Assembly (NCBI GenBank): GCA_045613785.1 | Contig: JAZLBQ010000004.1 | Location: 32,001 to 96,000 of the forward strand | DNA from: Candidatus Enterousia sp. | GTDB taxonomy: Bacteria > Pseudomonadota > Alphaproteobacteria > Rs-D84 | DNA: 64,000 bases | Reading direction: 5' to 3' | Part shown: one piece after another, positions 1 through 64,000 of the stretch | How positions within the stretch are numbered: position 1 is the first letter of the stretch | How the letters are laid out: every line of letters begins with the position of its first letter | The notes under the pieces: model-generated | Told to the model about the DNA's origin: nothing | What the model saw: only the letters and a program-made list of their open reading frames with translations | The model's database searches: none | Position numbers and translations under genes: made by a program

Positions 1-785
1 AATTGTCCAATACCAATTGTCTTACCCAGTCCGCCAATCCAACCTGGCACATTATCTGCCCCTTTGAATGAATACAGTGCTAATGATAATGGGAAAAAGA
101 ACGCAAAAAACACCATTGCAATAATAATGTCTGCAAAATAGCAACAAAATCTGAAAAACATCTTAAAGAAATACCACGACAAATATGCCCCGATAACAAA
201 CAAGATAATGTGTTTTATTAAACTGCCAACACCCAACAGAGCCTTCCATGAAAAAGCCGAATCCATAACTGCAATCCCCAGTTTTATATACGCCTGGAAT
301 TGTGTAATTGTTGTTTTCATCAGCATAATAATTTTATCACGCAGTTCTGGTCGATAAAAACCATCGTCTGACATTTTCATAGGTTTATATGTAATTTTTT
401 CTGCAACCTGTTCCTGATCCAGATTTATCATTGCCTGGGTATATGTTGTTGCGATTTGTGCTGCAGGTTCAAAAGTAACAGATGTTATAAATCGTGGCAG
501 TGTAACCCCCATACCCAAGAATCCGATACACACAATAGCGTTGATAAAAACCTTTTGCACAGATTTTGTATAAAGTGGGTCTTTTCCGCCGTCCTTGATA
601 TTTTTCCAAACTGCGTTTAATACAAAGAAGGCAAACAGCACACAGAATAAAACGGTGCATACAAACGCAAACTGGTTATAAACATTGGCGGCTGCGTCAG
701 ATACAATCTGAAACAGTCTGTCAAATATCTCGCAGCCCCAACACTGCACAGTATTATCGACCAAGTTCCCCAACCAGTTATTCAT
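1..785 (-). CDS. VirB6/TrbL-like polytopic membrane protein (partial, runs off the window start; not in ORF track)
   Basis: Hand translation from ATG at 785: MNNWLGNLVDNTVQCWGCEIFDRLFQIV...LPRFITSVTFEP...IIIAMVFFAFFFPLSLALYSFKG; open to base 1; shares CWxC, LPR...EP and P-x-x-L...FKG motifs with 2131..3420. Confidence 0.6.
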   Translation of the reverse strand, partial: MNNWLGNLVDNTVQCWGCEIFDRLFQIVSDAAANVYNQFAFVCTVLFCVLFAFFVLNAVWKNIKDGGKDPLYTKSVQKVFINAIVCIGFLGMGVTLPRFITSVTFEPAAQIATTYTQAMINLDQEQVAEKITYKPMKMSDDGFYRPELRDKIIMLMKTTITQFQAYIKLGIAVMDSAFSWKALLGVGSLIKHIILFVIGAYLSWYFFKMFFRFCCYFADIIIAMVFFAFFFPLSLALYSFKGADNVPGWIGGLGKTIGIGQ

Positions 786-792
786 TGTTTAC

Positions 793-2061
793 TTATTTTC
801 CTTTTATCCAACCAGCAGCCTTGCCGATAGATGTTCCCCATTTTTTTGCACCTGCCCACAGTGTTTTAGAATCAGACTTTACACTGTTATACAGTCCGTC
901 CATTCCTCCACCGATATACTTTTTCAGTTGCTTTTGTGTGATGTCATAAATCTTAAAGAACAAATAGAACGTCAATATTGCCGACATCCAGGTTACAGAG
1001 TGTTCACCAAATCCCATTGCACCTGTTCCGACTGTTGGGACATTACTGGTTGCAACGCCACCGGCTGCCACGACAAAAACCGAAGAATTCCAATTAAACA
1101 ATGCCTGAATAATAGCCAGGTTTACACACAGCATAAAAGCACATGCAATCATAGTAACAATCAGTTGTTGCAACGCTTTGGTTATACCGCCAAACGCAGG
1201 CCACACGTCCAGCCATTTGTCGCTAGATTTGAATACGTATGTCAGCACAAAGAACGGATATAAAATCAACTGCATACCAATGTTAAATATTCCCTGGATG
1301 ATCAGCAGTGCCATAAACAAATTACTGCCAACAAAAGTAGTAATTAAAATCAGACCGGTTATCACGTTCAAGAAATCTTCGCCCCCATGTGGCACCAGTG
1401 TAATCAGTCCCAACAAACCGCTGGTCAGCGAATCGAAACCACGCTTGATAATTTGGTTGTTTGCATTTGACAAATCAGACACAGGCTGGATTAAAAAATT
1501 GCATGAATCTTCGGAAATCCAGGCTTTTTCAATAATCTCTGGTGGGCATTTTATTTCTGGGCCTTTCATTCCTGGCTGATTGATTGTTTCTGTCAGTGCG
1601 TTTGTATAAATTGATCCTAACTGTAAAAAAGGATTTATCAGCCATTCTGTTAAAAACACAGGTTTAATCTGCAGCAGTAATACTGTTGCGACAATAGCAC
1701 GAAAGCCTGGCTTCATAACATTTTCAATAATTTTTGTTCCTGTGATTTTTCCACTTTCGATTTCGCCACCGCCCGACAGCCCCAGCAATCCCGCCCAAGC
1801 TTTTGGCATATACATTTTTGCCAATGTCAATGCGATGGTCAGTCCCAAAAACATCCAAACCAAGATATATATAATCCCGTCGCCATTTCCGACAAAAAAT
1901 TCATATGTTCCTGTAGCAACCATCATAAAAGCGTCCAACACCATCGGAACAAATGGTGCCAGGTTTAGTGCGTCGATTATATCACCTGCAAATGCTGACC
2001 CAGGCGTGCAAAACACCCCTGCAAAAACACAAACCCAGAATAGTTTTTTTAATATATACAT
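793..2061 (-). CDS. VirB6/TrbL-like polytopic membrane protein with signal-like N-terminus
   Basis: 422 aa, several TM segments, periplasmic Cys pair, segment IGMQLILYPFFVLTYVFKSSDKWLDVW resembling the TrbL/VirB6 core. Confidence 0.6.
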   Translation of the reverse strand: MYILKKLFWVCVFAGVFCTPGSAFAGDIIDALNLAPFVPMVLDAFMMVATGTYEFFVGNGDGIIYILVWMFLGLTIALTLAKMYMPKAWAGLLGLSGGGEIESGKITGTKIIENVMKPGFRAIVATVLLLQIKPVFLTEWLINPFLQLGSIYTNALTETINQPGMKGPEIKCPPEIIEKAWISEDSCNFLIQPVSDLSNANNQIIKRGFDSLTSGLLGLITLVPHGGEDFLNVITGLILITTFVGSNLFMALLIIQGIFNIGMQLILYPFFVLTYVFKSSDKWLDVWPAFGGITKALQQLIVTMIACAFMLCVNLAIIQALFNWNSSVFVVAAGGVATSNVPTVGTGAMGFGEHSVTWMSAILTFYLFFKIYDITQKQLKKYIGGGMDGLYNSVKSDSKTLWAGAKKWGTSIGKAAGWIKGK

Positions 2062-2130
2062 TCTCTATAATTTATATTTATTATTTCAATTATATCACAA
2101 ATGGGACAAAATGTGATATACTTAAAAGCA

Positions 2131-3420
2131 ATGAATCGTATAAAAAAATTTTGGATTACATTTTTATCATTCTTGCCATTTACGGCGGGTGCGGTTGCAC
2201 CGTTTGTTGTTGGTGGTATTGCAGGTGTTGGTGTTCTTGCTGGTTTTGCGATTTATCGTAGCACTGTTCCTGTTGATATGTCCAGTGCATATCAGTTCTT
2301 TTCCAGTTGTTGGACGTGCAGTATGTTTTCTGACATTATGGCAACAATGTCGAATTTGTTGCCCAAGGTTTATCATTCATTAGGTGGTGTGATTATTCCG
2401 TTTGCGATAATTTTGTCTGCTACTTGGTTTGCCTGGAAGTTGCTTGATGGTTTTATGAATCAGAAAATCCAAGGGCCTTGGTCAATTGCAAACACATTTA
2501 CGACACATTTGTTTAAACTGGGGGTTGTTGCTGCATTATTGGTTGCACCATTGCCACGAATGATATCTGAAATTGCGATAGAGCCAGTATTTAACATAGG
2601 TTTGTCGCTAAACAGGTCGATTGTTCACGAAGATGGCTTTGATGCATGTGTTGTTGCGACGGCTTTGGCAGATTCGACATCAATAGATGCTGCTGCGTCA
2701 AATTCTGGGGCTTTTTCACCGAAGTTGCGTCATAACCTGGCATGTGAATTGTCTGGTGTTCATCAGATGACAGGTTTGGGTATGACGGTTGGTTGGACGA
2801 TGTTGAATATGGCGTTTGATACGGACTATATGCATACGATTATGTGGGGAATTCCAATCTTTCCAAATGTCATAATGTTTTTTGCAGGACTTGCAATACT
2901 GGTCTTGTTCTTTATGGCATTGTTGCCGATACCGTTGTATTTCTTGGAAATCTTTATAACCCTGGCGATGGATTTAGTAATGTTGCCGCTGATGTTGCTG
3001 GCGTGGTTGTTCAAGGGCTGGAAAATATCACTTGCTGGGGCAGGTAATACGATTCGTGGAATAATTGATTATGTTATATCTGCAACACTTGGTCTGGCGA
3101 TAACAGGTGTATTTGTGGCATTTGCGATAATGTTCCTGAATGCGATATTTGGTGATTGGGCAGGTGCGCCTGCATTGGCGACAGCATTGACACAAAACGA
3201 TTCGAAATTTTTGATGGATGCCTTGATGATGCGTAATGACAGCCTGGTAACAATAATCTTGATGGGGATATTTATTGCGATGTTTATGACGCTGATTCCT
3301 GCACTTGCAAAGAGTTTATTTAACGTTCAGATATCCACAGACTTCTATGATACGACAAAAAAGAACATAGATATTGTGTGGCAAAACCTTAAAAAATGGT
3401 ATGAGACAATGAAAAAATAA
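2131..3420 (+). CDS. VirB6/TrbL-like polytopic membrane protein
   Basis: Likely start MNRIKK at 2131 (ORF track starts at 2101); CWTC motif, multiple TMs, LAMDLVMLPLMLLAWLFKGW core; paralogous to the two divergent genes. Confidence 0.6.
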   Translation: MNRIKKFWITFLSFLPFTAGAVAPFVVGGIAGVGVLAGFAIYRSTVPVDMSSAYQFFSSCWTCSMFSDIMATMSNLLPKVYHSLGGVIIPFAIILSATWFAWKLLDGFMNQKIQGPWSIANTFTTHLFKLGVVAALLVAPLPRMISEIAIEPVFNIGLSLNRSIVHEDGFDACVVATALADSTSIDAAASNSGAFSPKLRHNLACELSGVHQMTGLGMTVGWTMLNMAFDTDYMHTIMWGIPIFPNVIMFFAGLAILVLFFMALLPIPLYFLEIFITLAMDLVMLPLMLLAWLFKGWKISLAGAGNTIRGIIDYVISATLGLAITGVFVAFAIMFLNAIFGDWAGAPALATALTQNDSKFLMDALMMRNDSLVTIILMGIFIAMFMTLIPALAKSLFNVQISTDFYDTTKKNIDIVWQNLKKWYETMKK

Positions 3421-3488
3421 AAAATCAAGTCCTTTATTTAACCTGACCCCCTTTTTTATAAAATCCGAATCTGATATAATTCATAGCA

Positions 3489-3998
3489 ATGACAAAGTTT
3501 CCGATTCTTTACTGGCCACGGCGAACAACTGGGGATAGCGAATACCAGTTGGCACGCAAAGTTATCAATAATTCGACAGGGATAATGCCGGACGTATGCA
3601 CTGATGATATTGACATTGCATCTGTGTTGTCGGCGAATCCTAATGCGGTAATTTACTACCCTGTATTTTGTGGTTCTACCGGTTGGTGGGGCGAGTTATT
3701 GGGTGGTGATGGCATTGTTAGTGACAAACTGATAATATCACCGGAATGCCAGTTGATGGTAATTGAATCCAGCAAAACGGCACGTCCACGTGGGCAGACC
3801 CAATTGTTGGCGGCTGAAATTTATCCGACCAGTGGCTTTTTCAAACAGATGAATTCGACGATTGCGACTGTTGCGGATATGTTGGCGACGGACTCTGGCA
3901 CAATATTGGCACTTTTTTCTGGTCGTAATCAGAATCAGTTTATAAATGTTCTGGAATCGACGGGAAATTCGTATCTTGGGTGTATTGGTCGATATTAA
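3489..3998 (+). CDS. hypothetical protein; weak resemblance to the C-terminal domain of alphaproteobacterial chorismate mutases
   Basis: 169-aa ORF right after a TGnTATAAT box; GWWGELL and terminal YLGCIGRY motifs. Confidence 0.55.
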   Translation: MTKFPILYWPRRTTGDSEYQLARKVINNSTGIMPDVCTDDIDIASVLSANPNAVIYYPVFCGSTGWWGELLGGDGIVSDKLIISPECQLMVIESSKTARPRGQTQLLAAEIYPTSGFFKQMNSTIATVADMLATDSGTILALFSGRNQNQFINVLESTGNSYLGCIGRY

Positions 3999-4073
3999 AG
4001 TGCTATTATCGCTTGATTTTTATAAAAATCCTTGTATAATTCACAGGCTAAAATTTAAACAAAGGTAAATACT

Positions 4074-4286
4074 ATGAAACAAGGGATTCATCCAGAATAC
4101 TATGCGAACAACGTCACACGCACTGACGGTTCTACAATTGTAATCTATTCATCTGTTAAAAAAGACTACATCTTGTCAACAGATAACTTGAACCATTCTG
4201 CATGGACTGGTCAGCGTTCAAACGCTGGTGAAAAGGGTCAACGTGCAGCGGAATTCAAAACAAAATTTGCTGGCTTTAATTTCTAA
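4074..4286 (+). CDS. rpmE: 50S ribosomal protein L31 (Cys-free form)
   Basis: MKQGIHPEY...NHSAWTG...FKTKF; SD AAGG; upstream TTGATT..TATAAT promoter. Confidence 0.95.
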   Translation: MKQGIHPEYYANNVTRTDGSTIVIYSSVKKDYILSTDNLNHSAWTGQRSNAGEKGQRAAEFKTKFAGFNF

Positions 4287-4337
4287 GATTAAACCAAGAA
4301 AACTGAACATAACATATGCTTGACGGGGGACGGCAAG

Positions 4338-5042
4338 ATGGAATTGTTGATAAAAGGTTCAATAGAGTTAAATAAAATGTTTGCTGCATTACAGCGAACA
4401 GGTGCATCATTGCGTCGTGATTTTGGCGAAGTTGAAAACCTGCAACAATCATTACGCAGTGCACACGATTTTGTGCAAAAGGCGTCTGCCCGTATCGAAG
4501 AAAGCATATTAAAAGACTTGTTGTTGGTTCGTCCATCTGCGGGTTTGTTGACATCAAACGCTGTCCACGAAGGCGACGGTCGTGACGAGTTTGTCTTGGC
4601 ATTGTCTGGGGCGTCAAATTTTGTTCGTGGTAATCCGCACTTTGCGATTTCGTTGGCATTGCGTTCAAATGATGAAACAAAAATCGCTTTGATTTATTCG
4701 CCAATCGATGAACGCTTATATTATGCAGAGGCTGAACGTGGTGCATACGTATTTTCAGCATATCATTCTGCACGTTTGAAAACGTCCAAGTTGTCTGACA
4801 CTGACCAGTTGACAGTTGCGTATAATACATCGGATTCACGTCCTGAAATTGGTGATGTCCGTCGCACAGGCTGTCCTGCGTTGGATTTGGCGTGGGTTGC
4901 GGCTGGTAAATTTGATGCGTTTGTATCGGATGTTCTAAATTATGCAGAAATTGCAGCAGGTGATCTTATTGTGCGTGAGGCTGGCGGTCATATTGATGTG
5001 ATGGAAGATTTGATTGCTACAAACGGCAAGGTTCAGTTATAA
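4338..5042 (+). CDS. suhB: SuhB/inositol monophosphatase-family protein with degenerate catalytic motifs
   Basis: LRRDFGEVENLQ, NFVRGNPHFAISLAL, RRTGCPALDLAWVAAGKFDAF, IAAGDLIVREAGG; start 4338 (ATG) or 4320 (TTG) uncertain. Confidence 0.85.
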   Translation: MELLIKGSIELNKMFAALQRTGASLRRDFGEVENLQQSLRSAHDFVQKASARIEESILKDLLLVRPSAGLLTSNAVHEGDGRDEFVLALSGASNFVRGNPHFAISLALRSNDETKIALIYSPIDERLYYAEAERGAYVFSAYHSARLKTSKLSDTDQLTVAYNTSDSRPEIGDVRRTGCPALDLAWVAAGKFDAFVSDVLNYAEIAAGDLIVREAGGHIDVMEDLIATNGKVQL

Positions 5043-5052
5043 AAAAGATATC

Positions 5053-5076
5053 TCCCCCGATTGGGGGATTTTTTTT
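5053..5076 (+). terminator. intrinsic terminator after suhB
   Basis: TCCCCC-GATT-GGGGGA followed by a T-run. Confidence 0.85.
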
Positions 5077-5140
5077 ACGTTATTTTCCACTTGCAGACGA
5101 TTCGTGATTTGTTCTATGATAACAACGGAAGGAAAGGAAA

Positions 5141-6469
5141 ATGCGTCATCTTACATTTGGTATCTTGTCGGTATGTTTGGTATTGCCGACTGCGGCGAAC
5201 GCACGTTTGCCTGTTGTGAATTTATCATCTGGCGGTGTTTCTGCACGCAGTGCATTTGGCGAAGATTTGTCTCAGCCATTAAAAGCAGCCGTTGCAAAAC
5301 CTGTTGCAACACGCACGCGTTCTATTGTTGCACGTTCTGCCAAGCCGGCTGCACCAGTTGCAAAGGCTGTTGAAAAAACGATTGATTCTGGTGCTGCTAT
5401 TGTTGCTGCGGCTGATGTGTTGACGCCACGTCGTCCCAGTAATGATTTGTGGGCACGCCAGGATTTAGCATTGCGTATGCCTGCACCTGATGAGTTTTCT
5501 GTTATTCGTTCCGATTCTGTTTTGCCCGAAGAAAGTCTAGATGGGCGTATTGCTGTAAACGCATTGCAGGTGCCAAATGTGCCTGTTGCCTCAACAACAA
5601 CTGCCGCAGAGCCTGTATCTGATATTGATGCCCAGATTGCACGCTTGGTTGAAATGCAAAAGCGTGCAAATGACAGTGTTCGCACAGTTTCGAATCGTGT
5701 AATTGCTGCACCAATTGCAAGTATTGATGAAAGTGTTCCAGTTCGCTCAGTTGTTCAACCAGAACCTGTGAAAGTTGCAGCGACTGAATCTGTGTCTGAA
5801 TCGAAATCAAACGAATCTGTATCATTGCGTCGTTTGGTTGTTCCGATGAATGACGATGTTGTTGTGCGTAGTGTTGAAAAAACAACCTCACCTCGTATTG
5901 TTGCTGTTCGTGATGATATGACCAAGATGTCGCCAACCGAACTGCGTAAGGCGTTCCGTAAAACGTTCTTGTCTGAAAACAAACATTTGTCCACATATTC
6001 TGTTGATGACAGTTTTGATGTCGTCAGTGATATGTCATCTGGAATCGAAGGGTTCACAGCCGGCCGTGATTTGTCCGAAGGGTCTGGAATTCGTCCGCTG
6101 GAAATCAAAATCAAGTTCCGTAATGCAGATTCTGCACTTTCGCGTGAAAACTATAATTTGCTGACAGAGTATGCGGGCATTGTTGTAAACAAGCCAACCC
6201 GTGCGATTCAGGTTGCGATTCCGCAGTATATGACCAAAAGCAAGGACGAACGTAAACTGGCGGCACGTCGCTTGGCGATTGTAGAACAGGTTTTGACTGA
6301 TAATGGTGTTTCTCAGCATCGTATTGTTCCGGTTTTATCGGCCCGGGACGAACCTGGCTTTGTGTTGCGTATTATTTCCAGCGACCAGTATGAAACCTTA
6401 ACCCAGCAAAAACGTGATATCTTTGGCGATACATTGGATAAAAAGACCTATAAAAGTATGTCGTGGTAA
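5141..6469 (+). CDS. exported protein: signal peptide, Ala/Val/Pro/Ser-rich linker, degenerate OmpA-like C-terminal domain
   Basis: ANA cleavage-like site; IKFRNADSALS...RKLAARRLAIVEQVLTDNGV resembles OmpA_C; SD GGAAAGGA. Confidence 0.6.
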   Translation: MRHLTFGILSVCLVLPTAANARLPVVNLSSGGVSARSAFGEDLSQPLKAAVAKPVATRTRSIVARSAKPAAPVAKAVEKTIDSGAAIVAAADVLTPRRPSNDLWARQDLALRMPAPDEFSVIRSDSVLPEESLDGRIAVNALQVPNVPVASTTTAAEPVSDIDAQIARLVEMQKRANDSVRTVSNRVIAAPIASIDESVPVRSVVQPEPVKVAATESVSESKSNESVSLRRLVVPMNDDVVVRSVEKTTSPRIVAVRDDMTKMSPTELRKAFRKTFLSENKHLSTYSVDDSFDVVSDMSSGIEGFTAGRDLSEGSGIRPLEIKIKFRNADSALSRENYNLLTEYAGIVVNKPTRAIQVAIPQYMTKSKDERKLAARRLAIVEQVLTDNGVSQHRIVPVLSARDEPGFVLRIISSDQYETLTQQKRDIFGDTLDKKTYKSMSW

Positions 6470-7185
6470 GGTTGTTTTGTAAATTTATTGGATTTTTGTT
6501 CCCGCCGGCGTGTCCATTATGTGATACGCCGGTATCAACACATGGTGAACTGTGCGAAACGTGTTGGACGTCAATAAATTGGATTGATGGCTCGCATTGT
6601 GTTAAATGTGGTTATCCGTTTCTGTGTGATATTGATTTTGATGCGGCACCAATGTGCCCGGTGTGTGCTGTGGGTAAAGGTGAGCTGGATTGGATTCGCT
6701 GTGCGTGTGTTTATGATGATGCGTCCAGGGCGGTGGTTTTGCCGTTTAAACATTGTGGGAAAATAAATCATTACCGTTTTATGTCACGTGCAATGATGTG
6801 GGCGTTGCAAGACGTTGACGTTGATGCTGATATTGTTATGCCTGTGCCGCTGGCGAACCGTCGTTTATTTCATCGTGGTTATAATCAGGCCACATTATTG
6901 GCACGCCCAATTGCCCGTGTGTTGGGTGTGCGTATGGATGTAGATTCTGTTCGTCGAAAATTCAGACCTGATATGGGGCATAAAAATTCTTGTCAACGGT
7001 TTCAAAATATTCACGGAGTCTTTTCAGTTGTTCGTCCAGACAAGATTCGTGGTCGTAAAATTTTATTAGTTGATGACGTTATGACAACTGGTGCAACTTT
7101 TTCAGAATTGCGTCGTGTTTTGATGGCAAACGGTGCAGCTGCAGTATATGGGGTAACATTTTGTCGTGTTGTCCGAACTATATAA
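6463..7185 (+). CDS. comF: ComF-family protein (double zinc ribbon + PRTase domain)
   Basis: FPPACPLC, CxxC repeats, PVPL..RRLFHRGYNQA, LVDDVMTTGAT. Confidence 0.93.
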   Translation: MVRLFCKFIGFLFPPACPLCDTPVSTHGELCETCWTSINWIDGSHCVKCGYPFLCDIDFDAAPMCPVCAVGKGELDWIRCACVYDDASRAVVLPFKHCGKINHYRFMSRAMMWALQDVDVDADIVMPVPLANRRLFHRGYNQATLLARPIARVLGVRMDVDSVRRKFRPDMGHKNSCQRFQNIHGVFSVVRPDKIRGRKILLVDDVMTTGATFSELRRVLMANGAAAVYGVTFCRVVRTI

Positions 7186-7588
7186 CCTTTTGTTTGCTTC
7201 CAGTCAGCAAATTCAACATGTTTTGTTCCATTACATTCATATTTTCTTTTGCGGATTGAATATTTGCTGCTTTTTCACGAGCTTTTGTGTCTCGTAATGC
7301 TTCTTCTCGTTTTATAAGAATTGACAGAATGTCTAATAAATCACGCTTAAGTTTTTGCACGGGTTGCAGTATCTTGGGGTGGCGTTCTGTCTTTGAGATT
7401 TGTGTTTCAAAACTGTAGTTGGCAACGGACAACACATATCGCCCAAGTTCATATCCTTCTGTAAACTGCATCAATAAGGTGTTTTCATTGTTTTTTACAA
7501 AATAATCCGTATATCCCCAATTTCGTCTGGCGACGACATCGTTCATATTGATTGTTCGAATAATGACCGCTTTCAGATAATCGTTCAT
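7178..7588 (-). CDS. orphan hypothetical protein, basic C-terminal tail
   Basis: 136-aa ORF with AAGGA SD; ends SKQKVI. Confidence 0.7.
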   Translation of the reverse strand: MNDYLKAVIIRTINMNDVVARRNWGYTDYFVKNNENTLLMQFTEGYELGRYVLSVANYSFETQISKTERHPKILQPVQKLKRDLLDILSILIKREEALRDTKAREKAANIQSAKENMNVMEQNMLNLLTGSKQKVI

Positions 7589-7737
7589 AATTTAAATTCC
7601 TTTGATTTTTTTTATAAAATTTTACTGCAAAAACCTTGTGTGTCAACTATTGCAAATAAAATATTGTAATTCATAAGGCGTTTGTCTAAAATTTAGCTGT
7701 TCCAATATATGTCCAACGAAAGTAAAAAGGAAATATT

Positions 7738-8262
7738 ATGAATATGAAATTTTTTGGTTTTTTTGCGGCGTTGCTTTTGTCATTTGCTGCCAACGCAGCA
7801 ACGCCCTTTGTTGGTCTTTACCAGACGATCGATGATGAAACAAACTATCCTAAATCAATTGTCGCACTGTATGAATACACTGACGAAGAAGATGTAAATT
7901 TAGCGGGGCGTATAGTCGCATTGTATAATACTGATGGCACAATTTCTGAAACATTGGCGAACCCAACACGTATTGCAGACAAGGTTAGTGGCATGCCAAA
8001 GATGGTTGGCTTGGATATAATCTGGGGTATGGAATGGGATAATGACGACGTCAGGTATGAAGATGGTAAAATAATGGATCCAAAATCAGGCAAGGTTTAT
8101 TCGTCTGTTATCTGGCAGGAAACACCTGAAAAATTAAATGTTCGTGGCAAAATAGGTCCGTTTGGTCGCACCCAGAATTGGAATACCTTGGATGCAAATA
8201 AATTGCCGTCTGAATTACAGAATTTGGACACTACAAACTGGAGGCCCGTAATAGAAAAATAA
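7738..8262 (+). CDS. DUF2147-family exported protein
   Basis: Signal peptide; GLYQTIDD, GKIMDPKSGKVY, LNVRGKIGPFGRTQNW. Confidence 0.85.
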   Translation: MNMKFFGFFAALLLSFAANAATPFVGLYQTIDDETNYPKSIVALYEYTDEEDVNLAGRIVALYNTDGTISETLANPTRIADKVSGMPKMVGLDIIWGMEWDNDDVRYEDGKIMDPKSGKVYSSVIWQETPEKLNVRGKIGPFGRTQNWNTLDANKLPSELQNLDTTNWRPVIEK

Positions 8263-8350
8263 ACAACGCCCATTTGGGCGTTTTTCTTGAAATTTGAAAT
8301 AAATCTGATACGATTTCACTCAGATTATATTTTTAGATACAGGACAAAAA

Positions 8351-10756
8351 ATGAACATAGAACTAGGCAAAAACATAAACCCACGTGAAATCGAAACAAA
8401 AATCCAAGAATTTTGGGATAAAAACACATTTTGGAATAACGATGTAAAATCGGACAAGCCTGCATTTTGTATTATGATGCCGCCGCCAAATGTGACAGGG
8501 TCTTTGCATATGGGGCATGCGATGAATAATGTTTTAACAGATATTATTTGTCGTTATAAACGTATGTCTGGTTTTGATGTTTTGTGGCAGCCTGGCACAG
8601 ACCATGCATCAATTGCGACCCAGTTGTTGGTTGAACGTGATTTGTCAAAGCGTGGTATAAATCCGCACTCGTTGTCTTTGCAAGAAAAATTAGATTGTGC
8701 TTGGGCGTGGAAGGCTGACAAGGGCGGTCAAATTATGAATCAGTTGCACATATTGGGTGTAACGCCTGTTTGGAATCGTGAACGTTTTACGATGGACGAA
8801 GGTTTGTCTAGTGCTGTTACAAAACTGTTTGTAAAAATGTATAACGAAGGCCTGATTTATCGTGAAAAGCGTCTTGTAAACTGGTGTCCTAAACAACAGA
8901 CATCTGTATCGGATTTAGAGGTTGAAACCCGTGACGAAAAGGGTAAATTCTATTACTTTAATTACAATCTGGTAGATGGTGGTGTGATTGAAATTGCGAC
9001 AACACGTCCTGAAACATTATTTGGCGACCAGGCGATTGCTGTTCATCCAGAAAACGAGAAGTTAAAACACCTGATTGGCAAGAAGGCAATCATTCCATTG
9101 ACTGATATCCAGATTTCAATTATCGGCGATGAACATGCTGATCCTGAAAAGGGAACTGGGGCCGTAAAAATTACGCCTGCCCATGACTTTGACGACTGGG
9201 AGGTTGGCGTTCGTCATAACTTGACACCTGTATGTATTTTGACTCCAGATGCCAAAATGAACGACAATCCTGTTGTTCCTGAAAAATATCGTGGTCTGGA
9301 CAGATACAAGGCTCGTGAATCCATCGTGGCTGATATCGAAGCAGCAGGTTTGTTGGTAAAAATCGAAGATAAAATTATTCCAACACCGTATTCTGAACGT
9401 GGTCAAGTTCCTGTTGAACCGTATCTGACAGACCAGTGGTTTGTGGACGCAGAAAAACTGGCGATTCCTGCGATAAAGGCCGTAGAAGAAGGCAAAATCA
9501 AATTCTTGCCAGAACATCGTTATAACTTGTTCATGGCCTGGATGAAGGGAATTCGTCCTTGGACAATTTCACGTCAGTTGTGGTGGGGGCATCATATTCC
9601 TGCCTGGTATGACGCAGAAGGCAAGGTTTATGTTGCTGAAACCGAAGAAGAGGCAATCAAACAATCTGGTGGCAAAACATTGACACGTGATCCAGACGTT
9701 TTGGACACTTGGTTTTCATCTGGCTTGTGGCCATTTTCGACCTTAGGCTGGCCAAATGATACTTTGGAATTGAAAAAGTATTATCCGACAGATTTGTTAT
9801 ACACAGCCGCAGACATTATTTTCTTCTGGGTTGCACGTATGGTTATGATGGGGATTTATGTAATGGGCGACGTTCCGTTCCGGACAGTGAATTTCCATGG
9901 TCTTATTCGTGATGCCAAGGGGCAAAAGATGTCTAAAACCAAAGGCAATGGCACAGATCCATTGACTGCTGTTGATAAATTTGGCGTAGATGCGTTGCGT
10001 TATTGGATTTCGACTGCACCGATTGGCACAGATATTCGTTATTCTGATGACGAAGTAAAACGCGGATCAAAACTGCTGACAAAATTGTGGAATGCATCAA
10101 AATATACATTGATGAACCTGTCTGATTTTGAACCTGCAACAGCACGCCAGATTCCGGTTAGTGAACGTTTTATCGAAGACAGATGGGTTTTGGCTGAATT
10201 GAACAAAACAATCGCAGAAACTCGCAAGCATTTGGATAAATATGACAACTATAATTCACGTGCAGCGATTGATACGTTCTTTTGGGATATCTTCTGTGAT
10301 CAGTATTTGGAATTTATCAAAGACCGTTTTTGGGCACCTGAAAAATATAGTAGCGAATCAAAACTATCAGCCCAGTGGACATTGTATACGGTTTTACGTA
10401 ATATAATTGGCTTGTATGCACCATTTATTCCGTTTACAACCGAAGAACTGTGGCAGAAAATTTATCGTGACACCGAAGGTGGCGAAACCCTGCATTTAAC
10501 AGAATATCCAACAGTGAAATCTGAATATGAAACAGATGTTTCTATGATGAATGTTGCATTGGATATTTTGAAAAACGTTCGTGGTCTTCGCACAGAGCGT
10601 AAGGTAGGCAACGGTGCAAAATTGGAAACTTTGACAATTCCTGCGAATACGCCAGAAGTTCTGCATGGCTTGATAAAGTCTGCCTCACGTGCAAAAGAAA
10701 TTGTTTTGGGCGATGGAATCGATTTTGTTGTCCAGCAAAATGTTCAGGGGCAGTAA
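8351..10756 (+). CDS. valS: valyl-tRNA synthetase (801 aa, no C-terminal coiled-coil arm)
   Basis: PPPNVTGSLHMGH, GTGAVKITPAHD, ISRQLWWGH, KMSKT. Confidence 0.98.
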   Translation: MNIELGKNINPREIETKIQEFWDKNTFWNNDVKSDKPAFCIMMPPPNVTGSLHMGHAMNNVLTDIICRYKRMSGFDVLWQPGTDHASIATQLLVERDLSKRGINPHSLSLQEKLDCAWAWKADKGGQIMNQLHILGVTPVWNRERFTMDEGLSSAVTKLFVKMYNEGLIYREKRLVNWCPKQQTSVSDLEVETRDEKGKFYYFNYNLVDGGVIEIATTRPETLFGDQAIAVHPENEKLKHLIGKKAIIPLTDIQISIIGDEHADPEKGTGAVKITPAHDFDDWEVGVRHNLTPVCILTPDAKMNDNPVVPEKYRGLDRYKARESIVADIEAAGLLVKIEDKIIPTPYSERGQVPVEPYLTDQWFVDAEKLAIPAIKAVEEGKIKFLPEHRYNLFMAWMKGIRPWTISRQLWWGHHIPAWYDAEGKVYVAETEEEAIKQSGGKTLTRDPDVLDTWFSSGLWPFSTLGWPNDTLELKKYYPTDLLYTAADIIFFWVARMVMMGIYVMGDVPFRTVNFHGLIRDAKGQKMSKTKGNGTDPLTAVDKFGVDALRYWISTAPIGTDIRYSDDEVKRGSKLLTKLWNASKYTLMNLSDFEPATARQIPVSERFIEDRWVLAELNKTIAETRKHLDKYDNYNSRAAIDTFFWDIFCDQYLEFIKDRFWAPEKYSSESKLSAQWTLYTVLRNIIGLYAPFIPFTTEELWQKIYRDTEGGETLHLTEYPTVKSEYETDVSMMNVALDILKNVRGLRTERKVGNGAKLETLTIPANTPEVLHGLIKSASRAKEIVLGDGIDFVVQQNVQGQ

Positions 10757-11485
10757 ATGTCAGATAAATTGATAGAGCGTCGTGTTCTTCAAGCGTATCA
10801 GTGTGACCGCTTTGGAAATGTTCGTCCGTTGATATTGATGAACGAATTACAGTCCATTGCGGACAGGCACGCTGAAATCTTGGGGTGTGGTCGCACATAT
10901 TGTCTAGAGAACGGGCTGGGCTGGGTTGTGACCTATTACCTGGTCGATATCATAGAATTGCCAACCGAAGGCGAAGAGTTGACTTTTTCCACCTGGCCAT
11001 CATGCCAAGACGCATTGCGTGCAACACGTGATTTTGAAATTCATGGGGCGGATGGTCGTTTGATGGTTCGTGCGACTTCTCAGTGGATTTTGATTGATAT
11101 CGAACGTCGTCGTCCGTTGCCGCTGGCAAAGCATTTATCTCCAGATGTTGTTGTTCCAACCCGTGCATATGGTTGTGCATTTGAAAAGTTTTCAGACTTT
11201 GAAACGACCAAGACGCATGTTATGAAATGTCGATTTGATGATATTGATGTGAATCAGCATATAAACAATGCTGTGTATGCTGTCTGGGCAACAGAAAGTG
11301 TTGGTTATGTTTATCGCACAAATCATAAATTGAAAAAGATAGACATAAATTTCAAAAAAGAGATAAATCCAGATACTCCTGAAATTTGTATTGATGTTGC
11401 GATTGAAGGTCTGGTATCACGTCATAAAATCAGAACTGGCGAAACAGAACATGCTGTTGTGATTTGTCATTGGGAAGAAATATAA
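10757..11485 (+). CDS. acyl-ACP thioesterase (double hotdog)
   Basis: SQWILID...RRP, DIDVNQHINNAVY. Confidence 0.9.
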   Translation: MSDKLIERRVLQAYQCDRFGNVRPLILMNELQSIADRHAEILGCGRTYCLENGLGWVVTYYLVDIIELPTEGEELTFSTWPSCQDALRATRDFEIHGADGRLMVRATSQWILIDIERRRPLPLAKHLSPDVVVPTRAYGCAFEKFSDFETTKTHVMKCRFDDIDVNQHINNAVYAVWATESVGYVYRTNHKLKKIDINFKKEINPDTPEICIDVAIEGLVSRHKIRTGETEHAVVICHWEEI

Positions 11486-11501
11486 GTGATAAATATAATT
11501 G

Positions 11502-11529
11502 AAAAAAACCGCCAATCGGCGGTTTTTTT
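11502..11529. terminator. bidirectional intrinsic terminator between thioesterase and rpmH
   Basis: A7-CCGCC-AATC-GGCGG-T7. Confidence 0.9.
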
Positions 11530-11546
11530 AATAACCTGTGTGCATC

Positions 11547-11699
11547 TTAGTTTGCAGCATTTACTGCCAAACGTTTACGACCTGCTGCACGACGACGGTT
11601 CAGAACATCACGACCGCCTGCAGTTGCCATTCTTGCACGAAAACCGTGTGTACGAACACGACGTGTTTTAGATGGTTGATAAGTGCGTTTTGTTGCCAT
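11547..11699 (-). CDS. rpmH: 50S ribosomal protein L34 (not in ORF track)
   Basis: Hand translation [50 protein letters not shown]. Confidence 0.97.
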
Positions 11700-11827
11700 A
11701 ACTTAAATCCTTGGTTCTTTTTCTTTCTTTTTTGTGTTCCAGTGTGCACCGAGCAGCATCATCAACACCCTGGAAAAATCCGTTTGTGCCTATATTTAAC
11801 CATACGTTTTATAAAAACGCAACCTTT

Positions 11828-11923
11828 TTATTTAGATTTTATCAATCCAAATTTTTTCAGGGCTTCCAACGTCAAATAGTATATAAACAGGCCGGTAAAC
11901 AGTTTATAAAAAGGTAAAAACAT
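11828..11923 (-). CDS. 31-aa small hydrophobic peptide (candidate small membrane protein)
   Basis: MFLPFYKLFTGLFIYYLTLEALKKFGLIKSK*; AAGGA SD upstream; directly follows the 56-aa ORF. Confidence 0.5.
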   Translation of the reverse strand: MFLPFYKLFTGLFIYYLTLEALKKFGLIKSK

Positions 11924-11943
11924 AATTGTGTTCCTTGTCTTGT

Positions 11944-12114
11944 TTACTTTGTTTTTTGTTTTATTGACCGAATCAGATTGTTGGCAGCTTCAATTGCATC
12001 AATCATTCTGTCTAATATCCAGATTTGGCATGTTAGTTGTGCGTTTTTTTGAGAGTTTTTCATATCCTGAACAAACTGTCTTACTTCAATTAAATCTTGT
12101 CTAAATTTTCCCAT
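11944..12114 (-). CDS. 56-aa orphan helical protein with basic tail
   Basis: [56 protein letters not shown]. Confidence 0.55.
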
Positions 12115-12260
12115 TTTGTTTTGTCTTTTCTAATAAATTTATCCTGAAACAGGATATCACAAACCTGTGTTTTGTCAATCTATTTTTTGGGCTTTATTTC
12201 TTGACCAAAAGCCCTAAAATCTGCTATGTTTTGTATGCTATAAACATAGGAAAGGTAAGT

Positions 12261-15014
12261 ATGTCAGAAAACATCAATGAAGTAAACGAAACACGTGTTC
12301 CACAGTCGTCTTTGGAACACGAAATGCGGACCAGTTTTTTAGACTATGCGATGTCGGTTATTGTTGACCGTGCGTTGCCTGATGTCCGTGACGGATGTAA
12401 GCCTGTGCATCGTCGAATTTTGTATGTTATGAACGATGTTGCACCTGCGACCAAGCCAACGGTAAAGTCTGCACGTATTGTCGGTGATGTGATGGGTAAA
12501 TATCACCCACACGGTGACAGTTCGATTTACGAAGCAATGGTTCGTATGGGGCAAGACTTTTCGATGGGCGAAATGCTTGTCCAAGGACAGGGTAATTTTG
12601 GTTCTCGTGACGGGGACAAGGCTGCGGCTATGCGTTATACTGAGGCACGCCTTTCAAAACTGGGTGCATCGCTTATGGACGATATGGACAAAGACACTGT
12701 TGACTGGCAGCCGAACTTTGATGGCTCTTTACAAGAACCAGTTGTCTTGCCTGCTAAATTTCCAAATTTCTTGGTAAATGGTGGATCTGGTATTGCTGTT
12801 GGTATGGCGACTAACGTTCCGACATATAACCTGGGTGAAATCTGCAATGGTATTTTGGCTGTTCTAGATAATCGCAATTTAACAGACGATGAATTGTTTG
12901 CCATTATCCCTGGGCCTGATTTCCCGACAGGTGCGATGATTATGGGGCACGCCGGTGCATACAAGGCACACACTACAGGTCGTGGTTCAATTATTATTCG
13001 TTCAAAAACTCATATCGAAGACTTTCGTGATCATCAGGCAATTATTGTTGATGAAATCCCATATCAGGTCAACAAGGCACAAATGATTATCAAAATTGCC
13101 GAACTGATAAAGGACAAAAGAATCGAAGGCATTTCTGAAATTCGTGACGAATCGTCCAAAGAGGGCTTGCGTATAGTTATTGAATTAAAGCGTGATGCGA
13201 TTGCGGACGTTGTCTTGAATCACTTGTTCCAATACACGGAAATGCAGACAAATTTCCCAGTCAACATGATGGCGTTGAATCGTGGTCGTCCAATGTTGTT
13301 CAATGTCCGTGGTGTTTTGGATGCCTTTATTGACTTCCGGGCAGAAGTTATACGTCGTCGCACAATCTTTGACTTGAACAAGGCACGTAATCGTGCACAC
13401 ACATTGTTGGGTTTGTCTGTTGCGGTTGGAAACTTGGACGAAGTCATTGAATTGATTAAATCCAGTGCTAATCCAGAGGCTGCCCGTGAAGCTTTGATTT
13501 CACGTGGTTGGCGTGCATCAGATATTGAATCTTATATTCAGTTGATTGATGATCCGAACACAGAATACAAAGATGGTATGTTCTATATGTCCGAAGACCA
13601 GGCACGTGCAATACTTGAATTGCAGTTGCATCGTTTGACAGGTCTGGAACGTGATAAAATTCACGACGATTTAACAAATCTGGGTGCGGTTATTCGTGAT
13701 TTGTTAGAAATTTTGGGCAGTCATGAACGTATTATTCAGATTATTCGTGAAGAAACAATTGCTGTCCGAGATAATTGGGCATCGCCTCGTCGCACAGAAA
13801 TTTCAGATGCAGAAATCGATATTGATATCGAAGATTTAATTGCTCGTGAAGATATGGTTGTAACAGTATCTAATACAGGTTATATCAAACGTGTTGCACT
13901 GGATACCTATCGTGCCCAGAAGCGTGGTGGCAAGGGACGTAATGCAATGGCAACCAAAGACGACGATTATGTTGTTCAAGTGTTTGTTGCAAATACCCAC
14001 ACACCATTGTTGTTCTTTAGCTCTTTGGGCTTGTGTTATAAATTAAAGACCTATAAATTACCAGAAGCAACGGCTGCTGCCAAGGGGCGTCCATTGGTAA
14101 ACTTATTACCATTGCAACCTGGTGAAACGATTACTGCAATCCTGCCTGTATCTGAAGAGGACGCAGCCCGTGCAGCAGAGTCTGGCAAAGAACATTTCTT
14201 GATGTTTGCAACAGCGTCTGGCACAGTCCGTCGCAACCGTATGTCGGATTTTGACTCAATTCGTGCCAACGGCAAGATAGCGATGAAACTGGACGAAGGC
14301 GACAGTCTGATTTCTGTATTGCCATGCACCGAAGACCAAGATGTATTCTTGGCAACATATCGTGGCCGCAGTATCCGATTCCCAGTTCCTGAAATCCGTA
14401 TTTTTGCAGGCCGCAACTCGACAGGTGTTCGTGGTATAACATTGGGCAAAGATGATCGTATCATCGGTATGGCAATGCTGAACCGTGGCGAAGCCGACAG
14501 TGCTGTTCGTGCGGCGTATATCAAGCAATCACGTGCTGCCCGTCGTGCAGAAACAGGAATCGAAGAAGAAGCAGACGCTGACGAAGAAACAACGACATTA
14601 GTCTTAGATGATGCCAAGATGGCTCAGATGGCTGCGAACGAAGAATTCATTTTAACTATTTCAGAAAATGGATTTGGTAAACGCACCAGTTCGTATGAAT
14701 ATCGTCTGACACACCGTGGCGGTGGCGGATTTACGAATATCAAACTGGGTGGCAAGAATACTGCTGTTGCAGGATCTTTCCCTGTTGCTGATGATCACGA
14801 TATCATTATGGTAACAGATGGTGGCAAGATTATCCGCACACCTGTCCGTGATGTTCGTATTGCAGGTCGTTCGACTGCTGGCGTAACACTGTTCCGCACG
14901 GCTGAAAACGAACGTGTTGTATCTGCGATTTCAATCGAAGGTTCTTCTGATGAAGAATCAGAAACCGCATCAGAAAGCGAAACAGTGGTTGAAGCTCAGG
15001 AAACAGCAGAATAA
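12261..15014 (+). CDS. gyrA: DNA gyrase subunit A
   Basis: YHPHGDS, AAMRYTE, GyrA-box QKRGGKG; ATG at 12261 after GGAAAGG. Confidence 0.98.
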
Positions 15015-15033
15015 TTAGACAAGGGGTGCCGGT

Positions 15034-15414
15034 ATGGAAAACACAAATGAATACTTTGCGTCGATAAATGAAGTTTCAAAACGGTTAAACGTTCCGGCAC
15101 ATACCTTGCGTTATTGGGAAAAGCAATTTCCTGTTGCGATACGTCCAACCACAGGGGCGGGTGGCCGTCGTTATTATCGCACAGAAACGGTTGCTCGATT
15201 GGTTGTTATTCGTGATTTGTTATATACGCACGGAATGACAATTGCAGGGGTAAAAAAATTACTGCGTGATGGTAATTTGCCAACGTCTGCTGATGAATTG
15301 CTTGCATCTGTCCCGACGGCTGTATCACCTGCGGAAACGGCATCAACAGTGAATTCTGCTGATTTAGATTTAGCAATTAAATTACTTGAAAATGCAAAAT
15401 CATTATTACAATAA
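15034..15414 (+). CDS. MerR-family transcriptional regulator
   Basis: SINEVSKRLNVPAHTLRYWEKQF...GGRRYY...GMTIAGVKKLL. Confidence 0.92.
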   Translation: MENTNEYFASINEVSKRLNVPAHTLRYWEKQFPVAIRPTTGAGGRRYYRTETVARLVVIRDLLYTHGMTIAGVKKLLRDGNLPTSADELLASVPTAVSPAETASTVNSADLDLAIKLLENAKSLLQ

Positions 15415-15441
15415 AACCGCCCGAATATCGGGCGTTTTTTT
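15413..15441. terminator. bidirectional terminator
   Basis: CGCCCGA-ATA-TCGGGCG with flanking A and T runs. Confidence 0.8.
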
Positions 15442-16138
15442 ATCTGTGTCTATGTGAGATAATTTGATTCTTTTTATTTAATAGTGAATCAATCTGTTCG
15501 TATTGGTGACGTACTTGTGCATTTGTTGCACTGTCAAAGTAAGAAAGAATATTTTTTTGAATAATTGCTGGTTGTGGCAGATAATCAAACTGTGCTTGTA
15601 GTTGATTTATGTTGCGACAATTTTTTTTGTATTTTTCATGAATTTTTTTTATCGCGTCATCATGAAAAAACGTGTAAAAAACACTATCGTTATTTTGTAT
15701 GCGATTGATGTATGGGTATTCACGTAGTGCATATTTGTATGCTTTGGTGATTTGGTATTTATTATTTGTGTTCAGATTGTTCAACTTTTTTTGTATTTCG
15801 CTACGCAGAACAACAAGGTCGTTATTCGCAAAAGAATCCAATGCTCGTTCACGCCAATCACATTGCAGACTATCAATAATCCAATACACGGAATCGATTT
15901 TGTTGTCAGTTTCTTGGATTAAAGAATCTTTTACTGCTTTTTCTTGTTCGATTTTCTGGATTCTGTCTAGTTGTTGCTGACGTAAAAGTTTTTTTCTTTG
16001 TTCAAGTATTGATTGTGATTTTTGTTTTTCTTGTTGTATTTTTGTTTGTTCTTTTGTCTGATAAGCACCAACTAGCACAGTGACACAGAACAAGAGTGCG
16101 CAAAAGATGATGTCAAAATTTGTATTTTTGTTTTTCAT
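15440..16138 (-). CDS. orphan protein: N-terminal TM anchor, coiled coil, basic tail
   Basis: 232 aa, AT-rich, Q/K-rich helices, ends ISHRHR. Confidence 0.7.
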   Translation of the reverse strand: MKNKNTNFDIIFCALLFCVTVLVGAYQTKEQTKIQQEKQKSQSILEQRKKLLRQQQLDRIQKIEQEKAVKDSLIQETDNKIDSVYWIIDSLQCDWRERALDSFANNDLVVLRSEIQKKLNNLNTNNKYQITKAYKYALREYPYINRIQNNDSVFYTFFHDDAIKKIHEKYKKNCRNINQLQAQFDYLPQPAIIQKNILSYFDSATNAQVRHQYEQIDSLLNKKNQIISHRHR

Positions 16139-16226
16139 ACTTATTATACCTATGAATACAATTTATTATTGCGACGCTTACCCTCTGGAAAAATCTCTCA
16201 ATTGCGTCGGGGATAGAAAGAAAACT

Positions 16227-16301
16227 TGGCACTCCCAACGGGAATCGAACCCGTGTTACCAGAATGAGAATCTGATGTCCTAACCGCTAGACGATGGGAG
16301 C
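16227..16301 (-). tRNA. tRNA-Glu(CTC)
   Basis: GCTCCCATCGTCTAGCGGTTAGGACATCAGATT-CTC-ATTCTGGTAACACGGGTTCGATTCCCGTTGGGAGTGCCA; cloverleaf with encoded CCA. Confidence 0.96.
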
Positions 16302-16392
16302 GTTGTGCACCTATGATATACCTAAAAAGCAGAATTTTCAAATGAAACTTTTCCTTGCACTAAAAAAAATAATAGCCTAGGATAAAAACACA

Positions 16393-17133
16393 ATGGCCAG
16401 CCCCTTACGCAGATTTTTTACAAACATTATATGTGGTTGCGTTTATAACAAGGATAAGCGTAAACGTTTACGTGTTGTTTTAAATTCTTCTATGATGGAT
16501 TGTCTGCGTTTTATTCACAAGAATACGGGCAATCGCCCACGTCGAATAAAAACATTTGTTGGTTATCAGGCACGCAGTCTTTTGATTAGCACAAACAATG
16601 AATATATTTTCAAGTTTCCACTTCGTCGTGCAGATTCTGATTATTTAACACGTCGTGAAAAGCGTCTGGTTGATGTTTTTCAAAAGATATCACCGATATA
16701 TATACCGCCTGTGGACGTTTATGAACACCGTAACCACCTGGTTCGTCGTTATCCGTTTATCAGCGGAGCGCAATTGCGGCAAATGCCATTAGAGGTTGCA
16801 CTGGAAAATATTGATATACTGGCAGAACAGATTGCAGAGTTTATTTTTGTTATTGGTTGCAGTGATCCAGAAACTGTTCGTGATTTAAAGCCGACGCCAG
16901 ACGCCAAGCCTGGTTATATGTATGGTTGGTCTCAGGGTGATATATGTGATAATTTTATAGTTGATATGAAAACGATGAAAATAATCGCTTTTATTGATTG
17001 GGAAGATTGTGTCTTTGGAGATTTTTCAAAAACGTTTACAAGTAATCGTCGTTCGCCACAGCGTGAATTGATGAGTGCTGTTCGTGAAAAATATGAAAAG
17101 TTGTATGCATCACAATATTCAAAAGTCAACTAA
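16393..17133 (+). CDS. APH/choline-kinase-like phosphotransferase
   Basis: YIFKFP, QGDICDNFIVD (Brenner-like motif, H replaced by Q), IIAFIDWED. Confidence 0.75.
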   Translation: MASPLRRFFTNIICGCVYNKDKRKRLRVVLNSSMMDCLRFIHKNTGNRPRRIKTFVGYQARSLLISTNNEYIFKFPLRRADSDYLTRREKRLVDVFQKISPIYIPPVDVYEHRNHLVRRYPFISGAQLRQMPLEVALENIDILAEQIAEFIFVIGCSDPETVRDLKPTPDAKPGYMYGWSQGDICDNFIVDMKTMKIIAFIDWEDCVFGDFSKTFTSNRRSPQRELMSAVREKYEKLYASQYSKVN

Positions 17134-17145
17134 TGAACGAAATCG

Positions 17146-17174
17146 AAAAAAAAACCGCCAATCGGCGGATTTTT
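17146..17174. terminator. bidirectional terminator
   Basis: A-run CCGCC-AATC-GGCGG, same stem-loop as at 11502. Confidence 0.85.
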
Positions 17175-17175
17175 A

Positions 17176-18378
17176 TTATTTCGTATGTGCACGCATTTGA
17201 CGTAATTGTTTCAAGTTTTTTGCGTGTGCAGCCTTCATCGACTTAGATGCTTGGTCGTATTTGCTGTGGCTAGACAGTTTTTGTTTTGCAGCCATACGTT
17301 TTTGCAGACCGACACCATTAACGCCAATTTCTTCGATGTATTTTGCAAATGCTTGTTGTTGTGCATCGTTTAATTTTTGTTCGCTGTTCAGTGCGTCCAA
17401 GATAATGCTTTTGCCTTCGTAAATACGGCTCATAGTCATTGCATGTGCAACACGTTCGACAGACATACCGTCTGGGATTTGGAATACGCCACGTTCGACT
17501 TGTTTACGAACCTTGTTATACAACTTATCACGTGCATTTTGTCCAATCAAAATATTTAAAGAACTGTTGCAGCACGCATTGATGCGAGCGATTTCAGCCA
17601 TCTGTTCAGTTGTTGGTGTTGGTTTCAGTTTTTGTTCGGCCTTATGTGTAAGCACAGGTTTTGAAGGTGTGGTTGCAGGCTGTGAACCACGCACAACTTT
17701 CCAGCCGTCATTATTTGCACTCACTGGTTGAATTTTCAGTGCGTTGTTATTTGTTGTTTTTATGACTTTCTGTGTCTTTTGTTTTGTCTGGTTGTCATGA
17801 TTTTCTGTTTTCAGGCTTGAACAAGTGTCCAAAGACAATGCTGTTGCAATAGTTGCTGCCAAAATCACAATTGATGATGTTGCTACTGCAACTTGGGTTA
17901 TTCTTTCACGACGAAATGTATCTGTGGCCAATGGCTTTTTTTGTTCTGTCTGGGCAGGGTTGTTTTGTGGCTTGGCTTCTTCTTTCTTTTTGCCCCAGCC
18001 AAAAAATCCTTTGATTTTATTGGTTGTTCGTTCCCACAGTGAAGTATTGGTCTTGTCTTGTAATTTTATTGCATCTGGTTTCATGCCACGCATTATACAC
18101 AGATTTCTCATTGCGGCATGTGCGGCTTCTGTATAAATGCCTTGTTCGTTTTTTCCGCATTTGATAATCAAATCTTGCACCAGATTTACGATTTCTGGAT
18201 CGTTCACATTAAATTCTACATCATTGTTTGCAATGCAGCCAATAACACTGGTTGTCAACAGGGTGTTGGTGTCGTAATAGCCATTGCTTAGCCCTCTTTT
18301 TTCTAAAACTGTTTCCTTGATATAGTATTCCAAACAGTCTTTTGAAATCCAAAAAACCGCATATCTAAAATCGTTCAT
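17176..18378 (-). CDS. orphan 400-aa protein with central TM segment and basic tail (C-terminal part of the 673-aa ORF, with its own promoter and SD)
   Basis: Start MNDFRY at 18378, AAGGG SD, TTGACT-17-TATCAT promoter; ends QMRAHTK. Confidence 0.65.
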   Translation of the reverse strand: MNDFRYAVFWISKDCLEYYIKETVLEKRGLSNGYYDTNTLLTTSVIGCIANNDVEFNVNDPEIVNLVQDLIIKCGKNEQGIYTEAAHAAMRNLCIMRGMKPDAIKLQDKTNTSLWERTTNKIKGFFGWGKKKEEAKPQNNPAQTEQKKPLATDTFRRERITQVAVATSSIVILAATIATALSLDTCSSLKTENHDNQTKQKTQKVIKTTNNNALKIQPVSANNDGWKVVRGSQPATTPSKPVLTHKAEQKLKPTPTTEQMAEIARINACCNSSLNILIGQNARDKLYNKVRKQVERGVFQIPDGMSVERVAHAMTMSRIYEGKSIILDALNSEQKLNDAQQQAFAKYIEEIGVNGVGLQKRMAAKQKLSSHSKYDQASKSMKAAHAKNLKQLRQMRAHTK

Positions 18379-19197
18379 ATTAAACCCTTGGTATTTTTTT
18401 AGTCGATTGACAATGATATATACAAAAAAAGGTGCAGTCAACAAATTTTGTAGGCTATCTATTTTTGAAACGTTGTGATTGTCTTCTTGCGCGTTCGCAT
18501 TTGTAGGTAGGCGACAAATGTTATCTGAAAAACTTGTGATAACAGTGTTTATTTTGTTTTTCTCGCAGGGGCTTTGACCATTGAATAAAATGTTTTCCGG
18601 TCGAAATACTACATAGGATATCGAGCCTGGGTCTTCTTCGTTGTTTACATAATGAAAGCCGTCAAATCCATAGTTCTCCCAATAATGTATCATTCGTTGA
18701 AAGCACAGATGGTATCGGTTGATTTCATCTGCACTGAACACAGCAGTTTTATGTGTGTTTATTGGATATAAATTATCAGACTTTAATTCGTTATGTACGC
18801 TTTTGATTTTCATTACAAAAGGCTCTTGAAATATTGTGTTATAAAATTTTGGTATGCCTTGGAATTTGAGTTCTTCGAATATGTGATATAAAAACATCAT
18901 CTTATAGTAATTTATATCGTGTTCTGCACAGTGGTCAATAATCTGGTAAGTCTGTTTCAGGTTTAATTTTACATTGATAATTTGTGGTTGTAAAACATAA
19001 CTGTTGTTAAAGTCAGTTTGTCCCAGTTTTTTGTATTGTCGCAAAGTGTCCAAACATTCATGCAAGGGTGTTGGGCCAAACCCAAGTATTTCTTCAGCTG
19101 CACGTTTAGTTCCAAAATGCGACAGGGGGTAAAATCGGTCAAATTTACGAAAAGTTCCGTGAAAAAAATCTGTGTCTTTGTGTAAAAACTCTACCAT
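18379..19197 (-). CDS. ADP-ribosyltransferase-like (ART-PolyVal-type) domain, reading in frame into the downstream gene
   Basis: FFHGT, SHFGT..AA, GFDGFHYVNNEEDPGSISYVVFRPENI. Confidence 0.65.
18413..18441 (-). promoter_or_regulatory. sigma70-type promoter inside the fused ORF
   Basis: TTGACT-N17-TATCAT on the minus strand. Confidence 0.65.
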
Positions 19198-19255
19198 AAC
19201 GACACAATTATTTCAAAGTATTGCCCAAAGTCAAGTTGTGTCGTATAGCAAATTG

Positions 19256-19282
19256 AAAAACACCCCAAGACGGGGTGCTTTT
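19256..19282 (-). terminator. intrinsic terminator just beyond the att-like repeat
   Basis: CACCCC-AAGAC-GGGGTG with flanking A5 (T-run on minus strand). Confidence 0.75.
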
Positions 19283-19295
19283 GAAATTTGGTTGG

Positions 19296-20337
19296 GGTCG
19301 GCCAGCATAACGCGAACAAATTAGTCTCGTTCTTTTTGAGAGTTTAGTATTTTCGTATTTTGTTCATTGATGTCTTTTACAAAATTTTGCAGAGACATAT
19401 TGTATATACCATCGTTTGCTGAATTTTTTAATTTATTTGATATGTCGCATAAATATGCAATGTCCACATCTTCTATATTAATTTTTACATCTGATATTTT
19501 ATTATATTCATTAATTACCCTACGCGTTAAATTACGTGAAATAAAAGACAACTTATAAAAATCCAAAAAGCATTTTTGAACACATGTATCACCGAAATCA
19601 AAGATTCCAACTAATTCTTTTGTGTCTGGATTCAGCGCCATGTTTCTGCCGTGCATATCAAAATGGCATACAACGTCTGGGTAATTTGTATTTATCTGTG
19701 CGTGATTATATTTATTAAAAAGGGATTCTGGTAATTTGTTTTTTAATTCAGAAAATCCGTTCAAGCGCATTTGGCCTAATGTGAAAGCGACATTTGTTTT
19801 TGATGCTGGTATTTGCTCTGATTTTTTACATGTGTGTATGACAGACAAAAATACAGCTATTTTTTTTGCCAAATTTACCCTTTGGGGTTCCGTCAATTGT
19901 ACATATTGAGATGGTATTAATGTTTCACCGACCACAGCCTTGTGCCAAACAAATGGAAATGTTTCGTGTGGCACATGATGTGTTTCAGGAATATCTAACC
20001 CCGAATTTTTAGATAGGTTTTCAGACTTAAAAAAAGTAAGTTTTTGCATTTCAGCAAGCATGTCATTTAATTTGTTTTCTGTGTTTGGAAATCGTATCGC
20101 GTATTCTATATTGTCTTTACTAACACATTTTAGAGTCAGTGCTCCGCCACCTGCACAGTATGGTTCGATGTTTTTGGGTTCAAATGGAATTTTGCTTTGC
20201 TTATACGCATCAAACAAAATTTTTTTTGCGGCATCTAAATCGGGGCGTTGGATTGGCATCGTTGGACTCCTTTTCGCAGCTATTATACCATATATATAGT
20301 TCTTGCTGAATGAAAATCAATGCGTTGCTGGCCGACC
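19296..20337. repeat. inverted repeat pair flanking the APH gene and its promoter
   Basis: GGTCGGCCAGCA at 19296-19307 and its reverse complement TGCTGGCCGACC at 20326-20337; similarity extends to ACGC. Confidence 0.75.
19321..20259 (-). CDS. aminoglycoside phosphotransferase-family kinase
   Basis: YAIRFP, CHFDMHGRNM, GIFDFGD; SD AAGGAG; TGGTATAAT promoter; ends NSQKERD. Confidence 0.88.
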   Translation of the reverse strand: MPIQRPDLDAAKKILFDAYKQSKIPFEPKNIEPYCAGGGALTLKCVSKDNIEYAIRFPNTENKLNDMLAEMQKLTFFKSENLSKNSGLDIPETHHVPHETFPFVWHKAVVGETLIPSQYVQLTEPQRVNLAKKIAVFLSVIHTCKKSEQIPASKTNVAFTLGQMRLNGFSELKNKLPESLFNKYNHAQINTNYPDVVCHFDMHGRNMALNPDTKELVGIFDFGDTCVQKCFLDFYKLSFISRNLTRRVINEYNKISDVKINIEDVDIAYLCDISNKLKNSANDGIYNMSLQNFVKDINEQNTKILNSQKERD

Positions 20338-20537
20338 GCAAACACTTTGAATAAAAAGACTAGTTAGAGCAGATTTTCATTAGTTTTATAAGATTGTTGT
20401 TAGTTCGAATGTTTTTAGCGATTTATAAGCGGTTCGAAAGTGTCAATGAAGAGATAATTTTTCATAAATAAACTTTCGAACTTGCCAAAGTCTTGTATCC
20501 CAAACAAAAAATGCCCCAGCGGGCATTTTAATAACTG

Positions 20538-20611
20538 TGGTTGGGGCGCACGGATTCGAACCATGATAAAGAGAACCAAAATCTCTTGTCCTACCATTAG
20601 ACGACACCCCA
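20538..20611 (-). tRNA. tRNA-Gln(TTG)
   Basis: TGGGGTGTCGTCTAATGGTAGGACAAGAGATT-TTG-GTTCTCTTTATCATGGTTCGAATCCGTGCGCCCCAACCA. Confidence 0.96.
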
Positions 20612-20658
20612 ATTTCGCAACTATTATAAATATTATTTATATTTTTGCAATAACAAAA

Positions 20659-21348
20659 TTATCGTTCTTTTGTTTTGAACTGTGTTCCAATCTTGGCTTG
20701 AATTTTGTCTTGTTCACGGTCGTATTCAATCTGTTGGCGTGTGCGAATATTGTGCTTTACCAGAAAATCGTCCTGATCAGCGATATAGCATGTCTGTCCT
20801 GTTTCGTTTAACGAAGCGATTTGTCGTCCACGCATAGTTGTAAAGAAATACGGGTCGTATCCCATTTCCCATGACAGGCGGATTCTATCTCCGTCCCACA
20901 GGCATGCGGCTACACCATCACGTGCAATGCGGCCGTTGGTATGGTTTTTTACAGCATTGACGATTTGTTTGACATCTGTTTTGCTAAGGTTCGGATAATT
21001 TTTTGCTAAAAATTTGCGAGCAATAGGCACAGCGTTTGGGCCATGTTCATTGCACCAGTCATCATTTGTTCTGGCACAATCGTGCAATCCTGCTGCTAAA
21101 ATCACAGGCAAAGGGTCTTGGCCGATTGTGTATGCAATATCGATACCAAACATTGCGACCTGAGCAGTGTGGCTTAGACCGTGGTATCCGTATCTTGACT
21201 GTGTTGTTATTTCTGCGATTTGTGGCAAGACGGTATCCCAAAACATTCTGATATAATATTCTTGTGGATGTTTTTGTGATGCGATCAGAACGGTTTTGTC
21301 GTCTGGATTTTTTTTGAAGAAATCAAATATACTTTTAAAGTTCATCAT
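20659..21348 (-). CDS. HD-domain metal-dependent phosphohydrolase
   Basis: HGLSHT...GLHDCAR...EHG...NHT...WDGDR; ends QFKTKER. Confidence 0.88.
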   Translation of the reverse strand: MMNFKSIFDFFKKNPDDKTVLIASQKHPQEYYIRMFWDTVLPQIAEITTQSRYGYHGLSHTAQVAMFGIDIAYTIGQDPLPVILAAGLHDCARTNDDWCNEHGPNAVPIARKFLAKNYPNLSKTDVKQIVNAVKNHTNGRIARDGVAACLWDGDRIRLSWEMGYDPYFFTTMRGRQIASLNETGQTCYIADQDDFLVKHNIRTRQQIEYDREQDKIQAKIGTQFKTKER

Positions 21349-21538
21349 TACTTACCTTGTGCTGGCTTAGCGTTGCATACAATCCAGCATTCGTCAAATA
21401 AAAAAGACAAAAAAACAAAGAGCTGAAAAAAAAATTTAAAAACACAGAAATTTTTTCTTGAAAAACAATTGTTAAAATATATAATGATTATGTTTTTTAA
21501 TAAAATCGATAACCAGCCCTATTATATAGGAGGAATAA

Positions 21539-21988
21539 ATGGCACGCAAGGAATTTGTTCGCCTGATGGAAGAAAATATTTGGACTCTGGACAAAATCGC
21601 AGAAAAATTGCGTCTTGACCGTGTGGACAGCACTGGCTATCCACGTCAAATGATGTCTATCTTGGTGCGGTTGCATAATGGTGGTCGTGCCAGACTAAAA
21701 GACATTGCACGTCGTGAACATGTGTCTGCACCAAATTTATGTGCTGCGTTTCGTAAATTGGAAGCAGATGGTTTAGTTCTTCGCACGATTGACGAAAACG
21801 ACCGCCGCAACACCTGGTATTGTGTGTCGCCATCTGGGGCAGAGTTAGCACGTGTTGCAATGGATTTGTTCCGTGATGGTATCGAGCGTATTTTTGCCAG
21901 TGTTTCTCGTGAAGACGAAAAACGTCTGACTGATGCATTACGCACAATGCGTGAAGTTTTGAAAAAGGTGGAGTTGACAAATGACTAA
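21539..21988 (+). CDS. MarR-family regulator
   Basis: wHTH, GLVLRTIDENDRR; SD AGGAGG. Confidence 0.92.
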   Translation: MARKEFVRLMEENIWTLDKIAEKLRLDRVDSTGYPRQMMSILVRLHNGGRARLKDIARREHVSAPNLCAAFRKLEADGLVLRTIDENDRRNTWYCVSPSGAELARVAMDLFRDGIERIFASVSREDEKRLTDALRTMREVLKKVELTND

Positions 21989-23312
21989 AACAACATTGAC
22001 ATCGTTATTCGTGGCTGTTTGTGCTGGTATTATTGTTTCGCCAGCATATTCTTTGGATTTGTCATTGAATGATGCTGTTGAAAAGATTACAGCCCAATCG
22101 CATGATTTGAAAAAGGCAAACGCAAATCTGAAAAAGGCCGAAGCATCGCTTGATGCAGCCAACGCCAATCGTTGGTTTAAGCTAGATGCGTCTGCGTCGT
22201 ATATGAATATGGTGAACGTTGAAAATCCGTCAAAGTCTGTTGGGATTGAATTGCCACCAGAAATGGGCGGCTTGATTTCTGAATCGTTAAAAGACCAATC
22301 TGTTGTTATTGAAATTCCAGATAATATTTTCCAAGCAGGTTTAACTCTGACTCAGCCAATTTATACATTTGGCAAAATTGGCAATGCTGTTAAATCCGTA
22401 AAGTCTGCAATCAAGATGGCAGAATCATCACGTGAATTGACAGGGCGTGAAGTTCGTTATGCGGCTGCTGATTTGTATTGGACTGCCAAGATGACAGATG
22501 AAATGGTAAAGTTGTCTGAACAAGATTTGAACAACGCCCGCACAGCGAAACAGAAATTGACATCGGCAGGCCGTGCGAATCGCAGCAATTTATTGAAAAT
22601 CGAATCAGATATTCTGGCCAAAGAAGTTGAATTAGCGTCAACAAAATTCAATCGTGATACTGCACATCGTATGTTAAAGATTATGGCAGGGATTGATGTA
22701 GAAGAACCAATAACATTGACTGATAATTTTCCGAACAAATTCGAAGCACTAAACGCTGGTGAATTAAAGTCAACACCGCAATGGGAAATCTTGGACGAGC
22801 AGGTAAATATGTATGAACGTATGGCTCGTTCTCAGCGTGCGAACTCTTACCCAACGCTGGCGGCAACAGCGTCATATACATATTCGTCAATGTCGGGCGA
22901 TATTGGTCATTTGTTTGATAAAAAAGGTGGTCAATCAGCGTATTGGGGATTGGCGTTGCAAATGCCGATATTTACAGGCGGCTTAAATTCTGCTAATGCC
23001 ACGATAGAGGCAATGAATGCCGAAGCGGCTCGTCAAGACTTGGAACAGTCCAAGAAAATCACAACAGAACAATATAAAAATGCGATTGCACAGTATGATT
23101 TGTTGCGTGATAATCTGGCAAATTTGGTTCAGGCACGTGATTTAGCAGCCAAGACATACAGTTTGTCCCAGAATCGATTTGCGTCTGGTCAAACATCTGC
23201 GGTTGAATTGGCTGATGTTTCGGCTGGGTTGTATCAACTAGATATGTCGGTCTTGAAAATGAAGTATCAGATTTTAATGTCTGCGGAATCAGTAAAAAAG
23301 TTAGGTGAATAA
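21981..23312 (+). CDS. TolC-family outer membrane efflux protein
   Basis: Signal peptide; LTQPIYTFGK and LQMPIFTGG repeats. Confidence 0.92.
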   Translation: MTKTTLTSLFVAVCAGIIVSPAYSLDLSLNDAVEKITAQSHDLKKANANLKKAEASLDAANANRWFKLDASASYMNMVNVENPSKSVGIELPPEMGGLISESLKDQSVVIEIPDNIFQAGLTLTQPIYTFGKIGNAVKSVKSAIKMAESSRELTGREVRYAAADLYWTAKMTDEMVKLSEQDLNNARTAKQKLTSAGRANRSNLLKIESDILAKEVELASTKFNRDTAHRMLKIMAGIDVEEPITLTDNFPNKFEALNAGELKSTPQWEILDEQVNMYERMARSQRANSYPTLAATASYTYSSMSGDIGHLFDKKGGQSAYWGLALQMPIFTGGLNSANATIEAMNAEAARQDLEQSKKITTEQYKNAIAQYDLLRDNLANLVQARDLAAKTYSLSQNRFASGQTSAVELADVSAGLYQLDMSVLKMKYQILMSAESVKKLGE

Positions 23313-23913
23313 AATGGAAAAAATACAAAGAACGCTTGCGACAAAAATGTTCAAAAAAATAATGTATATATCGTTGATTGCGATATTGGTTGGCTGGGTA
23401 ATATTCAGATTTGCGGCTGTTGCGTCTGAAAATGCTCGTTATGTATTTAATACATCACGTCTTGCTGCTGATTCTGGTGTTCCTGTTATGGCGGTTGAAA
23501 TAAGCACGACCTCGGGTGTTTTGTATGAACCTCTGGCAGTTAAAAACAATCGTGCCTATGTTACAGGGGATCGGGTTGCCAAGCTAAAAGCTGGACAGAA
23601 AATAGGTAATGGTAAAATTATATCTGTTTCATCAAGTCTAGATTATGACACGGGTATGTTTGTTGTTCGCACATCTGGTGTTTCAGATGGCTTGCAGTTT
23701 GCGGAATATCAGGCCACAGGGCATTTTGTTCCACTGTATGCGATTTCAAACAATACAGTTATGATAGAAAAAAATGGTATTGCCCAGGCACGTTCTGTAA
23801 AAATTGCTCGTCAAGATTCTGAAAATGCGATGATTGCATCAGGTATTTCTGATGGAGATGTTGTGATATTGTCTGCGGTTGATGCTGGCACAAAAGTTCA
23901 AATAAAAAAATAA
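23305..23913 (+). CDS. short RND periplasmic adaptor (MFP-like)
   Basis: N-terminal TM, VPLYAI and ISDGDVVI C-terminal motifs; lies between TolC and RND permease. Confidence 0.7.
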   Translation: MNKMEKIQRTLATKMFKKIMYISLIAILVGWVIFRFAAVASENARYVFNTSRLAADSGVPVMAVEISTTSGVLYEPLAVKNNRAYVTGDRVAKLKAGQKIGNGKIISVSSSLDYDTGMFVVRTSGVSDGLQFAEYQATGHFVPLYAISNNTVMIEKNGIAQARSVKIARQDSENAMIASGISDGDVVILSAVDAGTKVQIKK

Positions 23914-23935
23914 TTTTTGACCAAGGGGGAAAGAT

Positions 23936-26900
23936 ATGCTGAAATTTTTCGTTCGCCGACCAATTACCACACTGATGTTTGTTTTAGTGTGGGTTGTATT
24001 GGGGTTGGTTTCATTTCCGAATATGAACATTGAACGCACGCCTGCGGTTGATTTTCCGATGGTAACTGCGACCTTTGTTTATCCTGGTGCAACACCTGCA
24101 GAAATTGAATCTCAGATTATTAAACGTGCCGAAGACGCAATGTCAGAAGTGTCAGAATTAAAGAAAATAACATCTCAGGCTTATGAAAACAGTGGTTATG
24201 TTATGGCTGAATTTAACCTAGGTGTTGACGTAAATGACAAGGCGACAGAAATCAAAACAAAACTAGATTCACTGATATCCGAATTTCCCGAGGATATGAA
24301 TCAGCCTGTTGTCGAGAAGTTAAATCCATTGCAGCAGTCTGTTGTAGATATTGTTTTGCACGGTGCAGACGCACGTGATTTGGAAGAGTATGTTGATAAT
24401 TTCCTTTCTACAAAAATTACATCAATCAGTGGTGTTTCCAGTGTGTCGATTTTTGGTGGTCGTGAACGTGCAATTCGTATTGCGATGAATCCGGATTTGA
24501 TGGCTGCAAACGGTGTAACGATAATGGACGTAGTCTCTGCACTGGGGTCGCATAACTTGAACGTTCCTGGGGGTAAAATTGAGACAACAGCAAATTCATC
24601 AAACGTCCGTTTTGTAGGTGAATTTGCATCGGTTGAAGAAATTGCAAATCTGCGTTTAACAACTGTTGAAGGTAACAAGTTCAAATTATCTGACATTGCC
24701 CAGATTTCTGATGCTGCCCGTGATATTGAAAACGGTGCACGTTATAATGGTGAATCTGTTGTAATTGCATCTGTGGTCAAGGCGTCAGATGGAAATGCAA
24801 TAAATATATCACGTGCCTTGCACGAACGTCTGCCTCAGTTGCAATCGGATTTGGAATCACGTTTTCCGGGTGCACAGATGCAGATTGTTTCAGACTCGTC
24901 AATAACGATTGCAGATGAAACAGACAGCACAATCAATGGTATTGTTCTGGGGGTTGTTTTAACTATTTTGGTTTTGTTAGCGTTTACTCGTAATTGGCGT
25001 TCAACGGTTATCGCAGGTGTAGTGATTCCTGCGTCATTGCTGGCTGGATTCTTCTTTATGGACAAAGATGGCTTTACAATCAATGCTATGACCTTGCTGG
25101 CATATTCTTCGGCACTGGGGACGTTGGTATCGAATGCGATTATTTTGATTGAATCTGCCTTGCAAGAAATGCGTTCTGGCAAAAATTCCGAAGATGCCGC
25201 CATTGACGGAACTAAAAAAGTTGCCGTTTCTGTTTTGGCAGGTGTTGGCACAAACGTCGTAGTGTTCTTGCCGTTGGCGTTTATGGGCGGTATTGTTGGT
25301 CAGTTCATGGTTCAGTTTGGTATGACCGTTGTTTACTTGACATTGTTATCGTTGATGTTCTCGTTTACATTGACTCCGATGATGATTGCCAAGTTCCTGC
25401 GTCTAGGCAATCACGGCCAGGCCAAAAAAGAAAAACAAACATATCCAAAGCCGACCAGCACAGGTTGGTTGCGTCGTTGCTATGATTATCAGGCATCGCA
25501 TCCGTGGCGTGTATTAGGGATAGTGTTTGTGATATTTATTTCATCTACGATGTTGATGAAGTTTGTTGGAAATGAGTTTCAGCCATCAACTGATGCGAAC
25601 GAAATAACAATCACAGCACGTGCACCGATGGGGGCGACATTTGAAAAGTCTGAATCAATTGCCGTTGATATAGAACAGGCCTTGACCCAGTTCCCAGAGG
25701 TTAAATCAACAACAGTAAAAATCGGCGAACGTGGTCTTCAGAATATAACTGTGACTGTTGAATTAGTCGATGCATCTGAACGTAAATTATCAGACAAGAT
25801 TTTAGCACAAAAAATCCTACCGGCGATTGCGAATATTCCAGATGCAGAAATTCAAATCCGGGCAGGCGAAGCAATGTCATCTGGTGTTTCATCGGATTTG
25901 GTTTTAAATGTGTTTGGTGAAGATGATGCGACTCGTGAAGCGTATGCGGACAGAATTATTGAAATTGTAAACCGTATTCCCGAAGTTCAGTCTGCTGTTC
26001 GTGCTCAGCAAGCACCTGCCATGGAAACACAGTTTATTCCAGACCAAGACAAGATGAATTTCTGGGGTGTTCAAAATTCCTATGCAGGAACGACCTTGCG
26101 AACAGCACTTTACGGTAATGACGAATTCAAATACAAAGAATCCGGCGAAGAATACCCAATCATCTTGGAATTCGCCAAGCCCTTCAAAAATGCATCTTTG
26201 TTTGATACGGTCTATGTAAATTCGCAAAAAGGTATGGTGCCACTGTCGTCCTTAGGAACGGTCAAGACAGAACCAGGCACACCTGATATCCGCCGTGAAG
26301 ACAAAAACAGATACACCGAAATTGATATCAATATTGGAAAATCAACAATGGGGCCAGTCCAGGCAAAGATTCAATCTGAATTAAATAAAATTGATTGGCA
26401 AGCCGGCTATTTTACCAAGTTTGGTGGTATGTCTGATACCCAGGCAGAATCTGCCAGTGAAATTGGTCGTGCCTTCTTGTTGGCGACAATCTTGACCTTT
26501 ATGTTGTTGGCTGCGATATTGAATTCATTAGTTCATCCGTTTACGATTGCCACGTCGATTTTGACCAGTTTCACAGGCGTATTCGTTATGATGTTCTTGT
26601 CCGGGGCGACAATGAACGTTGGTGCGATGTTGGCGTTTGTTATGTTGGTTGGTTTGGTGGTAAATAACAATATTTTGGTTTTAGAGCCAACTATTGTCCG
26701 AATTTCTCAGGGACAAGACGCAAAAACAGCCTTGTGGGCAGAATTGACCGACAAACGCAATATGGTATTGATGACATCGATTGCCGTTATTGCTGGTATG
26801 GTTCCACAGTTATGGTCTATTGACGGTATGAAGGTCGCAATGGGTGCTGTTATGATTGGTGGTATGTTGGCCAGTCTGATATTTACCTTTACACTGACGC

Positions 26901-26959
26901 CGGCTTTATTCTTGCTTATGGAGCGTTTACGCACATGGCGAACACGGCTGAAAAAATAA
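23936..26959 (+). CDS. AcrB/MdtB-family RND efflux permease
   Basis: FVRRPITT, YPGATPAEIESQI, 1007 aa, duplicated TM architecture. Confidence 0.95.
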   Translation: MLKFFVRRPITTLMFVLVWVVLGLVSFPNMNIERTPAVDFPMVTATFVYPGATPAEIESQIIKRAEDAMSEVSELKKITSQAYENSGYVMAEFNLGVDVNDKATEIKTKLDSLISEFPEDMNQPVVEKLNPLQQSVVDIVLHGADARDLEEYVDNFLSTKITSISGVSSVSIFGGRERAIRIAMNPDLMAANGVTIMDVVSALGSHNLNVPGGKIETTANSSNVRFVGEFASVEEIANLRLTTVEGNKFKLSDIAQISDAARDIENGARYNGESVVIASVVKASDGNAINISRALHERLPQLQSDLESRFPGAQMQIVSDSSITIADETDSTINGIVLGVVLTILVLLAFTRNWRSTVIAGVVIPASLLAGFFFMDKDGFTINAMTLLAYSSALGTLVSNAIILIESALQEMRSGKNSEDAAIDGTKKVAVSVLAGVGTNVVVFLPLAFMGGIVGQFMVQFGMTVVYLTLLSLMFSFTLTPMMIAKFLRLGNHGQAKKEKQTYPKPTSTGWLRRCYDYQASHPWRVLGIVFVIFISSTMLMKFVGNEFQPSTDANEITITARAPMGATFEKSESIAVDIEQALTQFPEVKSTTVKIGERGLQNITVTVELVDASERKLSDKILAQKILPAIANIPDAEIQIRAGEAMSSGVSSDLVLNVFGEDDATREAYADRIIEIVNRIPEVQSAVRAQQAPAMETQFIPDQDKMNFWGVQNSYAGTTLRTALYGNDEFKYKESGEEYPIILEFAKPFKNASLFDTVYVNSQKGMVPLSSLGTVKTEPGTPDIRREDKNRYTEIDINIGKSTMGPVQAKIQSELNKIDWQAGYFTKFGGMSDTQAESASEIGRAFLLATILTFMLLAAILNSLVHPFTIATSILTSFTGVFVMMFLSGATMNVGAMLAFVMLVGLVVNNNILVLEPTIVRISQGQDAKTALWAELTDKRNMVLMTSIAVIAGMVPQLWSIDGMKVAMGAVMIGGMLASLIFTFTLTPALFLLMERLRTWRTRLKK

Positions 26960-26964
26960 GCACC

Positions 26965-26989
26965 GCCCCCATTATGGGGGCTTTTTTTT
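26965..26989 (+). terminator. intrinsic terminator of the efflux operon
   Basis: GCCCCCA-TTA-TGGGGGC-T8. Confidence 0.9.
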
Positions 26990-27030
26990 AATAACTTGCA
27001 ATGGTGTAAATATGGTTTATAATTGCCATG

Positions 27031-27095
27031 GCGAAGACTAAATTGTTCCTTTGTGTGTTTATCACAGAATGCACAAAAGAATGATTTTTCTTCGC
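27031..27095 (+). promoter_or_regulatory. long stem-loop in the pnp 5' UTR
   Basis: GCGAAGA/TCTTCGC, AAATTGTTC/GAATGATTT and TTTGTGTGTTT/GAATGCACAAA pairings downstream of a TTGCAA..TATAAT promoter. Confidence 0.7.
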
Positions 27096-27126
27096 AAAAT
27101 CAGAACTAAATAAAATGGAGAAAAAA

Positions 27127-29295
27127 ATGGTATTTGGTTTATTCAAGAAAGACGAAAAAGTCCAATTAAACAACCCAGTTGCTGTTGAAATTCCATACGG
27201 CAATACAACATTGCGTCTGGAAACGGGTCGTATGGCGAAACAGGCGAATGGTTCAGTTTTGGCGACCATGGGTGAAACAATGGTTTTGGCAACTGTTTGT
27301 GCGGAAAAGTCTGCCGTCGAAGGGCAAGATTTCTTTCCATTGACTGTTGACTACCAAGAAAAATTTGCATCTGCTGGTCGTATTCCAGGTTCACGTGATA
27401 GACGTGAAGGCAAAGCATCAACTGCTGAAACATTGACAGCACGTTTGATTGATCGCCCAATCCGTCCTTTGTTCCCAGAAACATTCAAGAACAAAGTTCA
27501 GATTATTGCCCAGGTGTTTTCTTATGACAAAGTCAATCAGCCTGACATTTTGGCAATGATTGCATCATCTGCTGCATTGGCTTTAAGTGGCGTTCCTTTC
27601 CAGGGGCCAATTGGTGCTGCTCGTGTTGGCTATGCAGACGGTGAATACATTTTGAATCCTTCTAAAAAACAGGTCGAAGATTCAGAAATGGATTTGGTTG
27701 TTGCTGCAACAAACAACGGCGTTTTGATGGTAGAATCTGAAATTGGCGAACTGGACGAAAAGACAGTTCTGGGTGCAGTTAAATTTGGTTTTGATGCACA
27801 ACAGGCCGTTATCAACGCAATCAACGAATTGGCTGCCAAGGCTGGCAAAGAACGTTGGGCAACACCTGAAAAAACACCAGAACAGATTTTGATGGAATCT
27901 GATTTTGAACAGTTTGCACCTGCAATCGAAGCGGCTTTGCAAATCAAAGAAAAATTGGTTCGTTTGGAAACATTGTCAGACATTCATGCCCAGGCAAAAG
28001 CACGTATTCCAGAATTGTTCCCAGAAACAGAACGTGCCACATCTACGTTGGAATCATGGGCTGATGAAGTTATTGAAAATTTAACAGCACGTATTATGCG
28101 TGGCAACATCTTGGCTGGCAAACCACGTATTGACGGCCGTGATAACAAGACAGTTCGTCCAATTGAAATTGAATTGGGTGTTCTGCCACGTGCACACGGT
28201 TCAGCATTGTTTACCCGTGGTGAAACCCAGGCTTTGGTATCATTGACATTGGGTGGTGGCAAAGACGCATTGCCAATTGAATCATTAGATGGTGCCGAAG
28301 AACGTGATTTCATCTTGAACTATAACTTCCCAGGTTATTCTGTTGGTGAATGCAAAGGTTTGAAATCTCCGGGTCGTCGTGAAATTGGTCACGGAAACTT
28401 GGCATGGCGTGCAGTTCATCCAATGGTTCCAACCCGCAGCGAATTTGATTATGTAATCCGTATTGTATCGGATATTTTGGAATCAAACGGTTCTTCATCA
28501 ATGGCGACAACATGTGGTGCGACATTGGCGATGATGGACGGTGGTGTTCCAATGAAACGTCCGGTTGCAGGTATTGCAATGGGCTTGATTAAAGAAGGTG
28601 ATGATTACGCTATCTTGACTGACATCTTGGGTGACGAAGATCACTTGGGTGATATGGACTTCAAGGTAACAGGAACAGACCAGGGTATCACAGCCTTGCA
28701 GATGGATATTAAAATCACATCTATCACATTTGAAATTATGGAACATGCATTGGCTCAGGCCAAAGATGGTCGTATGCACATCTTGGGCAAGATTGAAAAG
28801 GCAATCAAAAAGCCACGCTGCAATGTTTCAGAATATGCTCCACAGGCATATACAATGAAAATCAACCCAGACAAAGTTCGTGAAGTAATCGGCAAGGGCG
28901 GTTCTGTAATTCAGGCTCTGGTTCGTGAAACTAACACGATTATTGACTTGGAAGACGATGGATCAATTAAAATTATGGCAACAACCAAAGAAGATGCAGA
29001 CGAAGCAATCCGTCGCATCAAAGACATTGTTGCAGAACCAGAAGTTGGCCAGATTTACAAAGGAACAGTTTCTGGTATGAAAGACTTTGGTCTGTTTGTT
29101 AAAATTATGAACGGATTCGAAGCAATGGTTCATATTTCTGAAATCACCGGCGAACGTATTGCAAAAATCGAAGATACAAAAATCAAAGAAGGTGATACAG
29201 TTTACGTTCGTTATCTGGGTGCTGACAAACGTGGCAAAACACGTATGTCAATGGTTGGTATCGACCAGAAAACTGGTGAAGAAATCAAGAAATAA
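27127..29295 (+). CDS. pnp: polyribonucleotide nucleotidyltransferase
   Basis: FFPLTVDY, RREIGHG, SNGSSSMA, DMDFKV, KH and S1 domains; GGAG SD before ATG 27127. Confidence 0.98.
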   Translation: MVFGLFKKDEKVQLNNPVAVEIPYGNTTLRLETGRMAKQANGSVLATMGETMVLATVCAEKSAVEGQDFFPLTVDYQEKFASAGRIPGSRDRREGKASTAETLTARLIDRPIRPLFPETFKNKVQIIAQVFSYDKVNQPDILAMIASSAALALSGVPFQGPIGAARVGYADGEYILNPSKKQVEDSEMDLVVAATNNGVLMVESEIGELDEKTVLGAVKFGFDAQQAVINAINELAAKAGKERWATPEKTPEQILMESDFEQFAPAIEAALQIKEKLVRLETLSDIHAQAKARIPELFPETERATSTLESWADEVIENLTARIMRGNILAGKPRIDGRDNKTVRPIEIELGVLPRAHGSALFTRGETQALVSLTLGGGKDALPIESLDGAEERDFILNYNFPGYSVGECKGLKSPGRREIGHGNLAWRAVHPMVPTRSEFDYVIRIVSDILESNGSSSMATTCGATLAMMDGGVPMKRPVAGIAMGLIKEGDDYAILTDILGDEDHLGDMDFKVTGTDQGITALQMDIKITSITFEIMEHALAQAKDGRMHILGKIEKAIKKPRCNVSEYAPQAYTMKINPDKVREVIGKGGSVIQALVRETNTIIDLEDDGSIKIMATTKEDADEAIRRIKDIVAEPEVGQIYKGTVSGMKDFGLFVKIMNGFEAMVHISEITGERIAKIEDTKIKEGDTVYVRYLGADKRGKTRMSMVGIDQKTGEEIKK

Positions 29296-29309
29296 GGACT
29301 GTAATTGAT

Positions 29310-29669
29310 ATGAAACCTGAACAGTTGAATTGGTCGGACTTTAAATGGGCGGTGCATCTGGATTGCAAAGCCCACAAAGTTCCAGCAATCAAGAAATTTG
29401 TAACAGAAAACTATTTTCCATGTATCGTAAAAAACAAGGAAACAGGTAAATACGCTTTTCAGCTGTCCAGATTGGACAAAGCGCCGTCTGGGGCAGAACG
29501 TGTGTTGCCGATGATGACTGGAAAAACCGAGTTTGCAACAGAAGCAGAAGCAATCACAAACGCAAACGAAGTAATCATTCCAGACTTGGAATTTAGTCCG
29601 ATTTTTGCGTGGACAAATGAAATTCCACGCCGTGCAATTCAAATGTTGCACATTGAAAAACAAAAATAA
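29310..29669 (+). CDS. hypothetical protein
   Basis: 119 aa, AAGGA SD, lies between pnp and ybaB; ends HIEKQK. Confidence 0.75.
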   Translation: MKPEQLNWSDFKWAVHLDCKAHKVPAIKKFVTENYFPCIVKNKETGKYAFQLSRLDKAPSGAERVLPMMTGKTEFATEAEAITNANEVIIPDLEFSPIFAWTNEIPRRAIQMLHIEKQK

Positions 29670-29687
29670 ATAACAGGGAGAGATTAA

Positions 29688-29984
29688 ATGGATATGGAAG
29701 CATTAATGGCTCAGGCTGCTGAATTACAGGCCAAGGTTGCCAATGCCCAGGAACAACTGGCAAAAACAACGGTCAAGGGTATTGCTGACGGTGGTGCATG
29801 CATCATCGATATGACTGGGAAATACGATATGGTAAAATTGACAATCCGTCCAGACGTTTTATCTGGTGGTGCGGCGGCTGTTGAACAGGCTGTTATGGCT
29901 GCCTACCTTGACGCCAAGGAAAAGGCTGATACAATAATCGACCAGGTTATGGGTGCGGCGACTGCTGGTGTTCCAATGCCATAA
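29688..29984 (+). CDS. ybaB: YbaB/EbfC nucleoid-associated protein
   Basis: LMAQAAELQAKVANAQEQL...VKGIADGG. Confidence 0.9.
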   Translation: MDMEALMAQAAELQAKVANAQEQLAKTTVKGIADGGACIIDMTGKYDMVKLTIRPDVLSGGAAAVEQAVMAAYLDAKEKADTIIDQVMGAATAGVPMP

Positions 29985-30005
29985 TGTATAAAATCGATAA
30001 AAAAG

Positions 30006-30030
30006 AAATCCCCGATTTGGGGATTTTTTT
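30006..30030. terminator. bidirectional terminator
   Basis: AAATCCCC-GATTT-GGGGATTT with T-run. Confidence 0.85.
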
Positions 30031-30343
30031 ATTTTCCAAAAATAAAAGATTTGTTTTGTGAAATCTCAATAATTGCATCAATGTTGTCGTTTTCTGCGGT
30101 TCGTTGGCGTTTAGTTTTTCCACAAACCTCACAAACGTGTGTTATTATAAATCTGTCGCCGTCTGGGCTAACAGAAACGGGCTTCATCATTCCGCCACAT
30201 GTTGCCGCCCGATCGCCTGGATTGTTGTCAACGTGTTTTGACCACAGACAATTTGGACAATGGTTTGTATATCCGTTTCCACGAACAACTGCACCACAAT
30301 GGGTGCAGTTAAAATCTTCGACTGTTTTTGTAAAGCCTTTCAT
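30029..30343 (-). CDS. RNHCP-domain zinc-finger protein
   Basis: FNCTHCG, TNHCPNCLWSKHVD..PGDRA..CGG.M.P. Confidence 0.9.
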   Translation of the reverse strand: MKGFTKTVEDFNCTHCGAVVRGNGYTNHCPNCLWSKHVDNNPGDRAATCGGMMKPVSVSPDGDRFIITHVCEVCGKTKRQRTAENDNIDAIIEISQNKSFIFGK

Positions 30344-30591
30344 TATATCCCCAATGCATTACGATACATTTGTGTCAGTTCGTCGGCTTCGTCAATTTCA
30401 TCTGGATCCAGTTTACGCAGACGAATCATCTGGCGGATATATTTTGGGTCATAACCTGCAGATTTAGCCTCGGAATAAATTTCTTTGATGTCTGCTGCAA
30501 TGGCGGCAGTTTCTTCATTTAACTTTTCAATACGTTCAATAATACTCAACAACTGCTGGTTATCAAAAGCACCGTGATTTGCTTGTTTCAT
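30343..30591 (-). CDS. gapR: GapR (DUF2312) nucleoid-associated protein
   Basis: QLLSIIERIEKLNEE...DIKEIYSEAKSAGYDPK...YRNALG. Confidence 0.93.
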   Translation of the reverse strand: MKQANHGAFDNQQLLSIIERIEKLNEETAAIAADIKEIYSEAKSAGYDPKYIRQMIRLRKLDPDEIDEADELTQMYRNALGI

Positions 30592-30687
30592 TTCTGTTTT
30601 CCCCTTGTTTATTTATAAAAGTTATGATATATCATAAATCACAAAAATCAAGAAAAACAAAAATACGAAAAACACAAGGGATGTCAA

Positions 30688-32058
30688 ATGAACAAGTTTA
30701 CCAAAATTACCGCATCAATTGGTCCAAAATGCGAAGACCGTGAAACACTAACCCGTATGATTCAGGCTGGGGTAAATATGTGCCGTATGAATTTTAGTCA
30801 TGACACAGGCGATGTCCAGGGACGTAAAATAGATATGATTCGTGAAATATCAGCACAGTTAAATACACCTGTTGCAGTAATGATTGACTTGCAAGGGCCA
30901 AAACATCGCATTGGGAACTTTGCAACCGAAGATAAATATCCACTGGAAATCGGTCAGAAGTTTACATTTGACACAGATCAGACACCTGGCGATTCAACCC
31001 GTGTTCAGTTGCCAGATGCTGATGTCTTGGAGTCATTAAAGGTTGGTGATAGAATTCTGTTGAATGACGGTAAAATAGAAATGCGTGTTGATTTTGCATC
31101 TGCGACCCGTGTTGATGCAACTGTTATTCGTGGCACAGAAATTTGGTCACGTCGTGGTTTTAATTTGCCAGACACAGAAATCAACACATCTGTTTTGACA
31201 GCCAAGGATCGCAAAGACTTGGAATATGCGATTACCAAGAAACCAGATTGGGTTGCAATATCATTTGTGCAACGTCCAGAAGACATTGCCGAAGTTCGTG
31301 ATTTTATCACCGAACGCACATCGCACCCAATTAAAATTATTGCTAAAATCGAACGTCCAAATGCAGTTGAACGCATAACAGATATTGCGGCCATTGCAGA
31401 CGGTATTATGATTGCACGAGGCGACTTGGCAGTTGAAGTTCCATATGCGTCTGTTCCTGCGATTTCACGTCATATTATTCGTGAATGTCGCAAAATGAAC
31501 AAGCCTGTTATTGTTGCGACACAAATGTTGGGTTCAATGGTAAACAGTGAATTTCCAACCCGTGCTGAAATCACAGACGTTGCAAACACAGCATACTTGC
31601 GTGCGGATTCAACAATGACGTCCGAAGAAACAACAATCGGTATGAATCCTGTAAATGTTATTGAAACAATGTATAATATTTTGGCAAATGCAGACAGTGA
31701 TGCGATTGCAAATCCATTTGATTGGTCACGTGTTGAAAATGTTCCAGAAAATGACTGGTCACGTTCTGTTGCGTCAATGGCGTATTTGAACCGTGCGTCT
31801 GCAATTGTTGTGTTTGCTCGTGATACGATTACAGCGACTGAAATTTCTTGTCGTAAACCAGATATCCCAGTTATTGCGGTATGCAATGAATCTGTAATTG
31901 CGAACCAGTTGTGTTTAGCACGTGGTGTATTCCCAATTTATGACAACGAATTGTTTGGGATGCGTGATGCGTTTAATGCGGCTCGTCGCTTTAACATAAA
32001 TAATGGCAAGATAGTTATTGTGGACGAAGACAAGATTAGCCTTCGCACATTGGACTAA
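30688..32058 (+). CDS. pyk: pyruvate kinase
   Basis: TKITASIGP, RMNFSH, IAKIER, MIARGDL, ATQML. Confidence 0.96.
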   Translation: MNKFTKITASIGPKCEDRETLTRMIQAGVNMCRMNFSHDTGDVQGRKIDMIREISAQLNTPVAVMIDLQGPKHRIGNFATEDKYPLEIGQKFTFDTDQTPGDSTRVQLPDADVLESLKVGDRILLNDGKIEMRVDFASATRVDATVIRGTEIWSRRGFNLPDTEINTSVLTAKDRKDLEYAITKKPDWVAISFVQRPEDIAEVRDFITERTSHPIKIIAKIERPNAVERITDIAAIADGIMIARGDLAVEVPYASVPAISRHIIRECRKMNKPVIVATQMLGSMVNSEFPTRAEITDVANTAYLRADSTMTSEETTIGMNPVNVIETMYNILANADSDAIANPFDWSRVENVPENDWSRSVASMAYLNRASAIVVFARDTITATEISCRKPDIPVIAVCNESVIANQLCLARGVFPIYDNELFGMRDAFNAARRFNINNGKIVIVDEDKISLRTLD

Positions 32059-32129
32059 AAAACAATCCCCCGCTTTGGGGGATTTTTAATTATTGACCCA
32101 CATACAATTTTTTTACTAACATTTATTGT

Positions 32130-33347
32130 ATGAGAAGAATGTTCCCACTTTTTTTTGCATTGTTTTTTTGTGCAACTGCTAACGCAGCACAGTATCGTGC
32201 AGCATTGGTTGCAGATATGGACACAGGTCGTGTTTTATACCAAGAAAACGCAAATGAATTAAATTATCCAGCAAGTTTAACAAAAATAATGACATTGTAT
32301 TTAACGTTTGATGCGCTGGAACATGGTCGTCTGGCATTAGACGATTATCTGATTGTATCACAGTCTGCCGCAAATGCAGAGCCTGTAAAACTAGGGCTTG
32401 CAGCTGGCTCTAAAATTCGGGTCGAAGATGCGATAAAGGCATTGGCTGTTTACAGTGCAAATGACGTTGCACGTGTGTTGGCAGAAAATCTAAAAGGTGG
32501 TCAAGAAGAATCCTTTGCAGACTTGATGACCCGTGTCGCACGTGAAATAGGACTGACGAATACGAATTTTGAAAATTCATCTGGTTTGCCAAATGATGAC
32601 CATTTATCAACGGCACGTGATATTGCGCTGCTGTCAATGGCGGTATATAAACACTTTCCACAGTATTGGCACTTTTTTGGGATAAAGTCTTGGACATATA
32701 ACGGTAAAACATATACAAATGGAAATCGCCTGTTGACGTCTTTTAATGGTTGCGATGGTATGAAGACTGGTTATACAAAGAAATCTAAATATTCACTTGT
32801 TGCGACTGCACATCGTAATGGTTCGCATTTGATGTCTGTGGTGTTGGGGGCAGAAAACAAAGACGTTCGTGCCAATGTCGCAGCCCAAATGTTAAATCGT
32901 GGTTTTACAATGTTGGGAAATGGTTCGCAGCCAATTGTCAAGAATACACCTGTTGCACCTGTGCAGACGTCGCATCAAACTCAGCCTGCACCGCAACCGT
33001 CATATAATCAGCCGGCGTATAATCAAACAGCGGCAAATCCAACAACATTTGCAGGTGCGTATAATTCTGCAACTGCAAACGCAATGCCAAAATATTCAGG
33101 TGCTGCAATAACCCAGACTGCAACATCGGCGGGTGGAACAGGTGTTCAGTTTGGTGCATTTTCATCTGAATCAGCGGCTCGTTCTCAGGTTGCAAATGTC
33201 AAAAATAAATTGGGTGCAACCGCAGTTGTTGAACCAACAGGCACTGGGCTTTACCGTGTGCGTGTCTATGGTTTGTCTGAATCTGCAGCCCAGAACTTAA
33301 AATCGTCTGCAACTGCAAACGGTATTGACAGTTATGTTTTTCACTAG
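32130..33347 (+). CDS. D-alanyl-D-alanine carboxypeptidase (S11) with C-terminal SPOR domain
   Basis: PASLTK, SAND, KTG motifs; VQFGAFSS...YRVRV. Confidence 0.93.
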   Translation: MRRMFPLFFALFFCATANAAQYRAALVADMDTGRVLYQENANELNYPASLTKIMTLYLTFDALEHGRLALDDYLIVSQSAANAEPVKLGLAAGSKIRVEDAIKALAVYSANDVARVLAENLKGGQEESFADLMTRVAREIGLTNTNFENSSGLPNDDHLSTARDIALLSMAVYKHFPQYWHFFGIKSWTYNGKTYTNGNRLLTSFNGCDGMKTGYTKKSKYSLVATAHRNGSHLMSVVLGAENKDVRANVAAQMLNRGFTMLGNGSQPIVKNTPVAPVQTSHQTQPAPQPSYNQPAYNQTAANPTTFAGAYNSATANAMPKYSGAAITQTATSAGGTGVQFGAFSSESAARSQVANVKNKLGATAVVEPTGTGLYRVRVYGLSESAAQNLKSSATANGIDSYVFH

Positions 33348-33362
33348 TATTTTATATACGCT

Positions 33363-33962
33363 ATGAATCCAAAAATTGAAAAGTTGATAAAACTGTTCGC
33401 AAAATTACCACGTGTTGGCACACGTGGTGGTCAGCGTATTGCCCTTTGTTTATTACAAGATAAAACAGGTCGTGCAAATGCACTGGCATCAGCAATAATT
33501 GATGCTTCTGAAAATATTGCACCGTGTCCACGTTGTGGTGTTTTAACTGATCGTGGGGCAGGGGTGTGTGAATACTGTCGTGATGCATCTCGTGCAAATG
33601 GTCAGTTGTGTATTGTTCGTGACCTGGCTGATGTTTGGACACTGGAAAAATCATCTGTGTTTCACGGTCGGTATCATATTATTGGTGGTTTGTTGTCTGG
33701 GGCGTCTGGCGTTTTGCCCCAAGATTTGAATATCAACACTTTGACGGGGCGTATTAGCGATGAAAAAATCACAGAAGTTATATTTGCTCTGCCGAACACG
33801 GTCGAAGGTAAAACGACCCAGCATTACATAATATCGGTTATTGGTGAAACAGACGGTGTTTCGTATTCAGAACTTGCCTCTGGCGTGCCATTGGGCGGTG
33901 ATTTAGATTATTTAGACGAAGGAACGTTGACATTAGCGTTTGGGGGGCGTAAATCATTATGA
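33363..33962 (+). CDS. recR: recombination mediator RecR
   Basis: KLPRVG, C4 zinc finger, GRYHIIGG, GVPLGGDLDYLDEGTL. Confidence 0.96.
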   Translation: MNPKIEKLIKLFAKLPRVGTRGGQRIALCLLQDKTGRANALASAIIDASENIAPCPRCGVLTDRGAGVCEYCRDASRANGQLCIVRDLADVWTLEKSSVFHGRYHIIGGLLSGASGVLPQDLNINTLTGRISDEKITEVIFALPNTVEGKTTQHYIISVIGETDGVSYSELASGVPLGGDLDYLDEGTLTLAFGGRKSL

Positions 33963-34783
33963 CAGATTTAATTACATCTTTGCCACCTGTGTCTGCAATG
34001 ATGATTGAATGTGGGCTAGAACCTAAAAAGCAGTTTGGTCAGAATTTTTTGTTTGATTTGAATTTAACAGGCCGTATTGCTAACAGTGTTCCTGATATAA
34101 AAAACACTAATGTTGTAGAAGTTGGACCTGGGCCAGGTGGTCTTACCCGTGCGATTTTATTAGCAGGTGCCAAGCAACTGATTGCGATTGAAAAGGACAA
34201 GACAACCGAGCCGATATTGTCGCAAATTATTGATGCATCAAAAGGTCGCTTGTCTGTAATTTATGATGATGCATTGCGTGTAGATTTTTCAAGGTTGGGT
34301 TTTGATGAATATGCAGTATGTGCGAACTTGCCGTATAATGTTGGTACAGAGTTATTGATAGGTTGGTTAAAAAAGATTGCGACTGGTGAACGTATAACAT
34401 CGCTGACCTTGATGTTCCAGCGAGAGGTTGCTCAGCGAATCACCGCCCGTCCTAGTGATGAACATTATGGTCGTCTGGCTGTTTTAACATCATTACTTGC
34501 CAACGCCAAGATTTTATTTGATGTTCCAAACACAGCCTTTGTTCCACGTCCACGTGTTCAAAGTGCTGTTGTTCAAATAATTCCAGATGCTCAAAAGATT
34601 TCGCAAATTTCAGACATTACCAAGATTGAACAAATCACCGCAAAACTGTTTGGGCAGCGTCGTAAAATGATACGTGGGATTATGCCTGGTGTTGATTGGT
34701 CTGCGTTTGGTCTTGACGGAACAGAGCGTGCTGAAAATCTTGCACCAGAAACATTTGCAATCTTGGCAAATAATTTGTTATAG
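33959..34783 (+). CDS. rsmA: 16S rRNA dimethyladenosine transferase
   Basis: GQNFL, EVGPGPGGLT, ANLPYNV, MFQREVA. Confidence 0.96.
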   Translation: MTDLITSLPPVSAMMIECGLEPKKQFGQNFLFDLNLTGRIANSVPDIKNTNVVEVGPGPGGLTRAILLAGAKQLIAIEKDKTTEPILSQIIDASKGRLSVIYDDALRVDFSRLGFDEYAVCANLPYNVGTELLIGWLKKIATGERITSLTLMFQREVAQRITARPSDEHYGRLAVLTSLLANAKILFDVPNTAFVPRPRVQSAVVQIIPDAQKISQISDITKIEQITAKLFGQRRKMIRGIMPGVDWSAFGLDGTERAENLAPETFAILANNLL

Positions 34784-34812
34784 TTTTTTATATCAGGGGA
34801 ACGGGGGGGATA

Positions 34813-36522
34813 ATGTCGTTATCATTACTCGCATTTTTTGCAATTGTTTTTACATTGGTTTATACGCTACGTATGGCTAAAATCGGTTCTTTGGTTGCGT
34901 TTTTATTCGCAGGCGTTTTATCTGGGCCGTATGTTTTTAATCTGTTTGAATTATCAGATGCCTGGACGTTTCTGGGTGATATGGGAATATTATTTTTGTG
35001 GTTCAGTATTGGACTGGAAATAAATATCAAGCGTCTGTGGCGTATGAAACGCACGATATTTGGTTTTGGTGCTGCCCAGGTAATGATGGTTGCGGTCATG
35101 TTGTTCCCATTGTTGTTTGGACTGACAACTTGGTCTATTCTTGGGTGCATAATGGTGTCGCTAATGTTAGCAATGTCCAGCACTTCTGTTGATTTGCAGT
35201 TGTTGACAGAACGTAATCAGTTAAATACAGAAATGGGGCGGCAAACATTTTCAATTCTTTTGTTCCAAGACCTATTGTCGATTCCGTTGTTGGCAATGCT
35301 ACCTGCACTGGCAGGGCGAACATTTAACCTGGGGGCAACTGCAATAGATGTTGGTGTAATATCTGTTGTTCTGGTTTTATCTGTTGTCTTGATGGGGCGT
35401 TTTGTAATGACGCCATTATTCCGTCAGGTTGCAAAACTTAAATCCAAAGAAGCCTTTTTGCTTGCAGTAATGCTGAATATTGTTGTTTGGGCTGTTTTGG
35501 TTGACTTGATTGGTTTGCCAGCAGGTCTAGGTGCGTTTTTGGCAGGTATGTTGATGTCAGAAACAATTTATCGTCATCAAATTACCGCTGAAATTTCGCC
35601 TTATGCAACATTATTTCTGGCGTTTTTCTTTATCTCATTGGGTATGGGGCTAGACCTAAAACTGCTAGGACATTATTGGTATGTTGTTCTGTTTGGTGTT
35701 ATAGGGTTGATTGCGTTAAAGTTTTTTGCAATATTCATTGTTGCACGTGTTCGTGGTATCAACGCACCTGATGCATTGATGATTTCTTTGATTCTAGCTC
35801 AGGGTGGTGAATTTGCATTATTGATGCTGCAAACAATGAAGACCAGTGGGATTTCTGCAATTCCATCTGGCCACAAAGAAATCTTGACGGCGATAATAAT
35901 CCTATCGATTATGATAACTCCGCTATTGTTAGGCTTGCATGATTATTTGCAGCGAAATGGACGGTTGTTTCCTCAGCGTCAATCACGCAAAATAGAAATG
36001 AATAAATCAGAAGTTCAACCTGATGTGATTGTTTGTGGTTTTGGTCGTGTTGGTCAAATTATATGCCAAATGCTGGACGCAAAAAAGATTCCATATGTTG
36101 CGATTGACCTAGATGTTAACGCTGTTATGATGGGGCGTGAAATGGGCTTTAATGTAGTCTATGGAAATACGACCAGTCGTGATGTGTTATCTGAATTTGG
36201 TCTGCGTCCACGGCGTGTAAAATCAGTTGTTGTTGCATTGGATAATGCTACTACTGCCAAACGAACAATATTGACAGTCCGTTCGATTGCACCACGTGTA
36301 AAAATATTTGCCCGTGCTCGTAATCTGGCTGATTCACAGATGTTGATGACCCAAGGCGTTGAAACAGTAATGCCAGAAACCATAGAATCTTCATTTTTAT
36401 TGGGCTTTGGTGTCTTGTCTGATTTAGGCGTATCTGAACGCAGTATAAATAACCTGCTAACCGAAATGCGTCAGGATAATTATGCAGTCTTATCGACTGT
36501 GATTTCGGACAAACGTGATTGA
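34813..36522 (+). CDS. KefB/KefC-type CPA2 K+/H+ antiporter with TrkA-N domain
   Basis: IGLE, LLFQDL, QGGEFA, GFGRVGQ. Confidence 0.92.
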   Translation: MSLSLLAFFAIVFTLVYTLRMAKIGSLVAFLFAGVLSGPYVFNLFELSDAWTFLGDMGILFLWFSIGLEINIKRLWRMKRTIFGFGAAQVMMVAVMLFPLLFGLTTWSILGCIMVSLMLAMSSTSVDLQLLTERNQLNTEMGRQTFSILLFQDLLSIPLLAMLPALAGRTFNLGATAIDVGVISVVLVLSVVLMGRFVMTPLFRQVAKLKSKEAFLLAVMLNIVVWAVLVDLIGLPAGLGAFLAGMLMSETIYRHQITAEISPYATLFLAFFFISLGMGLDLKLLGHYWYVVLFGVIGLIALKFFAIFIVARVRGINAPDALMISLILAQGGEFALLMLQTMKTSGISAIPSGHKEILTAIIILSIMITPLLLGLHDYLQRNGRLFPQRQSRKIEMNKSEVQPDVIVCGFGRVGQIICQMLDAKKIPYVAIDLDVNAVMMGREMGFNVVYGNTTSRDVLSEFGLRPRRVKSVVVALDNATTAKRTILTVRSIAPRVKIFARARNLADSQMLMTQGVETVMPETIESSFLLGFGVLSDLGVSERSINNLLTEMRQDNYAVLSTVISDKRD

Positions 36523-36622
36523 TTGTTGGTTACAAAAAAGTCCCCATTTTTTGGGGACATTTTATTTGCATTTCACCTTGCATATTGTTATATTTCAACC
36601 TATATAGAACGGAAAGGCAAAC

Positions 36623-37159
36623 ATGAAAAAAATAACATTGATTTTATCAGTCATTTTTGGTGTGTTGTTCTTGGATTTGGTGTCCAAGGGGGCATTGTTG
36701 TATTTAATCACGGGTGGCGTTCCCTTGTTTGGTGCTGCGTGGGACGTTGTTTCTGTGCCGTATTTAATGGCATTTGTGTGCGATTATTTTAATATTGTCT
36801 TTACATGGAATCCTGGTGCATCATTTTCAATGTTTCGTGCCCTGGGCGAAGCGACTCCGATAATATTGATATTTGCAACTGGTGCAATAATTGGAATGAT
36901 ATTGCATTATTTGTTTACTCGTGCCAAGTCGTATGAATTGGTGCCATTGTCATTGATTGCTGGTGGTGCAATTGGTAATTTGATTGACCGCATCAGATTT
37001 GGTGCAGTGGTTGATTTTCTAGATTTTCATATTGGTGGTTGGCATTGGCCTGCGTTCAATATTGCAGACATTTGTATTGTTGTCGGTGTTGGTTTGTATT
37101 TGTTAAATATGTTCCTTGCCCGTCGTCGTTGTTTAAAAAATATAAAGGATGGTAAATAA
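36623..37159 (+). CDS. lspA: lipoprotein signal peptidase
   Basis: NPGASFS, GGAIGNLIDR, VVDF, FNIAD. Confidence 0.96.
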   Translation: MKKITLILSVIFGVLFLDLVSKGALLYLITGGVPLFGAAWDVVSVPYLMAFVCDYFNIVFTWNPGASFSMFRALGEATPIILIFATGAIIGMILHYLFTRAKSYELVPLSLIAGGAIGNLIDRIRFGAVVDFLDFHIGGWHWPAFNIADICIVVGVGLYLLNMFLARRRCLKNIKDGK

Positions 37160-37161
37160 AA

Positions 37162-38721
37162 ATGGTTCAGTATATGGATAAAAATTCTGGTTTTAATCAG
37201 TGGAATGCGAACAAGAATGCAAGCCAACGCAAATCTCCATTTTCAGGCTTTTTGTGGTGGACATTGATGTTTATTGCTGCTTGGTGGGCAATTGGTGCGA
37301 TTACATCGCCTCGGCAGACTGTGCAATCAGATGCCGTCATAACGACCAGCGAAGATTTATCAAGTGTTCCGACATCAACAATTTCGTCTGATAACATAAC
37401 GGCAACGGTTCAAGGCTTGCGTATATCAGATATTGCACTGACAAATTTTGCAGCCTCTCCAGATACTACCGAGCCAGTTGTTTTATTAGGCAAAGATGAT
37501 AATTTTATCGAAGTAGGCTTACTTGCCACTGGCACAACTGCTCCTGTTTCTACGACCGCTTGGTCTGGTCAAGAAGGAACATACACATGGCGTAATACAG
37601 ACGGTATTGAATTTGTTCGCAGCATCGTTGCAGACGGTTATACAATAACAATTACAGATACTATCAATAATAAATCACGTTCAGATATATCTGTTGCACC
37701 TTATGCAAGAATTGTTCGTGAGAATGATAAAGCCTCTGCTGCTGGTGTGTCAAACGGTGCGATTGCGTATGTGAATTCTGACGTAGAAGACGTAGCCTGG
37801 TCAAAGCTAGATAAAAAATCATATGCCTATTCAACAACAACTGGCTTTGCAGGATTTACAGATCAGTATTGGGAAACAGTTGCATCTGTTTCATCACCTG
37901 ATCAAACAATCCGCATTAAAAAGTCAGGCGATAAATATGCATCTGACATTGCGGCGTCTGCTGTTCCTGTTGCTGCTGGCACAACTGCAACACTCACAAC
38001 CAATCTGTTTACTGGTCCACGTGATCAGACTGTTTTGGATTATGCGGAATCAAAGATTCCAGGAATTGCCGAAACGATTGATTATGGTTGGTTCTGGTTC
38101 TTGGCACGTCCAATGTTGTGGTTATTAAATGCAATTCACAGTATTGTGATGAATTATGGTATTGCGATTATCATAATGACAATTTTACTGCGTATGCTGA
38201 TGTGGCCTTTGACCCGCAAATCATATGTTTCAATGGCTGCGATGCAGAAAATGCAACCAGAAATGCAACGTATCCAGAAATTGTATGCAAATGATAAAAT
38301 GCGTCTGCAAATGGAAATGATGAAACTGTATCAAACGCACAAGACATCACCAATGTCAGGCTGCTTGCCAATGTTGATTCAGATTCCAATATTCTTCGCA
38401 TTGTATAAGGCCTTGTTGGTATCTGTTGCGATGCGTAATGCACACTTTTTGTGGATATCTGATTTATCTGCGATGGATCCATACTTTATATTACCTATAA
38501 TGATGGGTGCAACCATGTGGATTCAGCAACGTTTACAGTCGCCAAAAACATCTGGTAATGGCAATGATGTTGCTGCCCAGACTCAACGAATGATGCGTTG
38601 GATGCCAATATTGTTTACGGTAATGTTTGCTTGGATGCCGGCAGGATTAGTTTTGTATTGGACGGTATCGAATATATTTGGGATAATCCAAATGGAAATG
38701 ATAAAACAAAAAAACAAGTAA
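37162..38721 (+). CDS. yidC: membrane protein insertase YidC
   Basis: DYGWFW, GCLPMLIQIPIFFALY, WISDLSAMDP, PAGLVLYW. Confidence 0.96.
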   Translation: MVQYMDKNSGFNQWNANKNASQRKSPFSGFLWWTLMFIAAWWAIGAITSPRQTVQSDAVITTSEDLSSVPTSTISSDNITATVQGLRISDIALTNFAASPDTTEPVVLLGKDDNFIEVGLLATGTTAPVSTTAWSGQEGTYTWRNTDGIEFVRSIVADGYTITITDTINNKSRSDISVAPYARIVRENDKASAAGVSNGAIAYVNSDVEDVAWSKLDKKSYAYSTTTGFAGFTDQYWETVASVSSPDQTIRIKKSGDKYASDIAASAVPVAAGTTATLTTNLFTGPRDQTVLDYAESKIPGIAETIDYGWFWFLARPMLWLLNAIHSIVMNYGIAIIIMTILLRMLMWPLTRKSYVSMAAMQKMQPEMQRIQKLYANDKMRLQMEMMKLYQTHKTSPMSGCLPMLIQIPIFFALYKALLVSVAMRNAHFLWISDLSAMDPYFILPIMMGATMWIQQRLQSPKTSGNGNDVAAQTQRMMRWMPILFTVMFAWMPAGLVLYWTVSNIFGIIQMEMIKQKNK

Positions 38722-38748
38722 AAAAAAATACGCCACAAGGGCGGATTT

Positions 38749-39090
38749 TTATTTTAGGTTCAGTTTTTTATACAACGCCTCTGGCGTTTGAATCCATGGG
38801 GATTTTAGTTTTATCATTGTCTTGGTCAACTGCACACAGGTAAAACATAATTCAGTATTTACTGCTGTGTTTAATTGGCCAGCAAAGACCAAGAACTGCC
38901 ACCCGTGCTTTTGCAAGATAAATAAATCACGCAATTTTAATTCTATTTTTTTAATGTTATTGTGCTTTACAAATTGATATAGAATCATTTTGTTTTTATG
39001 AACGTAAATAGGTGCGACGTGCTTAAAATTCTTGCAGAACAGTTTTGCCAAAAATTTATTAGATTTATTTGAAAATGCAATTATAAACAT
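38749..39090 (-). CDS. conserved-looking hypothetical protein (H...CFTCV...TPEALY; possibly permuted papain-like)
   Basis: FKHV, CFTCVQLTK, PWIQTPEALYKKL motifs. Confidence 0.6.
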   Translation of the reverse strand: MFIIAFSNKSNKFLAKLFCKNFKHVAPIYVHKNKMILYQFVKHNNIKKIELKLRDLFILQKHGWQFLVFAGQLNTAVNTELCFTCVQLTKTMIKLKSPWIQTPEALYKKLNLK

Positions 39091-39143
39091 TTTTTTTTGC
39101 CTGTTATTTTGTGTAAAAGCAAATCCCCAATCGGGGATTTTGA

Positions 39144-39488
39144 TTATTCAATCCAGCCACGCTGACGAGCATTTTGTTCCAGTTCACGCATTGCGTTTCG
39201 CCACTGTTCTGCTGCACGATTTTCTGCCCAAATATGTTGATGAGGAGCTCGTCTTTTGTCGCCAAATTTTTTCATTACTACTAATTGTTCTTCGGTCAAT
39301 TTTCCTGCCAGATATAATTTTGTGATCATTGATTCTACATCTAAAATTTCGCATGGTCTGCGTGTTTGAGACGAACGATTCCGCATAAAAGTATTGTTCT
39401 GAACAGCTTTTGAATACAAAAACCAAAACCATAATTGTTCTGCATTTTGAAATTTTTCAGTCTGAATCATAGGCATTGTTTTGGTCAT
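39144..39488 (-). CDS. conserved-looking alphaproteobacterial hypothetical protein
   Basis: FQNAEQLWFWF...RPCE..D...W...L...GWIE; strong AAGGAG SD; hairpin at 39120-39141. Confidence 0.75.
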   Translation of the reverse strand: MTKTMPMIQTEKFQNAEQLWFWFLYSKAVQNNTFMRNRSSQTRRPCEILDVESMITKLYLAGKLTEEQLVVMKKFGDKRRAPHQHIWAENRAAEQWRNAMRELEQNARQRGWIE

Positions 39489-39753
39489 TTTTCTTTCTCC
39501 TTTTTTTTATATTTCCCACCTAGCACTATCTATAGTATAAGAAAAGATTCCTGTAAAACACTACAACCAATGGTTGAAGTTCGAATCGAAAAACAGATTC
39601 GGTTCTGAAAATTGGATTGTGCTTTGCGAATCGAATTTTTTCTTTGTTTCATATTTTTTATAAAAAAAAGTGTGCCAACTGGCACACGGTTTTCTATTTA
39701 TCTTAATCAAAGTCTTATGTGAAATTTTTCTCCTTTGTAAATATTGTTAAATT

Positions 39754-39779
39754 AAAACCCGCCGATGGCGGGTTTGTTT
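39754..39779 (-). terminator. terminator of the virB8-10 operon
   Basis: AAACCCGCC-GAT-GGCGGGTTT immediately after the virB10 stop. Confidence 0.85.
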
Positions 39780-39780
39780 A

Positions 39781-42183
39781 TTACAGAATTGGTGGGAAGC
39801 AATCACCGCCTGTTTCAGGGCAACAGTTAAATCCTTGTTCGCCCATATCGGTGTATATTTCTCCTGGACAGCAACCATTTGCATCTGGTGCAATATCGCC
39901 TTCGCACATTATTTGTTCAACGACTTCCTCGACCGCTGGTTTCTCAGGTTTCTCAAATGGATTTTCAATTGCACCTGTTTCTTCGTCGTATTTCAGGCCC
40001 AACACCTGTTCATTATATGCTTGCTGCCCCTGATCTGCAACATATGCAATACTGTTCTGATTGCTTGTTGATTGCTGATTTTGGAATACAGCTTCCTGCT
40101 TTGCATTATTTATTGCCTTATATTGACTAGACTGGCAATAGAACAACACTGTTCTGTAATCTAGGCCTGCGTTGTATATCTCTTCTGCACTTGCTGTAAC
40201 CTTGCCTGTGCTTAAATCGCAATACTGTGCCAAATTAAATGAACGCACCTGACCAACCCATTCTTCCCCTGACTGGTCAATATTCACAGAGTTTGCAACG
40301 CTATTGTAATTAAACCTATTTTGTTGTAATGATTTACTGTAATAACTTTCCATCTTACAGCTTTTGCCACCGTCTGGACACACAACAATCAAGTCCTCTG
40401 GGGAATAGACTGTGATACGTGTTCCTGCTGCGATTGTAAACGGTGGAACAGTGTTATCCATCATATCGACCAACAGCTTTTGTGCAACCTGATTCCAGGC
40501 AGTAATGATTTCATTTTTTGCCAGTTCTGATGAACGCACAGTTCCACTTTGAACGACTGTGTTGTTGTCCAAATCGATTTGATTTACAAACGCATCGCTG
40601 ACAGGAGCAATCAAATTCACCGCTGCTGGCACAATCGCTGTCAACATTGGCATAATAAATTGTTCCATATAATCAGTGCTGCCACGTCCTGGCACGCCAA
40701 CACGTCCTTGGGCATCACCTGCAAAAGGCTGATTTCCTTGATTGTTAAAGTTAAATTCAACACCATCTGGTCGTATAAACTGATACCAGTTTATTTGCAT
40801 ACGTCCAATTGCCTTGTATGGGCCTGGCAAATCACCTGTCACATATCCCAGCATCAAAGTTCCTGTTGGGATAATAATATTACGTCCGTCGTCTGAATAA
40901 ACGTTTCTATCAACAGTTGCACGAACGGGCAGGGGGCGTCCATTTTTGAAAACTTCTGCATCGGCTCGAACTTCAGATACAATAGTTGCAGGAATTGGCT
41001 TGTATTGACGCAAAATGAAACTGCGGTCATACGGTTGTGATGCAACAACGCCATCACCCGAAGTGCCAAATATTACTTCCGTAGTTTCTTTTAGCTTTAG
41101 TCCACCAAAAGCTTCCATACCGTTTGCAGTCAGGCGACCTGCACCACGACTGTTCATTACGACTGCATTTGCTTCATCCGAGTCCAGTTGGCGTGCACGA
41201 TTTACAACCTTTATTGCAGGTGCATTAGACAGTTCTGGGATTTTGCCATCCCATGTTGCAGCAAAAACGATATGGTCTGCATCTGTTCCTATCTTTTTAC
41301 CTTTGTTATCAGTGATAATACCATTGTCTGGATTGTATGTTCCTGTTGGTTTTTCGCAGTTTTTATCTGAAAATGGGTGAAATTTATATGTTCCACCATC
41401 GGGTTTTATCCAACCGATTTGGACGCCAAAATTATTATAACCTGGGAAAGCAAAGTCCGTGCATCCATCAGGGATTTCAATTTTTTCAGTTTTTGCTGTC
41501 TTTGTCACAGGTTTTTCAATCTTTACTGACGGAGAAATTGTTTCGACGTTCTTTTTAATTTCTTCTTTGACAGGCTCTGGTTCTGGCTTTGCTTCAATCA
41601 CAGGCTCTGGTTCTGGCTCTGGTTCTGGCACGATGACAGGTTCTGGGATTGGCTCAGGTTTTTTTTCAACGACTGGTGAAACAGCCCCCAAGGTCAGAAC
41701 AATTTTCGAAGTCTTTTTCATTGCATCAGTTTCATCTGCTTTGTGCCAGTCAACGAACACAGGAACTTGTTCTGTTGCCATTGGTGCAGTTGGTGCATAT
41801 GAAACAATCACCCCACAGGCTAGATTTTCGTTTATCTGTCCCATTTCAGTGCAAGTTCCTTTGACATCAAATCCCTTGATGTCCTTGTGGCGACGAACAG
41901 AAATCACCTTAACAGGAGCTGTTGCAGAAATCTTGATTGTTTCAGTTTTTTTCTGTCCGATTGTCGTTTCTGCCCAGTTTATCATATCAGGGGAAATGAC
42001 AATATCTACTGATCCGCTATCAGTGCTAGAAATATCTGATTTGCTTGATTTTTTATTATTTCCACTCAGCAGCAAGGTCAACAATATCAGCACCACAACA
42101 AATGCAGCCGCCATCAACAACCACTGCACCCGTTTTGGTGTATTTTGTCGCATTTCTGAAAACTGTTCTTTGAAACTAGCCAT
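39781..42183 (-). CDS. virB10: VirB10/TrbI-like T4SS core protein with extra domains (800 aa)
   Basis: TM, PE-repeat linker, IPATIVSEV...RATVDRNVYS..GRNIIIPTGT.MLG, RPDG, DAQGRVGVPG, TIAAGTRITV. Confidence 0.88.
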   Translation of the reverse strand: MASFKEQFSEMRQNTPKRVQWLLMAAAFVVVLILLTLLLSGNNKKSSKSDISSTDSGSVDIVISPDMINWAETTIGQKKTETIKISATAPVKVISVRRHKDIKGFDVKGTCTEMGQINENLACGVIVSYAPTAPMATEQVPVFVDWHKADETDAMKKTSKIVLTLGAVSPVVEKKPEPIPEPVIVPEPEPEPEPVIEAKPEPEPVKEEIKKNVETISPSVKIEKPVTKTAKTEKIEIPDGCTDFAFPGYNNFGVQIGWIKPDGGTYKFHPFSDKNCEKPTGTYNPDNGIITDNKGKKIGTDADHIVFAATWDGKIPELSNAPAIKVVNRARQLDSDEANAVVMNSRGAGRLTANGMEAFGGLKLKETTEVIFGTSGDGVVASQPYDRSFILRQYKPIPATIVSEVRADAEVFKNGRPLPVRATVDRNVYSDDGRNIIIPTGTLMLGYVTGDLPGPYKAIGRMQINWYQFIRPDGVEFNFNNQGNQPFAGDAQGRVGVPGRGSTDYMEQFIMPMLTAIVPAAVNLIAPVSDAFVNQIDLDNNTVVQSGTVRSSELAKNEIITAWNQVAQKLLVDMMDNTVPPFTIAAGTRITVYSPEDLIVVCPDGGKSCKMESYYSKSLQQNRFNYNSVANSVNIDQSGEEWVGQVRSFNLAQYCDLSTGKVTASAEEIYNAGLDYRTVLFYCQSSQYKAINNAKQEAVFQNQQSTSNQNSIAYVADQGQQAYNEQVLGLKYDEETGAIENPFEKPEKPAVEEVVEQIMCEGDIAPDANGCCPGEIYTDMGEQGFNCCPETGGDCFPPIL

Positions 42184-42201
42184 CCCTCAAATCCACTAAT
42201 T

Positions 42202-43758
42202 TTATTGCATTCTTACAACGCTACAACTTGTTCCGCTAAATTTTAACAACTTGTCGCATAATGTTTGTGCTGTGTCAATATCTGCCAATGGGCCAATACG
42301 CAAGCGATACTGGCGTGCTGTTGTTGAGTCTGCACCTAATTCTCCGACACCTTGTTCATCAACTGCAAAGAAAACCATATTTTTATAAGGTGTCAACAAT
42401 CCTTGACCATTTTCACCGCTGAATTTAGCCAACAACATTGTCCAATAATCGTCCAAGGCCTTGACAGAAGTATCTGATTTTAATTCTACGGCAACACCAA
42501 CCTGATTACTTGAAATCAGTGGGATGTTGGTTTGTGGTAAATAAGCCCCTGCTGTATTTCGTTGTGTTGGCAACATGTTTACAACACTTCCTGACGAGCG
42601 AGGCATTGTCTGTGGTGCAGTAAATCCTGCTGGCATATAATATCCTGCACCAGTTGTCTGATTGACAGTTTGATTATTTTCAACGAATACAGGTGTCCCG
42701 GTATATGGTGTTCCCATACTCATTGCAGCCATACTGTCAGTATATGCGATGTTGCTTAGTGATTGTCCAGACAGCATACTCTGTGCAACATTTGCCTCTG
42801 CCAGTGCCATCACAGATGCGGTATCAGCAATCAAGAACGGTTTTTCACGTTTTTTGATGCAAACAATACGTTGTCCGCTACGCAGAACCATATCGCCCAC
42901 GGCCTCTACAATCAACAAGCGACCGTCTTCACCATCTGTGCGGAATCCAACAGGAGATTCGCCACCTTCTACCAACAGTGAAACAACAGGGCGTTGCGTC
43001 ATTGCGATAACCTTGTCGCCAAAATCAATGTATGTGAAGATACGATCACGCCAAACACGCTCTGGTGCGATTACATAGTCGTCTGGGTTTGGAACAAAGA
43101 TGTCTAAATCGAAACGAAATTCCGAAGGATCGATTTTCATTGATTTAATCCAGCCATAGTCTTCGCCATCAACACCGACTGTATTTGTTGCGTTGCTTGA
43201 AGTTGCGGCCTTTTTGAATATAGAACTTGCCCCACCAGAAACAGGAACGTTTCCTGCGGTTGGCAGTGCAACATTGCCGTCCAGGACTACATCGACTTGT
43301 GAATATGTAATTTCACTGGAATTAGATGGTTCGCTACGCAAATAGAAGATATATTTATTTCCTGATTTGCCTGTTACAATCATATTAGTATCAGACCCTT
43401 GGTTAGAACCGACTGGTGAAATAAACATTGTCTGACCGCCCTGAGTCGCATCAATGTCAAACAAGTCTTGGTTTCCAACCATTGCATCTGCAATCTGTTC
43501 ACCATTTGGCAATGTAACCATAGTTACCATTCCATTACGCAGTTTGATTGGTAAAACACTGCCTGCAGACCAAGCCAACTGTGCATATCCTGGTTTTGTG
43601 CTACCGCTGGCCATATTTGCCATTGGGTTATCCCATGCCTCTTGCACACCGTATTCTGTTATTGCAGAATATGCCGGCAACGTCAACAGACCTGCCAGGC
43701 AAAAAACAGACATATTAAATCTTAGTGCTTTTACGAAACTCATACCAATCCTTCCCAT
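42202..43758 (-). CDS. virB9: VirB9/TrbG-like T4SS core protein with C-terminal SPOR-like domain
   Basis: DTNMIVTGKSGNKYIFYL, IAPERVWRDRIFTYIDF, LRSGQRIVCI; C-terminal YRLRIGPL...AQTLCDKL...CSVV. Confidence 0.85.
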   Translation of the reverse strand: MGRIGMSFVKALRFNMSVFCLAGLLTLPAYSAITEYGVQEAWDNPMANMASGSTKPGYAQLAWSAGSVLPIKLRNGMVTMVTLPNGEQIADAMVGNQDLFDIDATQGGQTMFISPVGSNQGSDTNMIVTGKSGNKYIFYLRSEPSNSSEITYSQVDVVLDGNVALPTAGNVPVSGGASSIFKKAATSSNATNTVGVDGEDYGWIKSMKIDPSEFRFDLDIFVPNPDDYVIAPERVWRDRIFTYIDFGDKVIAMTQRPVVSLLVEGGESPVGFRTDGEDGRLLIVEAVGDMVLRSGQRIVCIKKREKPFLIADTASVMALAEANVAQSMLSGQSLSNIAYTDSMAAMSMGTPYTGTPVFVENNQTVNQTTGAGYYMPAGFTAPQTMPRSSGSVVNMLPTQRNTAGAYLPQTNIPLISSNQVGVAVELKSDTSVKALDDYWTMLLAKFSGENGQGLLTPYKNMVFFAVDEQGVGELGADSTTARQYRLRIGPLADIDTAQTLCDKLLKFSGTSCSVVRMQ

Positions 43759-43771
43759 TTTTTATGTTGTT

Positions 43772-44443
43772 TTATTCTGTCTCACGAAAACCTGTATTTA
43801 AAGGGTCTCCATTGTCAGATATAACCTTGTATTCAGATACACGCAGTCCCAATGGATTTTCGATACGGTCTGCCCATTTGATTTGCGTTTTATCATTATC
43901 TTCTAATTTCAACTTTATTGTATAATCTTTTGTGATTGTATGTCCAGCATTATCAGTGCAGAAATATCTAAATTTTACCTGATATTGATCTTCGCTTGCC
44001 AAATATATCGGTGCACCATCAAAAATAACAGGGCATTGAAACTCAAAGTCAGGCATTCCTGCCATCATTGCGATGAACATATCGGTGTTTGCAAACTCGC
44101 CATAAACAGCATCTGTTGACATAATGCGAACTGCACCGTCGTTGCTGTTCCATTTTTTATGCATTGCCTTGGCATTTGTGAAAACTTCGTTTCTGTGTTG
44201 GATATATTCACGAACAAAGGCTTTTTTGTATCGATCCAGATTTTCGCTTTTTGGTTGCATTTGAATCAATCGAACGTCTTGGTCGTCACGGACAGCGGTT
44301 GCCAAAAAGAACACTTGTGGACGATTCAATGGGAACATTTTTACCAGTGTCACAGTCATTACGCCTAACGTCACCAAAGCAGCAGCCAGCACAAAAGTCA
44401 TCAGTCTGGATAATAAAATTGGTGGTTGTATGCGGTTCTGCAC
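43772..44443 (-). CDS. virB8: VirB8-like T4SS inner membrane protein
   Basis: Single TM, FVREYIQHRN, ENPLGLRVSEY; GTG start with GAGAGGA SD. Confidence 0.88.
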   Translation of the reverse strand: MQNRIQPPILLSRLMTFVLAAALVTLGVMTVTLVKMFPLNRPQVFFLATAVRDDQDVRLIQMQPKSENLDRYKKAFVREYIQHRNEVFTNAKAMHKKWNSNDGAVRIMSTDAVYGEFANTDMFIAMMAGMPDFEFQCPVIFDGAPIYLASEDQYQVKFRYFCTDNAGHTITKDYTIKLKLEDNDKTQIKWADRIENPLGLRVSEYKVISDNGDPLNTGFRETE

Positions 44444-44685
44444 GATGTTCCTCTCTCTTTAATTAAAGTGATTGTAGAAAAAAACAAATAGTCTGTGCAA
44501 GAAAAAATTTGCAATAACAAAAAACTAAAACAGGAAAAGTTATAAAAGGTGTTAAAAATATAGTTGCAAGGTAAAGAGAAAAATATTATAATATTTCCAC
44601 TTGATTTTTTATATAAGTGTGCTATTCTGTCGCAGACTATTATGGTGGTGTGCGGCACATCGACAGGTATCAGATATGAACACAC

Positions 44686-44759
44686 AGGGGCATAGTTCAA
44701 CGGTAGAATATCGGTCTCCAAAACCGCGGATGAGGGTTCGATTCCTTCTGCCCCTGCCA
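44686..44759 (+). tRNA. tRNA-Trp(CCA)
   Basis: AGGGGCATAGTTCAACGGTAGAATATCGGTCT-CCA-AAACCGCGGATGAGGGTTCGATTCCTTCTGCCCCTGCCA; canonical position before secE. Confidence 0.96.
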
Positions 44760-44800
44760 GGAATAGTCAGGGTTAAATTACGTAATTTAGGCAGTTTTTT

Positions 44801-44980
44801 ATGAAAAAAATACTGGATTTTTTTAAGTCAGTTCGCAGTGAATGGTTCAAGATTGTATGGCCATCACGTGACAGTGTCGTGCGTGCAACAATTATGATAT
44901 TGGTATTTTCCGGGCTGGCGGCCTTGTTCTTTTTTGTTGTTGACAGTGTCTTGAATGCGATTGTTGGTTGGATTTTCTAA
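44801..44980 (+). CDS. secE: preprotein translocase subunit SecE (59 aa, not in ORF track)
   Basis: MKKILDFFKSVRSEWFKIVWPSRDSVVRATIMILVFSGLAALFFFVVDSVLNAIVGWIF*. Confidence 0.95.
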   Translation: MKKILDFFKSVRSEWFKIVWPSRDSVVRATIMILVFSGLAALFFFVVDSVLNAIVGWIF

Positions 44981-45000
44981 ATCAGGCAAAGGAAGCAAAG

Positions 45001-45534
45001 ATGGAAGAAAAGATGCAGTGGTTTGTTGTAAATGTTCATACAGGGTGCGAAGATAAGGTTGCACGTGGTTTACGTGAACAGATTGACAAGCGTCGTTTGA
45101 ATGCGTTGTTTGGCGAAATTATGGTTCCAACACGTGAAGTTATCGAAATCAAGGCCGGCAAGCGTGTCAAAGCTGAAAGAAAGTTTTTTCCAGGTTATAT
45201 CGTTGTTCAAATGGTTATGAACAATGAAACCTTTACCTTGGTTCGTCAGATTCCTCAGGTTGTTATGTTTTTGGGTGCACGCAACAAGCCGATTGCAGTT
45301 AGCGAGGCCGAAGCCCACCGTCTGATGAAACAGGTCGAAGAAGGTGCTGTTGCAATCGAAGACGTTGAATACGAAGTTGGACAGGAAGTTCATGTTATCG
45401 ATGGTCCGTTTGCGGGCTTTAATGGAATTGCGTCCGAAGTTGATAATGTAAAACAAAAGATGACAGTAACAGTTCTGGTGTTTGGTCGTGAAACCAGCAT
45501 GGAATTGGAATTTGACCAGGTAGAAAAGGTCTAA
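45001..45534 (+). CDS. nusG: transcription antitermination factor NusG
   Basis: WFVVNVHTGCE, FFPGYIVV, GPFAGFNG, VFGRET. Confidence 0.97.
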   Translation: MEEKMQWFVVNVHTGCEDKVARGLREQIDKRRLNALFGEIMVPTREVIEIKAGKRVKAERKFFPGYIVVQMVMNNETFTLVRQIPQVVMFLGARNKPIAVSEAEAHRLMKQVEEGAVAIEDVEYEVGQEVHVIDGPFAGFNGIASEVDNVKQKMTVTVLVFGRETSMELEFDQVEKV

Positions 45535-45640
45535 ATAAAGTTTTTTGTGGTTTTCTGAAAAAAATACAGTAAAATCACAGCAACATGTGGTAGATACGCC
45601 AAATCGAACCACAACACAAACGAAAAAAACGGAGTGAAAA

Positions 45641-46072
45641 ATGGCAAAGAAAGAAGTTAAGGGATTGGTTAAATTAGTCGTCCCTGCAAAACAGGCGAAT
45701 CCTGCACCACCAATCGGCCCAGTTTTGGGTGCAAACGGTGTAAACATTGCAGAATTCTGCAAACAGTTTAACGACAAAACATCTGATAAAGAACCTGGAA
45801 TGCCAATTCCATGTATTATCACTGTTTATACAGATCGCAGTTTCGAATTCATTATGAAATTGCCACCTGTGTCATACTATATTAAGAAAGCGTTGAAACT
45901 GAAAATCGGTTCACACAAACCAGGTCGTGAATTTGTTGGCACATTGACTCAGGCACAAATCAAAGAAATTGCCGAAGCAAAATTGCCAGACTTGAATTGC
46001 TCTACCATTGAATCTGCGATGAACATTGTTGCGGGTCAGTGTCGTTCTATGGGCGTAAAGGTGGAGGAATAA
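45641..46072 (+). CDS. rplK: 50S ribosomal protein L11
   Basis: [12 protein letters not shown]...FCKQFN. Confidence 0.98.
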
Positions 46073-46076
46073 TATC

Positions 46077-46751
46077 ATGAAACTGACAAAGAAACAGCAG
46101 ACTTGGAAAAACTTGGACACAGACAAAGTGTATTCTTTGGCTGATGCGATTGAAGTTTTGCGTGAATATGCATCTAAAAAGTTTGATGAAACACTGGAAA
46201 TCGCTATCCGTTTGGGTATCGATGTAACCAAGGCAGACCAGAACATTCGTGGTATGTTGTCTTTGCCAAATGGCACAGGCAAGACAGTCCGTGTTGCTGT
46301 ATTTACTGCAAATTCTCAGGACGAAGCGAAAAAAGCTGGTGCAGACGTTGTTGGTGCCGAAGAATTGATTGATTCTGTGGCAGCAGGCAACATCAATTTT
46401 GACCGTGTTATTGCAACACCAGATATGATGCCAAAGATGTCAAAAATCGCACGTGTTTTGGGGCCAAAGGGCTTGATGCCGAACCCAAAATTAGGCACTG
46501 TTACAAATAACGTTGCCGAAGCGGTTGCTACAGCCAAGGCAGGTCAGATTGAATACCGTGCAGAAAAGAAAGGTATTATCCACGCCGGTATTGGTAAAAT
46601 GTCATTTGAAACCGCAAAATTGGTTGAAAATGCAGTTGCTTTGATTGACCAGTTGAAAAAGGTCAAACCTGCATCGTCTAAGGGTCAGTATATCTTGGGG
46701 ATCTCGGTTGCAACAACCCAGGGCCCAGGTCTGAAAGTAGATGCAAAATAA
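46077..46751 (+). CDS. rplA: 50S ribosomal protein L1
   Basis: KFDET, LPNGTGK, LGPKGLMPNPK. Confidence 0.98.
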   Translation: MKLTKKQQTWKNLDTDKVYSLADAIEVLREYASKKFDETLEIAIRLGIDVTKADQNIRGMLSLPNGTGKTVRVAVFTANSQDEAKKAGADVVGAEELIDSVAAGNINFDRVIATPDMMPKMSKIARVLGPKGLMPNPKLGTVTNNVAEAVATAKAGQIEYRAEKKGIIHAGIGKMSFETAKLVENAVALIDQLKKVKPASSKGQYILGISVATTQGPGLKVDAK

Positions 46752-46794
46752 TTAAATGCGATGGTGGGCGACCACCGTCGCATAAACAGATTTC

Positions 46795-46837
46795 TGTCCA
46801 AGACTGATGGTGCTAACGCTTAATTTCCATCATAGAC
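46795..46837 (+). promoter_or_regulatory. L10 ribosomal-protein leader
   Basis: GTCCAAGACTGATGG...TTAAT..CCATCATAGAC pattern upstream of rplJ. Confidence 0.7.
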
Positions 46838-46929
46838 AAAGAAAAATTCTTTGGGGCAGGAACAAAAGCCCCATCCCTGGTAAAAACGGATGGATAAGTT
46901 AACAAAACAGAAGCTTGAAGGAAAAATAG

Positions 46930-47409
46930 ATGAGACGCGAAGAAAAATCAGATTTGATTTCAGCGTTACAGTCGTCCCTGAAAGAAGCGAACGGTGTTTT
47001 CGTTATTGAAAACCATGGCTTGACAGTAAGCGAATTTGAAACATTGCGTAATGAATTGCGCCCATTGGTTTCTGTATTCAAGGTTGTCAAGAACCGTTTG
47101 ATGAAATTGGCGTTAAAAGACACTGATTTCGAACCTGTATCCGAAATGTTGAAACGTCCAACTGCTGTTGCTGTTGCAACTGACGGTTTGGCGGTTACCA
47201 AGGTTTTGGCAAAATTTGCTGGTGAACACCCAAATTTGACAATCGTTGGTGGTAAAATGGATGCAGACGTTTTGGACGTAGACGGCGTTATGCAATTATC
47301 CAAGCTTCCTTCCCTGTTGGAAATCCGTGGCACAATCGCACGCATTTTGGTCGAACCAGCATCACGTTTGGCACGTGTATCCGCAGAGTATGGAAAAAAA
47401 GAACAATAA
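46930..47409 (+). CDS. rplJ: 50S ribosomal protein L10
   Basis: GLTV, VVKNRL, LSKLPS; operon position. Confidence 0.96.
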   Translation: MRREEKSDLISALQSSLKEANGVFVIENHGLTVSEFETLRNELRPLVSVFKVVKNRLMKLALKDTDFEPVSEMLKRPTAVAVATDGLAVTKVLAKFAGEHPNLTIVGGKMDADVLDVDGVMQLSKLPSLLEIRGTIARILVEPASRLARVSAEYGKKEQ

Positions 47410-47457
47410 AATCAGAATACATTATTCTGACCTAAAACAAAAATTAGGAGTAAAAAA

Positions 47458-47823
47458 ATGGCAGACATTCAGAAATTAGTTGAAGAATTGTCAAAATTGA
47501 GTGTTTTGGAAGCAGTTGAATTGTCCAAAGCATTAGAAGAAACATGGGGCGTAAGTGCTGCTGCTGCTGTTGCAGTTGCTGCTGGTCCTGTTGCTGCTGC
47601 AGCCGAAGAAAAGTCAGAATTTGACGTTGTTTTGGCTGAAATTGGTGCAAACAAATTGGCAGTTATCAAAGCTGTAAAAGAAGCTACAGGCTTGGGCTTG
47701 GGCGAAGCAAAAGCTTTGGTAGAATCTGCACCAAAGGCCGTTAAAGAAGGCTTGGCAAAAGACGAAGCTGAAAAATTGAAAGCTGCGTTGGAAGCCGCAG
47801 GTGCAAAAGTTGAATTGAAATAA
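47458..47823 (+). CDS. rplL: 50S ribosomal protein L7/L12
   Basis: [10 protein letters not shown]...[10 protein letters not shown]. Confidence 0.98.
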
Positions 47824-47956
47824 TTTAACTTTTTTTGAACCGATTGGTTCAATAAATCTGGTCGTATAAAACTACGACAAAACGCCGCCCGTGTGGGATA
47901 AAATCCCATGCGGGCACAAAGGCGTAAAAGACGAAAGTCAAAAAACATAAGACAAA

Positions 47957-48083
47957 AGCAGGGCAAAAAGGAGATTTTTAGATAAATTGTGTAATGATAA
48001 TCGATTCAGAAACTGATTGATTATCCAAGATTTTTACCAAGATTCGTTCACAATTTGTTTAAGAATTTTCTTTTTGCCCTGCT
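47957..48083 (+). promoter_or_regulatory. long stem-loop in the rplL-rpoB intergenic leader
   Basis: AGCAGGGCAAAAAGGAGATTTTTAGATAAATTGTG pairs with CACAATTTGTTTAAGAATTTTCTTTTTGCCCTGCT. Confidence 0.75.
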
Positions 48084-48120
48084 ATGTTTGCAAAACGCAC
48101 AGAAAAAAGGATTAAAACCG

Positions 48121-51100
48121 ATGGCAGTTATCCAGAAACTTAGAAAATCTTTTGGAAAAAGTTTTTTGCAAACTCCGCTTCCTGATTTAGTTGAAATTCA
48201 ATATAATTCATATAAAAACTTCTTGCAGGCAGATGTCGCCCCAGAATCTCGCAAAGACATGGGGTTGCAAAATGTATTTAAATCAATGTTCCCAATCAAA
48301 GACTATGCCGGCATTGCCGAGTTGAAGTTTGTGGAATATACATTGGATAAACCAGTATACAACGTAAAAGAATGTATGCTGCGTAATATGACATACTCCA
48401 GCAAGTTGAAACTGAAGCTGAGCTTGACTTTATGGGATGTCGCCGAAGACGGCACAAAAAGCCTGCGTGACATCAAAGAACAAGAAATATTTATGGGCGA
48501 AGTGCCATTGATGACTGAACGTGGCAGCTTTATCGCATCAGGTGTTGAACGTGTTATTGTATCCCAGATGCATCGTGCCCAGGGTGTTGTTTTTGCGACA
48601 ACCAAGGAATCAAAGGTTGCGGGAAATCCAACAACATATACCGCACGTATTATTCCAGAACATGGTTCTTGGATTGATTTCGAAGAAGCCAAAGGTATTA
48701 TTTATGTTCGTATTGACCGCCGCCGCAAAGTTCCTGCGACGGTTCTGTTGCGTTGTTTGCCAAGTGCCCAAGACGAAAAGAAATGGGCAGAAGATCCACG
48801 CAAACCAACAATTCAGGGTATGTCAGATACTGAAATTTTGGGTGTATTCTATAATCGTATTCCATTGGCATTTGATGGTAAAAATTGGGTTGGCGAAACA
48901 GCCAGTTTCCAGGGCTTGGATAAATTTAGCCTGAACTTTGATTTGTTGTCAACCAAAGGCAACAAGACAATCTTGGCCAAGGGCGATCGTCTGAACGGCA
49001 AGAATACCAAGAAATTGATGGCAGAACAGAATTTCGAAATCGAATCAGAAGCATTAGAAGGCGAATATCTGTTTGACCCAGTTATCTCTGGCGATGAAGT
49101 TATCTTCCCAGCAGGCACAGAAATCACCGAAGAAGTATTAAAGACACTGGACGAATTAGCTATCAAAGAAATCAGTCTGATTGCAATTGATAACAAAACA
49201 GTCAGTGCTCATATCCGCAACACATTGTTAGCAGATAAAACAACAAATCGTGAAGAAGCCCTGATTGAAATCTATAACATTATCCGTCCGGGTGAACGTC
49301 CAACATTGGAAGCTGCAATCAATCTGTTTATGCGTCAAGGCTTTGAACCTGCATATTATGATTTGTCTGCTGTTGGTCGTTTCAAGATGAACAAACGTTT
49401 GAAAATCGACTCTGGTAAAAAACCAGAAGACGAACGCTTGTTGACTAAATCTGATTTCTTGGCAGTGTTAAAGACATTGACAAACATCATCGACCGCAAA
49501 GATACAGTTGATGACATTGATAACTTGTCAAATCGTCGTGTTCGCACAGTTGGCGAATTGCTGGAACAGAATTTCCGCACAGGTATGGTTCGCATTGAAC
49601 GTTTGGTTCGTGAAGCATTGTCTTCTCAGAATATTGCAAACATGCAGCCACAAGATGTTATCAATGTAAAGCCATTGATGTCATTGGTTTCTGAATTCTT
49701 GGGAACATCACAGTTGTCTCAGTTTATGGATGCATATAATCCATTGTCAGAACTGGAACACAAACGCCGTATTTCTGCATTGGGTCCAGGTGGCTTGAAC
49801 CGTGACCGTGCAGGCATCGATGTCCGTGACGTTCACCCAACACACTATGGTCGTCTGTGTCCAATTCACACCCCAGAAGGTGCGAACATTGGTCTGATTA
49901 ACCACTTGTCAACATATGCACGTGTAAATCCATACGGATTCATTGAAACACCATACTATGTTGTCAAAGATGGCAAAGTCACCAGTGAAATGAAATATTT
50001 GACTGCAGACGAAGAATTGGGTCATAAAATCGCTCAGGGTAATACCCCAACTGCCAAAGACGGCACATTTACCGAAGATACGGTTACTGCACGTGTTGAC
50101 GGCGAATTTACTATGGTATCCAAGGACGAAATTGACCTTATCGACGTTGAGCCACGTCAGGTGGTATCTATCGCAACAGGTTTGATTCCATTTGTTGAAA
50201 ATGACGACGCTAACCGTGCATTGATGGGATCGAACATGCAACGTCAGGCTGTTCCATTATTGCGTGTTCAGGCACCATTGGTTGGAACAGGTATTGAACG
50301 TGAAGTTGCACGTGATTCTCGCACTGGTAAGGTTGCAAAACACAGTGGTGTTGTTGAATCAGTTGACGCAAATCGTATTGTGGTAAAATGTATGAACAGC
50401 CGCAATGTTGTGACAGGCGTTGATATTTACAACTTGGAAAAATTCGAACGTTCAAACAGTGAAACAATCATTCACCAGAAACCATTGGTCAAGGTTGGCG
50501 ACCGTATTTCAATGGGCGACATCATTGCTGACGGTTCATCTATGAACTATGGTGAATTGGCATTGGGTCGCAACGTCTTGGTTGCATTTATGCCATGGCG
50601 TGGATATAACTACGAAGACTCTATTGTTATCTCTGAACGCATTTCACGTGACGACGTATTTACATCTGTAAAAATCGTTGAAAAGGAATTCAAAGTTCGT
50701 GACACCCAGTTAGGGCCAGAAGCATTGACTCGTGATATTCCAAACGTCGGTGAAGAAGCGTTAAAGAACTTGGACGAATCAGGTATTATCTATGTTGGTG
50801 CCCGTGTAAAACAGGGTGATATTTTGGTTGGTCGTGTGACACCAAAATCAGAAACACTGTTGACACCAGAAGAAGCGTTATTGCGTAACATCTTTGGTGA
50901 AAAGGCACTGAATGTAAAGGATACATCACTGCGTGTTGGTCCAAACGAAGAAGGAACAGTTATCGGTGTAAACGTTTTGACCCGTCACGGTGTCAAGAAA
51001 GACGAACGCACCCAGATGATTGAATTGCAGAAAATCGAAAAAATCAACAAAGACCGTGAAGAAGAAATTGCAATTATCGAAAAGGGCTTTGCTGATCAGA

Positions 51101-52254
51101 TTTTCCAAATCGCAGAAAACCTGGAAATCGAAGCAGGCACTGGCAGTTTGAAACCATTTGTTGGCAAGAAACTGACAGGCGAAGTCTTTGAAGGTGTCCG
51201 TGCATCTGATATCAAGAAATTGGTTGTCAAGGACAAAGAAGCCCAGGAAAAAATCGAAGAACTGCGTGAACAGCACGTTCAGAAATTAAAGATGCTGAAC
51301 GACAAGGCTGATGCGGAAGTTGCCAAAGCGACTGAAAGCAATTCATTGAATGCTGGCGTTTTGAAGGAAGTGAAAGTTTACATTGCACACAAGATGAAAT
51401 TACAGCCAGGTGATAAAATGGCGGGTCGTCACGGAAACAAGGGTATTGTATCCAAGGTTGTCCCTGTCGAAGATATGCCACACTTGGCGGACGGAACACC
51501 TGTTGATTTAGTTTTGAATCCGTTGGGTGTGCCATCACGTATGAACATCGGTCAGATTTTGGAAACTCACCTTGGTATGGCTGCCCGCACATTGGGTGCT
51601 CAGATTGGTGCAGTTTTGGACGAAGTCAAGGCCAAGCGTGCTGTAACTGACGATTTACGCAAAGAAATGGGCAAGGTATATGGTGCTGACGTTGCTGAAA
51701 AACTGGAAAAAATGACAGACACAGACGTTCGTGCCCAGGCTGCATTATTGCGTGACGGTGTTCCAATGGCGACACCAACATTTGACGGTGCGACATCCGA
51801 AGACATTCGTGGAATGTTGAAATTAGCAGGTCTGCCAGAAACAGGTCAGTTTGATTTGTATGACGGTATGACAGGTGAAAAGTTTGCCCGTCCAGTGACA
51901 GTTGGTATTATGTATATGCTGAAACTGCATCACTTTGTTGATGAAAAGATTCACGCACGTTCAATCGGTAATTATTCATTAGTTACCCAGCAGCCATTGT
52001 CAGGTAAGGCCCACATGGGTGGTCAGCGTTTGGGTGAAATGGAAGTGTGGGCACTAGAAGCCCACGGTGCAGCCCACTTGCTGCGTGAAATGTTGACGGT
52101 AAAATCTGACGATATCACCGGCCGTAACAAGATGTATGAATCCATCATCAGCGGCAGTGATGATATCCAGACCGGCACACCAGAAGCGTTCAACGTATTT
52201 GTGCGTGAACTGCGTGGGCTTGGGTTAGCGATGACCCCAAAAAAAATTGATTAG
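48121..52254 (+). CDS. rpoB: RNA polymerase beta subunit
   Basis: SQLSQFMD, GDKMAGRHGNKG, GGQRLGEME; ATG at 48121 after AAGGA. Confidence 0.99.
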   Translation: MAVIQKLRKSFGKSFLQTPLPDLVEIQYNSYKNFLQADVAPESRKDMGLQNVFKSMFPIKDYAGIAELKFVEYTLDKPVYNVKECMLRNMTYSSKLKLKLSLTLWDVAEDGTKSLRDIKEQEIFMGEVPLMTERGSFIASGVERVIVSQMHRAQGVVFATTKESKVAGNPTTYTARIIPEHGSWIDFEEAKGIIYVRIDRRRKVPATVLLRCLPSAQDEKKWAEDPRKPTIQGMSDTEILGVFYNRIPLAFDGKNWVGETASFQGLDKFSLNFDLLSTKGNKTILAKGDRLNGKNTKKLMAEQNFEIESEALEGEYLFDPVISGDEVIFPAGTEITEEVLKTLDELAIKEISLIAIDNKTVSAHIRNTLLADKTTNREEALIEIYNIIRPGERPTLEAAINLFMRQGFEPAYYDLSAVGRFKMNKRLKIDSGKKPEDERLLTKSDFLAVLKTLTNIIDRKDTVDDIDNLSNRRVRTVGELLEQNFRTGMVRIERLVREALSSQNIANMQPQDVINVKPLMSLVSEFLGTSQLSQFMDAYNPLSELEHKRRISALGPGGLNRDRAGIDVRDVHPTHYGRLCPIHTPEGANIGLINHLSTYARVNPYGFIETPYYVVKDGKVTSEMKYLTADEELGHKIAQGNTPTAKDGTFTEDTVTARVDGEFTMVSKDEIDLIDVEPRQVVSIATGLIPFVENDDANRALMGSNMQRQAVPLLRVQAPLVGTGIEREVARDSRTGKVAKHSGVVESVDANRIVVKCMNSRNVVTGVDIYNLEKFERSNSETIIHQKPLVKVGDRISMGDIIADGSSMNYGELALGRNVLVAFMPWRGYNYEDSIVISERISRDDVFTSVKIVEKEFKVRDTQLGPEALTRDIPNVGEEALKNLDESGIIYVGARVKQGDILVGRVTPKSETLLTPEEALLRNIFGEKALNVKDTSLRVGPNEEGTVIGVNVLTRHGVKKDERTQMIELQKIEKINKDREEEIAIIEKGFADQIFQIAENLEIEAGTGSLKPFVGKKLTGEVFEGVRASDIKKLVVKDKEAQEKIEELREQHVQKLKMLNDKADAEVAKATESNSLNAGVLKEVKVYIAHKMKLQPGDKMAGRHGNKGIVSKVVPVEDMPHLADGTPVDLVLNPLGVPSRMNIGQILETHLGMAARTLGAQIGAVLDEVKAKRAVTDDLRKEMGKVYGADVAEKLEKMTDTDVRAQAALLRDGVPMATPTFDGATSEDIRGMLKLAGLPETGQFDLYDGMTGEKFARPVTVGIMYMLKLHHFVDEKIHARSIGNYSLVTQQPLSGKAHMGGQRLGEMEVWALEAHGAAHLLREMLTVKSDDITGRNKMYESIISGSDDIQTGTPEAFNVFVRELRGLGLAMTPKKID

Positions 52255-52318
52255 TGGTTAGGCTTGGTTGCCACATTTTGTGGCAACCAAACTGACAACA
52301 CTAATGACTAACCACTAA
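52251..52318. repeat. nested palindromic element between rpoB and rpoC
   Basis: Outer TTAGTGGTTAG/CTAACCACTAA, inner TTGGTTGCCACA-TTT-TGTGGCAACCAA. Confidence 0.75.
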
Positions 52319-52353
52319 CAAACTCTTTAAGCGACTGAAAGGAGCGAAATATA

Positions 52354-55300
52354 ATGAGCAATATGTTGCAAAAGATATTTGGACAAATTGAAACCAAGGA
52401 ACAGTTTGATGCACTTCGCATTACAATTGCGTCTCCCGAAGAAATTTTGTCCTGGTCCCATGGTGAAGTTAAGAAACCAGAAACAATTAACTATCATTCA
52501 ATGAAACCAGAAGCCGAAGGTCTGTTCTGTCAGCAGATTTTTGGTCCTGTCAAAGACTATGAATGTGCCTGTGGGAAGTATAAAAGAATTAAATTCCGTG
52601 GCGTTGTTTGTGAAAAGTGCGGTGTAGAAGTTGGGTCTTCATCTGTTCGTCGTGAACGCATGGGGCATATTAAATTGGCGATGCCAGTTGCCCACACATG
52701 GTTCTTGCGTGAAGGCAAGATTGCAACACTGTTGAACAATCTGCCACAAAAGAAACTGGAACAGGTTATTTCATACGATGCATATATCGTAATTGAACCA
52801 GGTTTAACAAATCTGAAATTGTATGACGTTACCAGCGAAGACGAATACCAGGCAGCAGTTGAAGAATTTGGTGCTGACGCATTCCGTGTTGGCATTGGTG
52901 CCGAAGGTGTTCGTGAAATCATCAGTGGCTTGGATATGGGCGACGAACGCACACGTCTGCGTACAGAATTGGCTGAAACAAAATCAGAAACAAAACGTCG
53001 TGCACTGATTAAACAGTTAAAATTGGTCGAAGCGTTCTTGGATTCCAAGACAGAACCAGCATGGATGATGCCGGATATTATCCCTGTTATCCCACCTGAT
53101 ATGCGTCCATTGGTGACATTGGATGCAGGACACGTTGCTGCGTCTGACTTAAATGACTTGTATCGTCGTGTTATTATCCGTAACAATCGTCTGAAAAAGT
53201 TTATGGAAATGCACGCCCCAGACATTATTATCCGCAACGAAAAACGTATGTTGCAGGAAGCGGTTGATTCATTGTTTGATAATGGCCACAAGGCACGTCC
53301 AATGGTATCTCAGAACCGTCGTCCATTGAAATCATTGTCTGATTCATTGCGTGGTAAATCTGGTCGTTTCCGTATGAACATGTTGGGTAAACGTGTTGAC
53401 TATTCTGGTCGTTCGGTTATCGTATCTGGTCCAACATTGAAATTGCACCAGGTTGGTTTGCCAAAGACAATGGCATTGGAATTGTTCAAACCATTTGTAT
53501 ATTCACGTTTGTTGTCTGGCGATCATGCTAATACATTAAAGACAGCACGTAAGATGGTTGAAAACGGCGAAGATATTGTATGGGATATTCTGGAAAAGGT
53601 TATTTATCAGCATCCTGTATTGTTGAACCGTGCACCAACATTGCACCGTTTGTCATTGCTGGCATTTGAACCAGTTTTGATTGAAGGCAAGGCAATCCGT
53701 CTGCATCCATTGGTATGTAAGGGCTTTAATGCTGACTTTGACGGTGACCAGATGTCTGTTCACGTTCCAATTTCACTAGAAGCACAATTAGAAGCACGCA
53801 CATTGATGTTGGCATCGAATAATGTATTGTCGCCTGCAAATGGTAAGCCAATGATTGTTCCATCTCAAGACATGGTTTTGGGTGTTTACTACATCTCGTT
53901 GATAAACGGCAAACACGATGAAAAGTCTCCACGTTTTGCCAATATGGACGAAGTGAAGTTGGCATTGGATAAAAAGGCAATTACACTGCACACACCAATT
54001 GTTGCACGTATCAACGGCAAGCGTTATGAAACAACAGCAGGTCGTATGATTTTGGGTGAATTATTGCCAAAATCAGAAAATATGCCATTTGACCTGGTGA
54101 ACAAGACAATGCCAGTAAAAGAAATCGAAGCATTGTTGGCAACGACTTATGAACGTTGTGGCGACAAGGCGATGATTTTGTTGGCTGATGCATTAAAGAA
54201 CACTGGTTTTGAACAGGCTGCACGCAGTGGTATTTCAATTGGTTATGACGACATTGTTATTCCTGCAGAAAAGAAGAACATGATTGAAAGTTCCGAAAAG
54301 ACAGCCAAGGAAATCGAAGAACAGTATCAGAACGGTTTGTTATCAGGCAACGAACGTCACAATAAATTGATTGACTTGTGGCAGAAGACAACTGATGAAC
54401 TGGCTGACAAAGCATATGATGCATTGTCAAAAAGCGAAGGCGACAACTGGAATTCTGTTCACATGATGGCGTTGTCTGGGGCTCGTGGTTCAAAGCGTCA
54501 GATTCAGCAGTTGGCAGGTATGCGTGGTATGATGCAGAAGCCAGACGGCTCGATTATCGAAGTTCCAATTATTTCGAACTTTAAAGAAGGTTTGACCATG
54601 TCTGAATACTTTACGTCAACCCACGGTGCACGTAAGGGTATGTCGGATACGGCTTTGAAGACAGCTGACGCTGGTTATTTGACACGTCGTTTGGTTGAAT
54701 TGGCACAGAACACTGTCATCACAGAACATGACTGTGGCACAGATGAATACATTACAGCAAAACCAGTTTACACAGGTTCTGTATTGTCTGTTCCATTGGG
54801 TGATGTGGTCTTAGGACGCACAGCCGCCAAGGATATTATCCACCCAGACACCGAAGAAGTGATTGTTCCAAAGGGCGAATTGATTACCAAGGCAGCGTCC
54901 AAGATAATCAATGAATCTGGTTTACCATCTGTTGATGTTCGCAGCGTTTTGACATGTTGTTCAGACGGTCTGTGTGCAAAATGTTATGGTATGGACTTGT
55001 CACGTAATTCATTGGTTCACGTTGGCGAAGCAGTTGCTGTTATCGCTGGTCAGTCTATTGGTGAACCTGGAACACAGTTGACACTGCGAACCTTCCACAT
55101 TGGTGGTATTGCTGCTGGTGGTGCAGACAGTCACTATATCGAAGTTCCAGTTGCTGGTAAGATTAAATTGTCAGATGTGAATACGATCAAGAACAGTGCG
55201 GGTCGCATTGTTGTGGTCAACCGCAATGGGAAACTGGCGGTCACAGATGACGAAGGCAAAGAATTGTATAGTGCATCATTGCCATACGCAGCTGTTTTGA

Positions 55301-56469
55301 TTGCAAAAGACGGTGATATAGTCGAAAAGAAGGCCAAGGTTGCTGAATGGGATCCATACTCAAACACAATCATCGCTGAAAAAGACGGTAAAGTATGCTA
55401 TAACGACTTGATTGAAAATGTATCATATCAAGAAAATGTTGATGCGATGACAGGTATTACATCACGCAAGGTTATCAAATGGAATGATAACACAAAGAAG
55501 TCTTTGAAACCTGCAATCACACTGGTTGATGACAAAGGCGAAATCATTTCATTGGGTGGCAAAAAGATTGCTGAATACCTGTTGCCAACATACTCTGTTT
55601 TGAACGTCAAAGATGGCGATAAGGTTCAGGCTGGTGATATTATTGCACGTATTCCTGTCCAGACAAAACGAACAGGCGACATTACTGGTGGTTTGCCACG
55701 TGTTAATGAATTGCTGGAAGTTCGTCGTCCAACAAATCCTGCTATTTTGGCAGAAGTTGACGGAACAGTTGATTTGGAAGAAGCCAAGAACAAAAGCAAG
55801 ATTATTGTTCGAATCAATCCTGCTGATGGTTCAGAACCAGTTGAATACATTGTTCCAAAGGGTGCAAACTTATTGGTCAGAACAGGTGATGAAGTTAAAA
55901 AGGCTGACAAATTGGTTGACGGTGATCCAGTGCCACAGGATATTTTGCGTATCTCTGGCCAGAAAGCATTGGCAACCTTTATGGCAGACCAGATTCAACA
56001 GGTTTACCGCTTACAAGGTGTGACCATCAATGACAAGCACATTGAAATCTTGATACGTGAAATGACACGCCGTGTTGAAATCACCAACCCAGGCGACACC
56101 AGCTTCTTGATGGGGCAGGTTGTTGACCGTGTTGATTTCGAAGAAGAAAACGCACGTGTTGCACGTGACGGTGGTCGCCAGGCAGAACGTTCAGAAGTTT
56201 TGGTTGGTTTGACCCGTGCATCATTGACATCACGTTCATTTATTTCGAACGCATCGTTCCAACAGACGACCAAAGTTTTGGTTGACGCTGCAATCAGTGG
56301 TTCAACAGACAAATTGGTTGGTATAAACGAAAACTTGATTGTTGGTCGTTTGATACCGATTGGAACGGGGGCATATGTCCGTCGTGTTCGTGAAATTGCC
56401 CGTGAAGAAGAAAAAGCGGAAAAATTGGCTCGTGAAGGCAATGCCCAGCAGCAATTGATGGACATTTAA
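52354..56469 (+). CDS. rpoC: RNA polymerase beta' subunit
   Basis: NADFDGDQM, zinc fingers, GEPGTQLT. Confidence 0.99.
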   Translation: MSNMLQKIFGQIETKEQFDALRITIASPEEILSWSHGEVKKPETINYHSMKPEAEGLFCQQIFGPVKDYECACGKYKRIKFRGVVCEKCGVEVGSSSVRRERMGHIKLAMPVAHTWFLREGKIATLLNNLPQKKLEQVISYDAYIVIEPGLTNLKLYDVTSEDEYQAAVEEFGADAFRVGIGAEGVREIISGLDMGDERTRLRTELAETKSETKRRALIKQLKLVEAFLDSKTEPAWMMPDIIPVIPPDMRPLVTLDAGHVAASDLNDLYRRVIIRNNRLKKFMEMHAPDIIIRNEKRMLQEAVDSLFDNGHKARPMVSQNRRPLKSLSDSLRGKSGRFRMNMLGKRVDYSGRSVIVSGPTLKLHQVGLPKTMALELFKPFVYSRLLSGDHANTLKTARKMVENGEDIVWDILEKVIYQHPVLLNRAPTLHRLSLLAFEPVLIEGKAIRLHPLVCKGFNADFDGDQMSVHVPISLEAQLEARTLMLASNNVLSPANGKPMIVPSQDMVLGVYYISLINGKHDEKSPRFANMDEVKLALDKKAITLHTPIVARINGKRYETTAGRMILGELLPKSENMPFDLVNKTMPVKEIEALLATTYERCGDKAMILLADALKNTGFEQAARSGISIGYDDIVIPAEKKNMIESSEKTAKEIEEQYQNGLLSGNERHNKLIDLWQKTTDELADKAYDALSKSEGDNWNSVHMMALSGARGSKRQIQQLAGMRGMMQKPDGSIIEVPIISNFKEGLTMSEYFTSTHGARKGMSDTALKTADAGYLTRRLVELAQNTVITEHDCGTDEYITAKPVYTGSVLSVPLGDVVLGRTAAKDIIHPDTEEVIVPKGELITKAASKIINESGLPSVDVRSVLTCCSDGLCAKCYGMDLSRNSLVHVGEAVAVIAGQSIGEPGTQLTLRTFHIGGIAAGGADSHYIEVPVAGKIKLSDVNTIKNSAGRIVVVNRNGKLAVTDDEGKELYSASLPYAAVLIAKDGDIVEKKAKVAEWDPYSNTIIAEKDGKVCYNDLIENVSYQENVDAMTGITSRKVIKWNDNTKKSLKPAITLVDDKGEIISLGGKKIAEYLLPTYSVLNVKDGDKVQAGDIIARIPVQTKRTGDITGGLPRVNELLEVRRPTNPAILAEVDGTVDLEEAKNKSKIIVRINPADGSEPVEYIVPKGANLLVRTGDEVKKADKLVDGDPVPQDILRISGQKALATFMADQIQQVYRLQGVTINDKHIEILIREMTRRVEITNPGDTSFLMGQVVDRVDFEEENARVARDGGRQAERSEVLVGLTRASLTSRSFISNASFQQTTKVLVDAAISGSTDKLVGINENLIVGRLIPIGTGAYVRRVREIAREEEKAEKLAREGNAQQQLMDI

Positions 56470-56568
56470 TAAAAAATCCCGGGGGCAACCCCGGGGATAA
56501 AACTTTTTCTTGCAAATCGTAATGATTTGAATAAAATAGGACAGTTATAACATAAAAAGGATAAAAAA

Positions 56569-56718
56569 ATGGCAACGCCAAAAAGTAAAACAAGTAAAGC
56601 CCGCAGTGCCCAGCGTCGTTCACACGATGCATTGTCTGTAATGCCTTGTGGTGTATGCAAAACATGTGGCGAAAAGAAACGTCCACATCACGTTTGTTCT
56701 GCATGCGGTGCGAAATAA
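56569..56718 (+). CDS. rpmF: 50S ribosomal protein L32 (49 aa, zinc-binding form; not in ORF track)
   Basis: MATPKSKTSKARSAQRRSHDAL...CKTCGEKKRPHHVCSACGAK*. Confidence 0.96.
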   Translation: MATPKSKTSKARSAQRRSHDALSVMPCGVCKTCGEKKRPHHVCSACGAK

Positions 56719-56789
56719 TATAACTAACAACAAAAATACAAGGCAGGATTCTGGGTGCATGTATGTGCCCGTTCTGCCTTTTTTAAACT

Positions 56790-57854
56790 ATGTCACACGA
56801 AAAAAAAATTATTGCTATTGATGCCATGGGCGGCGACAAAGGACCAAATGCTGTTCTTGGTGGAATGAATCAATATTTATACCAGCACGGCGAAAATGAA
56901 GTTTCATTTCGTCTGTTTGGTGATGAAAAGAAGTTGCGTAAATTATTGGCAAAATACCCCCGTGTTTCCCGAAATGTAGAGGTTATACACGCTCCGAATG
57001 TTATTCGTGGCACGGACAAGGTTATGGATGTTTTGCGTCATGCCCAGGACACATCGATGTATATGGCGATTAAGGATGTCCGTGAAGGAAAATCTACTGC
57101 CGTTATCAGTGCCGGCAATACTGGCATTTTGATGTCTTTGTCAAAATTGGCATTAAAGACGATTGATGGAATTTCACGTCCTGCGATTACAACGATGTTG
57201 CCATCTGGTGCTGGAGACAGCCGTGTAGTTGTTCTTGATTTAGGTGCAAACGTTCATTGTGATGAAACTATTTTGTTTGATTTTGCCATATTAGGCAGTG
57301 TCTATGCCGAAGTAGTAGGAAAAATGCCAAAACCAAAATTGGGCATATTGAATATCGGTTCCGAAGAAACCAAAGGCAATGAAACTCTGGTTCACTTGAA
57401 CAAAATTCTGACGGCTAACAAAGACACATTACCATACGACTACATCGGTTTTGTCGAAGGGAATGACATCAGTGCAGGTCGTGTTCAGGTTGTTGTAACA
57501 GATGGGTTTACTGGCAATATTGTTCTTAAAACCGTCGAAGGGACTGCAAAATTGATAAAGCGGGTTATTGTTGAAAACTTCAAGAAATCAATTCTGGCAA
57601 TAATCGGTGCGTTTTTCTTGGTTCACGTATTCAAGCGGCTTAAAAACAAGATTGATCCACGCTCGTATGCTGGTGCTACATTCTTGGGCTTGCGTGGGTT
57701 TGCGGTCAAGACGCACGGTAACAGTGATGCCTTGGCGTTTGCAAATTCAATCCATTACACAGCCAAACTAACAAGTGCGAACTTAAATGGTTTGATTGCA
57801 GAACGGGCTCGTGCATTGGCTGATGTTCGTGCTACAATCAAGAACGAAGAATAA
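56790..57854 (+). CDS. plsX: phosphate acyltransferase PlsX
   Basis: IAIDAMGGD, SAGNTG, LDLGAN, DGFTGN; follows rpmF. Confidence 0.97.
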   Translation: MSHEKKIIAIDAMGGDKGPNAVLGGMNQYLYQHGENEVSFRLFGDEKKLRKLLAKYPRVSRNVEVIHAPNVIRGTDKVMDVLRHAQDTSMYMAIKDVREGKSTAVISAGNTGILMSLSKLALKTIDGISRPAITTMLPSGAGDSRVVVLDLGANVHCDETILFDFAILGSVYAEVVGKMPKPKLGILNIGSEETKGNETLVHLNKILTANKDTLPYDYIGFVEGNDISAGRVQVVVTDGFTGNIVLKTVEGTAKLIKRVIVENFKKSILAIIGAFFLVHVFKRLKNKIDPRSYAGATFLGLRGFAVKTHGNSDALAFANSIHYTAKLTSANLNGLIAERARALADVRATIKNEE

Positions 57855-57880
57855 TTATAAACATACAAGGAAGAATATAT

Positions 57881-58477
57881 ATGTTGAAAAAAACAGACGT
57901 TGTTTTGTTTGATTTTGATGGAACTCTTTCTGCGCTGGATTCAAATATTGAATTTGCGAAATATTGTTTTCGTCGCAGCCTTCGTCCCTGGCTTTTTTTA
58001 CCATTGATGGGGATTAGTGGAATTTGCCGTTGGGTTCGTCCAAATGGTGTTTGGTGGCGTGAAAACATCCGTCGTTTTATGACACCTGAAATGGTTCGTC
58101 GTTTTGCACCTGGTTTTATAAAGCAGCACAAACGTGAACGTTTTGGTTGGGCCAAAGAACGTGTTCAGTCCGAACGTGATGCTGGTCGCAAAGTATTGCT
58201 AATATCTGCTAGCACAGATTATTTAATCCCAGGGCTTGTTCGTGATATGAAATTTGATGCGGTATTTTGTTCAAAAATGGACGCAAAAAAACCATGGCGT
58301 TATAAGTTCTTGTGTTGGGGCGAAAACAAAGTTATCGCAATGGATGAATGGGCGAAAGAAAACAAAATTATTCCAAATGTTGTTCGTGCCTATTCGGACA
58401 GTAAATCAGACTTGCCGATGATGGAATTGGCTCAAGAACAGGTCTGGATTGACAAGAAAACAGGTCTAAGAAAATAA
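57881..58477 (+). CDS. HAD-IB family hydrolase
   Basis: FDFDGTL, ISAS, GENK, AYSDSKSD. Confidence 0.9.
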   Translation: MLKKTDVVLFDFDGTLSALDSNIEFAKYCFRRSLRPWLFLPLMGISGICRWVRPNGVWWRENIRRFMTPEMVRRFAPGFIKQHKRERFGWAKERVQSERDAGRKVLLISASTDYLIPGLVRDMKFDAVFCSKMDAKKPWRYKFLCWGENKVIAMDEWAKENKIIPNVVRAYSDSKSDLPMMELAQEQVWIDKKTGLRK

Positions 58478-58517
58478 GCCTGGTGCATTATTGCTAAAAC
58501 AATGTTAAAGTGTTTCT

Positions 58518-58823
58518 ATGGTCTTGGTAGAAACACTTTTTGATTTACTTAGTGCATCTTTTGGTGCGATTTGTGGTGCTGTATTTGCGTTTTTTCTAAA
58601 TCGCAAGCGTAACAAGTCGATGGCAACCCAGTTGGTTGTCAGCCGTCAGGCACTGGAAAAGATAAAGCTTGAAAACCAAGATTTGTTGCATCAGGTTCAA
58701 GACAAAGAGAATTTGATTCTGCAACTGCAACTGCAAATTTTGGGCAAGCATACAAATCCGCCAGATGGTTCGCAGGACGAAAAACAAAAATCTAAACCCA
58801 GAAAAAATAAAAAGAAAAAATAA
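58518..58823 (+). CDS. small membrane-anchored coiled-coil protein with Lys-rich tail
   Basis: 101 aa, TM then heptad-like helix, ends PRKNKKKK. Confidence 0.7.
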   Translation: MVLVETLFDLLSASFGAICGAVFAFFLNRKRNKSMATQLVVSRQALEKIKLENQDLLHQVQDKENLILQLQLQILGKHTNPPDGSQDEKQKSKPRKNKKKK

Positions 58824-58846
58824 CCGGCATATTTGCCGGTTTTTCA

Positions 58847-59725
58847 TTATTCTTCACCGAAATCCATATTACGCAGTTTTTCTGCCCGTGGGGCGATTTT
58901 GCCAACAGAAATTTGAATTTTATCCAGGTCTGCATTAGCCAGTGCAAAGTGTTTTTCAATATCGTTTGCCCGCTCGTTCAGACGGGTTAAATCGCCCAAC
59001 AGTGCGTCTAGTTCTGTTTTTATCTTTGCGGCAACACGTTTTATCTTGATATCAGACAATACTGCCCTGATTGTGTTTAACGTTGCCCACAGTGTTGCAG
59101 GTGATACAATAAATACTTTCTGGTGTGCTGCATAATCAATTGTTGCTGGAAAGTTTCTGTGCAGCAATTCGAAAATAGATTCCGATGCGATAAACATCAT
59201 TGCGGATTCTGCAGTTTGACCAGGGATAATATATTTTTCTGCGATTGCATCAATATGTCTTCGAACATCTTGTTCGAATTGTTTTTTTGCCAAGGCATCA
59301 TTACCGTCTGCCATCATACGGTTATAACTTTCAAGTGGGAACTTGCTGTCAATTACCATGTCGCCGGGTGGATAGGGCAATCTGATAACACAGTCTGGTC
59401 GCACGCCGCCTGGCAAAACGTGTTGAAATGCGTATGTTTCAGGTGGCATAATATCCCGCACCAAATCTTCCAGTTGACGTTCGCCAAATGTTCCACGTGC
59501 TTGTTTGTTTCCCATCAATATATTTTTAAAGTTTGCGATGTCGGCACTTATATTTTTCAGTTCAATAGCATTTTGGTTCAAAGCCCCCAATCGTTCTGCC
59601 AATCTTTCACGCAGGCGTGCATTATCTTCACGCAGTGGCGAAAAGTCTAACACAGGGCGTCGCATTAAAATAGCCAGCAACAATAAAATAATAATGAATA
59701 ACAATACAAAAATATAAGTTGTCAT
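58847..59725 (-). CDS. rmuC: DNA recombination protein RmuC
   Basis: RGTFGE.QL, RPDC..RLP, IDSKFP, KYIIPG.T. Confidence 0.94.
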   Translation of the reverse strand: MTTYIFVLLFIIILLLLAILMRRPVLDFSPLREDNARLRERLAERLGALNQNAIELKNISADIANFKNILMGNKQARGTFGERQLEDLVRDIMPPETYAFQHVLPGGVRPDCVIRLPYPPGDMVIDSKFPLESYNRMMADGNDALAKKQFEQDVRRHIDAIAEKYIIPGQTAESAMMFIASESIFELLHRNFPATIDYAAHQKVFIVSPATLWATLNTIRAVLSDIKIKRVAAKIKTELDALLGDLTRLNERANDIEKHFALANADLDKIQISVGKIAPRAEKLRNMDFGEE

Positions 59726-59766
59726 TTCCTAATCCTTTGCTATGATTATTATAAGAGGTTTTAATA

Positions 59767-60267
59767 ATGTTGCAAATGAAACTTTGTGGTGATTTAGTTT
59801 TACGAACAGTTTGTTCGCCTGTTGAATCCATAACGCCTGATTTATTGGCGACAATGGACGAAATGGTTGAAATGATGCGTGAACAGAACGGGGTCGGCTT
59901 AGCGGCACCCCAGGTTGGTATTCTTTCACGTTTTTTGGTAATGATGGATCCGGACAGTGAAACGGTTTATCGCATGATAAATCCACGTATTTTATCACAC
60001 AGTTCTTCGACTTGCACAATGGAAGAAGGTTGCTTGTCTGTTTTGGGGATGGACGGTTTGCCAGTTTATGCAAATGTTACACGTCCTGACAGTGTTATCG
60101 TTGAATGGACAGATGAAGCAGGTGAAACAAAGACTGCTCAGATGTCTGGTGTTCCTGCTAGGATTGTTCAGCACGAAACAGACCATTTGGACGGAAAGTT
60201 GTTTGTTGATTATTTATCTCCTTTGCGTCGTGAAATGGTTATGCGTAAAGTAAAAAAACGGAAATAA
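59767..60267 (+). CDS. def: peptide deformylase
   Basis: GVGLAAPQVG, EGCLS, QHETDHLDG. Confidence 0.97.
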   Translation: MLQMKLCGDLVLRTVCSPVESITPDLLATMDEMVEMMREQNGVGLAAPQVGILSRFLVMMDPDSETVYRMINPRILSHSSSTCTMEEGCLSVLGMDGLPVYANVTRPDSVIVEWTDEAGETKTAQMSGVPARIVQHETDHLDGKLFVDYLSPLRREMVMRKVKKRK

Positions 60268-60268
60268 A

Positions 60269-61075
60269 ATGAAGTTAGTTTTAATGGGAACAAACGCATT
60301 TGTCGTCCCTATTTTTGACGCTATATTAAAAGCAGGCCATGAAATAGAGGCTGTATTTACTCGTGCTCCAAAACCAACAGGACGCAAGCGGATTTTAACA
60401 CCATCACCGGTTCACACCTGGGCAAATGAAAACGGCTTGCAGGTTCACACAAGTATCAAGGAATATAATTATACCCCAGATATGGTTGTTGTTATATCAT
60501 ACGGTGTTATTTTGCGTGAAAATGTTCTAGGGTCTGCACCGTGTGTAAATCTGCACCCTAGCTTACTGCCAGCGTATCGTGGACCGTCGCCAATACGCAC
60601 AGCGATTTATAGCGGGGATAAAAAGTCGGGTGTATGCCTGATGACAATGACACCAGAACTTGATGCAGGCGATGTCTTTGCGTGCCGTGAATTTGAAATC
60701 GGTATTGATGACACTAATGATGACATAGAACATCGTGTTTCCGAAATAGGCTCGCAAATGTTGGTTGAATACTTGTCGTCGCCATCAGCCTATGTTGCAG
60801 AACCTCAGGTTGGTAATCCTACGTTTACATGCAAGTGGACTGGCGATGATGAAATAATAGATTGGTCGAAATCTGCCAGTCAAATTCATAACCAGATTCG
60901 TGCGCTGGGTTGTGGTCGCACGACTATAAACGGTATTGAAGTCAAAATCTTAAAGACCAAGTTAAATGGCGGCACATTGGAAATAGTGCAATTGCAACCT
61001 GCTGGTAAGAAACCGATGGACTGGAAAAGTTTTGTAAATGGTCTGCATGGTGCACCGACAAAATTAGGGGAATAG
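60269..61075 (+). CDS. fmt: methionyl-tRNA formyltransferase (compact)
   Basis: LMGT, NLHPSLLPAYRGPSPI, LQPAGKKPM. Confidence 0.96.
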   Translation: MKLVLMGTNAFVVPIFDAILKAGHEIEAVFTRAPKPTGRKRILTPSPVHTWANENGLQVHTSIKEYNYTPDMVVVISYGVILRENVLGSAPCVNLHPSLLPAYRGPSPIRTAIYSGDKKSGVCLMTMTPELDAGDVFACREFEIGIDDTNDDIEHRVSEIGSQMLVEYLSSPSAYVAEPQVGNPTFTCKWTGDDEIIDWSKSASQIHNQIRALGCGRTTINGIEVKILKTKLNGGTLEIVQLQPAGKKPMDWKSFVNGLHGAPTKLGE

Positions 61076-61080
61076 AAAAA

Positions 61081-61287
61081 ATGGCAAATGAAAGTGATTT
61101 AAAGAACACAGAAAAAATATGCAGAAATTGCGAACATATGCGTGAACACACAGATAAAAAAGGCGAAAAGCATTTTTTGTGTTATCAGGCTGGTGAATTA
61201 AATGTGTTTTTCTTTGGTCCGCTTCGGGTCAGCACGCAAGACACCTGCAAGGATTTTCTTTATAAAGCAACTCAAAACACACGCTAG
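61081..61287 (+). CDS. 68-aa four-Cys orphan protein inserted between fmt and truA
   Basis: CRNC...C...CKDF; ends ATQNTR. Confidence 0.7.
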   Translation: MANESDLKNTEKICRNCEHMREHTDKKGEKHFLCYQAGELNVFFFGPLRVSTQDTCKDFLYKATQNTR

Positions 61288-61293
61288 GCACAA

Positions 61294-62025
61294 ATGACAC
61301 GATACAAAGTTATTTTAGAATATGATGGCACAGATTTAATTGGCTGGCAGGAAAATCGCCAAGGGGATTCTGTTCAATCATTAGTCAAAGATGCGATTGA
61401 AAAATTCTGTGGTGCTCGTCCTGATGTTGTTGGTGCTGGTCGCACAGATTCAGGCGTTCACGCTGTTGCGATGACTGCGCATTTTGACATAGACGGCACA
61501 CATTCTGCCCAAACTGTTATGCATGCCTTAAATTTTTATCTGGTTCAAAGTCCTGTTCGGGTTTTGTGTTGTGAAATTGTTCCTGATGATTTTAATGCAC
61601 GCTTTGATTGTGTTGCACGTCATTATAAATACATTGTTCTAAATCGTGGTGCATCACCAGTATTGCAAAAGAACCGTGTGTATTGGGTGCCACGACCATT
61701 GAATGTTGATGCAATGCGAAGTGCGGTGGCACGTCTAATTGGTAATCATGATTTTACCAGTTTTCGTGCATCAGAATGTCAGGCAAAATCCCCTGTTAAA
61801 ACATTAGATAAAATTGAAATCACGCAACACGGCGATGAAATAATATTTGAGTTTTCTGCCCGTTCATTTTTGCATCACATGGTTCGCAACATTGTTGGCA
61901 CGTTGATTGAAATAGGACTGGGCAAGTCTTTGGATATTGATGAAATATTGGCTGCAAAAAATCGTTCTGCGGCAGGTCCAACCGCCCCCGCATCAGGCTT
62001 GTATTTTATCCGTGCAGATTATTAG
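61294..62025 (+). CDS. truA: tRNA pseudouridine(38-40) synthase
   Basis: EYDGT, AGRTDSGVHA, FLHHMVR, TAPASGL. Confidence 0.97.
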   Translation: MTRYKVILEYDGTDLIGWQENRQGDSVQSLVKDAIEKFCGARPDVVGAGRTDSGVHAVAMTAHFDIDGTHSAQTVMHALNFYLVQSPVRVLCCEIVPDDFNARFDCVARHYKYIVLNRGASPVLQKNRVYWVPRPLNVDAMRSAVARLIGNHDFTSFRASECQAKSPVKTLDKIEITQHGDEIIFEFSARSFLHHMVRNIVGTLIEIGLGKSLDIDEILAAKNRSAAGPTAPASGLYFIRADY

Positions 62026-63941
62026 TTCCAGCGGCGTTTTGTAGTTGTGTATTTAACACGTCCGCCAGGATAAATTACAAATCCGCCTCGCAGAATTTTA
62101 TGACCGCAATTTTCTGATTTTATATCAAAGTATGACACAATATATCTGACGCTGTCGTCATTGCATAACGATTTAATGTTGTTCATCAGTGGAACAAACT
62201 TTTGAATATATACGATATCGTTATATCGATAGACGCCTTTGTTGTGCTTGTATCGTTTGTTTGGTGTGTTTGTGGCTTCTCCGTTAAATTTCTTCCAGGT
62301 TTCAAATGCAAAATAGTGATTTGATGAACGGGATTTATTAAATTCTAGTTTGCCGTTATCATCGACAAACGCAACCAGTTCATTATCGTCAGTCGTCCAG
62401 AAAATTGGCTTTGGATTTGTCTGGACTAAAACAATTCCGATTCCAACAAACAGTGCAAATAAAACGCAGTTTATTTTCATCTTTATATTTCGAATTAAAA
62501 TCAGACACATAAAACCGACAATAAAGCAAATCATTGCATTGTTTGGAATGTGTGGCATATCTATGTTTGTCAATGGTAATTCTGAAATGCTGCGTGCGAT
62601 ATTCAGTGTTGTATCGTAAATCAAATGAGCCAGTTTTATTGGGGATAATATTCCAAACATTCCTGTAATTGTTCCAATCATAACCAGTGGCATAATTGCA
62701 ACCGAAAATACAGGCAGTAAAATCAGGTTGCCAATCAAACTGTATGTTGGCAATGTTCCAAAGTGTGCCGCCACAAATGGGGCGGTAAACAGTGTGGCCA
62801 CCAGTGAAGTCAAAAGCATTGCATAAATTATTTTCAAGATTTTGTTTTCTGGCATCTTTGGTTTGATTTCATAATACAGCCAAATCAATCCGAATACTGC
62901 AGCAAACGACAGTTGAAATCCTGCCTGCATAACATAGTGTGGGTTTATCAAGAAAGTTGCACAAAATGCCAGTGCTATATTTCGCATTGAAAACGCACTG
63001 CGTCCAAATATAAAGGCCATAAATACCAATGTTGTCATCAAGAAAGCACGAATTGTTGCGACATCACAGCCGGACAAAAATAAATATCCAACCAGCCCAA
63101 TCCACGCACATAATATTCCTGGAATTTTAGCCGGCACCCGTCGCACAATCCATGGCACAGCCCGAAACAAGGAAACGAAAATCAAAAACAACCAACCACC
63201 AACCAATGTCATGTGAAATCCACTGATTGACCAAACGTGGCCAATGCCACTGCTAACCCAGATAGCAGCATCGTTTTCTGGAATTACGTTTTTATAGCCT
63301 AATACTAAACTGTCAACCAGAAAAGAATTTGTGTTGTTGTGAATATTGTTTCTGAACTTGTTCAGACTGTATTTAGTGTTATTTTCAATTACCTGAATGT
63401 TGTTTGCGTATCCTGTCGCACTTAAATTATTAAAATATGCCCAGCGTGCATAGTCAAATGTTTCAGGTGCTGTTGCGGCTGATGGTTTGAATAATCCAAC
63501 ATTTGCACTAACTACGTCACCAATCTGGGGCAGGGCAATATTATCACCAACAGAAACTCGCACGATTGCATCGCCAGTTCCAGCTTTGATATCTTCTGCA
63601 TTGGTGCTCAGATAAATTCTGCTTTTATCATCTGTAAAATCAATTTTCTGAACTGTTCCAGTGATGTCCAGATTATGTAAGTTGCGTTTTATAACAGGTG
63701 TGTTGACAAGATTTGTATAAGCATTCGCATAACAAAAACCGAAAGCAAAAATAAATATTGCCCGAACCAGGGTTGGAATTTTATTTACGGTCGCAAGTGT
63801 GATTAAAATCAGTGATAAAATTCCGGGGCAAAATAAACCAGGTTCTGTTGTCAGTGAAAAATACAAAGCCGCCCCTGCGGCCATCAGAAATGGCACGAAC
63901 AGAAATCTGTTTTGTTGTTGAAGATTCAACCATTTTCGCAT
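62022..63941 (-). CDS. comEC: ComEC/Rec2 competence channel
   Basis: SGIGHVWSISGFH, IRAFLM, GFQLSF, N-terminal OB-like domain; likely start MRKW at 63941. Confidence 0.93.
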   Translation of the reverse strand: MRKWLNLQQQNRFLFVPFLMAAGAALYFSLTTEPGLFCPGILSLILITLATVNKIPTLVRAIFIFAFGFCYANAYTNLVNTPVIKRNLHNLDITGTVQKIDFTDDKSRIYLSTNAEDIKAGTGDAIVRVSVGDNIALPQIGDVVSANVGLFKPSAATAPETFDYARWAYFNNLSATGYANNIQVIENNTKYSLNKFRNNIHNNTNSFLVDSLVLGYKNVIPENDAAIWVSSGIGHVWSISGFHMTLVGGWLFLIFVSLFRAVPWIVRRVPAKIPGILCAWIGLVGYLFLSGCDVATIRAFLMTTLVFMAFIFGRSAFSMRNIALAFCATFLINPHYVMQAGFQLSFAAVFGLIWLYYEIKPKMPENKILKIIYAMLLTSLVATLFTAPFVAAHFGTLPTYSLIGNLILLPVFSVAIMPLVMIGTITGMFGILSPIKLAHLIYDTTLNIARSISELPLTNIDMPHIPNNAMICFIVGFMCLILIRNIKMKINCVLFALFVGIGIVLVQTNPKPIFWTTDDNELVAFVDDNGKLEFNKSRSSNHYFAFETWKKFNGEATNTPNKRYKHNKGVYRYNDIVYIQKFVPLMNNIKSLCNDDSVRYIVSYFDIKSENCGHKILRGGFVIYPGGRVKYTTTKRRWN

Positions 63942-64000
63942 GGAAAAAGTATAGGAATTTATTAGATTGCATATCAATGAAATTTTTCGTATGATGAAAG

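Follow-up and report, generated by a model that had tools for sequence, protein, structure and literature searches.

A virB8-virB9-virB10 operon as the probable core of a dispersed chromosomal type IV secretion system in Candidatus Enterousia

Introduction

A three-gene operon of Candidatus Enterousia, analysed here within a stretch of 64,000 nucleotides (the window), encodes VirB8, VirB9 and VirB10. We consider it probable that these proteins form the envelope-spanning core of a type IVA (VirB/VirD4-like) secretion system that is complete and fixed in the chromosome and would export protein effectors into partner cells on contact. The parts of this type IV secretion system (T4SS) are present, intact, of a single lineage and conserved across the whole order Rs-D84.

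Enterousia and its Rs-D84 relatives are widespread gut bacteria, known from ruminants, horses, birds, mice and people. Their genomes generally stay below about 1 Mb, and the Candidatus Enterousia genome studied here comprises 1.04 Mb at 96.5% completeness. PMC12306168, in its available part, assigns Candidatus Enterousia to Rs-D84, describes genomes of the order as devoid of amino-acid, nucleotide and lipid synthesis and of standard transporters, and proposes that these bacteria are obligate symbionts or parasites. The available text of this paper, which is dedicated to the group, uses neither 'secretion' nor 'T4SS', and our literature search found no paper linking Rs-D84 or RF32 with 'type IV secretion'. 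A complete T4SS in essentially every genome of the order represents the first concrete candidate means of exploiting a partner.

Results

Positions 39781-44443 of the window are filled exactly by three co-directional open reading frames (ORFs) of the minus strand (Table 1). All three products scored above the Pfam cut-offs: the virB8 product matched VirB8 (E 7.9e-11, 42.6 bits, cut-off 23.2, residues 13-207), VirB9 matched CagX (E 5.4e-22, 79 bits, cut-off 34.2, residues 60-303) and VirB10 matched TrbI/VirB10 (E 2.2e-17, 64 bits, cut-off 35). Five other families of the order likewise have a gene at the position of virB8, ahead of virB9. Two terminator-like hairpins follow the virB10 stop codon, and the tRNA-Trp-secE-nusG genes (44686-45534) run divergently from the other end of the operon. 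Support for an operon promoter comes down to one minus-strand consensus match, at 44499-44471 (9/12 positions), and the count of such promoter-like sites in 44444-44685 was not above that in shuffles. With a G+C content of 0.417-0.423 per bin, the operon resembles its flanks (window range 0.345-0.441). The 34 large window ORFs that were scanned are housekeeping genes, and none of them matched a T4SS ATPase, coupling protein, relaxase or integrase. An earlier note on this DNA had described a compact virB8-9-10 operon with its own terminator, back-to-back with tRNA-Trp-secE-nusG and with no relaxase, integrase, virB4, virB11 or virD4 nearby, a description that agrees with our results on each count.

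Table 1 Features of the operon, its neighbourhood and the VirB6-like array (window positions).
Feature	Position	Strand	Description
VirB6-like paralog	3..785	-	C-terminal 261 codons; 395 aa in full; cut by window edge
VirB6-like polytopic membrane protein	793..2061	-	422 aa
VirB6-like paralog	2101..3420	+	439 aa, divergent orientation, about 6 hydrophobic segments
Second terminator-like hairpin	39670..39687	-	7 pairs, 5 G-C, then TTTTTTTT
Terminator-like hairpin	39755..39775	-	Directly after virB10 stop; minus-strand stem then TTTTAATTT; T-run rule of the hairpin scan satisfied by the plus-strand reading only
virB10	39781..42183	-	800 aa, expanded
virB9	42202..43758	-	518 aa, signal peptide, C-terminal SPOR-like domain fused
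virB8	43772..44443	-	223 aa, GTG start, bitopic inner-membrane subunit
Intergenic region virB8/tRNA-Trp	44444..44685	.	Divergent; presumed operon promoter region
tRNA-Trp	44686-44759		Divergent from operon
secE	44801-44980		Divergent from operon
nusG	44968-45534		Divergent from operon

Two of the three proteins carry additions to the conserved core. In VirB9, residues 478-516 matched the SPOR domain at E 0.0016, below the cut-off in this copy; SPOR was detected in 5/6 VirB9 orthologues across the order (best E 1.3e-5), throughout which the C-terminal tail is kept (alignment A2). Plasmid VirB9s align with residues 37-307 of the Enterousia protein only, except for two Helicobacter suis rows; in these, the match extends into the adjoining ComB10 gene. 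VirB10 consists of an N-terminal membrane anchor, an extra domain, a Pro/Glu-rich linker, the TrbI barrel (residues 392-598) and a long C-terminal extension, which closes with a Cys-rich module of about 40 aa. This Cys-rich tail is near-invariant in 13 family orthologues, and the module also terminates three other proteins of the genome. The fusion of VirB9 to SPOR and the 800-residue VirB10 with its Cys-rich tail are lineage-specific features; no paper linking VirB9 with 'SPOR domain' was found in the literature search. Among NCBIfam models, VirB10 matched T4SS_VirB10 (E 3.3e-16) and ComB10 (E 7.3e-12), both below the cut-offs, and one of the only two solved structures that it matched by sequence was ComB10 (E 1.6e-3). 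Sequence searches of the PDB with VirB9 and VirB8 gave no match, for VirB8 not even at E 1.

About 36 kb from the operon, the earlier note had reported three virB6-like genes. These are real polytopic membrane ORFs, but the array has five mutually related tandem members rather than three, because two more paralogs adjoin the window just beyond its edge. The 395-aa paralog, which starts left of the window at G000:C4:32785, has orthologues in 31/31 family genomes and matched the other paralogs in BLASTP at E 7e-9 to 0.018; its alignment with the 439-aa paralog covered 283 residues at E 5.5e-9. None of the five candidates matched a Pfam or NCBIfam model, and PF04610 (TrbL) matched nothing in the genome at E <= 1. 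An AlphaFold2 model of the 422-aa paralog, of low confidence (pLDDT 59.6, pTM 0.50), gave no Foldseek match at E <= 0.001, and R388 stalk entries (TrwJ/VirB5-TrwI/VirB6) occupied ranks 1-7 and 9 at E 0.011-0.21. VIA-align aligned the model to the R388 stalk over 255-259 of 261-272 residues with Z scores of 14.2, 14.1 and 13.8, where helical proteins may reach a Z of about 14 by chance; the next match was DotA with Z 12.0. Neighbours of the 422-aa paralog in the ESM Atlas were automatically named TrbL/VirB6, plus CtnDOT_TraJ. Based on this fold and language-model evidence, we designate the array VirB6-like. Its members measure 395-497 aa in the family of Enterousia, and other families of the order have tandem VirB6-like copies with larger ORFs. 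A 453-aa protein at the VirB6 position of an Erythrobacter plasmid was dropped as a reference because it is soluble, looks like a coiled coil and showed no match to any of the five paralogs.

The genes of the machine occupy at least six islets, each among housekeeping genes: virB8-9-10, the five VirB6-like genes, virB3-virB4, virD4, virB11, and a VirB7-like lipoprotein with two VirB8-like paralogs. The scatter that the earlier note had guessed is seen in the separate housekeeping contexts of virB3-virB4, virD4 and virB11, and the last islet refines its picture. VirB4, encoded together with VirB3, matched PF03135 (E 4.4e-12), TIGR00929 (E 3.9e-111, 372.6 bits, below the cut-off of 643) and TrwK of R388 (E 3e-32), and its Walker A and B motifs are intact. 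VirD4 showed three coupling-protein domains, namely PF02534 (E 3.2e-54), TrwB_AAD_bind and TraG-D_C, and VirB11 matched TIGR02788 (E 2.1e-41). Walker motifs are intact in all three ATPases, and all NCBIfam matches of the system's proteins lie below the curated cut-offs.

The VirB7-like lipoprotein of 48 aa is 52-94% identical across the order and has a homologue in the T4SS of the Erythrobacter plasmid, namely the lipoprotein encoded ahead of virB8 (BLASTP E 1e-7; phmmer E 6.6e-5 in a set of 7377 ORFs). Of the two VirB8-like paralogs, p213 has a structure model with a VirB8 fold (pLDDT 82.3), for which all 11 Foldseek matches at E <= 0.001 were VirB8-family chains or R388 assemblies with a VirB8 homologue. 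In hhalign, p234 and p213 matched the VirB8 profile with probabilities of 90.9 and 87.9, values obtained alignment against alignment; as single sequences against the VirB8 alignment, both gave a weak signal or none. A neighbouring protein, p272, was considered as a second VirB9 and rejected, since neither the VirB9 profile nor the solved structures gave a match to it.

The TrbC/VirB2 pilin model PF04956 hit nothing in the genome at E <= 1, and phmmer searches with the VirB2 and VirB5 proteins of the Erythrobacter plasmid found nothing, small divergent proteins being easily missed in this way. Either a surface structure is absent, or its genes are too divergent for detection. The 203-aa ORF following virB4 was rejected as VirB5; it is unlike plasmid VirB5 and resembles a DUF922-type HExxH protein.

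Across the order, VirB10 is present in 200/201 sampled genomes, including 190/190 of high quality, and in 23/23 genera. VirB4 was found in 46/46 genomes, as a single gene in each (in one case split over two contigs), VirD4 in 60/61, and VirB11 in 42/46, among them 37/37 of high quality. The full synteny kefB-lspA-yidC-orf-orf-virB10-9-8/tRNA-Trp-nusG is kept in another genus, and the virB8-9-10 triad is preserved in five other families. Given the order-wide presence of VirB10, VirB4, VirD4 and VirB11, the Enterousia T4SS is a vertically inherited core system and not a mobile element. The vertical inheritance proposed in the earlier note is therefore upheld by a distribution that is not patchy and by synteny in relatives. 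Its view of the T4SS as lineage-specific was too narrow, because scattered systems with VirB9-SPOR also exist in other small-genome alphaproteobacteria.

The nearest named relatives of these proteins belong to conjugation-type clusters on alphaproteobacterial megaplasmids (identity to the three nearest 31-33% for VirB4 and 33-38% for VirB9), as might be expected if the genes were the remains, or a working portion, of an ICE or integrated plasmid that serves conjugation. We regard such an element as highly improbable. In the 96.5%-complete genome, searches covering the three relaxase families PF03432 (Relaxase), PF08751 (TrwC) and PF03389 (MobA_MobL) gave no match at E <= 1, and the only two tyrosine recombinases are located on other contigs (C24 and C12), so that no ICE was found to span the genes. 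The division of the genes among at least six housekeeping contexts, the flank-like composition of the operon, their near-universal presence in the order, with synteny kept inside the family, and the rarity of VirB9 matches on plasmids (21/72,556) likewise argue against conjugation.

The scatter and strong divergence of the genes, the sub-threshold NCBIfam scores, the lack of a solved-structure match by sequence for VirB8 and VirB9, and the failure to find pilin and VirB5 would also fit an ancestral T4SS that has lost its function and is decaying as the genome shrinks. This possibility appears very unlikely to us: almost all listed genomes have uninterrupted reading frames, internal stops being very rare in the roughly 150 VirB10 rows, and the Walker motifs are intact. 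Across families, identity is about 50% for VirD4 and about 50-57% for VirB11, in genomes whose size of only 0.5-1.3 Mb leaves little room for dispensable genes, and strong conservation also marks the Cys-rich tail and the lipoprotein of 48 aa.

We consider contact-dependent export of a substrate to a partner cell the most likely role of the system. VirD4 would recruit the substrates and VirB4 and VirB11 would supply the energy, while VirB3, VirB6 and VirB8 proteins would form the inner-membrane channel and VirB7, VirB9 and VirB10 the outer-membrane core, which the SPOR domain of VirB9 may anchor to peptidoglycan. Protein effectors would be exported by contact into the partner on which the metabolically crippled bacterium relies, the candidate partners being protists, animal cells and other bacteria. 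A complete, scattered T4SS in a tiny genome points to a life dependent on injecting something into partner cells.

Instead of exporting proteins, the machine could take up or release DNA, like Helicobacter ComB or the gonococcal island system, and thereby feed a nucleotide auxotroph or serve gene exchange. The matches of VirB10 to the ComB10 model and structure and the failure to find a relaxase of three families are compatible with this, as is the absence of nucleotide synthesis in Rs-D84 genomes that the available part of PMC12306168 describes. However, VirD4 and VirB11 are present and kept across the order, the VirB10 model outscores the ComB10 model, and the usual route of DNA uptake is already encoded: the window carries genes for ComEC and a ComF-like protein, and the genome has a type IV pilus ATPase along with a PilO-like gene. 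We thus judge a machine for DNA uptake or release unlikely; because VirD4 and VirB11 are conserved, the sequence data favour export as the predicted function.

Further observations bear on lifestyle and on the presence of the operon in the gut. Ankyrin-repeat proteins were matched in 12/13 family genomes at E <= 0.001 (above the cut-off in 6/13), and also in 5/14 genomes of free-living bacteria that served as controls. A search for ATP/ADP translocase was negative in 13/13 genomes, a result that says little because the control was silent too. In one gut metatranscriptome, near-identical short contigs cover parts of all three operon genes; these contigs indicate presence in the RNA library and not transcription, with DNA carry-over possible and uncovered parts carrying no meaning. 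Of the sampled words, a fraction of 0.34 occurs in this metatranscriptome and almost none in two further runs from the same study.

Discussion

The Enterousia T4SS offers experimental handles, with VirD4 as bait for effectors and VirB9 and VirB10 as imaging targets. Its best named sequence relatives are the minimised conjugative VirB/VirD4 systems on alphaproteobacterial megaplasmids of Erythrobacter aureus (NZ_CP031358), Sphingosinicella and Microvirga, with which it has in common the subunit set B3, B4, B7-like, B8, B9, B10, B11 and D4; the lipoprotein upstream of the plasmid virB8 is a homologue of the 48-aa Enterousia lipoprotein. In Erythrobacter aureus, the plasmid carries MobA/MobL, virB2-B3-B4-B5, B8-B9-B10-B11 and virD4 in one block, whereas the Enterousia genes are dispersed and a relaxase, VirB2 and VirB5 were not found. 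In addition, the megaplasmid VirB9s are without the SPOR tail that distinguishes the Enterousia protein.

Scattered T4SS also occur in four other small-genome alphaproteobacteria (G257, G277, G306 and G398) of different orders or families, some relatives of which are labelled Holosporales bacterium; the comparison covered VirB4 and VirB9. VirB4 is 35-42% identical to this set over its full length and VirB9 44-48%. A second stretch matched the SPOR tail in G257, G306 and G398 (ORFs of 504-596 aa), and the match to the G277 VirB9 (ORF of 605 aa) covered residues 33-312 only. In the four genomes, virB9 is found either 12 kb from virB4 or on another contig. In a quick VirB4 tree of 27 rows, which included two named sequences, none of them from Rickettsia, ComB or Trb, and flagged long branches as unreliable, the Rs-D84 family was sister to this set on a long branch of 1.66 changes per site. 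A bolder reading, which we find conceivable but short of probable, is that Rs-D84 and other small-genome, mostly gut-associated alphaproteobacteria share a second domesticated T4SS lineage beside the rvh system of Rickettsiales. Such a lineage, with VirB9-SPOR fastened to peptidoglycan, multiplied VirB6 and VirB8 and no pilus, might be the central organ of an epibiotic or parasitic gut life, delivering effectors into a metabolite-yielding partner cell.

The Enterousia T4SS is a member of neither ComB nor rvh. With Helicobacter ComB it shares a VirB-type core without a relaxase of the three families searched, and its VirB10 is weakly like ComB10. ComB is not known to need VirD4 or VirB11, whereas Enterousia has both, arranges its genes in a different order and also possesses ComEC, ComF and the type IV pilus route.

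With rvh, the common ground is broader. Both are chromosomal, vertically inherited P-type T4SS of reduced alphaproteobacterial genomes, scattered in islets, with VirD4 and VirB11 retained; as in rvh, no relaxase was found in Enterousia among the three families searched. The rvh system has no VirB5 analogue, and the search for one in Enterousia, which a small divergent protein may escape, gave none. Multicopy VirB6-like genes, five in Enterousia, are a further likeness insofar as the VirB6 assignment holds, and the VirB8-family paralogs p213 and p234, recognised by profile and in the case of p213 also by fold, would parallel the duplication of RvhB8. Duplication of RvhB4 and RvhB9 is among the rvh hallmarks given in the available part of PMC11077975. 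In contrast, Enterousia has a single VirB4 and a single VirB9 (one by tblastn), its virB11 and virD4 are detached from virB8-10, its VirB6-like proteins are small, and its VirB9 with a SPOR domain and 800-aa VirB10 with a Cys-rich tail set it apart, as does the placement of the bacterium in Rs-D84, outside Rickettsiales. These findings touch on the published claim that the rvh layout is a signature of Rickettsiales: with its scatter, multicopy VirB6-like genes and VirB8 paralogs, the Enterousia system shows several features of rvh outside that order as well.

The virB8-virB9-virB10 operon and its surroundings

The earlier note had described a compact virB8-virB9-virB10 operon with its own terminator, placed back-to-back with tRNA-Trp, secE and nusG and without relaxase, integrase or T4SS ATPase genes nearby. 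The operon is confirmed as described. Its three tightly packed minus-strand ORFs each score above the respective Pfam cut-off, and the failure to match VirB8/9/10, which that note had named as a refuting outcome, was not observed. Among the stricter NCBIfam models, the core matched VirB9 (E 1.1e-14), T4SS_VirB10 (E 3.3e-16) and ComB10 (E 7.3e-12); since VirB9 and VirB10 remain far under the curated cut-offs of these models, the two proteins are divergent. The virB10 stop is directly followed by two hairpins, each with a T run. Upstream and divergent from the operon lie tRNA-Trp, secE and nusG, then rplK-rplA-rplJ-rplL-rpoB-rpoC, while two small conserved ORFs and the convergent yidC-lspA-kefB genes are found downstream. 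The 34 large window ORFs scanned were all housekeeping, with no T4SS ATPase, relaxase or integrase among them, and the G+C content of the operon equals that of its flanks. In a single gut metatranscriptome, near-identical short contigs covered virB8, virB9, virB10 and both gene junctions, which is no proof of transcription.

The two small ORFs of the virB10-yidC interval have no family match and are separated from virB10 by the terminators; the 114-aa ORF has a counterpart at the same place in another genus (65% identity). Elsewhere in the window, an APH (phosphotransferase-family) gene and a weaker APH-like ORF enclose an ORF of 673 aa that has a single membrane segment and matches no family.

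VirB9 ends in a SPOR-like domain, matched by Pfam SPOR in five of six order-wide orthologues (best E 1.3e-5) and conserved across the order Rs-D84 in our VirB9 alignment (A2). Plasmid VirB9s align with residues 37-307 only, except for two Helicobacter suis rows of the plasmid search, in which the match continues into the neighbouring ComB10 gene. In the literature searched, 'VirB9' and 'SPOR domain' never occurred in one paper. VirB10 has about double the usual size, and its C-terminal extension closes with a six-cysteine module that holds two CC pairs and ends in CFPP. Among 13 VirB10 orthologues of the Enterousia family the module hardly varies, in contrast to the linker before it, and VirB10 of other Rs-D84 families does not have it. 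No Pfam family matched it. Three more proteins of the genome, secreted or located in the membrane and otherwise unrelated, end in this module too.

Coordinates of the described features. G000, the window's genome; C, contigs; L008 and L143, stretches of G000; L028, a stretch of genome G002 (family f3); L142, a stretch of an Erythrobacter aureus plasmid.
Feature	Location	Strand	Size (aa)	Remarks
virB8-virB9-virB10 operon	window 39781-44443	-		
virB8		-	223	Pfam VirB8, E 7.9e-11, 42.6 bits (cut-off 23.2)
virB9		-	518	Pfam CagX/VirB9, E 5.4e-22, 79 bits (cut-off 34.2)
virB10		-	800	Pfam TrbI/VirB10, E 2.2e-17, 64 bits (cut-off 35)
Six-cysteine module of VirB10	window 39781-39910		about 40	residues about 759-799
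Small ORF, virB10-yidC interval	window 39144-39488	-	114	
Small ORF, virB10-yidC interval	window 38749-39090	-	113	
ORF beside APH gene	window 17176-19197	-	673	
ComEC	window 62022-63977	-		
ComF-type phosphoribosyltransferase	window 6463-7185	+		
VirB6-like array	G000:C4:28810-35420	-	431, 497, 395, 422	
Divergent array member			439	opposite to other four
virB3, virB4	C26		98, 809	followed by 203-aa ORF, rmlC, rmlD
Post-virB4 ORF	G000:C26:59412-60023 (L008:7412-8023)	-	203	secreted; HExxH motif
Glycine-rich pair	G000:C26:55296-57292 (L008:3296-5292)	-	327, 334	
virD4	C26, about 45 kb past virB3-virB4		749	alone, between rRNA methyltransferase gene and sspB
VirB11-type ATPase	start of C3		331	adjoins lipoprotein and FKBP genes
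p272, closing gene of islet	G000:C7:92931-93749 (L143:6931-7749)	+		secreted
Six-cysteine protein	G000:C26:28815-29057	-	80	
Six-cysteine protein	G000:C26:29079-29666	-	195	
Six-cysteine protein	G000:C3:106208-108409	+	733	
PilO-like gene, PilB-like ATPase	G000:C26:112446-116047			
Tandem ankyrin-repeat proteins	G000:C7:26681-28070	+	307, 205	
Further ankyrin coordinates	G000:C4:134603-134779	-		
Further ankyrin coordinates	G000:C1:4293-4460	+		
virB10, virB11 of family f3	L028 (G002:C4:14000-33000):9079-12540			opposite strands
Protein at VirB6 position	NZ_CP031358 (L142, 95000-125000)		453	alanine-rich

Further components of the secretion system

The genome spans 1,044,118 bp on 26 contigs at 96.5% completeness and encodes VirB3 together with VirB4, VirD4 and a VirB11-type ATPase at three separate places. 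VirB4 and VirD4 both have intact Walker A and B motifs; the Walker A motif of VirB11 is intact as well, and a strict pattern yielded no Walker B there. A separate PilB-like ATPase and a PilO-like gene belong to a type IV pilus. The secreted ORF directly after virB4 has one DUF922 (putative Zn protease) cluster among its Atlas neighbours (0.91), and virB4 of two other species is also followed by ORFs of 205-206 aa; this protein might be a candidate stand-in for a cell-wall-opening enzyme of the T4SS. A pair of neighbouring paralogs, glycine-rich and without family match, is encoded about 2 kb from the virB3-virB4 islet.

Pfam TrbL found no match in the window's genome. Five polytopic membrane proteins form one array and are mutually related in a weak but consistent manner (BLASTP E 5.5e-9 to about 1e-3). 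The 422-aa member has 805 relatives at E <= 0.001; among the best 120 of these, every named one is a hypothetical protein and none carries a precomputed Pfam domain. Its AlphaFold2 model, built from 45 sequences, is of middling quality (pLDDT 59.6, pTM 0.50). In a Foldseek search against 350,542 PDB chains, ranks 1-7 and 9 were entries of the R388 stalk (TrwJ/VirB5-TrwI/VirB6; E 0.011-0.21, probability 0.99-1.0), the matched chains being, as we infer from their length, the VirB6 subunit. VIA-align gave Z-scores of 14.2, 14.1 and 13.8 for the stalk over 255-259 of 261-272 residues, followed by Legionella DotA (12.0) and unrelated helical designs (up to 10.4), although by the tool's own caveat chance alone can give helical models Z-scores of this size. 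Neighbours in the ESM Atlas are auto-named TrbL/VirB6, with CtnDOT_TraJ (0.91) and a TrbL-bearing cluster (0.90). Fold and language-model evidence together suggest that the five array proteins are quite probably VirB6-like. Of the three virB6-like genes listed in the earlier note, all touch the window and their reading as VirB6-like stands with this same good likelihood, but the array comprises five.

The nearest plasmid system that carries a name supplied its parts as queries for a phmmer search of the genome's 7377 ORFs. This retrieved a 48-aa lipoprotein directly after bamA on contig C7 (phmmer E 6.6e-5; BLASTP E 1e-7, 43% identity), whose plasmid counterpart sits immediately upstream of virB8, the VirB7 position. 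Identity of the lipoprotein is 83-94% among members of the genus, 70% for other genera and 52-61% for other families; its gene always lies just upstream of the gene p234. The p234 protein is a near-threshold match to Pfam VirB8 (E 1.8e-4, 21.9 bits versus a cut-off of 23.2), and an alignment of 20 p234 sequences matches that of the order's VirB8 proteins over 149 columns (hhalign probability 90.9, E 1.1e-6). The product of the following gene, p213, matches this VirB8 alignment (probability 87.9, E 3.2e-6). With the AlphaFold2 model of p213 (pLDDT 82.3, pTM 0.71), all 11 Foldseek matches at E <= 0.001 were VirB8-family chains, among them Bartonella VirB8, Brucella VirB8 and pKM101 TraE, or R388 assemblies holding the VirB8 homologue TrwG; a Rickettsia typhi VirB8-like protein, CagV and DotI fell just short of this threshold. 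The fourth and closing gene of the islet, p272, is 63-78% identical within the genus and showed no detectable family, VirB9 likeness or solved relative.

Inheritance across the order and relatives outside it

VirB10 is present in 200 of 201 order genomes sampled (190/190 high-quality genomes, 23/23 genera), the sole exception being a genome of 72% completeness. VirB4 was found in 46/46, VirD4 in 60/61 and VirB11 in 42/46 of the order genomes sampled, the latter in 37/37 of high quality. The 395-aa VirB6-like paralog occurs in all 31 genomes sampled from the family; other families gave weak tandem matches in larger ORFs of 430-1013 aa. The window's gene order from kefB through to rplA recurs unchanged in another genus of the family. 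Five other families keep the virB8-virB9-virB10 triad next to different neighbours, with virD4, virB4 and virB11 tens of kb off or on other contigs. The earlier note had named a complete integrative and conjugative element (ICE) and patchy presence as refuting outcomes. In the window's genome, the Pfam families Relaxase, TrwC and MobA_MobL and the pilin family TrbC went unmatched, and its two tyrosine recombinases are both on other contigs. Distribution, synteny and these findings give the pattern of core vertical inheritance that had been proposed: the T4SS is core and vertically inherited, and not an ICE. In family f3, virB11 directly follows virB10, a layout intermediate between contiguous and scattered.

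Scanning 185,579 species genomes with the VirB9 alignment matched 374 stretches, 319 of which encode relatives; the best 80 were all from gut MAGs, the closest among the matches listed being 98% identical. Against solved structures, VirB10 matched by sequence only CagY and ComB10 (E about 1e-3), and VirB8 and VirB9 had no match. At the sequence level, all solved structures are thus distant from the core. VirB9 was matched in only 21 of 72,556 plasmids, the best relatives being Sphingosinicella, Erythrobacter and Microvirga megaplasmids (VirB9 33-38%, VirB4 31-33% identity). Unlike the Enterousia genes, those of the Erythrobacter cluster form one uninterrupted conjugation block that includes MobA/MobL, VirB2 and VirB5. 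On the Erythrobacter aureus plasmid, the usual VirB6 position is taken by a soluble rather than a membrane protein.

VirB4 was matched at E <= 1e-10 in 61 of 301 sampled alphaproteobacterial genomes. Beyond Rs-D84, VirB4 identity is 35-42% over the full length in about two dozen genomes of 0.9-2.5 Mb, and the remaining matches, mostly in large genomes, reach 22-32%. In four of these small-genome relatives, VirB9 ORFs measure 504-605 aa and virB9 lies apart from virB4 (4/4); a second VirB9 stretch also matched the SPOR tail in three of the four. In a quick VirB4 tree without named rvh (Rickettsiales vir homolog) sequences, the three rows from Enterousia share a long branch whose sister is a set of 13 such small-genome rows. 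The Holosporales-labelled group stands apart, and the plasmid row is placed with little certainty.

Proposed function and comparison with known systems

According to PMC12306168, Enterousia belongs to the order Rs-D84, whose members live in the gut, have genomes of less than about 1 Mb and are devoid of amino acid, nucleotide and lipid biosynthesis; an obligate symbiotic or parasitic life has been proposed for them. The words 'secretion' and 'T4SS' occur zero times in that paper. A full set of energising, inner-membrane and outer-membrane T4SS parts is present and conserved. The system would export substrates through VirD4 to another cell, a reading we favour because VirD4 and VirB11 are retained order-wide, no relaxase was matched and the organism is metabolically dependent. 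The presence of ankyrin-repeat genes points weakly in the same direction, as control genomes match too. Besides two tandem ankyrin-repeat proteins, a third of 191 aa is encoded, and a protein of about 1250 aa with weak ankyrin matches has counterparts of 1120-1330 aa in most genera of the family; all are possible effector candidates.

A role as DNA-uptake machine, as for Helicobacter ComB, is less likely, since ComEC, ComF and a type IV pilus route are present in the genome. ComB is not known to involve VirD4 or VirB11. Together, the ComEC, ComF, PilO-like and PilB-like genes resemble an ordinary set for DNA uptake and a type IV pilus that exists alongside the T4SS.

The interpretation of the earlier note is supported and extended. 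Automated annotation already labels some parts, e.g., as 'TrbI/VirB10 family protein'. None of the literature searched describes the whole system, its fixation throughout the order, the fusion of VirB9 to SPOR or the rvh-like features; this search does not cover supplements or the 2023 Enterousia paper (Microbiology, doi 10.1134/S0026261723603780), where the system may already be mentioned.

The rvh system, termed a rickettsial signature, is characterized in PMC11077975 by duplicated RvhB8, RvhB9 and RvhB4, multicopy RvhB6 and the lack of a VirB5 analogue. The Enterousia T4SS likewise has multicopy VirB6-like proteins and extra VirB8-family proteins. VirB5 was not found in the phmmer search with the plasmid parts. 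In contrast to the rvh duplications, its VirB4 and VirB9 are single copy, and its lineage is Rs-D84. The Enterousia T4SS is therefore rvh-like in layout, but not a member of rvh.
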